Of a DNA stretch of 64,000 nt, positions 1-64,000 are shown one piece after another. The stretch spans positions 2,016,001 through 2,080,000 of the forward strand of contig CP000070.1 in the NCBI GenBank assembly GCA_000002445.1, given 5' to 3'. A model generated the notes under the pieces. The model did not search any database. It worked only from the letters and a program-made list of their open reading frames with translations, and was not told the DNA's origin. Positions within the stretch are counted from its first letter, which is position 1; the number at the start of each line of letters is the position of its first letter. This DNA comes from Trypanosoma brucei. Taxonomy: Eukaryota. The translations under genes and the position numbers were made by a program.

Positions 1-1419
1 AAGAGAGACTTCACACAACTGATACAACACATTGTGCCTAGTCACACTCAGTATCAACGCGTCCTCTGTTCCACAACTCTCGATCTCTTCCATAACATTC
101 GCATTGGCACCTGTGCCTCTTGCGCTCGCTAATGCGGTTTTGAGGGAGCAAACTTCAGCTTCTAGCCACGCCTTCGCTTGCTCTGCGTCGAGCGCAGCTG
201 TGAGAAATGACTGGTGGGGTGCCATGGCTTCTGCAGACAAGAGTAGCGTAGACAGTGCTTCATTCTCTCCACTCAACACGTGCAGCACTTCACTACCAGC
301 TACGGCAACTGCCGCAAATATCTCTGCTTCACGGCGCCTGTAGTGCTGAATCCACACGAGAGCTTCTTCCTCATTGCTCCCGAAAGAATGACTCAAAGGC
401 GGTTCAACACTTTGTTGCTGCGGCTGTAGCGCTTCCCATGCCGCGCCAGTGGCTGCCTCAATCACGCACAGCAATGACTTTGCTGCATGAGCTGTCGAAA
501 AGGCATTGGCTATCTGTTCATTCCCCTCCACGCACACCGCAATAAGCTGAAGAATCTCCTCCAGTGCTCGAAGAAGGCTGAAAGGAGGCATGTTATCCAA
601 GTCCGCACTCGCTATGATGCTCTTGCAGCTGTTCGCGTCGGCGGCATTGTTATCATTGCCGTCATCATATTCGGCAATGGTGTCTGTACCCGCTCCTCCT
701 AGACGACGGTTCACAATTGCCGAGTACGACGTGATTCCGCGCCGCCGCGACTCCGTTGCGCTTTCCCACGTATCAATCAGCAGCTTCACAAGCCCTTCAC
801 AAAAGTTGACCCGTTCATCCTTTGTTTCGAGTGGTGTCGTGAGGTTTGGTTCTCCTCTACCGTTGTTGTTGCTGTTACTTCCCTTTTCATTTCCAGCGCC
901 CTGTTTCTGCGATAGAGCACATGTGGAGATGGTTGCTCCTGCTAACGTGTCCACCACGACATCGTCGCTGCCGCTCACAATCATGTTTCGCAACGCTCCT
1001 GCAGCTGCTGATTTGATGTGCAGCAGTCCCCGCCTGGTTATGACTTGACGAGCATCAGCGTTCAGTTCTGCTTCTCCCTCCTCTTCAGCTTGTCCTTCTC
1101 CTTCTTGTCGACTGGAGAGCTGCACATGCGGGTTAGCCGGCTCTGCGGCGAGGAGAAGTTCGGCAAGTCGCTGCGGTACACCATGGGAGAGAAGAGTGGC
1201 ATGTGCCTGCGGCTGCAGAGCGAAGGAAATTATATTCATGCAACCCTCCTCCATTTCTTCCCATCGTGCTGCGTAGAGCTTCGCCACGCATGACGGGGCG
1301 GCAGAAATTCCTGCCCCTTCACTGGCTTTATCGGTGTAGTTACTGGCATTGTGCTTGTTTCTTGCATTCGGCGCGGTATGACGTTTAGGTCTGAAACCCC
1401 TTTTTGAGTGTGCGCCCAT
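1..1419 (-). CDS. hypothetical protein, 5' portion only (runs off the left edge; stop not in window)
   Basis: Hand translation of the minus strand from the ATG (reverse complement of cat at 1417-1419) reads MGAHSKRGFRPKRH... with no stop codon down to position 1 (more than 470 codons). It is absent from the ORF track only because it has no in-window stop. Composition is GC-rich and coding-like. The plus-strand ORFs at 32-1293 are antisense to it. No family recognised. Confidence 0.55.
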   Translation of the reverse strand, partial: MGAHSKRGFRPKRHTAPNARNKHNASNYTDKASEGAGISAAPSCVAKLYAARWEEMEEGCMNIISFALQPQAHATLLSHGVPQRLAELLLAAEPANPHVQLSSRQEGEGQAEEEGEAELNADARQVITRRGLLHIKSAAAGALRNMIVSGSDDVVVDTLAGATISTCALSQKQGAGNEKGSNSNNNGRGEPNLTTPLETKDERVNFCEGLVKLLIDTWESATESRRRGITSYSAIVNRRLGGAGTDTIAEYDDGNDNNAADANSCKSIIASADLDNMPPFSLLRALEEILQLIAVCVEGNEQIANAFSTAHAAKSLLCVIEAATGAAWEALQPQQQSVEPPLSHSFGSNEEEALVWIQHYRRREAEIFAAVAVAGSEVLHVLSGENEALSTLLLSAEAMAPHQSFLTAALDAEQAKAWLEAEVCSLKTALASARGTGANANVMEEIESCGTEDALILSVTRHNVLYQLCEVSL

Positions 1420-2148
1420 TGGTTTCCTTCGTTGTTATCGTCGTCGCTTTTCCCGCAACGTCCTCTGTGTTGAGCGGCTGTACCATGCCGTGCAAGAATG
1501 ATCAAATGTGAGAACCATGCGTCACGATGGCATGGCGGAGGGAAGAAAAAGCGGGATAATTAATTTATTCAAGTATGTGAGAAGGGGGGGGGGGAGGGAG
1601 GGTATCATGCGCATTTATGTTGTTCAGATGCATGTGCATATTTATGCAAGGTAGGCAATGCTGAGAATAGCGTAAAGCGTTTAGTGAATGAAACAATTGA
1701 ACCTCATATCATGCATTGGATGTAGAAACAAGAGAACAATTTATCTCTTTCGTGTTAAAAACGAAAAACAAAACAACAACAACAACAAAATAACTCCACT
1801 CTTTCACCCCCTCTTCCACCATGGCAAATTCATATCTCATCATTCCCTCTTCAGTCCCGGAGATATTCACCATTCAATCACTTTCATAATTGCCTTCTTT
1901 TTTTTTTTCTACTGGAGGACGACGGGGGCTGAAGTAAAAGGTGAAGCGCCACCAACAATGAAGAAGAAACGACACGTACAGGAAAACAAACAAATATATT
2001 TTTACGTGAGTGTATTTGTTTCTTTTTTTTTTTTTGCATATTTATATGTGAAATTAACGTTCAGTGGGGTGAGGTCAGTGAGCCAGGACTCTACTGCAAT
2101 TTGCAGTCCAAACAAACAAAATAAATAAACTGAGAGAAGGGGAGATAA

Positions 2149-2170
2149 GGGGTTAGGGTTAGGGTTGGGG
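2149..2170 (+). repeat. interstitial telomere-like repeat (TTAGGG)2-3
   Basis: ggggttagggttagggttgggg. TTAGGG is the trypanosomatid telomeric hexamer. Here it is a short internal tract in an AT-rich intergenic region. Confidence 0.6.
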
Positions 2171-3217
2171 AAACAAAATGAGCGAGTGGAGAACCTAACA
2201 TGCGGCCGCACACCCGCGAAGTAAAAAGATAAATAAATATCGGAAGCGAGACGTATTCAAACCAAAGCAGTTATACGGCAGCCAAAAGAAACAACAACAA
2301 CAACAACAATAGACAGTGTCCATGAAGAGAGTACACAATAATAATAGAGGAAAATACGTAAGGAAATGAAAAGAAATCACGTGCAAAGGACCGGGTGCAT
2401 AACAAATGATTCTTTTTTTTCCTTGTGTGTTTATGTGCTACTGCTTTAACGCGAGTGTGTTCATGTAAATATTGTCATGAACAGGCGAGGAGGAACGGGT
2501 GAATCAAGAGAGTTTTAGTGGGTTAAATATTTTGTCCAACGGCAGCCCCTCAAGGTATCCACGTAACTTCGCTCCGTTATTTTTATTTTTCTATTCCACG
2601 CTCTCAGCCTCTTCCTCTTCTTCTTCTTACTTCCTTCCGTCTTTTATATTCCCTCTCTTTTCCTTCTTTCCCACTATTTTTATCGTTCGCGCGTCATGAA
2701 AAAGTTTCCATGCGGTAATGCCAAACTTCAAATAAGTTGTGCGTGTGTGTGTGTGTGTGTGGGAAACCCTTGACAAAATGTAATAATGGAAGGAGAGTCG
2801 GATGCATAACTGTTGAAATATGTAACGCGATATTCATCAGCTTGGAAACCAATATCGACAACACCAAAAATAATAATAGCAGCGATATAATAATGAAGCT
2901 TTAGAGACGTAAGGATAAAAGTAGAAAAAAAATCAAATAATGATGATAAAAATGGACCGAACCCCTCCCGTGGTGAATCACCAACCGTTGTCTAATCCCT
3001 TCATCAACCATTTTTGTGAACAATAATAACAATAACAACAACAAAAGAACGATAATATAAATAAGTAAATAAATAAATAAATATATATATATTTATTACT
3101 CTTTTTTCTTTTTTCCATCTACTTCTTTCCCCTTCCACAGCCCGTACACGAACATTCAATTGCCGACCACCTTTCCGTGTCGATTGAGTTTTTTTTTTCT
3201 TTCTTCCTTTCCTTCTT

Positions 3218-3718
3218 TTACACCACACCTCTCAAGCAACCTTTTACAGCTGTTCTTGCAAAAGGAATATATGACATCATGTACCACGCCATTGCGCCGA
3301 ATTGCACCAGACACAACAACAGAACCAATAATGCACTACTGAGTAGTAATGCTGCGAGAAGTGTGAGCCCCATGGCAATAACAAACACAGTTGTGGCCAC
3401 CCAACGGCCTTCACTAAACATACGCTGAACTTGTGTTTTGGGACCTGCAAGGAATAATGTACCACCGATGGACGCCACGTTTCCAAGCGTATAAACCACA
3501 GCAAATGTGGCCACATCTGAGCGAAGGATGGCACCAAAACTCAGAAGGGAAAGGAGAGATCCAATACCCATGCAGACGCCGCAGCCAATTAACCGCTGTT
3601 TCCATGAAAGTGATGGACATATCGGCTGCGTTTCATCCTCTTCAATAATACTTCCATTACTTCCAACCGCAGCTGCTGTGGGAACCGCGTTCTTAACTAC
3701 ATCTACAAAAGCGCTCAT
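3218..3718 (-). CDS. SFT2/Got1-like vesicle transport protein (small 4-TM membrane protein)
   Basis: 166 aa with a hydrophilic N-terminus followed by four hydrophobic helices (GCGVCMGIGSLLSLLSFGAIL, FAVVYTLGNVASIGGTLFLAG, WVATTVFVIAMGLTLLAALLL, LLVLLLCLVQFGAMAWYM). Size and topology are typical of the SFT2 family. Confidence 0.55.
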   Translation of the reverse strand: MSAFVDVVKNAVPTAAAVGSNGSIIEEDETQPICPSLSWKQRLIGCGVCMGIGSLLSLLSFGAILRSDVATFAVVYTLGNVASIGGTLFLAGPKTQVQRMFSEGRWVATTVFVIAMGLTLLAALLLSSALLVLLLCLVQFGAMAWYMMSYIPFARTAVKGCLRGVV

Positions 3719-3970
3719 AACTTCCTTTGATTTTTTCTTTTCCCTTATCTTCCCTATGCTTCAACCTCCTTCCTATTCTTACTACTTTATAATACCTTCC
3801 CTTGTGTTGTCCAAGTAGAGCACGCTTTAATATCTTTCGTTTGGAGTGGGCACAAATGGACCTCTTCGTTGAATGCGATATTTTGAAAAACAAAAAGGAA
3901 AAAAAAAACAAGGGCAGATAGATAGACAGCGGTGGAAAAATAACGTAAATGATCAACTTCCCCCGTTCAC

Positions 3971-4001
<31 letters not shown>

Positions 4002-4497
4002 GCAGCAGAAGCGCAGGACCAAGTAAGCACAGGAAACGAGGAAGTCTGAAAAAAGCAAAAAGAAAAAACAACAACAACAAAAGAAGAATTGAAAGGGGCT
4101 TTGATGCGACAGTTTCGGGGAAATCAGTTTCTCTCTCTTTCTCTTTCTATATTTTTATTTTTATTAAAAAAATCGTCTTCTATTTTCCATTTTTCAAACA
4201 TGTGTTGCGCGGCCACTTATATAATAAAATTACTCAGTTTATTTTAATGTGTCTTGACCCTAATATCGTCTTCCTATTCCTTCTTCTTCTCTTTCTTGCT
4301 TGAATCCCCGTTTGTTTAATCGAAACATTCCATTATTTACCCCAGCTAATATTTGTGTTCAATGCCAAGCTTGCGAGACCTTGAATTCACCACACTGCCG
4401 ACTTTTTCTTCCCCACACTCCATTCGACCGTCACGCAATCATGTAAAGAAATGATTCAAAAAGAAAATAAATTACCAAATGTTGCTTTTTTTTTTTT

Positions 4498-5850
4498 TTA
4501 AGATCCGCGGACGGTGTACTTCATGAAATAATCGTAAAAGCTCACCCCACTAAATGACGCGTCACGATGATCATACAAGTAGCGCCGAGTTTCATAGAAC
4601 AGTGAGGGTTCCAAAGGGACCTCCAACACCGCCACTAATTCCTCTTGCTGTTGCAGACTCATCCTTTTTCCCCTTTTGCCACCCACAACATTTTTGTTAG
4701 CAGCTATATATTCAGCAAGTATTGTTTCTGCGCGTTGTTTATAATTCTTGCATGGCACTCGGTGGGCAGCGGACCAATGCTCACGCTGACACTCTTCACT
4801 GCAATAATACACCGCCTTGCAACTGCTGCAACGCAACAAACCTTCCCCGCCGCATTTAACGCCGTGCTTCTGACAGTTGGCGCACAGCAAATGACTACTG
4901 CGGGAGACGAGTGGGATGAGATGAAGTAACGTTGTGGAAGCGTCAACAAACATCAAGTCGCATGCACGTTCCAACTGCTCTGCGGACCACCTCACCACTG
5001 TGGTTTGCGAAAGAGTTGCCGTTCCTTCATCAGGTGCTTCTTCAGCTGTGACAATATCCGGTAGAGCCGCGAGGATATCCTTAAGTGCAACACGAGTGTC
5101 ATCATCACACTCCACGCCACTACTCAAATTAGTCTGACCGTTGTCATCATTTAAACCACAGCCATCACTATCCACACTACGCCTCAAACGCTGCCGCAGG
5201 GCACGGCGAAGCTCCAGTGAAGATGTTGTTGTCTTCGGCGCGGAATTAACGTCACCTTCGTTTCCAATGAGTTCCCGCACCGCTATGACAAACCACGGGA
5301 GCCGCGCCAAATACTCAAGGTTGGCACGGGCGTAATGGTTAATCTTTTGCACCACCTCTTCCTTCGGTGAGAATATCCCGTAGCTTCTGGCACCGCTAAT
5401 GGCATTTATACTGCTGGTAGAGTTTCTGTCGTTAGCTCCTGCAGAACGCAGCGGCTGCACACTCTCCATACGGCACAACTCGCCCAACAGTGCTGCCGTC
5501 TCCCAGCGACATTCCTGCGCCACAGCATTGCTGCGCTGAGCGAGAAAGAAAGCGATTCCCTTCAGCAAAGCTTCGCGGCGCCGTGTATTTTCTTCACTGT
5601 AACCCATAACTCCAGTTGCATCGGTGTTGCGTAGCGGTTCATGTTCAAATAAGAAGAGTTTCACACTCGGGTGAAAGGCCACAGTATACAATGCAACGAG
5701 ATGATAGGCACGATCCTCCATTGCGACATACGGTGCAGTAAGGCGATCAAATATTTGGTCAAGTGTCACCGGATCGGGGCGCGGCGGTAGAGGAAGTGAT
5801 GACGTGTTGCTGCTATTGTTCGAGGGCATCCTGAAACGCAATGCTAACAA
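4498..5850 (-). CDS. zinc finger MYND domain-containing protein
   Basis: The C-terminal CANCQKHGVKCGGEGLLRCSSCKAVYYCSEECQREHWSAAHRVPC fits the MYND consensus C-x2-C...C-x2-C...C-x3-C...H-x3-C exactly. The start may be the internal Met (MPSNNSS). Confidence 0.65.
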   Translation of the reverse strand: MLALRFRMPSNNSSNTSSLPLPPRPDPVTLDQIFDRLTAPYVAMEDRAYHLVALYTVAFHPSVKLFLFEHEPLRNTDATGVMGYSEENTRRREALLKGIAFFLAQRSNAVAQECRWETAALLGELCRMESVQPLRSAGANDRNSTSSINAISGARSYGIFSPKEEVVQKINHYARANLEYLARLPWFVIAVRELIGNEGDVNSAPKTTTSSLELRRALRQRLRRSVDSDGCGLNDDNGQTNLSSGVECDDDTRVALKDILAALPDIVTAEEAPDEGTATLSQTTVVRWSAEQLERACDLMFVDASTTLLHLIPLVSRSSHLLCANCQKHGVKCGGEGLLRCSSCKAVYYCSEECQREHWSAAHRVPCKNYKQRAETILAEYIAANKNVVGGKRGKRMSLQQQEELVAVLEVPLEPSLFYETRRYLYDHRDASFSGVSFYDYFMKYTVRGS

Positions 5851-6464
5851 AACGAAAATGAAATACCCCGGTATTTATATGTATTATTTATGTATATAAA
5901 CACTTACGGGAAAAAAAAAATTTACCAAGTCTGGCCGGCGCTGTCCTTTGTTAGCAAAAAAAATAATAATAATAATAATTTACACATAACAATTAAGTAG
6001 TAGGGAAATGAAGAAGAGACGACGGAATATGAGAGAAAGAGGAAGGAAAAAATAAAAGGCTGCTGTACAAAAATATAATAATAATAATAAATAGTCTCAT
6101 CTCAGTGTTTAGCCAAATATTGATTTTCTTTTTTTTTTCTTCCCCCCTTTGCGCGTTCGGGAAGTAGGGGGCTTCAAGCAGCTCATGAAGGAAATACGGG
6201 CGATACGATCAGGAATGAAGTTAATGCGTATGTTTACTGCAAGTATGTGCGCATATATCTGTGAACTACCACCAAATGTCCTTGTAGTTCGACCCATGCC
6301 TTTTCCTTTTCGTCTCGTCTCGTCATTCTCTTTTTTTTTCTTCTTCTTGCGTGCCTTCACAATACACAATTTACACAGCCTCCTCCCTCCGCTGTTGTCA
6401 ACCCACCCAAAAAGTGGGCACAATCTCCCCAATTGTTACCACTAATCAACCAACCAATCCGTCC

Positions 6465-7583
6465 TCACGCAGCCACGAAGTCCCGTAATCGCTTTAGCCA
6501 CATTTCATACTCCTGCTGTTCCACCCAAACGGAGTACTGCCCAACAAATTCCCCAAACTGATCATCCACGCAGCGCTCTGCCAACCACGCCTGTAACCCA
6601 TCAAGCACCTCCTCCTCCGCCTCGTCCAAATTAGGACCCGGGTAACCGTTGAATATATTATTGTAACGCACCTCTTCAACCTTCCCTCGTCCTCCAGTTG
6701 TGTTGTCATGTTGCCCAGCAGCAGTTGCCGCCGCCGCCTCTGGTGAAGTGTTACCACTCCTTTTACTACACGAGGACCCGGTCTTGAAGGTGCCATGAAA
6801 AACGACATTGTCAACCAGCAGCTCTCCGTCCACAAAATCCGCCCGCACCTCAATGCTTTGGTCGTAGAGGCCAAGTTCCTCCTCCTCTTCCTCCTCCTCC
6901 TTTCCTTCAGTTCTGCCCTTCACATCACCGGCAGCCGCGCTGTCTCCCATGCGGAAAGTTCCATCACGCCTCACTGCTTCACCTTTAGATGGGGCACGCT
7001 GCACAAAAAATGAAAAAGGAAAATGTTCTCCTCGCACGTCGCACTCCGGATCCAATGAGGGGTCCCGTTTCGTGAGCTGCACGCGAATCGTGTGGCGCTC
7101 AGGTGTTGCCCGAGTTTCTGCTGACGCGGTTGCGGGAAGCCACCAGCGGCGGCCATAAAAAACACTCGTTCCCGGCGCATGGTACATTTCCCAACCAGTC
7201 GGCGGGGGCGGAGGGCACTCTTCCTTGTCAAGTCGCAGCGCCTCGTCTTCAATTTCCTTTTCAATGCATTTCAGTAAAGCATTTTCAGGAAAGTCGGAAG
7301 GAGGCAACGCCCGTCGCCGAACAGTTGGTGCGGATGATGAGAAAAGGGAAGGGGAGTCCGTTACTCCGTTACCCGAATTTGTGCCTTCAACACTCGCACC
7401 GACTTTTGTGGGCTCACTTTTGTATGTTTCACCACCGTCACCACATGTTGGCCCCGCCGTACTCGTGAAGCGTCGAGTGTAAAATTGTGTTCTTACGGGA
7501 AGCAGCGACCCCGGAACTACACGACGTGCCGGATGAAGTGCTGAGAAATACGCATGGCGCAGTATTATGAGAGAACTGTGCAT
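6465..7583 (-). CDS. MAM33/p32/gC1qR-family mitochondrial glycoprotein-like protein (p22-like)
   Basis: N-terminal Arg-rich presequence-like region. Acidic run EEEEEEEEE. Family-like blocks LLKCIEKEIEDEAL, TIRVQLTKRD and YDQSIEVRADFVDGELLVDNVVFHG. C-terminal LQAWLAERCVDDQFGEFVGQYSVWVEQQEYEMWLKRLRDFV resembles the conserved MAM33 C-terminal helix. Confidence 0.5.
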   Translation of the reverse strand: MHSSLIILRHAYFSALHPARRVVPGSLLPVRTQFYTRRFTSTAGPTCGDGGETYKSEPTKVGASVEGTNSGNGVTDSPSLFSSSAPTVRRRALPPSDFPENALLKCIEKEIEDEALRLDKEECPPPPPTGWEMYHAPGTSVFYGRRWWLPATASAETRATPERHTIRVQLTKRDPSLDPECDVRGEHFPFSFFVQRAPSKGEAVRRDGTFRMGDSAAAGDVKGRTEGKEEEEEEEELGLYDQSIEVRADFVDGELLVDNVVFHGTFKTGSSCSKRSGNTSPEAAAATAAGQHDNTTGGRGKVEEVRYNNIFNGYPGPNLDEAEEEVLDGLQAWLAERCVDDQFGEFVGQYSVWVEQQEYEMWLKRLRDFVAA

Positions 7584-8879
7584 CGACTTTATTATTAATA
7601 GTTAGTTCAAGTTTCAGTTTGTTCTGTTTTCTTTTTCCCCCTTTATTTATTTATTTTTTTTTTTCCTTGGGCCCCACCTTTAATGAGGTCGTATGTTCTT
7701 GAATGCGACCACTTGGTAAAACTTTATCTTTATCTTTCTCTTTCGCACTCACGGTTTCACCAGCGCCCACTTGTACACTTTTGGACGGCACGCATACGCA
7801 AAATACGGTGGTCATTGTCCAAAACAAAGCACAATAAAGAAATAATAATAATAACAACAGCAATATGAGGAGAAAAGGACGGATACCATAAATAAATATA
7901 ACACAGAAATTACTCAGGCATTGCAATGGGGTAAAGAGAAAAACAAAAAACAAAACGAATGTCCGGGTTGTTTGGTTGAGGAAGCCTTCAAATAACATCG
8001 TACACACTTCCCCTTTCTTCCTCTTTTTTTTTTTAATTTACTCCTCTAACATTCCGTTCCATTTCCCCCCTTTCCTAATTTCTATCCATCCCTCCGTGTG
8101 TCGATACGTAAAGTCAATATAATCATAATTATAATAATGATAATAATAATAATAACAAAAGCATACCGGTAAAAAAAAAACAAATACGATAAATCCCCCC
8201 CTCCCCCACATTCCACATCATTCGTCTTCCCCATTGTTTTTATTCCTTTTCAATCATCTCACGCAGTTGTTGCGTTATTGCACGCAACCGTCTCGCGGAA
8301 GGAGCGGAAAAAAGGTAGAGGGACACGTACACGTAAGATCACAAAGAAAGGGTTAAAAAGAAAAAAAAAACAAATAAAAACAAACAAACAAACTAAAAGT
8401 AGGTAAATAAATAGATAAATAAATGAGCAGAAAATAGGACGTCAAGCGCCGGTATCAACAAATAAATATCAGTGGGAGGGTAAAAACTAACCAACTAAAC
8501 AACCAAACTGACAAGATAACGTCCGCTACACACACCCACACACACAAAAAAAAAGGAATAAAGGGGTATGCGTGTACGTGTGGTGGGAAGGCAAAAAAAA
8601 AAAAAAAGAGAACAACAAACTAGCTTACATAAAATTACATAAATGTATTTAAGGGAACAAGTTAATGATAATGGAAGGGAAAGAATAGAAGGGGCATGTG
8701 TACATAACGAAATGCATACCCGTTTCACACCATATTTTTCCCCCTGTTCCCCCCATTTCTTTTTTCCTTTTTTCTTTTCCCTTCTTCCCTTCTTCCTTCC
8801 TTTCTCTTTTTTTTTTTAAAAAAAAAAACCTAATTTCCTATCGCTGTCTTCATTCCATCTTTCCACATATCAGTCTATA

Positions 8880-9338
8880 TTACTCCATAGCGAACACCGC
8901 TCCACGATTCTTCCACTCCCAGCCATTTCTATGCATACGTAACGCATATGTCCATAAAGCGATAGACATCCCTGAACCTCCCCAAATGGCAATTCGTGCC
9001 CAAAAACGCCAGTGAAGAACACCAAAGAAATCCTTTAGAGCGAAATGTCCCATGGCAAACCAACAACCGGCCCCTTGACGTTCCACATGGCGGCATGGCG
9101 ACTGTTGAGCAAAAGGAGCCCACGGGTCTTGAAGTTTTGGATCATTCCAACCTTTCCAACCAGCAGGCCGCGCACGAAAGTTTGGCTCCTTATGACCATG
9201 CAACCGAAGTGTACTGAAGCGGGTATACGGAGCCGCACGTGTAACGGCAGCAACAGTTGCAGCAGCATGTGATGATGATGATGATGCAACTGTTGCGGAT
9301 CCCTCTTGTGTGCCTCGAAGAAGCGTACGTGCGAGCAT
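8880..9338 (-). CDS. small hypothetical protein with mitochondrial-presequence-like N-terminus and one predicted TM helix
   Basis: The track ORF 8880..9818 has a low-complexity N-terminal half (poly-I/L from AT-rich DNA) that is very unlikely to be coding. The internal Met at 9338 (cat at 9336-9338 on the plus strand) starts MLARTLLRG..., followed by a compositionally normal 152-aa sequence with the hydrophobic segment FFGVLHWRFWARIAIWGGSGMSIALW. Confidence 0.35.
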   Translation of the reverse strand: MLARTLLRGTQEGSATVASSSSSHAAATVAAVTRAAPYTRFSTLRLHGHKEPNFRARPAGWKGWNDPKLQDPWAPFAQQSPCRHVERQGAGCWFAMGHFALKDFFGVLHWRFWARIAIWGGSGMSIALWTYALRMHRNGWEWKNRGAVFAME

Positions 9339-9817
9339 AATAATAATAGTAATAATAATGATACTTTCAAATATAAAGTTATATGCACTTGTTTGCCTAC
9401 TCTCAGTTTCTTTTCCCTTATTTTTTTTTTGTGAAGTTCCTGCTGCTGGTGTTGTTCTCTGTCTCTCTGTCTCTCTTTTTCTCTCTCTCTCTCTGTGACC
9501 ACTGTTGTTATATTTGCGGTTCCTAATTTCTCTCTCTAAAAAAAAAAGATGCCTAATTTTTGCTAATGAATTTGACCTTGGTGCTCTTTTTTTTTTTTCT
9601 AAAAATAATCCCTTCTTAGACAAATGATTCTTTGTTATTACAAGGGATACGCAAATTATTATTATTATTATTAATGTTATTGTTATTTTCAATGTTTGAG
9701 TGAGTGTAAAAAAGACAGGAAAAGATAACAACAACAACAACAAAAAAAAAGGACAGAAGAAGTTGAAACACTGCGATAATACACTTGTATCGATGGGTTT
9801 GATCATACACAAACGCA

Positions 9818-10451
9818 TAAATATATTTACATTTTGTTGAGTTCATTTTATCTTCTTTTCATTTTTTTTAATTTGTTTTTTTTATTATTTCACTTTCTGA
9901 ACGCTCAAAGCTACATCTTCTTCCTTCAATATTGTCGTTGTCCTCACTGTCTTGACAACTGTTTTGTTTTTTGTGTTTCGTCTACTATTTTTATTATTGT
10001 TATTGTCGTCTCTTATAACTTGATATCACTCACTTGATGATATTCCGCCACGGCTGCGGAAATTTAAAAAAAAAACAACAACGAACAAACGCAAATACAT
10101 AAATTAATATAAGCGCATACAAAAAGGATGGGAATAATATAAATAAATAAATAAATATATATATATTATAACAAGAAGTAAGTATGAAATGGAATGGATG
10201 GGCGATCTAAAACGAATTCTCACGCACACACAAAAAAAAAAGTGAAAAGAAAAAAATGAAAAAGCAAGGGGAGAATGCTTCAGACATTTTTTATTGCATC
10301 GGCTTCTTCTCACCACACACATAATATATATATATATATATTCCTCAACTGCACTTTTTCACACAATGGGGAAATATGTTAGAAATAAATATACAAATAT
10401 ATACATTTGTCTGCACGTAATCAAAAGGGAAAATGAAGCAGCGGATCACTC

Positions 10452-10490
<39 letters not shown>

Positions 10491-12300
10491 TAACAACGAC
10501 GCCAAGGAAGAAAAGAAACCAAACAAATGAAGAGGAGGAGAAAAAAAACACAAAAGAAAAAAAAAAAGAAGAAAAGACACGCCTTTTCCTTTCACTACTT
10601 CCGCTTCATTAACTCGCTACGGTTTTGCAGCGGTGGCCTAAAATAATAAAATAATAATATAATAATAAACAGCAGTATAAATGGAGAAAAAAAAAGGTGG
10701 AAGGATTTACATCACGTCACACCTTTTTTCTTCTCTTTTTTTTCTTTCGTGTTTTTAGAGGAAGCGAAGTAAATTAAATCCAAAAGAAATGAGGTACGCG
10801 TGTAGGGAACTGCAAGAGTTTTTTTTTTTCCTTCTTTTTCCTTTTCTTTTCTTCTGAAAACTAAATTTACTTATCTATCTGTATATATATATATTTTTTT
10901 TGATGTGCATCACAGATTGTGAAAAGGCTTGCAATAAACCATAAAATTAAAAACAACAACAACAACAACAACAATGACGGAATCCCATTTAAAAAAAAAA
11001 ATTGAAGAGACATCAAACATTTTATTAAAGGGCACACAAATGCAAACACCAACACCAACAGCAGTCATTACGGCAACGGCGATGAAGTGACAGTTTCGGG
11101 TATTTTATTTTATTTTTTTCATTTCACTCAAAAAGAACGGAGGAAAGGAAAACAAAAGCAAGAAAAAAACAAAGAAAAAAAAAGAGAAAGCTAAAGAGCG
11201 AAAGGAACACAACAGCAAAACGGCGAGCCACACGTTATTATAGAAAACATGAATATAACAATAGTGTCAGTATCAATAACATCGTTTTACACATAAATAT
11301 ACAAATAAGTAGATAAGAAAATGTGAAAACATGTAAAAAAGAACAAAAGAAAGAAAAAAAAAGAGAGAAAAACAAAAGGCATTTTCAAATAGTATGAAGA
11401 GAAGATGCAAAACAATGCTCACATTGACCACTATTTATGATTGAAGCTCACAACATAATAATAATAATTTATTTTTTCTGTTTTTTTTTGTTTTCCTCCC
11501 TCCCTTTTTTTCCACTATATTTCATAAAATCACTTTGGCATTCAAAAGCCGCTTGGGTTGGCCTCCGCTTTTAGTTAAACTTCATTGCGGTTCGTGCCAT
11601 TGCCGTTTTCATAATTTTCTTTTTTATTTTTTTTTGTTTGCTGCCGCAACTTGGTTCATTTTGTGAAACAGTTTTGCGCATTTGGTTCACCCCTTCCCAA
11701 TTATATATAAATAAATATATTTCTTGCACTTCCGTTTCTTTTCTTCTAAAATTCCTCTTGCCTTTTTTCCCCTGTTATTTCCCTCCCGATCACAGCAATA
11801 CGGCTTGCCCACATTCCCCTGGTTTAAATGGTTGAAAAATATTTCAAACATATATATATATATAAATATAAATATATTCCTTGCACTTAGGTACCGTTTC
11901 GAAAATATTTCGTGTCTCTTCTCCACCCCTTCCGTCCCTACTGCGGTAAATAAAATGTGTCATTTCAGTTATTATTATTATTATTTTGTGCACTACAAAT
12001 CAAACCAAATCATTTTGTATCGTCAACAGTTTTTTTCTACAAAAGTACAAAGAAAAAAAGAAAAAGAACGAAAAGCAAAGAAAACTATTAACAATTAGGT
12101 TTGTTTTTTTTTTCCTCCCTCTTTCTCTAGAACAATTCTTGTTTTCTAATTACGCATCTATTCGATCATATGTTAATTTCTTCCTTCTCATTTTTTAAAT
12201 AACTTTATTCGTGCTTCGTTCCTTCACATATTTCAAGCACACAATCAACCAAGCAGGTATACCTTTCTCCCTTTATTCTTTCTTTATTTATCCCCTACAG

Positions 12301-12331
<31 letters not shown>

Positions 12332-12444
12332 TGCGCATGTCACGTCAGAAAGGAGAGATAGAGACAACACCAAATTCGAAAAAAAAGAAAGAAAGAAAAT
12401 AGTAACAGTTTTATTCCCTACGCTATACTTTATGACTTCTTGTA

Positions 12445-12482
<38 letters not shown>

Positions 12483-12560
12483 TATTCATATCAATCCGCT
12501 TCACTTCAGTTCGTTCCACCTCCACCTCCACCATTCATCCATTCATTTATTCATTTACTC
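9818..12560. other. 2.7 kb gene-free AT-rich low-complexity intergenic tract (homopolymer runs, (AAT)n at ~10456-10490, (CAA)n at ~10951-10975)
   Basis: No ORF with normal amino-acid composition on either strand. All track ORFs here are poly-I/L/F/N artefacts of AT-rich sequence. Confidence 0.6.
12447..12479. repeat. (TA)n microsatellite
   Basis: Direct reading atatatatat... A further (AC)n lies at 12305-12331. Confidence 0.85.
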
Positions 12561-15500
12561 TTAAGCAATATTTACACCCCGCCCGTACATGAGCTTCCCC
12601 AGACTGCCATTGCCCAACCGCTGAAAAGAGCAACCATCGTGCCCCGCATATTCATTTTTCTTTCCTTTACTGCAGCGGCTGCTGTCACTAATGTTATTAC
12701 TATTATTATTATTGTTATTCTTAATGCAACTGCGAGCACCGACACTGCTCCTTTTGCTGCTGCTAGCTATGCTACAATAACCGCTATTGGGATTGTTGCT
12801 ACCGCTGTTGTTATTCCCACCACTCGATTTGGTGCTGGCATTACTGTTACTAAAGTACGACAAACTTCCGGGCTTACTGCTAGCGATACGCTCCAAACTC
12901 CACGCACGTCTGCGTGTTTTAATATTTGTTTCAGTGCAAGGCAGCGTTGGGTTGGTTTGCGTATACGAAAAGGGACGTGCATTCACCAACGGCACACTCC
13001 GTAGCGCGTTGGGCGCTTTGAGATAAAAGGCCCGCGATATACGAGCGTCCCGACACATGTTCTCCTTTGATCCCTGACCGAAGAGACTAATACCTGGACC
13101 CGACTTGCGTTTCCTTTCCGAACTTCCGCGCGACTTGGCCAGCAATGACGTTGTTGACAGCGATCGGCCTCCCGATGGTTTGCCATTAGTTGCTGATGCC
13201 GTTTGCCGTATTTGGCATGTAACGTTAGTGCCCGATGCAGCGCGTACTGCAGTGTTATTTTCACTTTCTTTCGGACATGAGCGTTCCGGTGGGTCAACAG
13301 CAGGGGCATTCACAGGCCGGGGGAGAATTTTTGGACCCATGGAGTCTGCACAAACAACCATAGTGTCGCAACGTATTGCCCTCTCACTACCCTGCGTTCG
13401 GCAGAAATTCAGCACAGGGGCCGCAGCTTTTTTCTCACTCCTCCCCTGTTTCCCTAACTCAACCTCCTTGAGATGTGTTTGCCACGTCACGGAGACCTCA
13501 TTTGATGGCTCCGGTGAGGGACTTCCTTCACCACATGTCAGATACGAGCACCGCGTGCTGAAGGACCGCAATAATCCACGAATTTGATGCTTTCCCTGTT
13601 GTTCTAAAGGGGGTACCGCTCCAGCCACTGCTGTGAAGAACTCCGTGGACACCTGTGGCGAGCGAGCGGATGGAGAACGACTGCTTAACGCATCTTCATC
13701 AACATCCAACTCGCTTTTCCCCCCTGCCATTTGTCCTGATGGAAGAACATCACAGTTGATGGCGGATTTCCCCTGTGCCGAATTAGCAGACTGTGTGGAC
13801 ACCGTAGTTAGCGTAGAAAGTGATACGGTAAAACGGAAGGACGAAGCGTTACGAATGCTAGTACGACTTCTCTGCCGTTTCTCCGCGTATGTTCCATAAC
13901 CTGTTTCGCCGATATCAGTACGGGACTTTCCACTTCTTTTTGAGGTGACTTCCCGCGGCCCCTTCATTGCAGACGAGACGCCCACCTGCAAGTCACGGAC
14001 GTGCATGGAGTCAGTAGAGTTACCCCAATCCTCATTAACAGATGTCCCGCTATTCATTTCAACTAAATGCCCACCGGAGAATGTTGCCGGCACCCATGAC
14101 TTGTTCTTCCTACGGAAACTGCTCCCCCTTTTCCCCATAGGGTAATGTGCAGTTTTTGCACTCTCCTCGTCACCATATGGGGTGTTCACCCGCCGAATCT
14201 CCTCTCCTTCACAGCGACCGGCTACGCTTGCCGCATCTGTTGCCATCGCTATTGGTTCCTTGTCCGTTGTAGTTTGCCACCAGCCTAAACCATTTTTTGC
14301 ACCACGCGTTGGGTTGCACAAGGCGGCCCACATTTCCCTTTCCCGTCCCTCCTCATCCGGTGACATAGTTCTGCGTCGTCTATTGTTCTTTTTCCTTCTA
14401 CAACCTTCTCCATATTCTTTCTTCACAGGGTATATTGGTTCATTTTCATGAACATCATTCTGTTTGGCGGTTGAACTACGTCCCAAGCGACAGGGTGGTG
14501 TTTTTGGTAATTTTCGCAACGCTTTTTTGTGAGTCAGTCGTCGTTTCTTTTGCATACTGGCGGCAGCGACTTTGGACGGCGTTGTGTGCGTAAAATCCCC
14601 CTTTCCTTCCGTTTGTTTCTCTCCTTGCGGTTGCTGCTTCTTACTAGAGGCTTTCCCTAACTGTGGGCCACCGCGGGGCTTGCGTGTCACACGAGCAGCA
14701 TTTCTCTTTTTGCATTTCGTCGTGTGGGACACGTTGTGTCTGGCCACCACTTTTCGCCGACGACTACCAACAGCCCAACTTAGTTTTGTGGGGGAGTGCG
14801 ACGTGACGGCCTTTTCCAACCGCCTCCTGCTCACTTCTAACATAGATAATGGTAAGGGCCTTACCTTGGGGACACTGTCTCCTTCCGCTCTGGGTGCTAT
14901 TTCAACAACGTCGTCGCTGAAACTAACACAAATGAGGTCCGATCGCTCGAAACGAGATGCCACGGTAGTCTGCGGTTCCACCTGTGCGATGGGCGTACCT
15001 TCTGTTTCAGTCACTACGCGACTCATAGCGGATGCCATCGTGGTAATAACGGGTGCTACCGTCGTTTTTGGCGTTGCTGTTGGTGTAGTTGCCGTTGTGT
15101 CCGACACCGTTTTCACCGCACCCGACTTGCCCTTTTTTGTGTGAGTAGGCCGCCGGCCAAGATTAACTTTAGAGCAAAGTGGCTGCAGCGATGGCACACC
15201 TTCGGGCATGGGGGTATGCCCGCGCTTAGGCTTTTCTTCCATCCACAACTTAAGCTTACCGGAGGCTGTACGTGCCTTTACTGCCACGTCGCCTTGACCG
15301 TTGCCGAGTGTATCACGACTTCGCTGTTGCAATGCCGCTCCGGCGAGACCCTTTTTCGATTCCTGGCGTGACAGTGGTGCTGCCGTCGATGTGTGTTTTT
15401 TCGTTGCTGCTACATGGAGTGAAGTTGGTACTCTTCTGCTGTTGCACCGTGAAAACGGTGAGGTATGCGCTAAATTTGGTGTCGAGTGGTATTTTTGAAA

Positions 15501-16457
15501 CCTCCGCGTTGGCGCCTCCATCCGGCAAGCTCCAGGGTTTGTTCCGCTGGACGAAACCCTGCGTATGCCCTGTGTAAGTGAACGCTTAAAGATGGACTTC
15601 GGCGCAGGCCCACACTGTTGTTCCTTCACTTTCATGGGGGACATGCGTGAGGCCTCGGAATGAGACAACGCACCGCGACTCACGTGCGAACCAGTGGTTA
15701 CACTACGAACAAATCGCTGAAGTTCAGCTACATCGATTTTCCTACGGTTTGGTGGGGAGCACGTGCGTGATTCCTTCGTGATAACACTGCTTCCCTTATT
15801 ATTTTCCTTGTTGAACCTATTAACACTGTTCGTCCGCGACATATTACCCTTTTCACATATGTTCCGTCTTGTGTGACCCTTTTGTTCACTGGGCGTCGAC
15901 CCATCCTCCACAGCACCGCTTGCCCCAGTCTCAACCACACTCTTTTTGCCTTTTTTCATGACCTTATCTGATGTGCCAGCATGTGATGAAACCGAACTCT
16001 GTTGCGACTGTTTCGCGTTCCGCTGAGTCTGCACAAATATTTTTGTGTTTGAAGGGTCGTAATGGATTCCCTCACGCAACGACGCCACTTCTGATGCATC
16101 TGCACGATCACTTCCCAAGTCAAACAGATGGTCAAAGCGCCCACCATCAACTAAACTAGCAGCGGGAACATCAACAATAGTAAGCGGTATCGGATGCGTT
16201 GGTAGCCGCTTCGGAGAACGCTTACTATATTCACTGGCATCAGCGGTAAGTTCAGAGACACCACTCACATCAGGGTCATTCAGGCCACCCTGCCATTCAC
16301 ATTCAGCTACCATCCTTTTGAGGTAAGCAAGCGACATACAAGGAAACTTTACCCGTGAGTTTGTAGTGATCCGCTGCACTGTTGGTGCCCTATTTTTGAC
16401 TCTTCTTTGTTTTGTAGTCCCCTCTATCGTGGACACACCTTGCTTTCCACTCAACAA
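12561..16457 (-). CDS. hypothetical protein, large Ser/Thr/Arg/Lys-rich basic protein (1298 aa)
   Basis: Uninterrupted 3.9 kb minus-strand ORF with a biased Ser/Thr/basic, low-complexity composition and no recognisable catalytic motif. Its first 53 codons lie inside duplicated block A. Confidence 0.5.
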   Translation of the reverse strand: MLSGKQGVSTIEGTTKQRRVKNRAPTVQRITTNSRVKFPCMSLAYLKRMVAECEWQGGLNDPDVSGVSELTADASEYSKRSPKRLPTHPIPLTIVDVPAASLVDGGRFDHLFDLGSDRADASEVASLREGIHYDPSNTKIFVQTQRNAKQSQQSSVSSHAGTSDKVMKKGKKSVVETGASGAVEDGSTPSEQKGHTRRNICEKGNMSRTNSVNRFNKENNKGSSVITKESRTCSPPNRRKIDVAELQRFVRSVTTGSHVSRGALSHSEASRMSPMKVKEQQCGPAPKSIFKRSLTQGIRRVSSSGTNPGACRMEAPTRRFQKYHSTPNLAHTSPFSRCNSRRVPTSLHVAATKKHTSTAAPLSRQESKKGLAGAALQQRSRDTLGNGQGDVAVKARTASGKLKLWMEEKPKRGHTPMPEGVPSLQPLCSKVNLGRRPTHTKKGKSGAVKTVSDTTATTPTATPKTTVAPVITTMASAMSRVVTETEGTPIAQVEPQTTVASRFERSDLICVSFSDDVVEIAPRAEGDSVPKVRPLPLSMLEVSRRRLEKAVTSHSPTKLSWAVGSRRRKVVARHNVSHTTKCKKRNAARVTRKPRGGPQLGKASSKKQQPQGEKQTEGKGDFTHTTPSKVAAASMQKKRRLTHKKALRKLPKTPPCRLGRSSTAKQNDVHENEPIYPVKKEYGEGCRRKKNNRRRRTMSPDEEGREREMWAALCNPTRGAKNGLGWWQTTTDKEPIAMATDAASVAGRCEGEEIRRVNTPYGDEESAKTAHYPMGKRGSSFRRKNKSWVPATFSGGHLVEMNSGTSVNEDWGNSTDSMHVRDLQVGVSSAMKGPREVTSKRSGKSRTDIGETGYGTYAEKRQRSRTSIRNASSFRFTVSLSTLTTVSTQSANSAQGKSAINCDVLPSGQMAGGKSELDVDEDALSSRSPSARSPQVSTEFFTAVAGAVPPLEQQGKHQIRGLLRSFSTRCSYLTCGEGSPSPEPSNEVSVTWQTHLKEVELGKQGRSEKKAAAPVLNFCRTQGSERAIRCDTMVVCADSMGPKILPRPVNAPAVDPPERSCPKESENNTAVRAASGTNVTCQIRQTASATNGKPSGGRSLSTTSLLAKSRGSSERKRKSGPGISLFGQGSKENMCRDARISRAFYLKAPNALRSVPLVNARPFSYTQTNPTLPCTETNIKTRRRAWSLERIASSKPGSLSYFSNSNASTKSSGGNNNSGSNNPNSGYCSIASSSKRSSVGARSCIKNNNNNNSNNISDSSRCSKGKKNEYAGHDGCSFQRLGNGSLGKLMYGRGVNIA

Positions 16458-19237
16458 CTACGGTGTATCTACCGCAGTGGCGGCGCAGCACACATCAACC
16501 AAAGAATCAGAGAGAAGAGAATGTGTGACAGTAGTGAATGTGGAATGAAGGGGAAGTTTGACAACAACAACAGTGAAATATTACACATGTAAAACAGTTT
16601 GCGAGTAGCCCTGTTGTGGAAAGAAAAGAGGGTACACCGCCCCACACAACACGATATGTCAGCACGCAGTGCAACGGGGAGGGGAATCCGAATAACACTA
16701 CAACGGAAGCACATCACGTGCAATGACAAATATCATCCTTGATGAAACAGGTGACGGTAACATCTCCTCACTTTTCCATAGGAGTACTGTCTCGTTTACT
16801 CATCTTCCACTTGCTCACTTCGATATTAAGATGTGTGAGAAAACCAACCCAACCCAAGGGCAGCATTTCAGTCTCCTTCACAATGACTATCCATCCCACA
16901 ACGCGCCGCTTTTCCATCCCGAAGTCCGGAAGATCGCCGTTACTTCGTAGTGCTTATTGTGCCAACTCCTCACCACCGCAACAGATAATGTGTAAAACGA
17001 TGCCAAGGAAGAACCAACAGAGGTGTAGCGAAGTAAATTGACACACCCAAGCACAAACATATAGCAATTAGGATCAGCTGACGGTATGGCAAACCAAGGG
17101 ACCATGGCTGCCACCAACACACGTCAACTCGTTACCAACCGTGACGATTCTTAGCGGACTCGAGCACCACGACAGGCGTACGCACTGTGTGGATCTTCGG
17201 CGGTATCGGCATGTGGTCGCAGACAATCTCCTTGCAGTCAGTGAGTGTGCATGGGACACCGATTATATCATCCAAGCGTATTGAGCCACACCGTTCCAGC
17301 AGTAACCTCCCAATGGCCTTTTGGGACGCCAGCTTCTTGAGGCCCTCCGCTGCAATAGGGATGGCGCAGAGTCTCAGAACGCAAGACCGGATGGCACTTT
17401 TGTCGGCACTGATTTTTTCGAGTAACTCGCAGTCACTCAAACTCAACTCCTCGAGAGTCTTTATGGCAAATACAGGATCAACGTGTGTCAAGTGCTTGGC
17501 GTTTCTCACACATAGCGACCGCAGTGCTTCACACCGCGAGAGGTCCTCAATTTCCTTATTCCCCACGAAGGGACCCTCGAGTATCAACTTGCTGAGCTCC
17601 GGCAGCGAGGCGATGGCAGCAAATTCGGAGACGCTGCGCAGCCCACAAATATACAATTCCCTCAGTTTCTTCGGCGATGCCAACTTCGATACGTTCAGCT
17701 CCCCACCACAGTACCAGAGTCGAAGGCACGTGAGATTCGTGGCCGACTCACAAATGGTTTCCAATGTGGTGGTGGAAGCAGACCCGCTACACAACCCGAG
17801 GGTCTCCAATGGAGATCTCCGCCCGGGGAACACCACCTCGGGTGAGTCATCCAAAAACAGCCTGCGTAGATTCCGCAGGGATGCGATGGCCTTAGAAGTC
17901 TTTTTACTGAGTGTCGAGCAGAATCGCAGGTCGACTTCGCTCAGGGATGTGCTGTACAGCTTTCCCACACATTCATCAGTCACCGCAGTAGCCCGCAATA
18001 GGAGCTTCTCCAGCGGTGGCGCACAGTCCACAGGGCCAACAATTCTTGCACGACTGCATAGGCTGAGGTCCAACACCTTCAGCGACCTCAGGTTGGTCAA
18101 TGGGCTTATGTCAACAATTTCCTTGTTCCCGCTGAGGATCACCTCCTCGAGCGTAGTGAATGCTGATAGTGCCTTCACATCGGCATCCGTTACACTGCTA
18201 TTCGTCAGGCGCAACACACGAAGTAACGGCAGCTCGGTTCCCCACTCGAACGTAGAACGAACACCCACATTGTCAAGACATAACTCCACCAATTTCTTGC
18301 AGTTTTTCAGTGAGATCTTGCTATGCACCGCCGAGCAATCCCCAAGCCGCAGCACCTTTAACGACACACAATCATGAAAATACTCGACAAGTCCATTGCC
18401 AACGATAAGGGAGGTTCCGGTAATAACCAATCGTCTGAGAATTGGCCACGTCAGTGTGTCAGTGAAGGCATTCATGTTGGGACAGTTCTCAATGGTGATG
18501 CTATCGAGAAACAGGGCATTCCCTAAGAATTTGGCATCCTGTAACATCGAGATATTCTTCATTACAATCTCACGCAGTTTCTCAAGGGACTCCACACCTT
18601 TCTCCCATTCGTTATCCAGCCGTGTACCATGCAGGATAAGCGTTTGGAGGCAGGGGAATTTACCGATACACGACATGTTGGCTACAGCACCCGGCCCGAT
18701 TTCCAACAGGTATAACCCTTGATTGCTGAGTAACTCGAGGTCCAGGCGTCCACAACACCGTCGGAGGCGCAATTCTCCCACATCGCCCTTTAGTGATGAG
18801 AGTTCTTTCAGATTAAACCCCGGGTCGTCGACAACAATCACGTCTGCGGGGTCATCACATTCAAGTGGTGCGTTCTTATCGCAGTTTATAACTGCCTTCC
18901 ACGTGACTGGTCGTCTCCGATATTCATCATACTCTTCCCGCAGCTTTTCGTGTTCCGCTGCCACCATATGGACATGATTGCGCAGTTCTGCGACCTCCTC
19001 CCGCAGCTTCTCCACATCTTCATTGGTTACCATTTGTTCCCCACCTTCAGAGCCGAGTCGCTTCACCATCGCGCCTCCCCCTTTGCCTTTTGTATTTTTG
19101 GTGAGGGAAAGAGTGTGGATTGTGTAAAAAGGTGGAAAGGGCGATTTGAGTGACGTAAGAAAGGAAGGCTTGGGGAAGAAGTGGAGCTGCACACCCAGCG
19201 ACTTTGGACAATACAAACGGGTGTAACACTGTGCTGA
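16297..19237. repeat. segmental duplication block A, copy 1 (LRR gene, its 3' flank, and the 5' end of the downstream gene)
   Basis: About 2.94 kb, near-identical to 43918-46858. The six-frame ORFs are pairwise identical (16366..16548 = 43987..44169, 17187..18377 = 44808..45998, etc., with single substitutions). Homology ends abruptly at ...gtgtaacactgtgctga (19237 / 46858). Confidence 0.85.
17132..19069 (-). CDS. leucine-rich repeat protein, cysteine-containing LRR type (LRRP/ESAG8-like), copy 1
   Basis: About 20 tandem 23-25-aa LRRs of the L..L.L..C..ITD..L form (e.g. LRSLKVLDLSLCSRARIVGPVDCAPPLEKLLL, LTNSSVTDADVKALSAFTTLEEVILSGNKEIVDISPLTNL), preceded by a coiled coil (EDVEKLREEVAELRNHVHMVAAEHEKLREEYDEYRR). 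The track ORF extends to 19363. Start is placed at MVKRLGSE (19069) because the upstream ORF differs between the two copies and reads like a pyrimidine-rich 5'UTR. Confidence 0.65.
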   Translation of the reverse strand: MVKRLGSEGGEQMVTNEDVEKLREEVAELRNHVHMVAAEHEKLREEYDEYRRRPVTWKAVINCDKNAPLECDDPADVIVVDDPGFNLKELSSLKGDVGELRLRRCCGRLDLELLSNQGLYLLEIGPGAVANMSCIGKFPCLQTLILHGTRLDNEWEKGVESLEKLREIVMKNISMLQDAKFLGNALFLDSITIENCPNMNAFTDTLTWPILRRLVITGTSLIVGNGLVEYFHDCVSLKVLRLGDCSAVHSKISLKNCKKLVELCLDNVGVRSTFEWGTELPLLRVLRLTNSSVTDADVKALSAFTTLEEVILSGNKEIVDISPLTNLRSLKVLDLSLCSRARIVGPVDCAPPLEKLLLRATAVTDECVGKLYSTSLSEVDLRFCSTLSKKTSKAIASLRNLRRLFLDDSPEVVFPGRRSPLETLGLCSGSASTTTLETICESATNLTCLRLWYCGGELNVSKLASPKKLRELYICGLRSVSEFAAIASLPELSKLILEGPFVGNKEIEDLSRCEALRSLCVRNAKHLTHVDPVFAIKTLEELSLSDCELLEKISADKSAIRSCVLRLCAIPIAAEGLKKLASQKAIGRLLLERCGSIRLDDIIGVPCTLTDCKEIVCDHMPIPPKIHTVRTPVVVLESAKNRHGW

Positions 19238-20789
19238 CAAGGCATGATTATGTGTCTCATTTCTCAAGTCTACAAGGTGGTTGCTGGTGATGGCATGGTG
19301 TCTATGCGACTGGTCGATTCGTATTCGTTGAGCCATACGCTGACCCATAGATATATAGTTCATTTTCGGTACTTTACCCCGTGGACCAGTGCAGGAGGTT
19401 ACGCACGCGGCGGATAGTGAGATGATTCGTTCTTAGTCAATAATATGTGAAGGAGAGGGGCAAGATAGGATGGGCTGACAGAAGACAGTTTGGGGTGCGT
19501 CACTCAGCAGGTTGGGGATACCTTACTTCACCCTTTACGGTGTCAGTGTTGATGGCTGAACGCCGTTCTGCCTGCCTCTTCTCCTTTTTCTTTTCTCATA
19601 TCTTTTAGCTTCTGGGGTCTAAGCTGCCATGCACTTCCGACTTCTGAACCGCCCATCCACCCATTTTCCCCGCCCCATCCCTTTAACTCGTTTTATACGT
19701 CGGCAAGACATGCTAATGATGAGCACGGCTTATTTCGTTACTCATTTTTGTGCGCTCACTTGTGCGCCACCTCCTGGCGGGTGACCACGCATGAGTGAAT
19801 TGTACGTTTCCTTTCAGTTCCAGTGGAGGTAATATCTTAATGAAAGGGAAGGAGGAGACCGAGAGGGTAAGAGAACGTAAAACATTGGTGAGGTTTGTTC
19901 AGGACGTAAGGAATTGGTAAGGCAAACAGAGAAAAGAAATAGAGATGACGCTGACATCATTAGGAGTAGCTTAGAAGCTCACGTGCCACCTAATGAGCTT
20001 TCCATTTCCCTTCTAAACAGTTTATCTTTTACGAAGCGGGGCGTGATCTACGAGGAAGGCATTGGCATACGATGTTCCTTTCCTCTTTTCCCCTCCTTTC
20101 AAATGCATAAATAATGCCAACGAGCAAAAAGGATTGACTGGGGGGAGGGGGGAGGGATGGAAGGGGGAACAACAAAAGACCGCTATGGATTAGCCAATAG
20201 CGGTGCCCTGAAGGCAATGTTGGGAATTGATGTCATTTCCTTTCATTTGTGTATAATTCCCATACATTACTGTCAATATGTTGGTTTTACCATCGACTGT
20301 TCTCTTTTCTTAACGGGCACAATCTATTCCATTTCACTCCTTTTCATAACCACTCCCCGCCGCTTCCTTTCACATTATTCTTTTCGATGACCCCTCTTCG
20401 GCTTTTCCCTCGTTAAAGCGTTAAATGCCTCCCCCCTCCCCCTTAGCATTGCCCCATTCCTTCCTCTCTTTCTCTTTCTTTTCCGCATTGCTTCGTGTTT
20501 GACTCCTCAACGTTGACAATAATGATAATGGCCAACAGCAGCATCAACAGGAGGAGTTGAGCAGTTGCGTAAATTCATTTCCCCTTCCCTCCGGCCACCA
20601 TTCACCCTCCTTTTTTTTCCCTTTGCTTTTGTTCCCCAGCACAAGTGGGACAAAACTCCCTCCCCATTACCATCACCCACACGCATATTCTCCTCTCAAT
20701 AATATGGAAATTAACATACAAATGTATAAATATAAAATATATGGGTGTAAATATATACGGGGTCATGAAAGGGAACAGGTTTGCAAAAA

Positions 20790-20791
<2 letters not shown>

Positions 20792-20840
<49 letters not shown>
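20792..20840. repeat. (CA)n microsatellite, about 25 units
   Basis: Direct reading: acacacac... across 20792-20840. Confidence 0.9.
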
Positions 20841-20847
<7 letters not shown>

Positions 20848-21477
20848 GCAAAAAGGAGAAAATAGACTAGGTAAAAGGAAACAACTTTTTTATGTTTGGT
20901 TTCATTTTAAAAGGAAAGTGAGTAAAAGAGGAAAGCACCGAGATTGCGTAAAACCGCACCCCGCCACGTGAGTGATACATAAAAAAAAAGTTATGAAGGA
21001 TCTCATATTACCTTCAACGTCAGTGTGGGTAAATAGTAATAATATTAACAATAACAATAAGAGTGATCAAAACAACATTGACAGTAGAAAAAAAGGTATC
21101 ACAGTCGTGGTAGCATAAAATAAGTAAAAGGTAAATAATAACAAAAATAGCAACAGCAAAATTCTTAAAAAAAACTGGATGGGCACAGTGCGCGCATTGG
21201 CCACCGGAGGGAGAAGAAGAAAAGGGACTGGGTATTAAACTGAAGGGGTGCACACATACGCATAAACGAGGAGACACGCACATGGAAGCTCCAAAAAGGA
21301 GGAAAGGATAAAACAACAACAACAACAACAACAACAACAAAATTTTACCCATGAGCAAGTGTGAGAGCTTTCCTGTCTGTTTTATGTTGCAGCAGCAGTA
21401 GCATTAGCATTAGCAGCAACTGCACGTCCATACGTATGATCAAGCATATATACATATTTATTCATTCGGTCATATAA

Positions 21478-21508
<31 letters not shown>

Positions 21509-22135
21509 TATTATGTACGTACGTAAACATGCCTGGAGCGCAGGAACGGAACTCATTAAGTCAGAGGGGGGGGGGGAAGCAGAAAATATCAAATAAAAAA
21601 GAAAAAAAAAGCAACAGTCACATAACAAACCAAACACAAAATAAAGGCTCACAGACTTCCACCCCCTGCTATACCGTCTCGGCTACTGCTACTCGTTCCT
21701 TTCCAGCCGTCCAACCAGTTGAACCGCAAACCAAAAACAAACAAACAGAAACAAAAAGAGAAAGATGTGTGTGTAAGCTATTTCCCCTTTCCCTGCAACA
21801 CCTCTAATCCATATGCACCAACACACACACAAAAGCACAAAAAACAGGGGGAAAAAACGTTGGTAATCCTTTAGTAAGAAACTCAGCGTAAAGCGGAAAG
21901 TGATTAAGGTGCGCGGAAAGGAAAATAATCAACATCCAAGAATGAAGAAGGAAAACAACAACAACAGCAACGCCACCTACCCAATGCGCGAAGCCTAGGT
22001 CAGTATGAAACGATGCGCAGAGTGGAAAAGAAGACAAAAGGCTGGTGATGAAAGGAAATGAAAAATCCAAGAAACCAACGGTGGTGTGCGGCTGCCGTCT
22101 CCATAACACATTAATGCACATGCGAACGGTGTTAG

Positions 22136-22460
22136 CTCCCACGGAACAAGAAGACAACAAGGTATTCGCGCCGGTCCTGTAATGCGTCTCCACTGCTCAA
22201 ATGGCGTCTCACACATGACCCAGTGCAATCGTGTGCACATGAACAACTGGTGTCAATCAGATATTCAGAAGGAAAAATCAAGAGGCCCCGCTTCAGAGGT
22301 TGGTAAATAATATTTTTCATAAGGATGTCTCGCAACTCTCGGACTGTGTGGCGCGGCTGCGGCGTAGAGGAACAGTCATGCATGCAGGACAATCAGCTAC
22401 GGGAATGAATACCTCCTCTACGGGTGCTGGCAAGCATCTTACTGATGGGACAAACATGCA
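22136..22460. repeat. duplication block B, copy 1 (kinesin last ~48 codons plus ~180 bp 3' flank)
   Basis: About 325 bp, near-identical to 43585-43910. ORFs 22132..22392(-) and 43582..43845(-) encode the same 86 aa, and 21804..22193(-) and 43431..43646(-) share their first 18 aa. Homology starts at ctcccacggaacaagaag. Confidence 0.8.
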
Positions 22461-24749
22461 TAGAAGCCGCGCAGCAAATGCCCAGAAAGCGAAGCTCAGT
22501 GAAGTAAATACCGTAACTCTATAGATACGCCTGGCGCGAGCACGCATTCGTGGCTCGCTTGCAGGTGTACGTCCCACCTGTCCTTCATTGACACCGTCTT
22601 TACGCCGCAGACAGAGGTGCGGCACTATTCGACTCAGGGAAACAGGTGGTGAAGAGCACAGTGAATCCTGAAAACCTCCCAGGAACGTATCATCCGATTC
22701 CCTTTCGTGGTGCAGCGTACTCAAACGGGAAGAGCACAATCCAACAATCCGTGGATCTCTGGCTGGCGTATCTGAAAGCTCGGGGCTGTATGAAGTGGCG
22801 CCAAAACTTCCTAACCGACTACTCATTGTTGAAAGCTGCTTTTCTAGCCACTTGTTACGTACAGTTAGCCTCCTTACTTTTGCCAGTAGTTCGGCCTTCG
22901 TCTCCGTACGACCCACGACAGGTCGGTTCTGCACCCTCTTGGCGCATTTAGCAAACTGTAGTGTTGAAAGGGTTTCGGTTGCGTCCTTTAGATCCGGGGA
23001 TATGGTGCAGAGGAGCGCTGTCACGGCATTCCCGCCGATACTTTCCTGCAACAACCGTGTGAGTTTAGAGTCACGATACGGTATGTGCACGGCATCCCCT
23101 CCCTTAGGGTTCGTGGTGAGTTTCCTAATAACATTCCCCAGCAGAGTTAAGGAAAGATTAATGTGTCGTGCCTCTTCTAGTCGCTTTCCGTTAGCCTTCG
23201 TATCGGCTACCCTCTCGGAACCGGCCAAGTCCACCAGAGTCGCTAATGATCGAATTTCTGTTATTACTAATGGCGGCTGCGGTGCTAAACCCAACGCGCC
23301 CTGACCCTTATTCACCACAGGTGCCTCCCGTTGCCGTAATGCAATGTAAAAGAATAGATGAGAGCGCCCACTCCGCTGGTTCACTGCTGTCGAACCGACA
23401 TGACGCTGCACTGCTGCCCATTTGAGAACATGTAGCGCTTCCTCGGCATCACGCACCGGATGCCATGAAAGGCCTTCCACAACAACTCCCACATTTGCAA
23501 CGTCCCGTATTTTCAGTGTGGCACTGGACGCGGTGGATTTGGCGCGACGGGAGGCCGTACCAACTGCGACCCGATTCTGACACACTACCCCTTTTGCATC
23601 GATTGATTGGCCCCCAGCCCCCGTTTCATTGGTTGTGTCGCAGCCCTTTTTGGAAGTTTTGGGTTTCAAAATAAACTGCAATAAATCGTACATGTCTTCC
23701 TTGTAGATTTCCATTGCACTCACTTCCACTGCATAACCCCACTCGCGTGCAGGTTGTGAGGCCTTGCCCCCAGACATTGCTTCCGTTTTTCTCATCTGAC
23801 TTCGCTCCTGCTCTGTGGCCGTGGTTGCCGAGGACGTTTGATGTAAACCCTTGTTTTCCAACCGAGCAAACAACTCCTGCAGCATTCGCGGTAATATCCC
23901 CGCCTCATCCGGGTCAGCCAAGCGCTCAGGCAAGCCACCCGCAGGTCCAAGCATTGTATGAGTTTTACCGCTTCCGCTCTGTCCATAGCAGAGGATAGTT
24001 CCATTGAATCCTTCCAGCACATTCTGCAGAATAGGGCGACCGACGCGGTCCATTATTTCGTTCTGCGTGGTGTCACCTCCGAGTACGGCATCGAAGGCGA
24101 AGAAGCTGCCGCGCTCCTCTATTTCCCGCTGCTGCGAATTGCTGTCGAAGGGACTCCCAGAGGCGAAACCCTGAGCCTTCGGCTGCACACTAAACTCTTT
24201 CGGAGGGGGCACGTATTCAATTAAACCGTCTTCCTTGTGCAGCCGGCAACAGGTTGGTTTTACAGAGCCACGGAGTGCTGGTCGTACACGAACCGAGACG
24301 TTGATAGTTCCGCGCTTCATAGTGAACACCGCTGGGGTGTTTTTCGCGCCAACTAAAAGAGACGCCGCCTCTGTCTTTGGTGTTACCTGCGTATTTAGGC
24401 CGTTAACAGCGGCACCCCCGTACATTGTTTGGTCACTTTTCGTGAAGTCTGTTACTCCTGTTTTATCTGGGAGCTGCTCTACCTCAGGTGCAACGTGTAA
24501 ACTCAAGCGTCCCCCAAGAGAACTCAAATTCGACGGCAGGGAGCAAAAAGCCGGTTTGCTGAGGCGCGGCGTGTAGTTATCAGGTGCTGGTGTCTCTTCA
24601 AGGAATGAGGAGCTTCCAGGGACACTGTGAGGCCGGTGAAGAAAGTGGCTTTTCTCTAGAAGATCTGCACCAACGGAGGGGCAACGCTCTATTGTCCCAA
24701 GGGAGGGTTCTGGCATGGGAATAGTCGAATTTAAATGAATCCCATTCAT
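22317..24749 (-). CDS. kinesin motor protein
   Basis: Motor-domain signatures are present: P-loop GQSGSGKTHTM, switch I NQRSGRSH and switch II DLAGSE, plus LLGNVI and a neck/coiled coil (LLAKVRRLTVRNKWLEKQL). The motor is central and has loop insertions. The last 48 codons and 3' flank lie in repeat segment B. Confidence 0.8.
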   Translation of the reverse strand: MNGIHLNSTIPMPEPSLGTIERCPSVGADLLEKSHFLHRPHSVPGSSSFLEETPAPDNYTPRLSKPAFCSLPSNLSSLGGRLSLHVAPEVEQLPDKTGVTDFTKSDQTMYGGAAVNGLNTQVTPKTEAASLLVGAKNTPAVFTMKRGTINVSVRVRPALRGSVKPTCCRLHKEDGLIEYVPPPKEFSVQPKAQGFASGSPFDSNSQQREIEERGSFFAFDAVLGGDTTQNEIMDRVGRPILQNVLEGFNGTILCYGQSGSGKTHTMLGPAGGLPERLADPDEAGILPRMLQELFARLENKGLHQTSSATTATEQERSQMRKTEAMSGGKASQPAREWGYAVEVSAMEIYKEDMYDLLQFILKPKTSKKGCDTTNETGAGGQSIDAKGVVCQNRVAVGTASRRAKSTASSATLKIRDVANVGVVVEGLSWHPVRDAEEALHVLKWAAVQRHVGSTAVNQRSGRSHLFFYIALRQREAPVVNKGQGALGLAPQPPLVITEIRSLATLVDLAGSERVADTKANGKRLEEARHINLSLTLLGNVIRKLTTNPKGGDAVHIPYRDSKLTRLLQESIGGNAVTALLCTISPDLKDATETLSTLQFAKCAKRVQNRPVVGRTETKAELLAKVRRLTVRNKWLEKQLSTMSSRLGSFGATSYSPELSDTPARDPRIVGLCSSRLSTLHHERESDDTFLGGFQDSLCSSPPVSLSRIVPHLCLRRKDGVNEGQVGRTPASEPRMRARARRIYRVTVFTSLSFAFWAFAARLLCMFVPSVRCLPAPVEEVFIPVADCPACMTVPLRRSRATQSESCETSL

Positions 24750-25820
24750 ATTCTAACGCCGCGTGACGAACCAATGTAATGTTTGAATGTATATAAGTGA
24801 AATATGTTTATTTGTACTTCCCGTTCTAGCAGATGACAAGGACTACCACTACCACTACCGCACTTCACAACTACTAATATTGAAACTATAGTTACCTATG
24901 TCTTAAGACCAGCCGGCCAATGAAAGTTATCGATCTATATATCTATATCTATAGATATACAAAAAGATAGACAAATATAAACAAAAATATATAAATACGT
25001 GAGTTTGCCACCTCCCTATTATTGTTGTCCTTTTTTTTTCTTCTACTTCTCCTACTTGAGCAAATAAAACAATGATCAAGTGAGGAAACACCGGGTTCAG
25101 CGGTGCTCACCCTCCCCTTTACTCTACCACTCGAGGTGTATTAAAAAAAAATTTATACGAAACTCTACGCTTTAAGAACTACTTCCCTATATTTTCCCTC
25201 AACGAATCCCCAAACAGTCAAGGGCCTAATAAAATGCCTATGTGCGTCTCCTTTCCTGTTAAAACAAAAATAAACACGTTTGCCGTCAAGTATCCGAATG
25301 GGTATCACCGAAACGGCCAAACCCTCACGATGCATCAGTGGTGGTGGAGATGTCAACAAAGAGAAAAAGCAGTGGGAACAAACGTAGAAACAAAAAAAGA
25401 GGAGATGGAAGTGAGAGAAGAAGCAACCAAAGAAGCACATGCATATACACGGACACAAGTTCACACATACACGTATATGGGCTGGGGAAAAATTACTGAC
25501 TCCTACGTCGTTAACGCGCGAATAAGATAAGGATTGGATGTATATATTACAACGTTATTGGTAGTTACTACTCTTTTCTTTAAGTATTCCCTCTTCTCTT
25601 CTCTTCCTCCCTTTCCTTTTCTTCTCTTTGCTTCTGCCGCTGATATACACACTAGCGGCAACCATGAATGTCCCAACTCCATTTCATACTTGTGCGTATA
25701 TGACAGGGTTGCGTCTGCTCACCGTGCAATCATAAGCCTATCCATGATCCCCATACTGTTTTTTTTTTAAAAAATGCACACAAGCGCTTTAACGTGATGA
25801 TGAGTACGGATCATAATGCA

Positions 25821-28352
25821 TCAGCAGCCGGAAGTAATCACCTCTGACTTACCCGACTTCCGCATCACACGCACTTGTGTTGGATCAAACCCCCTTTCCT
25901 TCGACTGAAACACGGCCCACGGAGGGGTGGGCGCAGCATATTCCGCTGCAGTGAAGTCCCGCCTGCCGCTACGTGCCAACTCGGAAAACTTGTCGTAGTC
26001 GATCCATGTGTGCCATACGCCATCGATAAAGAAACGCCGTAGAGATATGAGAACGCAACAACTATGCTCGTGCTCGCACGCAATCCGATATGGTCCACAT
26101 AACGAACTCGTTGTCATGCCCCCTTCCACATGCGTCTCCGCACCGCTTTCAGCAGCGGCTACGGCGCCTTGCTGCTCCTCAACAATGTCTCTTCCTAACC
26201 ACATGCGTTTCTCCTTTGGCTCATTTGATGTCGCCAACTGCTGGCACAGCGCCTCACAGAACTCTACCACCTCCGTGTGACGCGGTACATTATCCTTCAT
26301 GGTGAGTGTTGATGTGCTACTCGTTCCGCAGTACGTGACTCCTTTCACTTCAATGAAGTCAGGCCAACCGAGTCGCACCAGATCGGCATAAGCTGACACA
26401 TTCTCCGTATTGTATTTATTCACGAGAGTCAGCCGAAACACCGTACGTTGAGGTTTCCGGCGCAGTTCTCGCACACAGGCGAGGCACCGCTCCCAATAGT
26501 CTTCGAACAGCGGGCGGTCAACGCGCTGAAGTTCCTCTGGCGTTGGTGCATCAATCGACAGATAGAGTTGCGTGACTGGCTTCAAATCCCGCAATTGCTC
26601 GGGGAATTGCGCGTTTGTAACCATGAAGGAAGAAATGTTCTGCTCGTGGAGTAGGTCAACGAAGGTGTTAATCTCCGGGTACATGATGGGCTCTCCAACG
26701 AGTGAGAGGGCGCAGTGCCGAACGTTAAGTGCTTCCTCGAGCCGCTGCGGTGTTACGCCCGGGACACCGCGCATTTGCTTAACCATCCGCCTATGTCCGG
26801 CGAGGCCCCCTTCAATTAACTCACGTGGAGGATCGACCTTCCAGCGAAATGAACGCCCAACCGGATTGGTGTGATGACGCCAGCAAAACACGCATTTGTT
26901 CGCACAGGCTAAACTTGGTGTCATTTCCATACACTGGTAGGATGCAATATTGTAGAAGGTATGTTTGTAACATCCACCACGGCCACGCAGCATGGCTTTG
27001 GTCCAACGGCACAGTTTCACTCCGCTGTGGGAGCCCACAAGGTGGTAGCCTTGCCGCTGTAAATTCTCCCGAAGGCGGGGGTACAAAAGCTCCGGGGGCT
27101 CTCCGTTGGTTGTGGATGAAAAATAATCATCACCCTCACCCACGATATCTTCCACATCTTCTGCATCACCGTCATCGCTATTATTATTATTATCATTTTT
27201 ATCATCATTGTTATCACTGTTTTCACTATCACTGTCACCATCGTCACTCCCGCATCCCTCCGATGGGTCTCCATTTTGACTGTTGTGATTACCACTGCCC
27301 GAGGTCACTGCTTCGTCGTCCTTCACACATTCGCCACCGACGCTTTGTTCCTCCTCCTCATTGTTTTTGTTATTTAAACGGCGGTTCAAACTCTGCGCCC
27401 CGTTCATTGATTTCTTCTTCATAACCGTTACTCCATCCGCAGTGAAAGCGGCCCGTCCAATCCACTTCACTAAAGCAGTGGAGAAGACATGAAAGAGTGT
27501 TGTGGTATTTGACTCACTCGCATAGACGGGTGGGATTACGAACTTTCCGCCGAGGCCTTTACACCATGTATACAAGTCCTTAGCGAAACGATTGAATTTC
27601 TCAGGTCCGTATGCAATGTCACCCAATCCGAATATAGCGAAATTTACTCCTGCAAAGACGTCACGCGGGACGCGGAAGTCCAAGTAGGCATCCTTCAGCA
27701 TGGAGGCGAAGCTGTGCGATGGCTCAGGTGCGGTGCCACCAGTGTATGTACTAACAAAGAAGACAACAAGCCCATAAGCCCCGCTTTCCAGCAGGTGCTC
27801 AGTGCTGCACTCTGTTGCTTCTTCCTTAAGTTGAAGTAGTTTTATTTCAGGTGCTACGCCGGCCTTGGGATCACGGCTACAACAACAAGACACCCCTGAA
27901 GCGGCGTCCAGCACCAAACTACCGCCGCAGGTCCCGTAGGCCGAGCTGTTCTCATGCAAAGCTAAATTTAGCATAGAGATGAGTTTGTTAGATAACTTGT
28001 ACGAGGTATTGGATTGCGTCGCGTATGCAACAAGAATTTTCTTCCTTTTCTGTTGCTTGCCACAGGTTTCTACATTTTCGCTGGTGATGACATCATCATT
28101 AGAGGAGCAGCAACGACAACTGCTGCCCTCACCAGCATCACGGCGATTCGGTATGATGCTTTTCCCATTATGAATTTGTGCGCCCGCAGTTGTTTGCGCC
28201 GCCTCTGGTGGTTGATCCTCAACTGACCGCCTCCGATGCATAAACCACCGAAAAAAAATAATGCCGACAAACGTTAACACCCAACAGCCAACGAGAAGAT
28301 CCCCCGGCGTAACGGATAGCAGCTCCATTGTGATGAGCGTTCGGGCGTACAC
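25821..28352 (-). CDS. TYW1: tRNA wybutosine-synthesizing protein 1 (4-demethylwyosine synthase; flavodoxin + radical SAM)
   Basis: N-terminal flavodoxin-like domain (KKILVAYATQSNTSYKLS, VVFFVSTYTGGTAPE). Acidic Asp/Asn/Ser linker. Radical-SAM cysteine triad CANKCVFC (CxxxCxxC). TYW1 hallmark blocks HLVGSHSGVKLCRWTKAMLRGRGGCYKHTFYNI and LSLVGEPIMYPEINTFVDLLHEQNISSFMVTNAQFPEQL. Confidence 0.8.
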   Translation of the reverse strand: MYARTLITMELLSVTPGDLLVGCWVLTFVGIIFFRWFMHRRRSVEDQPPEAAQTTAGAQIHNGKSIIPNRRDAGEGSSCRCCSSNDDVITSENVETCGKQQKRKKILVAYATQSNTSYKLSNKLISMLNLALHENSSAYGTCGGSLVLDAASGVSCCCSRDPKAGVAPEIKLLQLKEEATECSTEHLLESGAYGLVVFFVSTYTGGTAPEPSHSFASMLKDAYLDFRVPRDVFAGVNFAIFGLGDIAYGPEKFNRFAKDLYTWCKGLGGKFVIPPVYASESNTTTLFHVFSTALVKWIGRAAFTADGVTVMKKKSMNGAQSLNRRLNNKNNEEEEQSVGGECVKDDEAVTSGSGNHNSQNGDPSEGCGSDDGDSDSENSDNNDDKNDNNNNSDDGDAEDVEDIVGEGDDYFSSTTNGEPPELLYPRLRENLQRQGYHLVGSHSGVKLCRWTKAMLRGRGGCYKHTFYNIASYQCMEMTPSLACANKCVFCWRHHTNPVGRSFRWKVDPPRELIEGGLAGHRRMVKQMRGVPGVTPQRLEEALNVRHCALSLVGEPIMYPEINTFVDLLHEQNISSFMVTNAQFPEQLRDLKPVTQLYLSIDAPTPEELQRVDRPLFEDYWERCLACVRELRRKPQRTVFRLTLVNKYNTENVSAYADLVRLGWPDFIEVKGVTYCGTSSTSTLTMKDNVPRHTEVVEFCEALCQQLATSNEPKEKRMWLGRDIVEEQQGAVAAAESGAETHVEGGMTTSSLCGPYRIACEHEHSCCVLISLRRFFIDGVWHTWIDYDKFSELARSGRRDFTAAEYAAPTPPWAVFQSKERGFDPTQVRVMRKSGKSEVITSGC

Positions 28353-29034
28353 GCAGGGGGAAAAACAAGACAGTTACTGTGAGGATCGAGAGAAGATAGT
28401 GCGCTACAGTTTGTCAACCTTTATTAGTCGTACTTAAAGCAAAAAAGAAATGTTGCGTGCTTTATTATTACCACACACTTCGTCTTTCCACTTTAAATCT
28501 GCTTCCTTCACCCTCTCTTACTTCAGGTACCCTTGACCGGAATACACCCACAAGCACACACACAAGCTTTCTCTCACCCTGATTACCTTGTCCCGCCCTT
28601 GACCTTCCGAGAGCAGTTTCCTTCCTTGGCTTTGTTAAGTTTTTTTTTTAAGAAAAAGAAAGGGAGATCGTTGAAGAGAGAAAGAGACTGGAGCTCCGCA
28701 ACACGGCACCAGCAGCTCATTCGTACGGGTATGTGCTGCGCAGTTTTTCGCCGCGTTCTTACGAAATTCGTTTCACCTGACTCCTCCTTCCTTTCCATAT
28801 TCGCGTTTTTCCCTCTTGTGCTTCTTCTTGAAGATCACCCCCGTTTGAATCAAACATTACGAGGCGTGCTGGGGGTTAATTCACCCCTGCCACCACCGAT
28901 AATAACATGGAGAAATCAAACAAACAGAGCACCGATGAAACACAAACAACTGCAGAAAGATTTTCTGCCGTACACTTACAATCAAAGCAAAGAGACCACT
29001 GGTGTTACCGTGGGCGACGGTGGTGGCGTAGGTG

Positions 29035-29985
29035 TTAACGTTGAGCGAGCAGGTCCAGAGCAGATCGTAGCATTTTACATGCCACCTCGTGATCGTAAAA
29101 CTGCAGTGCACTAACCGCTTGCTTCGCGTAGTTTTGCGCCTCAATAATGGCGTCCATAGTTGGTCCTTTTGGGGCTGCGACGCCCGACACAGCGGCTGCA
29201 ATGTTGCTATTGTCATTACTGTTGTTAGGCTGAGCAGTTGTTTGAAACAATGGAGTGGATTGTTGTTGCTGCTGCGTGCTTGAGGTGTTAGTTGATTCGG
29301 GACCACTCCACATGGGTGTCTCTGGAGGTTCATGCGATGGAGGAGGTGGTTGAGGTGTCACATATTGCGCTGACCATTGTCCGTAGCCCGGCTGCTGCGA
29401 CTGCACGAAATTTGTGCTGAAGCCACCACCACCAGTACTCTCTCCTTCATGTTCTTTATTGCTTTCTACCATTCCCCCTGTTCTGTTGGGACTCACATAC
29501 GGCACACCTTTGTCCATCGCCTTCTTCATCTCAACAGCTATGTAGCGTGCATAGTCCCGCTTCTCCGTTGCAATAGGGTCTAAAGTACCGTCGTCTGTGA
29601 ATTGCGCCGTTGCCTCGAAGAGGAGCGAAGCAGTGAAGAAGAGCCGCACAAGGTTCATATTTGCCACGACTCCATCACTTCGCTCCTCATCGTCCGCTCT
29701 CGAAAATATTCTTAGTGCGTACTGTGTGAGCAACACCCGCCCGTCCACATCAGCGAGTTCCTGCTCCAGCCTCTTTTTCTCAGACTCAAGTGTGTCAAGA
29801 AGCTTCACGATAAACGCTTTGCCGGGGCCGTCTTCTTTGCGCCACATCTTCATGGCGAGGTACACAGCATGCGTCCTGAGGAAATACGCGACGACGGGGA
29901 CCCGCTCTTGAAATTCATCAGCTCGCTGCAGGAAAGGGCGAATGGAAGAGGCCCACTCGCGGGGGACTTCATCTGCTAAAGACAT
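29035..29985 (-). CDS. VTA1: Vta1/LIP5-like protein (Vps4 / ESCRT-III cofactor)
   Basis: N-terminal block IRPFLQRADEFQERVPVVAYFLRTHAVYLAMK matches the Vta1 N-terminal domain pattern (PYL.RA.E....PVVAY.C). Central Pro/Gln-rich linker. C-terminal MDAIIEAQNYAKQAVSALQFYDHEVACKMLRSALDLL resembles the VSL dimerisation domain. Confidence 0.5.
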   Translation of the reverse strand: MSLADEVPREWASSIRPFLQRADEFQERVPVVAYFLRTHAVYLAMKMWRKEDGPGKAFIVKLLDTLESEKKRLEQELADVDGRVLLTQYALRIFSRADDEERSDGVVANMNLVRLFFTASLLFEATAQFTDDGTLDPIATEKRDYARYIAVEMKKAMDKGVPYVSPNRTGGMVESNKEHEGESTGGGGFSTNFVQSQQPGYGQWSAQYVTPQPPPPSHEPPETPMWSGPESTNTSSTQQQQQSTPLFQTTAQPNNSNDNSNIAAAVSGVAAPKGPTMDAIIEAQNYAKQAVSALQFYDHEVACKMLRSALDLLAQR

Positions 29986-30402
29986 TCACTAAAGAGGCTA
30001 AGAGGACTTTAAAAAAAAAAAATGATAATGAAAATAATAACAATAATAATAAAGGATGGAGACTCATCGCAGCGCACAGGGGTGAGATGGGGACATGCTC
30101 ATGATGAAACAACACCGCGTGGCCGCTGCTCCTTTGAGCTTAGTAGTGAAGTACCTAGGCAAAGCAATAAAATACGCTCCGTTTCAACAAGGGGATAAAA
30201 GATTCTATGGTGGGGTGGTTGTTGGAAGGCACAAGTAAAACAGGGCATGCACATGAACATTAGTGCATATACCCCAGAAATGTGCGTTTCCACGCTCCCA
30301 CCCCTGTTGCGTCTATTCTACTCCTTTTCAGGCCTCAATCTACACCTGTAAATATCTATTTGTGTCGCTAAGCAGCCGTGGCTGTTGCCTTCTCGCGCTT
30401 TA

Positions 30403-32169
30403 TCATATGCTGTGCACAATCCTCCCTCTTGATGGACGACCCTCCAACAGCCTCCGTTCTTTTTCTGCCCGCATTTGCCGAATCAACTCCCTTTCCACTT
30501 TGATCCGCTGCAGCTGCTCCATTTCCCGCTCACCTCGAAGTATCGCGCTTCGCAGCCGCGCTAACCGCTTTTTCAGTGCATAACAACGTGCCTCGCCACC
30601 GTCCTCGCGCCGCCACAACCGCTCGTCGTTTACGGGGTAGCTCTGCAAAAGCAATTGCTCCTGCCCTTTCAGCAGTTGTAGGCGTCGCTCTGGGTCTAAT
30701 GTCCGGTTTGTTAAAATATCGCGCTCCTCCCATTCGTCCATTAAACCCGCCGAATCAGTGCGGTCGTCCCTCCACGCGGGTGGTTTGAGGTGGACACCGC
30801 TGTTGCTGCGGGAATATCTGACCGCATTTCCTTTCTTATAGTCGCTGCTGCCACCATCCCACGGTCCGCAGTGAGTTCCATCACCATTGTAAGTTTCAGT
30901 ATGATCTACATAATGATGGCCTATTTGCGCCTCACATGGTGTGCCTATGAAAGTAGGCGCTGACCTGCTGGTGCGGACAGATGACATTTTTTTTCTTATG
31001 GTGGCTTCGTCGGCATGTGGGGATGATGTGGGTCGGGCGCTACTTCCCCAATCACCTTCAATACTCATCGCTTCCATGAGAGGATTGTAGTGGTGGTAGT
31101 AGTAGTCGCTTTGGCCCCCATTCTCTGAAGAAACATCACCACCGCAGTCGCTAGTGCCATCATCAACGATTTCCACGTCTATGGTGTCTTCAATGGGCAA
31201 GTCATGAATAATATTTGGCGTAATCGAGTTATCAACAGAAGGCCTGGCGGTGTCCGCACACACGTGAGAGTGTTCTGACATGACGTCCCTGCTTTCGCTT
31301 TGTTGCCGTGACGGCTGTAGATCCCTTTCAGCAGAGAAATCACCTAATATACCCTCCTTCTCCTCATTGCTCAAGCCTGCACACTGCTCCGTGCGACCGC
31401 ATGCACTGCTTCCTTTCTCTCTCGTTAACTCTTTCTCATTTCTATCCGTGTCACCATTCATTTTGACGCCCACGAATTTGTTCATTTCGCAAAGAGTAAA
31501 TGCAAGCACGGGCGTTGTGGCCTCCGCGATGCACAGCGACAAGTGTTGAACCAACACATGTTCCTTTTCGAGTGGTGTCCCTGGGGGAAGTGCGACATCG
31601 CGGTTATTACTACAACAAGCACTGCCATCATTGCTGCCAATGTTGTGGACATGTTCCTCGCATTCCACTTTCTCCTTGCCCTCCTCCCCATTCTCCACTA
31701 CCGCGTCGTGGATGCCGAGCAATTCAGAGAGCAGTGGCTGCATTGTGCGATGGAGAAAAAGAAAATCTGCCAGCGTTTCTTCATCTGGGCTCGACTCAAA
31801 CCTATCGAAAGCCTTGTGGAGCTTTTGGAATATCTCCCGCACTTTACCCTGCAGATGAGCAAAATACATCACCCAGAGCCGCCGCATGTCTTCACAAAAG
31901 CGTGTGGCCGCGTCCGCCGCAACGATGGCGAGTGCCTCCGTTAGTTTCGCTTCCAACTCCCTTTGGGCGCTGGATGGCAGGGGTTTCTGTAACACCTTTG
32001 TTTCTTTACCGCTAGCTTCTTCTTCCCACTGCAGTTGTTGTGACTGGAGGTCCTGCGGTTCCAAACTTGCGTTCCCCAACAATTCCATTGCCACCGGAAG
32101 TATAAAAATATATATCCTCCTCTGACTTGGGCGAGGTGGGCGTGATGAAACTCTGCCCGTGTCTTTCAC
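30403..32169 (-). CDS. hypothetical protein with C-terminal coiled coil
   Basis: 588-aa minus-strand ORF. The acidic/Ser-rich middle has no recognised motif. The C-terminal heptad-like basic region (LQRIKVERELIRQMRAEKERRLLEG) suggests a coiled coil. The first ~25 codons look UTR-like, so an internal start (MELLGNAS) is possible. Confidence 0.45.
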   Translation of the reverse strand: MKDTGRVSSRPPRPSQRRIYIFILPVAMELLGNASLEPQDLQSQQLQWEEEASGKETKVLQKPLPSSAQRELEAKLTEALAIVAADAATRFCEDMRRLWVMYFAHLQGKVREIFQKLHKAFDRFESSPDEETLADFLFLHRTMQPLLSELLGIHDAVVENGEEGKEKVECEEHVHNIGSNDGSACCSNNRDVALPPGTPLEKEHVLVQHLSLCIAEATTPVLAFTLCEMNKFVGVKMNGDTDRNEKELTREKGSSACGRTEQCAGLSNEEKEGILGDFSAERDLQPSRQQSESRDVMSEHSHVCADTARPSVDNSITPNIIHDLPIEDTIDVEIVDDGTSDCGGDVSSENGGQSDYYYHHYNPLMEAMSIEGDWGSSARPTSSPHADEATIRKKMSSVRTSRSAPTFIGTPCEAQIGHHYVDHTETYNGDGTHCGPWDGGSSDYKKGNAVRYSRSNSGVHLKPPAWRDDRTDSAGLMDEWEERDILTNRTLDPERRLQLLKGQEQLLLQSYPVNDERLWRREDGGEARCYALKKRLARLRSAILRGEREMEQLQRIKVERELIRQMRAEKERRLLEGRPSRGRIVHSI

Positions 32170-35100
32170 CTAAAATACATAAAGTTGTTGGTATTTGCAA
32201 AAAGAAAAAAGAAGAAAATAAGGGGGCACAAAATGAGTGCAAATGAATCGGAAACTTTATAGTGTTGGGAAAGCAACATGCTCCGACGATTAGCGCTGGT
32301 GACGAACATTCAAATAAACTGCCAGACACACACGTGTAAAGCTATGGGAATGCAAACGCAGAATTACTGTATGGTCATATCTACATGATGAGTGTGCATG
32401 CGTGGAAACACGACATGTATATTTATGTGTATGTTGTAAAGGTGGAAACGGGCGGAGGAGTTAGTCAGCAACGGAAAAAAAATTTGTTAACGGCGAAACT
32501 GCGTCGAGCACCGAAACTTTCCCCCCTCGCTGGTAGAAAAGAGAAGGAAAAACAAAACAAAACAAAACAACAACAACACCGACGGGAGATAAACAGAAAA
32601 AAAAAAGAATCAAAAACCATGAACAATAATGATGGAGGTAACAATAATAATAATAATAACTACTTTTTTTTTAAAAAAAAGAAGTGTAACAACATACGAA
32701 ACTGCAACACTGCTACCGGTAGAAAAACCTGTCATGAAATGCAAGGTGGGATATGACACGAGGCGTATTTATATAAATTGGCACGTGTAGGGCTTGAACA
32801 TCTTCACTTTCAAAAATATACGTGCTTCACATTACGCAAAGTGTAGAAATCGCGTAAACCTGTTCGTGTGCATATGTTGAGGAGATGCTGAAATCATTAC
32901 GAATTATAAACGTACACACGCAGGCGCTAGAGAAAACGCAGAAAGAGTGAAAACAGTTGGGAGTAATGAAACAATAAAAGACACGATGAACTTCCATATC
33001 GCGGAAAAAATGTAATTCGGCAAGTGGGAAACATCCTCAAAATATAAGGCGACGCAAGCACAAGGTTGCTATAAATGGAAGGAGCTCGCGGCATTCATAC
33101 TTACAGGCGGTGACTGCCGAACAAAAAGAGGAAAAATAATAAAAAAAAAGAAAGGTAGAAATGTAGAAAGAAGAAAGGAAGGAGGGGAGAGGGAGAGGGA
33201 ACGGTCCTCACACGTGTGGGTATTAAACTTTGGTGCTCACACTTATCATGAATTTATATAGACGCACTTATCTTCCTCCTTTTCTTCATGTGAGTGGCAA
33301 CCGCATCGGCACCCGCCCCTGCTCGCCACTACTTTATTTTATTCCCTCATCCCTAATATCCTTTTGTTGTTATAATAATAATAATAATTATTATTATAAA
33401 TCTCTTCTTCCTATTTCTGTTCCTTCATCGTATTTGCCCACCTCACATTGATTTTTCTATTTTTTTCCTTTTTCGTTTTCATACCGCTTCTTATCGTAAC
33501 CCATCTCCTCTCTCTCTCACATCTCATCTCTCTCTCTTTCTGCTTGTTTGTTTTGGATCCCCTTTACCTCGCTTATTATCTAGCTTTCAAACTTTATCGT
33601 TCTTTTACTTTTCCCCCCTTTCCATTGATTTATTCATTAAACTTAACAAGAGTCACAGACAGTGAGACATGTGCAATATAATATCTGAACACGTTGTCTT
33701 TCACTTATTACCAACTCTGATGTGTTAATTCATAATATTTTCATTTTGTAATTCGCGAAGCATCGCTCCTCAACGAAGCCAAAAATTTTTTTCTTTTGTT
33801 CGTATCTTGCGCTTGTTCATTTATTTATTTTTTTTCACGCACAGGAGAAGTCGTCATGTAAACACATGAAGGATGATTAAATAAATAAATAAAGAAGCAA
33901 AGTGACGAATGGATTGGTGTGAGGCGAATAAACAACAACAACAACAACAACAACGACACGTGGCCTACGACAGAAAATATTTGTGTGAGTTTGTAAAAAG
34001 TGAAAAACAAAACGACAAAACAGAACAATAACGACAGTGCCAACAGTGGGAACCGTTGTAATAATAACAATGATAATACGTGACTACAAGAAGATCGATA
34101 GCAAACCAGTCGTTCTCAAAGCATCGTCGAAATTAGAGAAAAGCAAAAATAAGAGAGAGTGAGATAAAGAGAGAGAGAGAGAGAGAAAAAAAAAAAAGGA
34201 AACAAACGGTTGTGCCGCAAACATTATATAAATGGAGAGGGGTGTAAAAAAAAAAATCACAGACATGTATATATTTATATAAAAAATGGGGAAGAGACAC
34301 ACACAAGGATGGATGCGGCAACAGTTAAATACGGGCACGTGAATATGAGAAGGTGAAGTGCCCACACCAACCGACTTTCATTTCATTTCATTTAATTTTT
34401 TTTATTTTACTCTCCCGTTGCCCGCAGTTGCTACGTCAGAAAACACAACGACAGCAACAACATTCAAGTGACCCACTTTGCTTGCACTTGGCTTATATAT
34501 ATATATATATTATTTTCGCTTTAGTTGTTGCCGCTGTTGCTGTTAGGCCTGCAATAGGGCCATTCGCATATCCCGCTGCAGCCGTATCCGTGTCTTCATC
34601 CAGGGAATACGTGAAGAAGGAGAATCAAACCGAACGAAAACACCAAAAGAAAAAAAAAAGAAGGTTCAATAATAAATAAGCAAGAGGTGAATGGGAGGAA
34701 AAAAGAGAAAAGGGGAGAAAATACCAACAGACAGGTGCGTGCCGACCTCATACCAGAGCGGTGGTGACAGCGTACATGCAAATGACAACTGGCTGCAGAA
34801 ACACCAGCCAAATATAATTTGGATGCGCATAACGTTGCTTCATAGTTCATATAAACACAACTTCTGTGCCACCACATTATCATTCACACGTTTCTCCACA
34901 TATTCATTTCCTTTTTCTGTCATTACTAAACCAGTCGTGGCGGTCATGCTTCCGCGCACCCGCTGTCCTCATTTACGATTATTACAATTATATTTATAAT
35001 TATTTCTTACGGTTATTCCTTTCGCCTTCGCCTTCACTTTCACTCTCACCCTCATTAGTAAACGACATATCTGCTGTAATCTACTCGTCACACGTGTCAG

Positions 35101-35226
35101 AGTTCCTTTTCCTCACATCAATTCCATTCTATCCGAACAATGAACTTCTCATCCATCTCTTCGTATATATATGTATATATATATATATATATATACACGT
35201 TGCTTTTTTTTTGTCCTTTCTTTTTT
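32170..35226. other. 3.1 kb gene-free low-complexity intergenic tract ((CAA)n ~33933-33957, (GA)n ~34168-34186, (TA)n ~34495-34515)
   Basis: Same reasoning as for 9818-12560. It probably holds the long 3'UTR of the phosphatase gene plus processing signals for the downstream gene. Confidence 0.55.
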
Positions 35227-38127
35227 CTAATGCGGCGAGGCGCATTCGCCAGCAAGCGCCTGCAACGCAAGTACGAAACCAATGTTAGGACTTATGTTCC
35301 TTTTCTTTCTGAGCATTTCAAATGCCCATTGATAACTTCCTGCTGTTTTTGAGCCTTCCTCCACACTCCTGCGCGCTACACAGCAACAACAGGCACAATC
35401 GGCAATGACATCACAATCGTTCTTCCCCACATTCGGCACCTCAGCACCTCCATTATTATTACTGCTGGTGCCGGGAGTTGCACTCATGGGGATGTTGTTA
35501 CTGGCATCATTTCCACATACTGCGAATGAGCTTGCCCCAACAGCAGTAGAGGGACTTCCACTACCGCTGGTGACAGCTGCTGGTGTGGTTGTGTTGACTC
35601 CTCTTCTTGGGCTAAAGCTACAGTTGCCGGCGCGGATCATTGCACCGTTTGGGGATGAGGGGTGAGTTGACGGTGGAAGCGCAGAGCCGCAACACACGGG
35701 CGCGCAACTGCCATCACGTACCGCAGGCGCACTGTGGTTCTCTGCTTCCTTTATCAACGTTGCCACTTCATCGCTGATCCGGCCCCAGCACCCGTTAGAG
35801 GAGAGAAACTCCCCGTAAAGAATAAGATACCCCAAAACGATAGTTGCGCTACGACTCACACCCTCTCGACAATGAACAAGTATACCACCGGCACCCCACG
35901 ACTGGAACATGGGCGGAAGGACGCTGTTGCTATTATGCGTAGAGGACGCTACAGGTTTGTTACTACCGCCGCAACCGTCACCAGCATTGGTGACACCATG
36001 ACAGGTGGCGGCTCCAATGTTACCATCACCCACCATTCCCTGTTCTGCACCCTTTCCAAACTTTCTGGTGCCCACCGCACCGTTCGTAGCGACTTTTGTG
36101 GCATTACTGCCGGTGCTACCCGCGGCGCATTGCGAACTATGACAACAGTTGGTGTTGCCATTCGTCGGGTGCTTGCAGAACGGGGGAGTCGTTTCCGTTC
36201 TGGTCAGCTCAAACTGCCGACGGTGCAGCTGAGTGTGAATCAGCTGTGCGAAGGATACCAGGTACCGCGCAACATCCTCATCACTGTTATCCTTCATGTG
36301 GAATTTCATGTAGTGGACGTTGCATGGGTTATTCAGCATTTCAGGGGTCACTGCACACTCCGTCGCTACGTTTATTACCAGCGAGATGCCCCGCTCAGCT
36401 AGAACCTCAGGCCTTTTGGAGTCGGCATAGGAACCAATAAACAAGCCCGACACCACCTCTGCTGCGTTGAAGCCCGTAAGGACAGCTGGCCTTGATATAA
36501 CTGAGCCGTTTTGTGGCGGGTGATCATTATCCTTCCGCAACACCTTCCTCTTTTCGCCACTGTCCATCCCCTTCTTTCGTTTGCATGGTGAGATTTGCTG
36601 AGGAGTTCGGCTTCCTCGCCCGCCGATGGTATCGGACTCTGCCCTCCACGATTTATCCATTGGTCCTGTGAGGGCTGACATCGCTGTACTCGATGGATGC
36701 CTGCTGAGGTCCAGCCGACAGGACACAGCGCTTAATGTCGTTGAAGGGCCCCGTGGAGCCGAATGTCTGTCCGTCTCATTATTCGCTGATGCCTCCGGAG
36801 ACGCGGCAGTAACGGGTGAGAAGGAGGGTGATTGCGGTAGTGTGATGAGTAAGGGATTCGCATTGGCCGCACTGAGTCGGTCCCGAATCCTCTGCCATCT
36901 ACTGTTGGAACCAACTTCTTCTCCTCCCTCAGCCCGTGCAGCCATCGTGTCCACTCCCGGCCCCTCTTCTACCATTCCTTGGCAAGGAAGACTCGGACTA
37001 AAATCCCTCCCTTCACCTAAGCCCCTGTTTATGCTCACGCTCTGCTCCTCAAAATATGAGTATTCCCTCACTAGTGGCTGCGACACATCAACTGTGGGTG
37101 ACTGGCTCACCGCCTCAGGCGTCCGGTTCCCTTCAGTGTCTTCACTTGTATCCACACCGGGGCATATGCGAGCACCGCCCCTAAGGATGTCGCTGCATCT
37201 ACCGATGCTGAATGACCGAGCCTCATCTTTGCCAACCGAGAGTGGTGGCGTCACAATATCATCAAACTTCGCCGTGCTGCGCGGTACTCCACCTCGCGTG
37301 TTGCACACCCTTCCTTCTAAGCCTCCCAGCGCTTCACAGCGCAAAGCCCCGCCGGTGCAACTTATATTCGACCTGAAGGTCCTCTCATTTGTTCCCAAGG
37401 GAGCGCGTGCCAGTGGTGACCTTGGAGTAAAGGCTGACGTCGTTCTCGTGGAAGTTAAGCCAGCTACGAGCTGACTATCCCTACTTTCTTCCTCTCCTTC
37501 AATTCTCACACTTCCCACAAATGGTCTAACATACGAAGTTGTCTTGCACGTGGCAGGGAGTGTGGTGAGGAGACCAGCGGCACGCTCCCGTTGCGTAGGA
37601 TTACTGCGGTGATCGGGGGCCCGGCTGTTAGCGTTGCTTTGCCTTTCGTCACCGGCGGCAGCAGACATTGTGATTTTCTGTGCCCCTGTTGCCAAGCTGT
37701 CTTTTTGCACCGCCAGCGGCGGCCACAAGTCTTCGTGCTCGTCTGTCAACTCCTCATCCCAATTAAAGGTTGTAGTGAGAGGCAGCGGCATGGTTTTGCT
37801 AAATTCTTCTTCCTCTTCTTGTTGCTTTTGCCGTTGCAGTGCAACCTTCGCGCGCCCCCCAGTTGTTGTTGTTGTTATTGGTGGTACATGCAGCGGCACC
37901 GAGGAGACGAGATGCGAGTCGGGTGGCAAACTGTGTACCCTCGCCCTCGGTTCAAAACGGGTTCCACCACTGCTTCTACTAGCGCGCCCAGTTGGTTCAG
38001 TAGTGGGGTGAAGGCTTGCTGTGTTGCGTCCGTCCCAATGATCCGAACTACTTCCTGGCGGCGTCTCACCACGTTCATTTTTCTTCCCTTTCTTCCCTCT
38101 TTCCCGTTTTGTTGCTTCTCTTTCCAT
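35227..38127 (-). CDS. dual-specificity protein phosphatase with a large insertion in the catalytic domain and a long N-terminal extension
   Basis: DSP fold blocks VVSGLFIGSYADSKRPEVLAERGISLVINVATE...NVHYMKFHMKDNSDEDV and the active-site P-loop ILVHCREGVSRSATIVLGYLI (HCxxGxxRS). These are separated by a ~110-aa Gly/Ser/Thr/Asn-rich insert. About 500 aa of N-terminal low-complexity sequence precedes the domain. Confidence 0.7.
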   Translation of the reverse strand: MEREATKRERGKKGKKNERGETPPGSSSDHWDGRNTASLHPTTEPTGRASRSSGGTRFEPRARVHSLPPDSHLVSSVPLHVPPITTTTTGGRAKVALQRQKQQEEEEEFSKTMPLPLTTTFNWDEELTDEHEDLWPPLAVQKDSLATGAQKITMSAAAGDERQSNANSRAPDHRSNPTQRERAAGLLTTLPATCKTTSYVRPFVGSVRIEGEEESRDSQLVAGLTSTRTTSAFTPRSPLARAPLGTNERTFRSNISCTGGALRCEALGGLEGRVCNTRGGVPRSTAKFDDIVTPPLSVGKDEARSFSIGRCSDILRGGARICPGVDTSEDTEGNRTPEAVSQSPTVDVSQPLVREYSYFEEQSVSINRGLGEGRDFSPSLPCQGMVEEGPGVDTMAARAEGGEEVGSNSRWQRIRDRLSAANANPLLITLPQSPSFSPVTAASPEASANNETDRHSAPRGPSTTLSAVSCRLDLSRHPSSTAMSALTGPMDKSWRAESDTIGGRGSRTPQQISPCKRKKGMDSGEKRKVLRKDNDHPPQNGSVISRPAVLTGFNAAEVVSGLFIGSYADSKRPEVLAERGISLVINVATECAVTPEMLNNPCNVHYMKFHMKDNSDEDVARYLVSFAQLIHTQLHRRQFELTRTETTPPFCKHPTNGNTNCCHSSQCAAGSTGSNATKVATNGAVGTRKFGKGAEQGMVGDGNIGAATCHGVTNAGDGCGGSNKPVASSTHNSNSVLPPMFQSWGAGGILVHCREGVSRSATIVLGYLILYGEFLSSNGCWGRISDEVATLIKEAENHSAPAVRDGSCAPVCCGSALPPSTHPSSPNGAMIRAGNCSFSPRRGVNTTTPAAVTSGSGSPSTAVGASSFAVCGNDASNNIPMSATPGTSSNNNGGAEVPNVGKNDCDVIADCACCCCVARRSVEEGSKTAGSYQWAFEMLRKKRNISPNIGFVLALQALAGECASPH

Positions 38128-39930
38128 CTTTTTTTCCCCCGTTTTCCCGCACGTATGTATACGTGCTCAGACTATATTTGTTTCCCCCCTACTTTCCCTT
38201 TCCCTTGGATTTTACTCCTCTAAACTAAAAGCCGGCTTTCCCGTTTTTGTTGTATTTCCTTTTGCACTTCTCCCTCCACACCACAGAGATGGTGGGAGCG
38301 GTTTGAACAACTTTTTCTCACGAGAATGTACCGATGACTGATTAGAATTACCACGTATGACCGCAAGATGCATTCACGCATATATATTATATGCGGTTAC
38401 GTTTGCATGTGGTGGTAAACGGTGCATGGGTAACATAAAGGCGACACCGAACGGGAAGGGTGGCAACAAAAAGAAAGAGATAGAGGGGGAAAGAGATCAA
38501 AAATAAAGTGGTATTTTACGAGTGAAAAGACAACAATATTATCCTATGGTGATTTGTGGTGGCCGCGTTTAGCCAAGCCATCACCTAAACGTAACTGCGG
38601 TTGTATTTACTGCTAACAATTATACGAGGAATACAGGAATGGCTCGAGGGAGAGGTGTTGTGTTGTGCTGTTTTTGCTTTCCTGCGATTATTACTATCAT
38701 TTCCTTTTGTTTGTTAGTTATATATGTTTTGTTCATGATTAATATTTCTTTTTTTTTCTTTCTCCTCAGTTTCATTACCTTTTTTCGCTTACTCGTGCGT
38801 GCAAGGGAAGTGAAAAAAGAAGGGATCGCCATGAACATCATGATCACCATAATAACGAAAGGAGGAAGAGCTCGAACAGTAAAGAACGTGTTGGTGAATC
38901 CGTTCTTAATGATCATTTCCTTCCTTCCCGCTATTTCATTCCCCCCTTTCGTCCCTTTCGCAGGTATTCTTATTCTTCCCTTTATGCTAATAAATATATA
39001 TTTAAATATATTTGAATGGCATCAGTGTCACTCCTTTTTTTGTTTACACTCAGTTACACTTATTTTAGGTTTCCTTTTCTTTTCTCTCTCTCTCTTATCG
39101 CTGATTGACGTTTAAAACATGAAAGACGGGCACGGAGGGAGCAAAAATAAAGCACAAACACATACGCGCAAAGAAAAAAAAGATGAAAGTGTGAGGGGTA
39201 AAGAGGGAAAAAAAAGAGGCTGAGGAAACGGTTAAACGAAACAAAGAAAAAAAAAGGTGGGCGGATAAATGACACGCTCAACATCACCACTGCTTCCATC
39301 TGTTGCCATACCTTTTACTTACAGTAATAAGTCGTGTTACAATAATAATCATAGTAATAATAACTGTAACTGTGGTAATAACACACTGACCAAAGAAAAA
39401 AGAAGGAGATGACGAAGCTGACGAAATGTACGAGGGGAACGCGACGAGGCCAGTGTGATATACCTCCACAGCAATAATAATGATAGAAATAGTTGGAACA
39501 ATAACTGTAAGTAAAGAACAAACATGGCAAATGAAACAATACAAAAAAAAGATAAGAAACAATATAAAAGATATTTTTTAACGACCTGAAAAATGAAAAC
39601 ATTATAAAAGGAGGACGAAAAACATTTACACGTGAGTTTGTGCCCGCGTGGGTTGACGGAATCAGGGGGAAATGCAGTAACAAGTTGCTTTTGAATCACA
39701 GCACGACAAACCACGACAATTAAAATGAATGCAATACATACCGTAATAATGCTACTTCCATATCTTCCCCTATAAATTAGCGCCGCGCCGTGTTAATCGA
39801 TGGACATATGCAAAAACAAAGCACACACACGCACAAACACGGGGTCATCCATTTATATAAGTATCAATGTCTGACTGAAAGTTCATGCGCATTCATGGTC
39901 CCTGGTGAGCCAGGAGAGTGAGAATAAAAC

Positions 39931-39950
39931 CTACCTACCTACCTACCTAC

Positions 39951-40006
<56 letters not shown>
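39931..40006. repeat. (TACC)5 followed by an (AC)n microsatellite, about 27 units
   Basis: Direct reading: ctacctacctacctacctacc then acacac... to about 40006. Confidence 0.9.
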
Positions 40007-40013
<7 letters not shown>

Positions 40014-40392
40014 ATTCACATATTAATATATATATATACATATATAAATGCACGGAAATATAGGGATTGATAGACAAGCAGAATCGTGCTGTCGTTACTT
40101 GACTGACTCAAGACCAATGGAAAGTAAGATGAAGCGGAGGATCTTCCCTCCCTTTCCTTCTGCATCCCCTCCAGTCTCCACATTTTCACTTCACTCTTCA
40201 TTCATTTTCCTCTTCTCAGCCTCTTACTTCTTCCTCCCCTTTAACCTTCTTTTCCCATGTTTTCTTTTCCACTCGCATCCCCATTCCCCCTTCAGCTTCC
40301 TTTTTCTTCCTTCTTAAATATTCCCTTTTACCTCTCCTTTTCCCTTTTCGTTAGTTTCACATCTCCATTTCAAAAGTTTGTGCCGTGTTTGA

Positions 40393-42567
40393 TTATCGGT
40401 AGTCCCTGTAGTGATCAGGTTTACGCCGCTTCGCTCCTACACCTCTTTCACCCCTTTGCCATGGCAGTCCTTTTTCTGCTGGTGGCTGCTGCTGCTGCTC
40501 ATCCGACACTGCGATCGCGGATGCGTGCTGTATTTTGCTTCGTACCGTGCGCGAGAACCATTTATTTGAGCCTGTGTTGGAGGCATCAGTGCCGCTACTA
40601 CCATTAACAACAACGATATCGTTGGTGTTGTTATTATTATGGTTTTCACTGACGTTACCCCTACGTTGTTGCTTCACTGCTGAGCCAGTTGTACCGTTTC
40701 CTACTGAAGTCCCACTAGCGTAGCGATGGCCGTTATTAACGCCGTTACCAACGGTGTCACAACTTACACCGGCGCCTCCAACACTACCGGTCACAGAGGT
40801 CTTTAAATCTTTCTTGAATGGATCCACACAACTTTGCCCATTGGTGTGGTCGAAGTTGTGAGGGCGTGGCGCGGAAGAGGAAGAGCCATCAACAACGTAT
40901 TGACCTTTTGTAGTAACCAGCGAGCCTCCATCCATGCGGACGGAATTTCCAAATGACGAGAAGCCATTAGCTACGGTACCCGACGCCCCCACCATTGTCG
41001 CGCATGCCGATGCCGCAGTAACAGAGCTTGAAGCTGCTGCGGCAGCTACGCTGTGGTCAGTGCCAAGTTCTCGACTGTTACGATTGGCAATGCCAAACTG
41101 CTGCTGCTGTTGTTGTTGTTGCTGACGGAAGTCTACCTTCTTGTCCATACAAGCCTCTCCACTCCTGTTGATCATCACTGGTGTGGTCATCTGGTACATT
41201 TGGCGACCGTATATGGTAGGCACCAATACAGCAGAACAGCCATAACCGTTAATCCCGTTGCTCTCCGAAAGGTAAAACTGGCGGCTCCTTTCTCGAATTC
41301 GGTTCAGGAAAATCCGATCGCTCTGTTCCATGCGCTGGGCCCGTCGTGCGAGGTTTGACTCGAGCCCACATTTCCAGGGACGGAGGTGTTCAGCCCAAAA
41401 GCGGGCCCCAAACTCCCGTAGCGCTACCTCGTTCTGTGCGCTAACGTCCTCTCCAACGCAGTCATTGTTGCTGCTGACCTCCACTTCGGCAAGTTCCTTA
41501 ACGAGCCGCCTCATGAGTCTCGCTAGCGTTTCATAGTCCTCGTCATCTATCCACAGATCCCACCCTAGCACTGAACAGAAGCGCAGCTCGAGTTTGTTCA
41601 TCTCCGATAGTTTAATACCACCAAGAAAACTATAATACCTATTGTCGAAGAACCGATCTTCACGCATCTTAGCACTGAGCATAGCGCTGGTGATCATGAG
41701 GCGGTGCACGTTATAGTACGTAACGGGGTGGGAAATGGTAAAAGAATACTTGAGCAGCATAATGAGGCTTACCAGAAGCGTCTCCCCACTGAAGGAACCC
41801 CTCAACCTGAAGCGCTGGGTATAGGCAGCTATTGACGTCCCAGGAATCGAGGAGGAATGGAAATCTGTTGTGAGAAGCGGCTCCGATGAGTTTTCCTCGC
41901 ATAAGCTCTCCAAGAAAAGCACGAGGCCCCTGCATACTGTGTCCAGTTCAATTGGAAGCGTCACAGCTCTCTTCTCTCCATCAGCATTATCATCCCCGTT
42001 GACAACACCATTACTATCGTGGCCATCAGCAGGACGGCCATCACCATCTGGTGCAATAAACCCACTGCCTTTCGTCGTGTCACGTCCCCCCGCAACTTCG
42101 TTGTTTTCGTGGCCACACTTTTGCCCCAGTTCATCTCGTGCTTCCTCCTCTTGCCCACACGAAGGAGATAATCCGTTCACTGCACCCCTCTCATCCACAG
42201 CACCACTAGCGGCACTTGTGTCGCTGTTGTTGTTGTTTTTAACCCCTTTGTTGCACACCACTTCGGTGTTATTACGATTGTCGTCGCTACTACCTATAAG
42301 GGCTACGTGCCTACCTTTATCATCATTACCATTGCTCGTGCAGCTACTACAATTTGAATTAATGTGGGCGACTGTTGTGACATCGTGAGCAGTCCCTGTC
42401 CTTGCTCGTTTTACCTTTTTATGCATTTCATGATTACGATGGTAATCACATGCATCGTCCTCGCCGTCGTTATCATTGATATTGTCCAGCATGTCGGTGT
42501 GTATGTTGTCTCGCTGTGGCGAAAGGGGCTTCCACGAATTAGAAACACCACAGGCGTGTGGATTCAT
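40393..42567 (-). CDS. PHO80-like cyclin
   Basis: Cyclin box of the PHO80/PCL class: LVSLIMLLKYSFTISHPVTYYNVHRLMITSAMLSAKMREDRFFDNRYYSFLGGIKLSEMNKLELRFCSVLGWDLWIDDEDYETL. It is flanked by long Asn/Asp/Ser/Gly-rich low-complexity N- and C-terminal regions, including a Q10 run. Confidence 0.65.
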   Translation of the reverse strand: MNPHACGVSNSWKPLSPQRDNIHTDMLDNINDNDGEDDACDYHRNHEMHKKVKRARTGTAHDVTTVAHINSNCSSCTSNGNDDKGRHVALIGSSDDNRNNTEVVCNKGVKNNNNSDTSAASGAVDERGAVNGLSPSCGQEEEARDELGQKCGHENNEVAGGRDTTKGSGFIAPDGDGRPADGHDSNGVVNGDDNADGEKRAVTLPIELDTVCRGLVLFLESLCEENSSEPLLTTDFHSSSIPGTSIAAYTQRFRLRGSFSGETLLVSLIMLLKYSFTISHPVTYYNVHRLMITSAMLSAKMREDRFFDNRYYSFLGGIKLSEMNKLELRFCSVLGWDLWIDDEDYETLARLMRRLVKELAEVEVSSNNDCVGEDVSAQNEVALREFGARFWAEHLRPWKCGLESNLARRAQRMEQSDRIFLNRIRERSRQFYLSESNGINGYGCSAVLVPTIYGRQMYQMTTPVMINRSGEACMDKKVDFRQQQQQQQQQFGIANRNSRELGTDHSVAAAAASSSVTAASACATMVGASGTVANGFSSFGNSVRMDGGSLVTTKGQYVVDGSSSSAPRPHNFDHTNGQSCVDPFKKDLKTSVTGSVGGAGVSCDTVGNGVNNGHRYASGTSVGNGTTGSAVKQQRRGNVSENHNNNNTNDIVVVNGSSGTDASNTGSNKWFSRTVRSKIQHASAIAVSDEQQQQPPAEKGLPWQRGERGVGAKRRKPDHYRDYR

Positions 42568-43240
42568 ACCGGCGGCAGCGCTGACAGCGTCCTAAGCGGG
42601 AATGTCGCAACAGGCTGAACAGAAAACACTAGTTTGCGTAAGCCCGTCCACTCGGTCCCCTTCTCTCTCTTTTTTTTTTAAATCTTAAAAAGAGAATAAT
42701 TCCTACTATCTTCTCCCCCTTACCTATCACAGCGTCTCCTGAGTCAGGGCCTCTACCGTGTCTTACTTTATTACAAACTCAACTTATTCACCTACAACCC
42801 AAATGACACTACCACCGCAACTTTCCTTTATTTTTCAAAAGCTTTCCTTATTTATAATATTTGCTACCGTGTTCACTAGTTACTACGCTCCCGCGCTTGA
42901 GCGACTGCAAGTCCTGCGTATCCCGATCACCCCTTAAGCGAGTGCTAGAGAAGGAACCGAGGAAAATAAATATTTGTGAATTTGTACACACACAAGTGCA
43001 GACGGACGTAAGGACAAGACCGGATATGTTGGCGTGTAGTGGCAAAAAAAATAAATAAATAAAAATAATGAAACCCACCCGTCCCATCTTGTTACGGCCG
43101 GAGTGGACGTTACCCTTGTGACAGTGACGCGCGCAACAAATGGAAACACAAACCGTGCTGCACTATGAAGAGAAGAGGAAGCATACCGCGATCCGTCCCC
43201 CCTTTTCCCAATGGGGAAAAGGTGTGAGAATTGAGTGGAT

Positions 43241-43248
43241 GGAAAACG
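43241..43248 (-). terminator. RNA polymerase III T-run terminator immediately 3' of tRNA-Ala
   Basis: On the minus strand the tRNA 3' end is followed directly by CGTTTTCC. A run of 4 or more T residues right after a tRNA is the canonical Pol III terminator. Confidence 0.5.
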
Positions 43249-43320
43249 TGGACGAGTAGGGGATCAAACCCTAGGCCTTCCGTATGCGAAACGGATGCTC
43301 TACCACTGAGCTACACGCCC
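43249..43320 (-). tRNA. tRNA-Ala: tRNA-Ala (anticodon CGC)
   Basis: Folded by hand from the reverse complement: GGGCGTG TA GCTC AGTGGTA GAGC A TCCGT TTCGCAT ACGGA AGGCC TAGGG TTTGATC CCCTA CTCGTCC A. Acceptor stem pairs at 6 of 7 positions and includes the G3:U70 Ala identity pair. D-stem GCTC/GAGC. Anticodon stem TCCGT/ACGGA with loop TTCGCAT (anticodon CGC). T-stem TAGGG/CCCTA with loop TTTGATC. Discriminator A73. No encoded CCA. Confidence 0.8.
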
Positions 43321-43584
43321 CGTAGTGCAATCGGTGCGCTGCATTCGTTTACCGTTGCGTGGCTACAAGCCATAACCGCCACAAGCCACAACATAAAGTG
43401 CGGGGGAGACACAACCGATGCTATCCATCATTACCACCTCCATTCCTTCCCCACCCATCTTGGTTTTGCACACGTGGCTTCTACGGAAGGCTTTTCCACC
43501 ACATATACGGCTGCATTTGCATCGAAAGCATGCGTTGTTGGGTACCAGGCAGCTGCGTATTCTCCAGTTAGTAATGCAATTTCA

Positions 43585-43910
43585 CAAACTCCCACGGAAC
43601 AAGAAGACAACAAGGTATTCGCGCCGGTCCTGTAATGTGTCTCCACTGCTCAAATGGCGTCTCACACATGACCCAGTGCAATCGTGTGCACATGAACAAC
43701 TGGTGTCAATCAGATATTCAGAAGGAAAAATCAAGAGGCCCCGCTTCAGGGGTTGGTAAATAATATTTTTCATAAGGATGTCTCGCAACTCTCGGACTGT
43801 GTGGCGCGGCTGCGGCGTAGAGGAACAGTCATGCATGCAGGACAATCAGCTACGGGAATGAATACCTCCTCTACGGGTGCTGGCAAGCATCTTACTGATA
43901 GGACAAACAT
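43585..43910. repeat. duplication block B, copy 2 (fused to block A copy 2)
   Basis: See copy 1. In this copy the kinesin-derived codons are detached from any motor domain. Confidence 0.8.
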
Positions 43911-44078
43911 GCGTGGAACACATTCAGCTACCATCCTTTTGAGGTAAGCAAGCGACATACAAGGAAACTTTACCCGTGAGTTTGTAGTGATCCACTGCAC
44001 TGTTGGTGCCCTATTTTTGACTCTTCTTTGTTTTGTAGTCCCCTCTATCGTGGACACACCTTGCTTTCCACTCAACAA
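43770..44078 (-). pseudogene. chimeric gene fragment: first 53 codons of the 1298-aa Ser-rich gene fused in frame to the last ~49 codons of the kinesin
   Basis: The 102-aa ORF starts MLSGKQGVSTIEGTTKQRRVKNRAPTVQ.ITTNSRVKFPCMSLAYLKRMVAEC, which matches the N-terminus of the CDS at 16457. It ends ...FVPSVRCLPAPVEEVFIPVADCPACMTVPLRRSRATQSESCETSL, which is identical to the C-terminus of the kinesin CDS ending at 22317. The fusion lies exactly at the B|A duplication junction (about 43910-43918). Confidence 0.55.
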
Positions 44079-46858
44079 CTACGGTGTATCTACCGCAGTG
44101 GCGGCGCAGCACACATCAACCAAAGAATCAGAGAGAAGAGAATGTGTGACAGTAGTGAATGTGGAATGAAGGGGAAGTTTGACAACAACAACAGTGAAAT
44201 ATTACACATGTAAAACAGTTTGCGAGTAGCCCTGTTGTGGAAAGAAAAGAGGGTACACCGCCCCACACAACACGATATGTCAGCACGCAGTGCAACGGGG
44301 AGGGGAATCCGAATAGCACTACAACGGAAGCACATCACGTGCAATGACAAATATCATCCTTGATGAAACAGGTGACGGTAACATCTCCTCACTTTTCCAT
44401 AGGAGTACTGTCTCGTTTACTCATCTTCCACTTGCTCACTTCGATATTAAGATGTGTGAGAAAACCAACCCAACCCAAGGGCAGCATTTCAGTCTCCTTC
44501 ACAATGACTGTCCATCCCACATCACGCCGCTTTTCCATCCCGAAGTCCGGAAGATCTCCGTTACTTCGTAGTGCTTATTGTGCCAACTCCTCACCACCGC
44601 AACAGATAATGTGTAAAACGATGCCAAGGAAGAACCAACAGAGGTGTAGCGAAGTAAATTGACACACCCAAGCACAAACATATAGCAATTAGGATCAGCT
44701 GACGGTATGGCAAACCAAGGGACCATGGCTGCCACCAACACACGTCAACTCGTTACCAACCGTGACGATTCTTAGCGGACTCGAGCACCACGACAGGCGT
44801 ACGCACTGTGTGGATCTTCGGCGGTATCGGCATGTGGTCGCAGACAATCTCCTTGCAGTCAGTGAGTGTGCATGGGACACCGATTATATCATCCAAGCGT
44901 ATTGAGCCACACCGTTCCAGCAGTAACTTCCCAATGGCCTTTTGGGACGCCAGCTTCTTGAGGCCCTCCGCTGCAATAGGGATGGCGCAGAGTCTCAGAA
45001 CGCAAGACCGGATGGCACTTTTGTCGGCACTGATTTTTTCGAGTAACTCGCAGTCACTCAAACTCAACTCCTCGAGAGTCTTTATGGCAAATACAGGATC
45101 AACGTGTGTCAAGTGCTTGGCGTTTCTCACACATAGCGACCGCAGTGCTTCACACCGCGAGAGGTCTTCAATTTCCTTATTCCCCACGAAGGGACCCTCG
45201 AGTATCAACTTGCTGAGCTCCGGCAGCGAGGCGATGGCAGCAAATTCGGAGACGCTGCGCAGCCCACAAATATACAATTCCCTCAGTTTCTTCGGCGATG
45301 CCAACTTCGATACGTTCAGCTCCCCACCACAGTACCAGAGTCGAAGGCACGTGAGATTCGTGGCCGACTCACAAATGGTTTCCAATGTGGTGGTGGAAGC
45401 AGACCCGCTACACAACCCGAGGGTCTCCAATGGAGATCTCCGCCCGGGGAACACCACCTCGGGTGAGTCATCCAAAAACAGCCTGCGTAGATTCCGCAGG
45501 GATGCGATGTCCTTAGAAGTCTTTTTACTGAGTGTCGAGCAGAATCGCAGGTCGACTTCGCTCAGGGATGTGCTGTACAGCTTTCCCACACATTCATCAG
45601 TCACCGCAGTAGCCCGCAATAGGAGCTTCTCCAGCGGTGGCGCACAGTCCACAGGGCCAACAATTCTTGCACGACTGCATAGGCTGAGGTCCAACACCTT
45701 CAGCGACCTCAGGTTGGTCAATGGGCTTATGTCAACAATTTCCTTGTTCCCGCTGAGGATCACCTCCTCGAGCGTAGTGAATGCTGATAGTGCCTTCACA
45801 TCGGCATCCGTTACGCCGCTATTCGTCAGGCGCAACACACGAAGTAACGGCAGCTCGGTTCCCCACTCGAACGTAGAACGAACACCCACATTGTCAAGAC
45901 ATAACTCCACCAATTTCTTGCAGTTTTTCAGTGAGATCTTGCTATGCACCGCCGAGCAATCCCCAAGCCGCAGCACCTTTAACGACACACAATCATGAAA
46001 ATACTCGACAAGTCCATTGCCAACGATAAGGGAGGTTCCGGTAATAACCAATCGTCTGAGAATTGGCCACGTCAGTGTGTCAGTGAAGGCATTCATGTTG
46101 GGACAGTTCTCAATGGTGATGCTATCGAGAAACAGGGCATTCCCTAAGAATTTGGCATCCTGTAACATCGAGATATTCTTCATTACAATCTCACGCAGTT
46201 TCTCAAGGGACTCCACACCTTTCTCCCATTCGTTATCCAGCCGTGTACCATGCAGGATAAGCGTTTGGAGGCAGGGGAATTTACCGATACACGACATGTT
46301 GGCTACAGCACCCGGCCCGATTTCCAACAGGTATAACCCTTGATTGTTGAGTAGCTCGAGGTCCAGGCGTCCACAACACCGTCGGAGGCGCAATTCTCCC
46401 ACATCGCCCTTTAGTGATGAGAGTTCTTTCAGATTAAACCCCGGGTCGTCGACAACAATCACGTCTGCGGGGTCATCACATTCAAGTGGTGCGTTCTTAT
46501 CGCAGTTTATAACTGCCTTCCACGTGACTGGTCGTCTCCGATATTCATCATACTCTTCCCGCAGCTTTTCGTGTTCCGCTGCCACCATATGGACATGATT
46601 GCGCAGTTCTGCGACCTCCTCCCGCAGCTTCTCCACATCTTCATTGGTTACCATTTGTTCCTCACCTTCAGAGCGGCTTCGCTTCGCCATCGCGCCTCCC
46701 CCTTTGCCTTTTGTATTTTTGGTGAGGGAAAGAGTGTGGATTGTGTAAAAAGGTGGAAAGGGCGATTTGAGTGACGTAAGAAAGGAAGGCTTGGGGAAGA
46801 AGTGGAGCTGCACACCCAGCGACTTTGGACAATACAAACGGGTGTAACACTGTGCTGA
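43918..46858. repeat. segmental duplication block A, copy 2
   Basis: See copy 1. Preceded directly by block B copy 2. The junction sequence is ...acaaacatgc|gtggaa|cacattcagctaccatcc... Confidence 0.85.
44753..46690 (-). CDS. leucine-rich repeat protein, cysteine-containing LRR type (LRRP/ESAG8-like), copy 2
   Basis: About 99 % amino-acid identity to copy 1 over 646 aa, with a handful of substitutions (MAKRSRSEGEEQ vs MVKRLGSEGGEQ, SLRNL, SVTPL). Intact reading frame. Start at 46690 (cat at 46688-46690). The track ORF extends to 46963 into copy-specific upstream sequence. Confidence 0.65.
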   Translation of the reverse strand: MAKRSRSEGEEQMVTNEDVEKLREEVAELRNHVHMVAAEHEKLREEYDEYRRRPVTWKAVINCDKNAPLECDDPADVIVVDDPGFNLKELSSLKGDVGELRLRRCCGRLDLELLNNQGLYLLEIGPGAVANMSCIGKFPCLQTLILHGTRLDNEWEKGVESLEKLREIVMKNISMLQDAKFLGNALFLDSITIENCPNMNAFTDTLTWPILRRLVITGTSLIVGNGLVEYFHDCVSLKVLRLGDCSAVHSKISLKNCKKLVELCLDNVGVRSTFEWGTELPLLRVLRLTNSGVTDADVKALSAFTTLEEVILSGNKEIVDISPLTNLRSLKVLDLSLCSRARIVGPVDCAPPLEKLLLRATAVTDECVGKLYSTSLSEVDLRFCSTLSKKTSKDIASLRNLRRLFLDDSPEVVFPGRRSPLETLGLCSGSASTTTLETICESATNLTCLRLWYCGGELNVSKLASPKKLRELYICGLRSVSEFAAIASLPELSKLILEGPFVGNKEIEDLSRCEALRSLCVRNAKHLTHVDPVFAIKTLEELSLSDCELLEKISADKSAIRSCVLRLCAIPIAAEGLKKLASQKAIGKLLLERCGSIRLDDIIGVPCTLTDCKEIVCDHMPIPPKIHTVRTPVVVLESAKNRHGW

Positions 46859-47714
46859 GAATGCTTTCACCTTCTCTCTGCTTAACTCTCCCCATGCATT
46901 TGGCCGTGAGCACCAGATATCCCTTCGGATGCTGAGAATGGCCTCTGAGGAACTGTGCACCACTTCTTGGCAAGCGTAGATTCCACCGGAAGTTATTTAG
47001 TGGTTGCGCAAAAATAGGATTGGCGAATGTTTCCGTAGATTGATGCTTTGTTCCCCAGATCTTTCTCTAGTATAAAGTATGTTGAGCACTTACAAATTCG
47101 TACGTTATGTCAAAACCTTCTCATATTTGGTAATTCAGGAGCTTTTTACAAAAAATCTCATTTACCAACACTGTTTTGCATTTTGCAGAGAAGGCAAATA
47201 ACCGCAAAAAATTCTACGCAGACCACATGAGCTTTGGTGGGGCGTAATTTGTACATGTAAAACGTGTACATGGAGTTTACAGTTGTTAAACACATGCACT
47301 GGAAAGCCTCAAACAATAGGAGCAGCAGTAACAAGTAGACGTGCTTGTAATGATGGATGAAAAAGATGTGCTTGTAGCGGAGTGTTGCCGCCCAGTAAAG
47401 CAAGTACCGCCCAAAGATTAATGACCCCCCTTCCCCGAAGATACCGGTGTCGTTACCGCCAAGCGAACCAGTTAAAGCAAAAACAAAAAAAACACAAAAA
47501 AGCGAAGTAAGGCGTACATGCTTACGCTTGTAAAGGGATATAATACATAAAAAATGTAAAAAAGAAGTATGGTAAGTTAAAGGAGGCGGGGGGGGGGAGA
47601 GGGAAAGGAACAAAGGACTGGGTAAATCGTTGTCGTAACAGCTTCTTGTGGTAACTGAGGGCGGGATAACTCAAGAAAAGCAACCTTTTAAAAACTCATC
47701 GGGGTATCTCTGCA

Positions 47715-50700
47715 TTACACTCCGACACTGCCGGGCCGTGTTCGCCGGAACTTTGGCTGCGACAGGCGCTCCGACAAGCAGCGCTGCGCCTCTACGGCTT
47801 TGGGCCCGTGCGGTATCTCTCGGATTAGGACATACGGCCTGCCTTGCTCGTCCAGCTTTACCTCCTCTAAAACCACTACGGAGGTTGACGATGTGTCCTC
47901 ATTCCTTTTCCCCTCCTGTGATATTGTCCGCCTTATACTCCGGCGGCGCAGTAGAGGGGAATCTCCTGTATCCTGCCGCCCTGAACAGCTAAACGCTCGT
48001 GTTGGCTGCCACGTTGATTTTCTTCTCGCCGACGTGGACGAAAGCTCCCTTAGTAGCAGCCTTGTCACATCTGCCGTGCGACGGGTGCCACCGCATGAGC
48101 TTACGCTCATACTGCGCGCAGGATCCGTTCTTTTCGATGGCGTTGGACCCGTTCGATCCCGCCGCCGGTCGTGGGCAGCGCTGAAGTTGGAAGCATGTGG
48201 TGCCCGAACATTCCTAACCGGAGTATTGGACCCGGCGCTTGATGAGCTGCGAGGCCTAAACGCCCAGCGGAGGTCTACTACGGGAATGGCAACGCCGCCC
48301 ACATTTCGCTCGGTGGTGGCTGCTGAGGGATCACTGCCTTCCGGCCCGGTCTTTCTAGAGGTTCCTGTCGGCGCGTCATCCATCCACGAGGCTGAGGTGG
48401 ACAGAGAGCCGGGCACGCGACCACTAATACGCTCATCGCTCACGTGGAGCTTTTCAGCACATTGTCTACGCGAGCGTTGCGATTCTTCCTTACTAGGTGA
48501 CCTGCAAGTTTCCCGTTGTGTCTCGAAAACTGACGGCTTGCACGGAGAAACGTTTGTGGAAAGTTTCTTGTCGGGGGGCACTGTGGAAGATATGCATCCA
48601 TCTGCGTCGATGACCCTCGCTGGTGCCTTCAGGTTACGGTCTCGTTTCAAACCGTCAGCATCTGATGGGGCTGCAGCCATGCCGGCTGGTGTTCTGCGTC
48701 TCTCCGCGCTACTATGACCACTCTCAGCTGCACGGGTTCCCCTTCCCTTGCGTGTCGAGTCCCGTGTCTCATCTTTGGGCTCGGCAGATAGTCTCCGTTC
48801 TTGCATTTGGCTCGCCTTTCGCTGGCTCAGATTTTTATGCAGGTCAGCTGCACCGTCGCCGCGGGCGTGGCTACGTCTACGTGCCATATGGCTGCACCTG
48901 TGCGTGCAGGTTGAGCGGCAACAGCAACAACTGGGTGAGCGGTCGAATGTGTGTGACGCGCGACGTGGGCGGTCTGCCCGGCCCGAATCACTGGAGCGAC
49001 ACCGGTCGCTCGTGTAGTTGTCTCTGGTGCTCATTGAGCGCGAGGACCTCCTTCTTCCACCACTGACGTACCCCATCGAAGACGGAGGAGGAGCACCGGG
49101 CAACAGGAAGTCCAAACAACCTCTGCCGTGCCTCCACGGGGACCTCCTTTCTTCCCCTTCGTGCATGTATCCGGTGCAACGGCCGCCGTGGAGTGCTCGC
49201 CTGGTCGGCGTCCTCATGCAGGTTAAGCGAGAGGACTTGTGCCTACGCGATTCTTCCATCTCTTGCTTAAGCAGAAAGTACAACTTGTACACGTCTGTTG
49301 CACGGAATATAGAGGATGGCGAAGAGGAACGATCGTTATGGGAGGCACCACGGCTACGCCCATGCGCTTTAGTCCTACGTTGCCCCCTGTCGGTGTAACC
49401 GTGCGTGTGGCCTGGCTGATGCCCACCATGCTTGTCTGGTGAAGTTCCCCCCTTGTCACATTTATCTCCCGAATATGATTCCACGGATGCATCGCTGTCG
49501 GTGTCACTGTCTTCTTCCTCTTCCCTCTCGTCTTCGCTGCTGTCGGGTTGCGGTGGCCTCCGTTTCTTATTCTGCCCTACACGGCAATCAACCAATTTGG
49601 AAGCTGAAGGCTTACGCCGTGGCGAAGGTTTCTTCACCGGACTCGAAGTGTCCTTTTCCCTTTCCTTAGTACGACCGCGACTGTGACGATCGTTGGCTCC
49701 TACTGGTGTGGCTCTTTTGCCCGAGCTGGACGGACTGCGATTTGGTTCCCTGCAGTTCGTTGCCGTGCTCTTTACTTCCCGTAGGACCTCCTCACCTCGT
49801 TCGGACGCTATTTCACCGTGGTGGGAACGTGGGGGATGCGTGGACCGCTTATCCTCTCCCCGCGTGCCGCCGTGTTCTCGCTCATCTGTGGCATGTTTTC
49901 TATTCGGTTCGGGACTCTTGGCCTTCTGAATTTCTCGGATTACCCTTCCCGCCCCCGCTCTAGAGGTGTTGACAGTGGGTGACACATCATTACTTACTGT
50001 CTCTTTCTTTTGAAAAGAAGTTACACCACTTCCCGTTGTGGATGCCCCTGTGCCAACACCACTTTTAACCACGGGCTGGGGTGGTGTTGGAGTTTCTTTG
50101 GGGGTGACGGCAGGGGAGGGGATGCGTTCCTTAGTAGGCTGAGTTTCTTCGTGCTTCGTTTTCATTGGGGCGGTGCCCTTTACTGGCGCCGCATGATTTG
50201 CGAAAGGTGCGGGGGTTTCCAAACTTTTGGCCTCAGCTGGAGCTTCTTTGACAACAGGTTCAACATTATCAGCACGTCTCGGTGCCTGCGTTGCGCTACT
50301 TTCCTGATTTCGACCAGTCATACCGCGGCGATCGTCTGACTTTTTTACTTTCTCCGTGGTCGTCGGGATCTCTACTGTTGCCCGCTTCTTGGCCTTCGCG
50401 TCTACCTCCTCGGAGTCCGAATCTGAATCGGAGTTACGGGGGCGGGGCACCGGCATGGACATGATGGGTTTCAGCTGCGCGTTGCGGTTGCGCTGATTAC
50501 CAATACCAACAGCACTGAGTCCGTCACTGCTGCTGCTGTCATCATCTAAAGCTCTTGTTGTAGATAAAGAGGCTGTCGCTCCCTCATCCTTCTGCCTCCT
50601 TTTGTTCGTTTGGTTTTTCTCGTGAGAGGCGGACTGGATCTCCCGGGAGGAAACGGGGTTGGATCTTCGTTTCCCACTGGAACAAGGTGTGTCGGCTGCC

Positions 50701-51671
50701 GGCAGTGTCCTGCTCTGCGTCATGTCAGCAGTATGACGCAAAGGCGATGCCCCACCCGTGCCACCGCTTCCACTTTGCATGACCCTTTGCCTAAAGGGTG
50801 TTGCATTAGCAGATTGAGAGTGTTTCGTAGGATCGACATAACTTGTTCCTGGTGTGGCGTTCGCCAGCATGTTTGAGCGGAACCGCTGCTCGGGGTCCGC
50901 TACAGGCTGTTGTAGCATCGTGTTGTGATTTCGTGCCGCCGGCGCTGATGCCTCTTCTTGTTGCTGCTGTTGCTCCGCATTCCCCTTTTTGTTTCCCTTC
51001 TTGAACACATTAAATATCCCCTTCACGGATCCCCATACTCCCTTTGAACTTGACTTCTTTGAAGCGGATGATTCTGTTGGAGCAGACTCCTGCTCCACTT
51101 TGTCTTCGGTGGTATTTGTGGTGGATGGGGGTGGTGCAACGGGACCGTGAGCAGCGGATCCCTGCTGGGGTTGTAAAGGCATAGTTTGACGCTGGTTGTT
51201 TATGTAAGGGTACAAATGCGTGTTCTGGTGCAGTGGAGGCTGCGAAGCAGGAATCATACCACCTGGGTGCATCAAAATGCCGCTCCTGGAAAGAGGTGCC
51301 GGAGCCCCCGGGTTGTAAGGTTGGACCTGAGACGGGTCCTGCCTGAAAGTCATTGGTCGCATTTGGGGTTGACAGAAGCGTGGGTCCATTCCCTCAGCAA
51401 CTCTAAGTGGGGATTGCTGACTAACGAGCCTTGGGTCTCCTCGCGACAAGTGCCGGACGTTTGGGGCCATTCCCCCGGGACCAACTAACATATAATTCCC
51501 TGGCGGTGGTTGCCCTGGTGGTGCCTGACCAGCGGCCAACCCACCCCGCGGTTGCGCATTCGCTGTTCCATACCCGTGCTGCATCTGCACGGGCACACTT
51601 CCTGGGGGAGCGGAGCCCAACATGTCGGTAAGTGACAGCTCCTTATCCCTTTCCGCCTTCTTTTTTCCCAT
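47715..51671 (-). CDS. hypothetical protein, 1318 aa, Pro/Gln-rich N-terminus and Ser/Arg/Asp-rich body
   Basis: Continuous 3.96 kb minus-strand ORF. N-terminal Pro/Gln/Gly-rich region (PPGQPPPGNYMLVGPGGMAPN...). SDSDSDSEE and RS/SP-rich stretches. Cys cluster SPSCCCCRSTCTHRCSH. No catalytic motif recognised. Confidence 0.5.
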   Translation of the reverse strand: MGKKKAERDKELSLTDMLGSAPPGSVPVQMQHGYGTANAQPRGGLAAGQAPPGQPPPGNYMLVGPGGMAPNVRHLSRGDPRLVSQQSPLRVAEGMDPRFCQPQMRPMTFRQDPSQVQPYNPGAPAPLSRSGILMHPGGMIPASQPPLHQNTHLYPYINNQRQTMPLQPQQGSAAHGPVAPPPSTTNTTEDKVEQESAPTESSASKKSSSKGVWGSVKGIFNVFKKGNKKGNAEQQQQQEEASAPAARNHNTMLQQPVADPEQRFRSNMLANATPGTSYVDPTKHSQSANATPFRQRVMQSGSGGTGGASPLRHTADMTQSRTLPAADTPCSSGKRRSNPVSSREIQSASHEKNQTNKRRQKDEGATASLSTTRALDDDSSSSDGLSAVGIGNQRNRNAQLKPIMSMPVPRPRNSDSDSDSEEVDAKAKKRATVEIPTTTEKVKKSDDRRGMTGRNQESSATQAPRRADNVEPVVKEAPAEAKSLETPAPFANHAAPVKGTAPMKTKHEETQPTKERIPSPAVTPKETPTPPQPVVKSGVGTGASTTGSGVTSFQKKETVSNDVSPTVNTSRAGAGRVIREIQKAKSPEPNRKHATDEREHGGTRGEDKRSTHPPRSHHGEIASERGEEVLREVKSTATNCREPNRSPSSSGKRATPVGANDRHSRGRTKEREKDTSSPVKKPSPRRKPSASKLVDCRVGQNKKRRPPQPDSSEDEREEEEDSDTDSDASVESYSGDKCDKGGTSPDKHGGHQPGHTHGYTDRGQRRTKAHGRSRGASHNDRSSSPSSIFRATDVYKLYFLLKQEMEESRRHKSSRLTCMRTPTRRALHGGRCTGYMHEGEERRSPWRHGRGCLDFLLPGAPPPSSMGYVSGGRRRSSRSMSTRDNYTSDRCRSSDSGRADRPRRASHTFDRSPSCCCCRSTCTHRCSHMARRRSHARGDGAADLHKNLSQRKASQMQERRLSAEPKDETRDSTRKGRGTRAAESGHSSAERRRTPAGMAAAPSDADGLKRDRNLKAPARVIDADGCISSTVPPDKKLSTNVSPCKPSVFETQRETCRSPSKEESQRSRRQCAEKLHVSDERISGRVPGSLSTSASWMDDAPTGTSRKTGPEGSDPSAATTERNVGGVAIPVVDLRWAFRPRSSSSAGSNTPVRNVRAPHASNFSAAHDRRRDRTGPTPSKRTDPARSMSVSSCGGTRRTADVTRLLLRELSSTSARRKSTWQPTRAFSCSGRQDTGDSPLLRRRSIRRTISQEGKRNEDTSSTSVVVLEEVKLDEQGRPYVLIREIPHGPKAVEAQRCLSERLSQPKFRRTRPGSVGV

Positions 51672-52787
51672 TAAGGAGGCGGCGGAAGAAACCGGAAGAA
51701 AATCGCCCTAAAAGGATTCCCGGCTCTTCCTAGCTCCTCGTATTCCTGGCTTGCACTTCGTATATATTTGTATAAATCTATATCTCTCAGTATAAACAAT
51801 TATGTATATGTGTGTCTATCTATAGTTTACTTTCCTTCTCTGCCTCAGCCTTCCCCCTGGCTGCAGAAGGCTCGAAACAGGTTTACTTAATATATATGTT
51901 TGCAGTGAAGGGTAAAGTGGGAAGAGGGTTAATGTAGAAATGGAAAGGAGGGTGTTTGACTGAACGCCAAACTACTTTCCACGCACACCTCTAAGTAGCA
52001 GAGGAGGAGGGTGTGCAAAAACAAACACACACACACACGCAGAAAAAGGAAGCGGGAAATGGGCCGATACGGTCATTTTTTTTTTCAAAATTAACTTGCT
52101 TATTGCTTCTTAGTTTGTAACTAAAGAAGATGTCTGGGGCGGGGATGGCAACATATAGCCACTCGAATTGTGCAAAGGTTGGCGCGGGGGCGCCCTCTTA
52201 CGCTATACACTTCATTTTTACCTCCTTCATTTTCTGAAGAATTCTGTGCGTAAGGTACAACAAATATCAACATTCAGTTTCTATCGAAACCAACTCAACG
52301 TATGCCTGAAAAAAAAAATATCTATGCGTTCTAACCCCCATACAAATGTCAAAACAAAAAAAAAACACACGTACGGGGCCATGTTTCTATGGCACATATA
52401 TGATAGGAGAACAAAGAAAGCCATTGCTGTCTGCGTCACCCCATTCCACTCCCTCTTTTTCTCCACTCAGCAGCATGCCCTGTGGCGCGGGGGAATGATA
52501 TCTGCTGCGTAAAGATTCTACATTCCTTTCCCTTTCCTCCCTTTCGGCGGCCGCATCAGCTGTTCGGTCGTCACACGTCGTGGAGTGTGTTTGCTCCCAC
52601 CCTCACCAGACAATTGCCGTTTTGTAAGCGGCACCTGGACCGGCCATCTTGTACCATATCCCATCTCCCAATGGAGTACTACGTGATGTCTCGCCATATG
52701 CTTCCCCACTCTCTGACGCTTAAAACGGCGCCACGTATCGGCATGCGTGCGTCATGTGCCACACTTTGGACATTTGTTCGCGACCGC

Positions 52788-55700
52788 TCAAGCAGCACGC
52801 ATAGATTTGGGGAATCTGAAGGCCGGACCACCGTGGGTCTCGGTAGGGTACGGGTGGTAATATTCACCGGGACCCACGCCATTGCCTGCTTCAAACTCAG
52901 CGAAGCGATCGGCAGAAGCGAATGTGAAGGCAAGTACGGTGGGTCTTGCGTCAACGGGGTGGTGATATTCACCGGGACCGGGTGCGTCCTCCTGGGCAGA
53001 TTCCAGCGTCATAGAGCGTGGCCCCCTGCCGAAGGTAAATGCGGGGCCGGGTTTTAAGACGACTGGGCCACCTGTTAGATATGCCCCCGGTCCTGGAACA
53101 TCTTCTGCTCTGCACTGCACCTCCCGCTCCGCTGCCCCAAACGGTACGGCCTTTTGGTTTAGTGTGGAAGGGATAACGTACGCTGCAGGCCCGGGTGTTG
53201 CGTTCACCCGCACTTCAAATACGGCTGTCGAATCAACGGTGGGCAATGGACCGAAGGAAACTGCACGAGTTGTTTCGGTAGGTCGTGGACAATAGGCACC
53301 GGGGCCAGGGACATCTTCCGTTTGGCGGCCATCGCCGTACGTTGGTTTCCCTTTCAGAGTGAAGGCGGGACCTGAATGGCATTGCTGCATGTATCGATCC
53401 GTGTCGTAACTTCCGGGCCCAGGTAAACCATCACTGTTCTCGGCAGCGCCCGATGGCTTCCCCTTCACCGTAAAAGCTGGTCCCGGTTTAAACTGTTCTG
53501 CGTAGCTGCTTACGTTGTAGCTTCCGGGACCGGGGACGTCGGCGTCGACCCCGTCGCTGGTCACTTGTTTTCCTTTGAGCGTGAAGGCAGGGCCCGACTG
53601 AAATTGTTCCGTATAGCGGCTAACGTCGTAGCTACCGGGGCCAGGTACATCGGCGCTACCTTCAACTTGGGATGCTTTTCCTTTCAAAGTAAAGGCTGGG
53701 CCCGCCTGACACAGTTCCATGTAGCGATTGATATCGTAACTGCCAGGTCCCGGAGCATCAATACCATTCTCGCCATTATACGTGGCCTTGCCCTTTAGGG
53801 TAAACGACGGCCCTGCGTGGTGTTGTTCGAGGTAACGATTCGGATCGTAGCTCCCCGGACCTGGAGCGTCAGCTTCGTTGTCGTTTTGCGCTGATTTTCC
53901 CTTCAAAGTAAATGAAACCCCCGACTGACACTGCTTCAAATATCGATTCACATCGTAGCTTCCCGGCCCAGGAACGTCGCCATCGGCACTGTTACTGTTA
54001 AACGCATCCCTCCCTCGGAGAGTGAAGGCAGGACCCGCTTGACACCGCTCCAAGTACTGACTGGCATCATAGCTTCCAGGACCAGGGATATCAGGCCCCT
54101 TCTGCCCAGTGTCGCTTGGTTTCCCCCTTAACGTGAATGAAGGACCTGCCTGAGACTGTTCCATACAGCGATTGATATCATAACTGCCAGGTCCCGGAGC
54201 ATCAATACCATTCTCGCCATTATACGTGGCCTTGCCCTTTAGGGTAAACGACGGCCCTGCGTGGTGTTGTTCGAGGTAACGATTCGGATCGTAGCTCCCC
54301 GGACCTGGAACGTCAGCTTCGCTGTCATTGCCATTACACGCACCTTTTCCTCGAAGTGTGAACGCGGGTCCTGACTGAAACTGCTCCAAGTATCGGTTCG
54401 CATCATAACTACCGGGGCCGGGAATGCCAGCACTGTTTTCGTCAACGCAGGTTGGTTTTCCCTTCAACGAGAAGGCGGGGCCCATTTGGCACCTTTCCAA
54501 GTAGCTACTCGCGTCATAGCTTCCGGGACCGGGGACGTCAGCATCATGTCCGCCGACGGGGGCTGCTTTCCCTCTCAATGAGACCGACGGGCCGGCTTGG
54601 CATTGTTCGAGATAGCGATTTGGGTCGTAGCTTCCCGGACCAGGAACATCACCATTGCCACTGCTGCCGTTAAATGTACTTTTCCCTCGAAGAGTAAACG
54701 CACGACCCGCCCTACTTTCATCTATGTAGCGACTTGCATCGTAGCTCCCAGGACCAGGAAGGTCACCACCGTTTTCATTCTGTCCTGGTTTACTTTTAAG
54801 AGTGAATGCGGGCCCAGCTTGATATGCGTTCAGGTAACGGTTCGTATCGTAGCTACCGGGCCCCGGTACATCGGCATCTACCGTGGGGGCTTTCATGCGC
54901 TCTTCAGCACCAAAGGAATAGGTGTTGCCCGCTGTGGTGTTCCAGGTAGAGGGGATATCATAATCACCAGGTCCAGGACGCGATGAAGCATCATTCAGCT
55001 CTGCCGGCGAATGGCGCGGTGCCTGTGGGAACGACACACCATCCTTCGTACCTCTGGCCTCTGCGGGACTGTACGACGCCGGACCTGGACTCTCTCCCAC
55101 TGCGCCACCGCTGAGCCCAGGGAAGCGCTCGCTCGTGAAACGCATCGCTACGCCACCGTCCACAATACTCCCAAGCCCTCCACTGCTGACCTCGTAGTGA
55201 CCTGGTCCTGGCTGTTCTCTGAGATCGTTATTGTTGGCACCAACCCCTGTGGCAACACGGGGCGCTCGACCAATAAAGGGCCCTGAGGTCCGTTGCGCCG
55301 ATTGAATGCTGTATGCACCGGGCCCAGGTCCTTCGGTTTGGGCAGCTTGGCCATCTGGGAACCGCGCAGCCTTGACAAATGAAGTGGCCCCGCTCCCACC
55401 ATCGACCGCAGGAAATGCGGGCTGCACCGAGTACGTGCCAGGGCCTGGAAGTTCGGCTTTTTGCATATCAACCGCCATGCGATCCTGGGCAGCAGCCCGT
55501 CCGATGGAATACGCTATCCCCTCACGGTTTTCCACCCTTAGGTCGTAAGAACCTGGCCCTGGGGCATCTTCAATGCCACCCGTGTTTGCTACGTCCCTTT
55601 GTGCGGTGCCAAAAATAACGGAAGGTGTATCCGTCGGCAGCGCAGGGTTGTAGTGTCCAGGTCCCGGATGGTTTTGTCCACTGAGGTTGTTCAAACCTCC

Positions 55701-58700
55701 GCTTGTTTGGCGCGGCCCAATACCAAAGAGAGCTGCTGTTGCCGTTAGTGAGGGTTCTTGTGGGCTATATGTTCCTGGTCCGGGCCCATCCGTTCCTAGA
55801 GTGAGCGAAGCGTTTCTTCCTCCCATGGGGAAAGAGTATGCTTGGGAAGAGTCCCATTGCGGATGGTGGGGCATGTACTGCCCGGGTCCAGGGGCTTCGT
55901 CCTCCCCTCTCTCGGTTGCAAAGCGAGGACTTATGGGAAAGGCGGAAACAACGGCTCGGCGATGAGATAAATCTTCCCCAGTGTAGTCGTACTGCCCAGG
56001 CCCAGGGACGTCGCTTCCCTCAAGACTGGGCGCCTCCCGGGTAGCTGTGGGGAAGCGATAGACAGGTGCCGTCGGTGACGTTGTACGCGACGCCCCAACA
56101 TTATACGTTCCTGGTCCCGGCCCTTCCTCATGGTTCAAAGAACCCAAGGCACGTGGTTCGACACCGAACCGTGTGCCTGTAGCTGTGAGTGTGGGGATGG
56201 TGACATCGTAGGCTCCGGGGCCGGGTGTGGTTCCATCGTTCTCGGTAGCATCCTGTGGCATGCGAGGTTCCACTCCAAAAGAGTAGGCTGCTCCACCTAC
56301 CTTGGTGCTTAGGTCCTCCGGATGATATTGGCCAGGCCCGGGAAGAAGTGCGTGTTCTCGTTCCTTCAGATCGAGGACACGTGGCCCCCTGCTGAACACA
56401 GGAACACCAGCAGCCGCTGTGAGGGTTCCACGATCTTCTATTGAATAGTATCCAGGTCCCGGAGTGACGTCGTTGTCACCACCTGCAGCAGCCCCCGCAA
56501 CATTGTCGAACCGGGGTGCTGTTGTGAAGGAGACCGGACCGACTGGTGACGCGCCTCCAGTGGTCGGGTCTAACGAATACGCTCCGGGTCCCGGGATGCT
56601 CCAACTGTCTTCATGAGACTGTAGACGAGGTGCCATGCCAATTATGGCGGAGCGCGCACAAGAGGCCTTGCTATCGTGGGGATTGTAGTGACCCGGACCA
56701 ACCGCCAACTCGCCGTGCCGCTCCTCCTGTATTCGTCCATCCGCGGCGCTACCGAACGTGGTGTGAAAGGTGTGCGGGACGGGAAGGATAACTTCGTATG
56801 ATCCTGGACCGACACCGGGTCGCATAAGCGCTTCACGCTCTTCTGGTGATGTCGGGTGTTGCGGCGACGAACCAAAGACTACACCTGGGATCGTGCGTCC
56901 ATGTGGGTCTTTTGGAGCATACGCCCCAGGACCAGGGACAGCCTCTGCGGGATCAGCCCGCTGGGACGGTTTGCCACAAGATATGCCGAAGTTCACGACA
57001 TTAGTTGGGGTTGGGCTCTGCCGAGTGTCATATGCTCCAGGACCCGGTACCTCATTAAGTGTATCGGCAGCAAACCTGGGACCGGCGCTCCACACTGCCC
57101 CCGATGCAGGACCTTTAGGCACTTGGGGATCGTATGAACCTGGTCCAATCCCGTCGTTGCCATCGTGGTTCCCCACGGAGTGGTCGATGGTTAAAAGGCG
57201 TGGCTCTGTGCCAAACACTGCCGCCCCCCTGTACTCCGGAGGTCTCTCTATTGTGTAGGCCCCTGGTCCTGGGACATCTTGACGATCTTTTTCCCCACCG
57301 CTAGTCTGAAACCTTGCAGCTTCACCAATCACAACGGCCCGGGTGTTCGGCATCGGATCTTGTGGATCGTATTCTCCGGGTCCGGGAACTGACACACTGG
57401 GCTCTGGGCCGTCAAGTTTCTGACCGATTGAAAAAGACGGGCTATTCTTCGGCATGGCGATCTCGTACGCACCCGGGCCTGGTTTTTTTGCAGCTTCATC
57501 CTCGTTGAATGGTAATTCTCGTGGGGCACTTCCGAAGACAGCGGCACGGCCCCTCGTTCCCACATCCCCACAATCAGCATCGTAGTGTCCTGGTCCGGGG
57601 GTGGCCACCACACCGGCAGCCCCTTCAGCACCCGGTTCGCTACTCTCCGCAAATCGCGGTGCGGCGGCATTTAATAGAGGCGACACGACCCGTGGCTCCT
57701 GTACAGTGGTAAGTGCTGTGTAAGTGCCTGGCCCCGGCACATCAGCACAGCAGTCGAAGCCAAGCGTTGATACTCGTTGTGCGGTACCCATGATGGCAGA
57801 CCGCACGGGACTGGTCTGTCTCTCTGTCTCGTAAGTTCCCGGTCCGGGGAGCGTCTCAGCAACTTTCGTCCCTTCGTGCAGCACACGCGGCGCTGTAGGG
57901 AATAAGGGCGCAGAGGAATGCGAATGTTTTAGCTCATATGTGGAAACACTGTACTCACCAGGTCCTGGGGTAGGATGGGGCTCGAGAGGTGCCGAGGGCG
58001 ACTCCGACACAAGCCACCGTGGACCGGTAGACATTTGTGGCAATTCGTAGTGGCCGGGACCAGGCGTTGTATCCACCCGCTCTGCTGGTCGGCGTCCCAT
58101 AAGGTAGGCTGGACCACTTTCCCTCCTGACGGGTTCATATGCCCCAGGTCCAGGTACTTCATGAGGGGAAGTGCGCTCCTTGCTCCACGGAGATCCACCA
58201 CGTCTTACGTTCGTTATCACGGCACTGCGACCACTGACGGCTGTGCACCTGTCGCTTGGCACAGAAGCGGTATCGTACGTGCCTGGACCTGGTACGTTCG
58301 CTGGTTCAGAAGGTGGTGAAGAAGTGAGTGGCACTCGTCCATAACGTAGTAACTTCGCACGACCAAATGAGAAAGCAGGAGGGCTCCTCCGCCGCGCGTC
58401 GGAGAGTGTCGCGGCTTCTGGGTGATATTCGCCAGGTCCTGGTATGAGCACCGCCTCCTTTGTGGGAAGTATAGAAAGCTGACGACGACTACTCGATAGG
58501 GTGCGGGCACTTTTCTTTGATGAGGTTTCTGTCATACTCTTTTCCTTGACGTCGTACGCTCCGGGCCCGGGAAAATTATTGACAGCATGCAACTTTCGTT
58601 CTGCCCGTCCAATTAGCACCCCCCCAGTGGCCGTTTTCCCGGGGGACAATGCAGACATACCTAATTCACCAGACACATCGTACGCCCCAGGACCCGGTGA

Positions 58701-59975
58701 CACCCCCGCCGAGGCACCATCAACTCGTTTTGTTGGTTTCAAGTATGAAGGCACGCTGCCATGTACGTCTGAGTCTCCCACTGCCCGCTGACCGCTTCGG
58801 ACTTCCTCCTCACTTCTGCCGCGCCTTCGTTGACTGGAGCGGTGCTTCGGATGTGTATTAGTGTCAGATGTGTCTACAGCGAAAATAGTGCACCGAGGTG
58901 AAATTCCGAATACGGCACCCCGATTGGAGAGCCGTCCTACAAGCCGCGGCGACACCACCGAGGGAGATTTCTGAAAACTATCATGTGCCTTTGTCGCACC
59001 GCTTTTTTTGTTGCTATTTTTCTTTGTGCTGCTGCCGCAAGGTTGAGCAGCCTCACTGCCGGAGTTGCTGCGGCTGCTGGTGTGATCGTCATTGTCCCCC
59101 TCTGTACACACTGTTCTCAGTGACTGACAAGGGCAGTCGGACGCGTGAGCCGCGGGATTCTTCGGTGCGTCGATATCAGGCATTTGCTTCCAATAACACT
59201 GACAGAGTATTTCCATTTGTCTCTTGAGTAGCTCATTCTTCTCCGCCTTCTGTTCCACCACCTCAACCCCCGTGTGATGTGGACCGCTTGTGTGACTTTT
59301 CTTACTATGCCCAGCTTCAGCACCCCGTCCGCGGTAGCAGTCCCCACTGTCGTTATTGCTGTCATCCGCAATGAAGTACGATCCGGGCCCTGGTGACGTA
59401 TCTTTTCGTATCGGTTCAGACATCCCCTTCCGACCACTTCCGAATGTAGATGGGGGGAAGCGATGCTGTGAACTTCTAGTGACCGTAGCAGCATTAACCA
59501 CCCGACCAGTCGGAGTGCTATAAGGTATCTTCACTTTCTCCGCTGATGCCTCATGAGGCCGACGGCACTTTGTAGCAGCCAACTGGGAGTTGTGACGACG
59601 AACGTGCTGGCATCCGGAAGACGCCTTGGGGCCCATGGACGTGCACTCGTGAGCACACGAGCACCCACATTGAGATGCGCAAGTCTCTGCAGCTTCGTCA
59701 GGCTCCTTCGTCTCCGTTGCTGGAAGTGCGCATCTTGTCTCTGGTTTTGGTGGTGCCGCTGATGCGCAAGAGGACGCAGCCTGCGTACCTCGCTGCTTGA
59801 AGTGGTGAGCTGCCCCGCGCGTGGGAGCCCCTTTTCTGGCTGCAGCCGCTTCCTTCTCCATTATCATATCGACGGAGGCCAAAATACTCGCGTACATAAC
59901 ATCTACTTGCGCTTGGACATCGTTCACATCGACATCATTCTCCTTCACTAGCGACAACTTACTGTACGTATCCAT
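52788..59975 (-). CDS. giant PGPG-repeat protein (sperm-tail PG-rich repeat / STPGR-type), 2395 aa, probable flagellar/cytoskeletal protein
   Basis: More than 60 degenerate ~35-aa repeats, each with the core (D/E)(V/A/I)PGPG(S/A/T/E/H)Y. In the C-terminal third they become very regular: YLEQxQAGPxFTLKGKxxxxxxxxxDVPGPGSYDxNR. The PGPGxY core is the defining motif of STPGR repeats. Confidence 0.7.
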   Translation of the reverse strand: MDTYSKLSLVKENDVDVNDVQAQVDVMYASILASVDMIMEKEAAAARKGAPTRGAAHHFKQRGTQAASSCASAAPPKPETRCALPATETKEPDEAAETCASQCGCSCAHECTSMGPKASSGCQHVRRHNSQLAATKCRRPHEASAEKVKIPYSTPTGRVVNAATVTRSSQHRFPPSTFGSGRKGMSEPIRKDTSPGPGSYFIADDSNNDSGDCYRGRGAEAGHSKKSHTSGPHHTGVEVVEQKAEKNELLKRQMEILCQCYWKQMPDIDAPKNPAAHASDCPCQSLRTVCTEGDNDDHTSSRSNSGSEAAQPCGSSTKKNSNKKSGATKAHDSFQKSPSVVSPRLVGRLSNRGAVFGISPRCTIFAVDTSDTNTHPKHRSSQRRRGRSEEEVRSGQRAVGDSDVHGSVPSYLKPTKRVDGASAGVSPGPGAYDVSGELGMSALSPGKTATGGVLIGRAERKLHAVNNFPGPGAYDVKEKSMTETSSKKSARTLSSSRRQLSILPTKEAVLIPGPGEYHPEAATLSDARRRSPPAFSFGRAKLLRYGRVPLTSSPPSEPANVPGPGTYDTASVPSDRCTAVSGRSAVITNVRRGGSPWSKERTSPHEVPGPGAYEPVRRESGPAYLMGRRPAERVDTTPGPGHYELPQMSTGPRWLVSESPSAPLEPHPTPGPGEYSVSTYELKHSHSSAPLFPTAPRVLHEGTKVAETLPGPGTYETERQTSPVRSAIMGTAQRVSTLGFDCCADVPGPGTYTALTTVQEPRVVSPLLNAAAPRFAESSEPGAEGAAGVVATPGPGHYDADCGDVGTRGRAAVFGSAPRELPFNEDEAAKKPGPGAYEIAMPKNSPSFSIGQKLDGPEPSVSVPGPGEYDPQDPMPNTRAVVIGEAARFQTSGGEKDRQDVPGPGAYTIERPPEYRGAAVFGTEPRLLTIDHSVGNHDGNDGIGPGSYDPQVPKGPASGAVWSAGPRFAADTLNEVPGPGAYDTRQSPTPTNVVNFGISCGKPSQRADPAEAVPGPGAYAPKDPHGRTIPGVVFGSSPQHPTSPEEREALMRPGVGPGSYEVILPVPHTFHTTFGSAADGRIQEERHGELAVGPGHYNPHDSKASCARSAIIGMAPRLQSHEDSWSIPGPGAYSLDPTTGGASPVGPVSFTTAPRFDNVAGAAAGGDNDVTPGPGYYSIEDRGTLTAAAGVPVFSRGPRVLDLKEREHALLPGPGQYHPEDLSTKVGGAAYSFGVEPRMPQDATENDGTTPGPGAYDVTIPTLTATGTRFGVEPRALGSLNHEEGPGPGTYNVGASRTTSPTAPVYRFPTATREAPSLEGSDVPGPGQYDYTGEDLSHRRAVVSAFPISPRFATERGEDEAPGPGQYMPHHPQWDSSQAYSFPMGGRNASLTLGTDGPGPGTYSPQEPSLTATAALFGIGPRQTSGGLNNLSGQNHPGPGHYNPALPTDTPSVIFGTAQRDVANTGGIEDAPGPGSYDLRVENREGIAYSIGRAAAQDRMAVDMQKAELPGPGTYSVQPAFPAVDGGSGATSFVKAARFPDGQAAQTEGPGPGAYSIQSAQRTSGPFIGRAPRVATGVGANNNDLREQPGPGHYEVSSGGLGSIVDGGVAMRFTSERFPGLSGGAVGESPGPASYSPAEARGTKDGVSFPQAPRHSPAELNDASSRPGPGDYDIPSTWNTTAGNTYSFGAEERMKAPTVDADVPGPGSYDTNRYLNAYQAGPAFTLKSKPGQNENGGDLPGPGSYDASRYIDESRAGRAFTLRGKSTFNGSSGNGDVPGPGSYDPNRYLEQCQAGPSVSLRGKAAPVGGHDADVPGPGSYDASSYLERCQMGPAFSLKGKPTCVDENSAGIPGPGSYDANRYLEQFQSGPAFTLRGKGACNGNDSEADVPGPGSYDPNRYLEQHHAGPSFTLKGKATYNGENGIDAPGPGSYDINRCMEQSQAGPSFTLRGKPSDTGQKGPDIPGPGSYDASQYLERCQAGPAFTLRGRDAFNSNSADGDVPGPGSYDVNRYLKQCQSGVSFTLKGKSAQNDNEADAPGPGSYDPNRYLEQHHAGPSFTLKGKATYNGENGIDAPGPGSYDINRYMELCQAGPAFTLKGKASQVEGSADVPGPGSYDVSRYTEQFQSGPAFTLKGKQVTSDGVDADVPGPGSYNVSSYAEQFKPGPAFTVKGKPSGAAENSDGLPGPGSYDTDRYMQQCHSGPAFTLKGKPTYGDGRQTEDVPGPGAYCPRPTETTRAVSFGPLPTVDSTAVFEVRVNATPGPAAYVIPSTLNQKAVPFGAAEREVQCRAEDVPGPGAYLTGGPVVLKPGPAFTFGRGPRSMTLESAQEDAPGPGEYHHPVDARPTVLAFTFASADRFAEFEAGNGVGPGEYYHPYPTETHGGPAFRFPKSMRAA
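53725..53880. repeat. intragenic repeat within the PGPG-repeat gene, unit 1 of an identical pair
   Basis: A ~150 bp stretch (gcgattgatatc...taactgccaggtcccggagcatcaataccattctcgccattatacgtggccttgccctttagggtaaacgacggccctgcgtggtgttgttcgaggtaacgattcggatcgtagctccccggacctgga) recurs at 54169-54324. Neighbouring repeat units differ substantially at the DNA level. Confidence 0.75.
54169..54324. repeat. intragenic repeat within the PGPG-repeat gene, unit 2 of the identical pair
   Basis: See 53725-53880. The protein shows DVPGPGSYDPNRYLEQHHAGPSFTLKGKATYNGENGIDAPGPGSYDINR twice. Confidence 0.75.
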
Positions 59976-60514
59976 ACAAATGTCCCTGCGTGATAGTGTG
60001 AATTATTGAAAAAGATAAAGGCAACAATGTAGCAATCAGTGGTTTTAGGGGAAACGGTACTTGCACGCGCAGCGACGCACGGAAGGTGGTGGGGACAAAC
60101 AAACAAGTGCCGCCCCTACAATAATAGTAATAATAACGATAATAATAGCGGTAATATAGGGGGTAATAACAGATTCCAAGGAAACGTACGCTCAAAATTC
60201 AGAAGGTGCTTTGGTCTGCAAGCAGTAACTCACCGTGGATTAATACACACGGTTTCATACTAGCAACTCAAGAAAAGCACCTGCACTTGCACATGCATGA
60301 AAAATAGAAATAAAAAAAAATTAAAGTAATTTGAGAAAATAAGCAACCGTAACCGTAAATAATGAAACTACTGCACCGTCTCAAATAATTCATTCGTACC
60401 GAACCCTCCTAAGAGAAAAAAAAAACGTACGACGCAAACACATCCCTCTCAGAACCATTCCTTCCCTGCGTTAATCCGCGTCGTTTCCCCTCCTTTTCCC
60501 CACGTCTGCTTGCT

Positions 60515-62605
60515 TCACAGTCCGTATATACGGGACTTGCGCGGGGCGTCTATCACGAAGGAAAAATCAACTCTTCGTGACTCTCCAGGCTTAAGAACAA
60601 CTTCGATGTTCACCTCTCCTTCCGTCTCGAAGCCCCGTCTCTTTTCCTCGTCGTCAACTGCGTAATTTGCAGGCTCAATGAGCTGCACGACGAGCTCTTC
60701 GTCATCCGACTTGGGTATGTGTTCCCGCAACGTTAGCGTCACAGTCTCCATCGGCTTTTTGTTTGTGAGCGTAGTGGTGTAGGAGTACGTGACGCGACTC
60801 CTTCCGTTGGATCCGGGGAGACTGAATCCGAGAAATTTATCAGCATCATCGTGCTTTTTGGTGAGGAAATCCCTGCGAACCTCGATGCTGGGGTCCACGC
60901 CAAAGTAAATTCTCAGCTTCTCCCCGGGTGGGGTGCGTTCAAGCATGGAATTGGCGACAAAATCACCATCGAGCTGCACAGATGCTTTACCGGCAAGTAT
61001 CAGTAACGCACCCTCACTGTCGTTTGTCCCTTCGTTCGTGCACGTTGCCGTAGCATAAGCAGCTTCCGATACACCGGGTACAGTAACATAATTCACCTCC
61101 GCCTCCCAGCGGCGGGTGGCGATGGGGACTCGAAGCTCCGTCTGTGCGTCCACGGCAGATCGAGTCAAGGCCCGGATTGAGTAGCGACCCGGCAATGTGA
61201 AGTTCATCACACCTCCGGGTCCATCTTCGTTGCCAGCCACATTCCAAGGTTCATCCGGTAGCTCTTGCTCGTCATCGCTACTGTCGCTGCTTTCACCCGA
61301 AGCGTCACCGAAGGGCCCAGCGGGTTTGCCCTCCTTAGCATTACCAGTACTGGAGGTGCCACACGAATTTACTCCGGAGACTTCTAGCCGCCATGGCTTA
61401 AGTTTGGCCCCCCTTCCGGCATGACGCCGTGGTGCCGCTGAAGAAAGTGTAAGGGCCACATCATCGAAGTCCTCCACGCCGCCAGAGACAACAGCATTGT
61501 ACTGAAGTGTTACCTCACGTTTTTGGCTGTCTAGGGCAACTTCATACTCACACCGCCAGGAGGCATCGTGCGAAATATACAACACAAACACCGTCGACTC
61601 TAATATCCTTTCCATTGTTCTCACCACAATACAGCAAAAGCGATGACGACCCGCGGAAGCCGATGACTCTCTCGTACTTGTTGCCTCCACGTCTGGTATA
61701 TCTAACCACCGCAGAGCAGTGTTGCGTTCTCCCTCAACTTCAAAGATACGGCGGTTCATTAGTTCGATTTGACGTTCAATATCCATCTCCTCCTTCTCCA
61801 GCTGCGTGTCCTCACTCTGCAGCCGCCGCTTCTCTTTGAGGTACTGTCGTGTCCGTTCCTCCACGCCGTCAATCTGCATCTTCCAAAAATCTGTCACCAG
61901 GGCGTCAGCGAGTTCATCGGTGAGGGGGCCGCACGCGCGGTCGAATAAATTCGTGGCTATATCTACCCCGTGGTTCAGTTCCTCCTGCTGAAGTTTGTTC
62001 ACAGCCCGTTTCCTTACCACCCGCTCTAACTTCGCCTCCATGGTACGGAGATCCTTTTTCACATTCAGCGCATCCTCGGCAACACCTTCGTGGCTGCCGT
62101 CCGTGGCGGGATCCTCTTCAATGTTCTCGAAGAACACCCCACAGACGAGAACGCGCTCGCTAGTGTACGCATCGAAGCGAACCTGCACCGAGTCTTGATC
62201 AAATGACGGGGGCATAGCGAAGTAAATGTGCACCTCCCTTCCCTCCACTTCTTCTTCTTCCAAGTCTTCCTTGTTTTTTTCATTAACCAGGCGCCGTTGT
62301 GGTTCTACAACTCCACTGGGGTAACTTCCTGCATCTGTTTCCACCTTGACACTACTATTACTACTGTCCCTGGTATTGGCAGTGACGTCACGAACACTCA
62401 TTTGGTCCACAACGTCCGTGGAGGCAACCGGGGTATTCGCTGGCGTGCGGGGAGAAGTGTTTATGGTGTCGTCGAATGGCAGCTTTATCTTCGCGTAGCG
62501 CCGTACATGTGCCTGTCCCTTGTACATCGTGACTGCGTCCACCTTGGAGGCCGTGCGAATAATATCCGCACTCCAGTTGCCATTACCACTTGGCAGGGAT
62601 GACAT
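60515..62605 (-). CDS. conserved hypothetical protein (N-terminal beta-rich domain, central coiled coil, C-terminal beta-rich domain)
   Basis: 696-aa ORF with normal, non-low-complexity composition. Central heptad region (LNVKKDLRTMEAKLERVVRKRAVNKLQQEELNH..., LQSEDTQLEKEEMDIERQIELMNRRIFEVEGER). The architecture is reminiscent of DUF4140/DUF4139-type proteins, but I cannot confirm this without a profile search. Confidence 0.45.
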   Translation of the reverse strand: MSSLPSGNGNWSADIIRTASKVDAVTMYKGQAHVRRYAKIKLPFDDTINTSPRTPANTPVASTDVVDQMSVRDVTANTRDSSNSSVKVETDAGSYPSGVVEPQRRLVNEKNKEDLEEEEVEGREVHIYFAMPPSFDQDSVQVRFDAYTSERVLVCGVFFENIEEDPATDGSHEGVAEDALNVKKDLRTMEAKLERVVRKRAVNKLQQEELNHGVDIATNLFDRACGPLTDELADALVTDFWKMQIDGVEERTRQYLKEKRRLQSEDTQLEKEEMDIERQIELMNRRIFEVEGERNTALRWLDIPDVEATSTRESSASAGRHRFCCIVVRTMERILESTVFVLYISHDASWRCEYEVALDSQKREVTLQYNAVVSGGVEDFDDVALTLSSAAPRRHAGRGAKLKPWRLEVSGVNSCGTSSTGNAKEGKPAGPFGDASGESSDSSDDEQELPDEPWNVAGNEDGPGGVMNFTLPGRYSIRALTRSAVDAQTELRVPIATRRWEAEVNYVTVPGVSEAAYATATCTNEGTNDSEGALLILAGKASVQLDGDFVANSMLERTPPGEKLRIYFGVDPSIEVRRDFLTKKHDDADKFLGFSLPGSNGRSRVTYSYTTTLTNKKPMETVTLTLREHIPKSDDEELVVQLIEPANYAVDDEEKRRGFETEGEVNIEVVLKPGESRRVDFSFVIDAPRKSRIYGL

Positions 62606-63836
62606 TTGTATGGAATGACGACACGGGATAATATCAAAAATAACGGACGATATTACGCGTATATGTTTGTTTGCATCCTAATAGCGTTTTCCGTTTATTA
62701 ACGGGTTTGCAAACGGTGACCGGTAAGTGGTGGGGAAAGGAGAAATGCAAAAGAAAAAAGAAGCGATTGTGGTAAAAAACTCACACACACCAAATGTATA
62801 CACAAACGTATATATACGCGGTGTGTGTGTGTGGGGAATGCACAGGGAAGTTCTTGTATATTTTTCGGTTACAGGGAATCACTACGGGTCCTGCGCCGGA
62901 TCTTCGCCTTGCATATCTCCCCTTTCTTTCTTTCTCCCTCTCTTGATATGCACATGCTACCGATATCACTGACTGAATCAAGTGAGAGCTCCCCCCAATC
63001 CCGGGAAGATTTCCTCCCTTTTGTGGGTAACGCGTTCACGCATCATCCTAACCTCAAGCCTTCCAACACGGTTATATTTGCAGGCAGTATGATCTCCATC
63101 GGTTCCTCACAAGCCGTGATCTGCATTATTCTCCCGTTCACACACCTCCTCGCTTTTGCCACAAAGACTGCTGTTTCGTTACTGCATTCAATAGTTACCG
63201 CCTCACGACATCATTCCAATAACCAACACCTTACCGTCCAATTGCGGTTGCTGCCCTTTCGAACCTCTTCGTGTATGTGGAGGCGCATGAACACTTCCCC
63301 CCCCCCCCAACAACAACAGAACAACAAAGACAGCACACATGTACACGTTTGTGTCTCACGCACGTGCGCTCTCCACCACATCACATATTTGCCAAGTTAT
63401 GCATACAAGTTTGTATTCGCGCTTGCGGCAAGACATACAGGCCAGGCGGGCAAGGGGGAGGGGAGCTACAGTACTGTGTGATTTTACGCTACGAAAACAT
63501 GGAATTGGCTGACCATTAACTTGCAAAAACAGAGAAAAAACGATTGCAACCGAACGCATAAGGCGCAAGAGACCGAGCATGCTGCAGACGGCATAAAAAT
63601 AAATCATATCCAGTACACTAGGCAAAAAAGACATACAATACACGAACCAATTCACTGACTGCCACAATGACACTTTCACTCCAATGTACACCCAGAAACG
63701 TAATTCTCCCTTTCCATTCGTTCTTCCCCTATCTAGCTCCCTATTTGTTTTTCTATGAAAATGTTCATGTATGAGTTTTTTCTATCGTTATCGCAATTGT
63801 GCATAGAACGACCGTGCAGCAACATAACTTTGCTAT

Positions 63837-64000
63837 TGTTCGTGAGAGGCAGGCACCGCCGAAGTTACGACTTCACCGCCCCTCGACGCAGTTCCCCTTA
63901 GAGCCGTCTCTGCAGGAGTTTCATATAGCGATTTCTTCTCTAACCGTACGAGTAACTGACTGCTCTTCACACCAGTTAGAAGTTCTAACAACCACAGCTC
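63837..64000 (-). CDS. possible C-terminal end of a further minus-strand gene entering from the right edge
   Basis: Minus-strand frame reads ELWLLELLTGVKSSQLLVRLEKKSLYETPAETALRGTASRGGEVVTSAVPASHEQ and stops at TAG (cta at 63834-63836). No start in window. Only 54 codons, so this is weak. Confidence 0.25.

What the first reader, a model, noticed from the sequence alone, without database searches (positions are those of the whole stretch)
52788..59975. 2395-aa protein made almost entirely of PGPG(S)Y repeats, with a recently homogenised repeat pair
More than 60 repeats with the core (D/E)(V/A)PGPGxY fill about 7 kb. This core is the STPGR / sperm-tail PG-rich signature found in ciliary and flagellar proteins.

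The C-terminal third is a highly regular ~35-36-aa array: YLEQxQAGPxFTLKGK...DVPGPGSYD. Two units (53725-53880 and 54169-54324) are identical over about 150 bp, while other units have diverged at the DNA level. This indicates ongoing gene conversion or unequal exchange inside the array.

A protein of this size with so many STPGR units would be an extreme member of the family and a candidate axonemal or flagellum-attachment component.
Basis: partly seen in the sequence, partly recalled or inferred. Interest (0 to 1): 0.55.

Follow-up and report, generated by a model that had tools for sequence, protein, structure and literature searches.

The report
Giant PG-rich microtubule-binding repeat protein
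This is a real but uncharacterised Trypanosoma brucei gene encoding a 2395-residue protein with 53 sperm-tail PG-rich (PGPGxY) repeats, probably a thread-like protein lying about 0.4 µm along one microtubule protofilament, and one ancestral repeat has been amplified to 14 copies in this lineage.

Summary
The ORF at 52788-59975 (minus strand, 2395 aa) is real. It is identical to T. brucei TREU927 XP_846340.1 / UniProt Q57XU0, which is probably Tb927.7.7200.

It matches Pfam PF07004 (SHIPPO/STPGR) at E = 3e-135. It holds 53 G-P-G-x-Y motifs (47 exact PGPGxY), not more than 60, spaced 38.0 ± 3.5 aa apart.

The regular C-terminal array is 14 units (aa 1705-2223), which is 22% of the protein rather than a third. 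Its units share about 60% DNA identity and their synonymous sites are saturated. One 179-nt tract (53704-53882 vs 54148-54326) is the exception: 172/179 identical with a 129-nt exact core. This is a short gene-conversion patch.

Other trypanosomes have a single unit at the array position, T. congolense has 6 and T. brucei has 14. The other 39-40 units are one-to-one orthologous across species.

Published cryo-EM shows that PGPGxY binds microtubules once per 8-nm tubulin dimer. I therefore infer a protofilament-tracking protein spanning about 0.42 µm.

Every solved STPGR chain sits on an axonemal doublet, but this giant is in no solved structure. I could not retrieve its localisation. It is a new, extreme member of a known family, of moderate interest.

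The parts
52788..59975 (-). Complete CDS, 2395 aa plus stop. Identical to T. brucei brucei TREU927 XP_846340.1 / UniProt Q57XU0. Presumed to be Tb927.7.7200.
   Evidence: ORF list and translation. 100% identity and coverage to P0001. The neighbouring ORF 47715-51671 was mapped to Tb927.7.7190 through a TrypTag tagging primer. The '7200' identifier is inferred from that numbering and is not verified.
58704..59975 (-). Non-repeat N-terminal head, aa 1-424. It holds a conserved N-terminal helix motif (D.Q.QVD.LYA.ILASVD), one isolated STPGR unit and a Cys/His motif. The rest is low-complexity.
   Evidence: Alignment of 8 Trypanosoma orthologues. AlphaFold2 gave mean pLDDT 51.5, and only aa ~236-288 were helical at pLDDT 65-76.
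59376..59399 (-). Isolated first STPGR motif (SPGPGSYF, aa 193-200). It is preceded by the conserved stretch PPSTFGSGRKGMSEP.
59133..59204 (-). Invariant C258-x-C260-Y-W ... H277-x3-C281 motif. This is a candidate CCHC metal site and a signature of the kinetoplastid orthogroup.
   Evidence: Regex over 38 homologues: present in all trypanosomatid orthologues, and partly (CxCYW…NPxxH, without the CP[CY] end) in one unnamed relative; absent from the unnamed, EukProt and Diplonema hits P0010-P0020, P0022, P0023 and P0029. These columns are invariant in the 12-sequence alignment A1. Metal binding is inferred, not tested.
54864..58703 (-). 33 individually distinct STPGR units (aa 425-1704, 30-50 aa each). 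Each has a one-to-one orthologue in the other trypanosomes.
   Evidence: Unit table. Unit-by-unit correspondence with T. congolense. Motif columns shared across 8 species.
53307..54863 (-). Lineage-specific array of 14 units of 36-38 aa (aa 1705-2223), consensus GPGSYDxNRYLEQCQAGPAFTLKGK. It was amplified from one ancestral unit.
   Evidence: Outgroups have a single such unit, T. congolense has 6 and T. brucei has 14. The last unit (aa 2186) is closest to the ancestral unit. Between units pS = 0.89 and pN = 0.18.
53704..53882 (-). Gene-conversion tract, C-proximal copy (aa 2032-2091). It spans the end of unit 2003, all of unit 2039 and the start of unit 2076.
   Evidence: 172/179 identical to 54148-54326, with an exact core at 53737-53865.
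54148..54326 (-). Gene-conversion tract, N-proximal copy (aa 1884-1943). It lies 444 nt, or four units, from its partner.
   Evidence: In T. b. gambiense, Q1940L and S1941C change this copy towards the partner's sequence.
52791..53306 (-). Five C-terminal STPGR units (aa 2224-2395), orthologous across trypanosomes.

Best explanation
The ORF is the T. brucei orthologue of a kinetoplastid-wide giant sperm-tail PG-rich repeat (STPGR/SHIPPO, PF07004) protein.

Proposed mechanism. It is an extended, largely unfolded microtubule-associated protein. Each of its 52 contiguous PGPGxY motifs docks in the groove between two protofilaments at one tubulin dimer. The ~38-residue spacers each bridge one 8-nm dimer repeat. 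One polypeptide would then run about 0.42 µm along a single protofilament groove, stapling or marking it. The conserved N-terminal head, with its CxCYW…H…C motif, would act as the anchoring or targeting end.

Likely substrate. The most likely substrate is a flagellar microtubule (axonemal doublet, or basal body / transition zone). I do not expect it to be a strictly periodic 96-nm component.

Evolution. The ancestral trypanosome protein had about 40 position-specific units. In the T. brucei / T. congolense lineage, one unit near the C-terminus was amplified by unequal exchange to 14 copies in T. brucei. The copies then diverged under purifying selection. A short gene-conversion patch of 179 nt later re-homogenised two copies lying four units apart.

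What is shown and what is inferred. Shown here: family membership, repeat geometry, orthology, amplification and the conversion tract. Taken from the literature: that the motif binds microtubules at 8-nm spacing. Inferred: that this protein does so, its 0.42 µm span, its location and the role of the head.
For: - Family: PF07004 at E = 3.1e-135, 431.8 bits.
- Motif count: 47 exact PGPGxY against 0.01 expected by shuffling.
- Spacing: 38.0 ± 3.5 aa over 51 intervals.
- Published mechanism: Kubo et al. 2023 (PMC10105768) showed by cryo-EM that P-G-P-G-x-Y is a microtubule-binding motif. They showed that ~40-aa spacers act as 8-nm spacers, so successive motifs bind consecutive tubulins along a protofilament outer wedge. 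They inferred that 12-motif ODF3L proteins span 96 nm.
- Same ratio in a trypanosomatid: L. tarentolae DMAP5 (STPG2 homologue, 476 aa, PDB 9y6s chain 4F) has 96-nm periodicity, about 40 aa per 8 nm. It is the best PDB match to this protein, E = 6e-15.
- Solved relatives: a profile of the 50 units finds only doublet-bound chains as true hits. These are 9y6s_4F, 9e5c_0r, DMAP7 (9e78) and CIMAP1A/B = ODF3/ODF3B in 8otz, 8iyj and 8snb.
- Position-specific constraint: 40 motif positions are shared by at least 6 of 8 Trypanosoma species, 32 by all 8. Unit lengths between T. brucei and T. congolense are nearly identical.
- Amplification: one unit in T. cruzi, T. grayi, T. theileri, T. conorhini and T. 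vivax; 6 in T. congolense; 14 in T. brucei; all at one site.
- Selection: pN/pS is about 0.2 with saturated pS of 0.89 among array units.
- Conversion: a single 100%-identical pair against a 60 ± 6% background, in a tract that does not respect unit borders.
- Not an artefact: the length is the same in three assemblies.
Against: - There is no direct evidence that this particular protein binds microtubules, and none for where it sits.
- It is absent from every PDB entry. That includes the L. tarentolae 48-nm and 96-nm doublet models, which resolved two smaller STPGR proteins.
- A span of 53, 45 or 40 units (424, 360 or 320 nm) is not a multiple of 96 nm, and it varies between species. That fits poorly with a fixed ruler or a periodic axonemal subunit.
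- In Leishmaniinae and Phytomonas the median spacing is 41-48 aa, and only 44-65% of intervals fall within 30-45 aa. The 8-nm register may therefore be loose.
- AlphaFold gave no confident fold for the head.
- No paper in the searchable library mentions the presumed gene ID or its presumed Leishmania counterparts.
Confidence: 0.6

Rival explanations
1. It is a cell-body microtubule protein rather than a flagellar one. It would bind the subpellicular corset or the microtubule quartet / flagellum attachment zone, using the same PGPGxY protofilament-groove mechanism.
For: - The giant class (36-53 motifs) is concentrated in Euglenozoa: kinetoplastids, and named diplonemid hits such as Diplonema papillatum. 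From general knowledge, these organisms share a pellicular microtubule corset.
- It is not among the modelled doublet proteins of L. tarentolae.
- The unit number varies between species and is not commensurate with 96 nm.
- From memory, not tested: the T. brucei corset proteins MARP-1/2 also use ~38-aa tandem repeats.
Against: - Every solved STPGR chain is on an axonemal doublet, although only doublets have been solved at this depth.
- The family is otherwise tied to cilia (Kubo 2023).
- There are no localisation data either way.
Confidence: 0.2
2. It is a true length-setting molecular ruler for a discrete ~0.3-0.4 µm microtubule structure, such as the basal body, pro-basal body or transition zone. 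The number of units would determine the length of that structure.
For: - The architecture is a single polypeptide with a unique head and position-specific, one-to-one orthologous units whose lengths are conserved.
- The predicted span is 320-424 nm. From general knowledge, that is the order of basal-body and transition-zone lengths.
Against: - The unit number changed by +5 and +13 in two closely related species, and I know of no reported matching change in ultrastructure.
- Spacing is looser in the Leishmaniinae and Phytomonas orthologues.
- There is no localisation evidence.
Confidence: 0.1
3. The repeats do not bind microtubules in this protein. It would be an intrinsically disordered scaffold, for example of the paraflagellar rod or another matrix, that merely shares the PG-rich motif.
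For: - The composition is 12.5% Gly, 11% Pro and 9% Ser.
- AlphaFold confidence is low.
- There is no experimental binding evidence.
Against: - The exact hexapeptide and ~38-aa spacing that define the microtubule-binding mode are strictly maintained.
- Array units are under purifying selection, pN/pS about 0.2.
- Motif positions are conserved across at least 8 species.
Confidence: 0.07
4. The long array, or the identical pair within it, is an assembly artefact.
For: T. congolense shows two perfectly identical 3-unit blocks (aa 1673-1782 and 1783-1892). That could be either a recent duplication or a mis-assembly in that genome.
Against: - T. brucei units are only ~60% identical at the DNA level, so they assemble unambiguously.
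- The sole near-identical tract is 179 nt, shorter than a Sanger read.
- Three assemblies give the same 2395-aa length.
Confidence: 0.03

Closest known systems
Tetrahymena STPG1A / STPG2 and ODF3L proteins (Kubo et al. 2023, PMC10105768)
   Same: Same Pfam family. Same P-G-P-G-x-Y motif with ~40-aa spacers. These are the proteins for which one-motif-per-8-nm binding in the outer protofilament wedge was shown by cryo-EM.
   Different: They carry 5-12 motifs and span 48-96 nm. This protein has 53 motifs, a 424-aa head with a Cys/His motif and a lineage-specific 14-unit array. Weaving into the lumen, seen for STPG1A and STPG2, cannot be assessed here.
Trypanosomatid DMAP5 (STPG2 homologue; L. tarentolae LtaP35.3930, T. 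brucei Tb927.9.11140; PDB 9y6s chain 4F) and DMAP7 ('PG-rich', Tb927.10.3920; PDB 9e78/9y6s)
   Same: These are STPGR proteins from the same group of organisms, solved on the outer surface of the doublet with 96-nm periodicity. DMAP5 is the best PDB sequence match (E = 6e-15 with the single sequence, 2e-22 with the unit profile).
   Different: They are 476 and 590 aa, encoded at different loci, and are paralogues rather than orthologues. The giant's L. tarentolae orthologue (P0030, 2774 aa) is not in those models.
Mammalian and sea-urchin CIMAP1A/B (ODF3/SHIPPO1, ODF3B) in sperm doublet structures 8otz, 8iyj, 8snb
   Same: They are founding members of PF07004 and were found by the unit profile (E = 4e-5 to 2e-3). 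They are doublet-associated.
   Different: They are ~250-300 aa with few motifs. There is no orthology and no head domain.
Giant STPGR proteins of other Euglenozoa (T. cruzi ~1907 aa, Leishmania ~2570-2850 aa, Leptomonas 3100-3170 aa, Phytomonas ~2520 aa, Diplonema papillatum 1975 aa)
   Same: Same overall architecture of a head plus 36-51 motifs. The trypanosomatid proteins share the CxCYW…H…C head signature, so they are orthologues.
   Different: T. brucei has the highest motif count because of the 14-unit array. Leishmaniinae and Phytomonas proteins have longer heads (~630-910 aa before the first motif) and looser spacing. The diplonemid and unnamed hits lack the head signature. None has been characterised, as far as the searchable literature shows.
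T. brucei MARP-1/MARP-2 (microtubule-associated repetitive proteins of the subpellicular corset). Recalled from memory, not tested here.
   Same: They are very large trypanosome microtubule-binding proteins built from ~38-aa tandem repeats, the same period as here.
   Different: From memory, MARP repeats are nearly identical at the DNA level and are not known to me to carry PGPGxY. No MARP sequence was available for comparison, so this is only a lead.

Membership tests
STPGR / SHIPPO-rpt (Pfam PF07004) | Whole-protein score above the Pfam gathering threshold | tested here: met
   431.8 bits against a cut-off of 20, E = 3.1e-135, with 14 stretches individually significant.
STPGR / SHIPPO-rpt (Pfam PF07004) | Repeated P-G-P-G-x-Y hexapeptide core | tested here: met
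   47 exact and 53 relaxed motifs, against 0.01 and 0.43 expected from 2000 shuffles.
STPGR / SHIPPO-rpt (Pfam PF07004) | Spacers of about 40 aa between motifs (the 8-nm spacer of Kubo et al. 2023) | tested here: met
   Mean 38.0 aa, sd 3.5, range 30-50, over 51 intervals. Array units are 36-38 aa.
STPGR / SHIPPO-rpt (Pfam PF07004) | Second half-element of the unit: aromatic-(S/T)-(F/I/L)-G-x-(R/K), about 15-20 residues after the motif | tested here: met
   A loose pattern matches in 42 of 53 units, most often 18-19 residues after the first Gly of the GPGxY core. In the array it is GPAFTLKGK.
STPGR / SHIPPO-rpt (Pfam PF07004) | Motif bound in the inter-protofilament groove of a microtubule, one per tubulin dimer | not testable with these tools
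   This is known for STPG1A, and the solved relatives are doublet-bound. The giant itself is in no PDB entry.
STPGR / SHIPPO-rpt (Pfam PF07004) | Ciliary or flagellar localisation | not tested
   The stored copy of the TrypTag table is truncated and lacks this gene. No paper text mentions it.
DMAP5 / STPG2 orthogroup (96-nm periodic doublet MAP) | Orthology to Tb927.9.11140 / LtaP35.3930, about 476 aa and about 12 motifs spanning one 96-nm repeat | tested here: not met
   This protein is 2395 aa with 53 motifs, on a different chromosome. Similarity to 9y6s_4F is confined to the repeats (E = 6e-15). The modelled-protein table gives a separate T. brucei gene, Tb927.9.11140, for DMAP5.
Kinetoplastid giant-STPGR orthogroup (defined here) | N-terminal head with invariant CxCYW…NPxxH…C(P) signature, followed by at least 35 STPGR units | tested here: met
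   The signature is at aa 258-281. It is present in all trypanosomatid hits, and partly (CxCYW…NPxxH, without the CP[CY] end) in one unnamed relative. Motif counts across the family are 35-53.

The most novel reading that the evidence does not exclude
The protein is a single-molecule tape measure laid along one protofilament, whose unit count sets or marks the length of a discrete microtubule segment. The segment could be the basal body or transition zone, a proximal or distal axonemal zone, or a quartet microtubule. On this reading, the lineage-specific gain of 13 units in T. brucei and 5 in T. congolense lengthened that segment by about 104 nm and 40 nm. The 40 position-specific spacers would act as an address code, recruiting different partners at defined 8-nm steps.
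Probability: 0.1. Interest if true: 0.75.

Novelty: new member of a known kind. Interest (0 to 1): 0.4.

Why it matters
STPGR proteins have only recently been recognised as microtubule-binding threads with one motif per tubulin dimer. The ones studied so far span 48-96 nm.

A conserved euglenozoan class with 36-53 motifs would span 0.3-0.4 µm. These would be among the longest single-polypeptide protofilament binders known.

T. brucei offers a natural experiment: 40, 45 and 53 units in related species. It is also a tractable system, with tagging, RNAi and expansion microscopy available, for asking whether such proteins stabilise, measure or address microtubules.

The locus is also a clean example of three processes inside one coding repeat: amplification of one ancestral unit, long divergence under purifying selection, and a later short gene-conversion patch.

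The family assignment was already in public annotation, so the advance is incremental.

Tried and rejected
- Tandem Repeats Finder on 52000-60500 found no arrays. Units are ~60% identical at the DNA level, so the repeat is visible only in the protein.
- The look-up of encoding contigs for the exact protein found nothing on record.
- Literature searches found no paper on this gene. I searched UniProt Q57XU0, 'PG-rich' with Tb927, SHIPPO with trypanosom*, the presumed IDs Tb927.7.7200/7210/7220, and the presumed Leishmania IDs.
- TrypTag supplementary table: the stored copy is truncated. It let me map the neighbour Tb927.7.7190 by primer sequence, but it has no row for this gene.
- Supplements of the Leishmania flagellar proteome paper (PMC6615630) and of the two doublet-structure papers gave no entry for the giant.
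- The Subota et al. flagellar proteome paper is not held in the library.
I re-ran it with aa 428-1510.
- AlphaFold2 of the head (aa 148-447, 12-sequence alignment) gave mean pLDDT 51.5, too low for a fold search. I did not run one.
- I rejected a recent four-unit block duplication as the origin of the identical pair. Identity would then extend over 444 nt, but it drops to 69% in the flanking units.
- I rejected the plus-strand ORFs 52482-53057 and 56770-57258 as genes. They lie antisense within this CDS, in a locus where every large ORF that matched a protein family or a known gene is on the minus strand.
- Nucleoporin NSP1 hits to the unit profile are low-complexity false positives.
Full report
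**1. The observation**

The window carries a single long ORF on the minus strand at 52788-59975, encoding 2395 aa.

Its translation contains 47 exact PGPGxY hexapeptides, and 53 motifs when G[PV][GA]xY is allowed. In 2000 shuffles of the same amino acids the means are 0.01 and 0.43. Four other large ORFs in the window contain none.

After one isolated motif at aa 196, the other 52 motifs run contiguously from aa 428 to aa 2368. Their spacing is 38.0 ± 3.5 residues, range 30-50.

The repeats fill 5.9 kb rather than 7 kb, because the first 424 residues form a non-repeat head.

The regular array exists but is 14 units long (aa 1705-2223, window 53307-54863). That is 22% of the protein, not a third.

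At the DNA level Tandem Repeats Finder sees nothing. Array units average only 60% identity, sd 6%, range 51-72% over 90 pairs.

The best-scoring tract is 53704-53882 vs 54148-54326, 172/179 identical with a 129-nt exact core. Units u1891 and u2039 are identical over all 111 nt. At the highest background identity (72%), a 129-nt exact run has a probability of about 4e-19.

**2. Identity of the gene**

The protein is 100% identical over its full length to T. brucei brucei TREU927 XP_846340.1 / UniProt Q57XU0. NCBI calls it "hypothetical protein, conserved" and UniRef calls it "Sperm-tail PG-rich repeat". It lies on a 2,205,233-bp chromosome.

I mapped the adjacent ORF, 47715-51671, to Tb927.7.7190. 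The C-terminal tagging primer listed for that gene in the TrypTag supplement matches 47758-47797 exactly. The STPGR gene is therefore presumably Tb927.7.7200. This is inferred from the numbering and is not verified.

Every large ORF in the window that matched a protein family or a known gene is on the minus strand, as expected for one kinetoplastid polycistronic unit; the large plus-strand ORFs all lie antisense within them.

T. b. gambiense DAL972 and T. equiperdum encode proteins of the same 2395-aa length, with 17 and 4 substitutions. Together with the 60% inter-unit DNA identity, this makes an assembly expansion very unlikely.

**3. Family**

Pfam PF07004 (SHIPPO-rpt, sperm-tail PG-rich repeat) matches at E = 3.1e-135, 431.8 bits against a cut-off of 20.

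The units also carry the second half-element of the repeat: an aromatic-(S/T)-(F/I/L)-G-x-(R/K) stretch about 18-19 residues after the motif. A loose pattern finds it in 42 of 53 units. In the array it is GPAFTLKGK.

**4. What the motif does, from the literature and solved structures**

Kubo et al. 2023 (PMC10105768) resolved Tetrahymena STPG1A on native doublets. They concluded three things:
- P-G-P-G-x-Y is a microtubule-binding motif.
- The ~40-aa stretches between motifs act as 8-nm spacers, so successive motifs bind consecutive tubulins along a protofilament outer wedge.
- ODF3L proteins with 12 motifs therefore span 96 nm.

The full-length protein's only PDB match is 9y6s chain 4F, at E = 6e-15. 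9y6s is the L. tarentolae 96-nm doublet model. The paper's supplementary table lists a 476-aa protein, DMAP5, as an STPG2 homologue with T. brucei gene Tb927.9.11140 and 96-nm periodicity. It also lists a second "PG-rich" protein, DMAP7 (590 aa, Tb927.10.3920). I equate chain 4F with DMAP5 on its matching 476-aa length and its "Sperm-tail PG-rich repeat" name. 476 aa per 96 nm is the same ~40 aa per 8 nm.

A profile built from 50 units of this protein finds these chains as its only true PDB hits:
- 9y6s_4F
- 9e5c_0r, another 476-aa "Sperm-tail PG-rich repeat" chain whose organism I did not determine
- DMAP7 (9e78/9y6s)
- CIMAP1A/B = ODF3/ODF3B in the sperm doublet entries 8otz, 8iyj and 8snb

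All are doublet-bound. The NSP1 hits are low-complexity noise. The giant protein itself is in no PDB entry.

**5. Evolution of the repeats**

Homologues with 36-51 motifs occur throughout Trypanosoma (1720-2074 aa). They also occur in Leishmania, Leptomonas, Porcisia and Phytomonas (2515-3171 aa), in Diplonema papillatum, and in unnamed metagenomic and EukProt sequences.

The trypanosomatid proteins all share an invariant head signature, C-x-C-Y-W…N-P-x-x-H…C (aa 258-281 in T. brucei), so they are orthologues; one unnamed relative has only its CxCYW…NPxxH part. The Diplonema hit and the unnamed or EukProt hits P0010-P0020, P0022, P0023 and P0029 lack it.

In a MAFFT alignment of eight Trypanosoma orthologues, 40 motif positions are shared by at least six species and 32 by all eight. 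All 13 extra T. brucei motifs are inserted at a single site.

Unit by unit, T. brucei and T. congolense correspond one-to-one outside the array, with almost identical unit lengths and recognisably conserved spacers.

At the array site the unit counts are:

| Species | Units at the array site |
|---|---|
| T. cruzi, T. grayi, T. theileri, T. conorhini, T. vivax | 1 |
| T. congolense | 6, as two identical 3-unit blocks |
| T. brucei | 14 |

An example of the single outgroup unit is T. cruzi GPGSYDTNRYAIRYLTGPAFTVQGKSTYKDG…. The last T. brucei array unit (aa 2186) is the closest to the single outgroup unit.

Among array units the proportion of synonymous differences is 0.89, which is saturated. 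The non-synonymous proportion is 0.18 over the first 25 codons. The copies are therefore old and under purifying selection.

The array is thus a lineage-specific amplification of one ancestral unit, which implies unequal exchange. It was followed by long divergence.

The identical pair is a later and separate event. Three observations show this:
- The tract is 179 nt and does not respect unit borders. It covers the last 7 residues of one unit, a whole unit and 16 residues of the next.
- It lies four units from its partner.
- In register, the flanking units are only 69% identical. A recent four-unit duplication would have given 444 nt of identity.

A short gene-conversion patch fits best. In T. 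b. gambiense, two adjacent substitutions at the tract edge (Q1940L, S1941C) convert the N-proximal copy to the partner's "MELCQ". That is what a polymorphic conversion border would look like, although two independent point mutations cannot be excluded.

**6. How extreme is it?**

I queried 1.84 billion representative proteins with aa 428-1510. This returned 1146 hits at E ≤ 1e-3 and 29 at E ≤ 1e-30.

I pooled the 150 best of those with the earlier hits, giving 166 proteins. The median is 12 motifs and 557 aa. The distribution is bimodal, with a large group at 5-15 motifs and a smaller group at 30-50.

The T. brucei protein has the highest count, 51 strict and 53 loose. "Extreme member" is therefore fair. 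However, the giant class as a whole is an ancient euglenozoan feature, not a T. brucei oddity.

**7. Most likely mechanism**

Combining the published binding mode with this geometry gives the best-supported reading. The protein would be an extended, largely unfolded protein with 52 contiguous motifs, each docking at one tubulin dimer in one protofilament groove. That gives a footprint of about 0.42 µm: 52 × 8 nm = 416 nm, or 1971 aa at 40 aa per 8 nm ≈ 395 nm.

The conserved head is predicted only as a short helical module around the Cys/His motif, at pLDDT 65-76, with the rest disordered. It is the obvious candidate for an anchoring or targeting end.

The strict one-to-one conservation of 40 distinct spacers suggests that position along the molecule matters. 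One possibility is that spacers recruit different partners at defined 8-nm steps.

All of this is inference. Binding, extension and location have not been shown for this protein.

**8. Where it sits is unresolved**

In favour of the axoneme: every solved STPGR protein is doublet-bound.

Against a periodic axonemal role:
- The L. tarentolae 48-nm and 96-nm models resolved two small STPGR proteins but not the giant orthologue.
- Spans of 320, 360 and 424 nm are not multiples of 96 nm.
- The unit number differs between close relatives.

A cell-body (corset or quartet) location, or a basal-body / transition-zone location, remains open.

I could not retrieve a TrypTag record because the stored table is truncated. 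No paper in the searchable library mentions the gene.

**9. Verdict**

The family assignment is right and was already present in public annotation. The gene-conversion and unequal-exchange idea is supported and refined.

The flagellar role is plausible but untested.

This is a new, extreme and uncharacterised member of a known family. It is of moderate interest, mainly as a tractable test of whether giant STPGR proteins act as protofilament staples, address tapes or rulers.

Noticed in passing
window 16280-19200 and 43900-46820: A ~2.9-kb segmental duplication at offset 27,621 nt, 97-100% identical. It carries two leucine-rich-repeat protein ORFs: 17132-19363 (743 aa) and 44753-46963 (736 aa), both minus strand, Pfam LRR_14/LRR_4. 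A further 300-nt repeat, 22136-22435 vs 43589-43888, is 99% identical.
   Followed up: partly
window 59133-59204 (aa 258-281 of the STPGR protein): An invariant C-x-C-Y-W…N-P-x-x-H…C motif in the non-repeat head. It is conserved in all trypanosomatid orthologues, partly in one unnamed relative, and absent from the Diplonema hit and other unnamed or EukProt hits. It is a candidate CCHC metal site with no Pfam match. AlphaFold predicts short helices there at pLDDT 65-76.
   Followed up: partly
T. congolense orthologue P0002, aa 1673-1782 and 1783-1892: Two perfectly identical three-unit blocks at the protein level. This is either a very recent duplication independent of the T. brucei expansion, or an assembly issue in that genome.
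   Followed up: no
window 54154-54159 (aa 1940-1941), compared with T. b. gambiense P0039: Two adjacent substitutions in T. b. gambiense (Q1940L, S1941C) change this unit to the sequence of the paralogous unit four repeats downstream. This suggests the border of the conversion tract is polymorphic among T. brucei subspecies.
   Followed up: partly
window 47715-51671 (-): The neighbouring 1318-aa ORF is Tb927.7.7190, mapped by a TrypTag primer. It has no Pfam domain. In the TrypTag table, tagging was attempted at both ends and no cell line or localisation is recorded.
   Followed up: partly
window 22317-42567 (-): The same polycistronic unit encodes a kinesin (22317-24749), a TYW1-like radical-SAM/flavodoxin wybutosine enzyme (25821-28352), a large dual-specificity phosphatase (35227-38127) and a PHO80-type cyclin (40393-42567, probably CYC4 / Tb927.7.7170 by gene numbering). 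A DUF4139 protein lies upstream at 60515-62605.
   Followed up: partly
window 52482-53057 (+) and 56770-57258 (+): Plus-strand ORFs of 191 and 162 aa lie antisense within the STPGR CDS. They are most likely spurious products of the GC-rich repetitive coding sequence.
   Followed up: no
family-wide (proteins P0001-P0188): STPGR proteins fall into two size classes. A large group has about 5-15 motifs (median 12, which would be 96 nm by the published geometry). A smaller group has 30-53 motifs, and its members with a source name are mostly kinetoplastid (plus Diplonema papillatum). One hit, P0015, fuses STPGR repeats to a subtilase and a PA domain.
   Followed up: partly
window 8001-12000, 20001-22000, 32001-34000, 38001-40000: Intergenic stretches drop to 31-41% GC, against 48-59% in coding regions. 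This is the usual T. brucei pattern and was not examined further.
   Followed up: no
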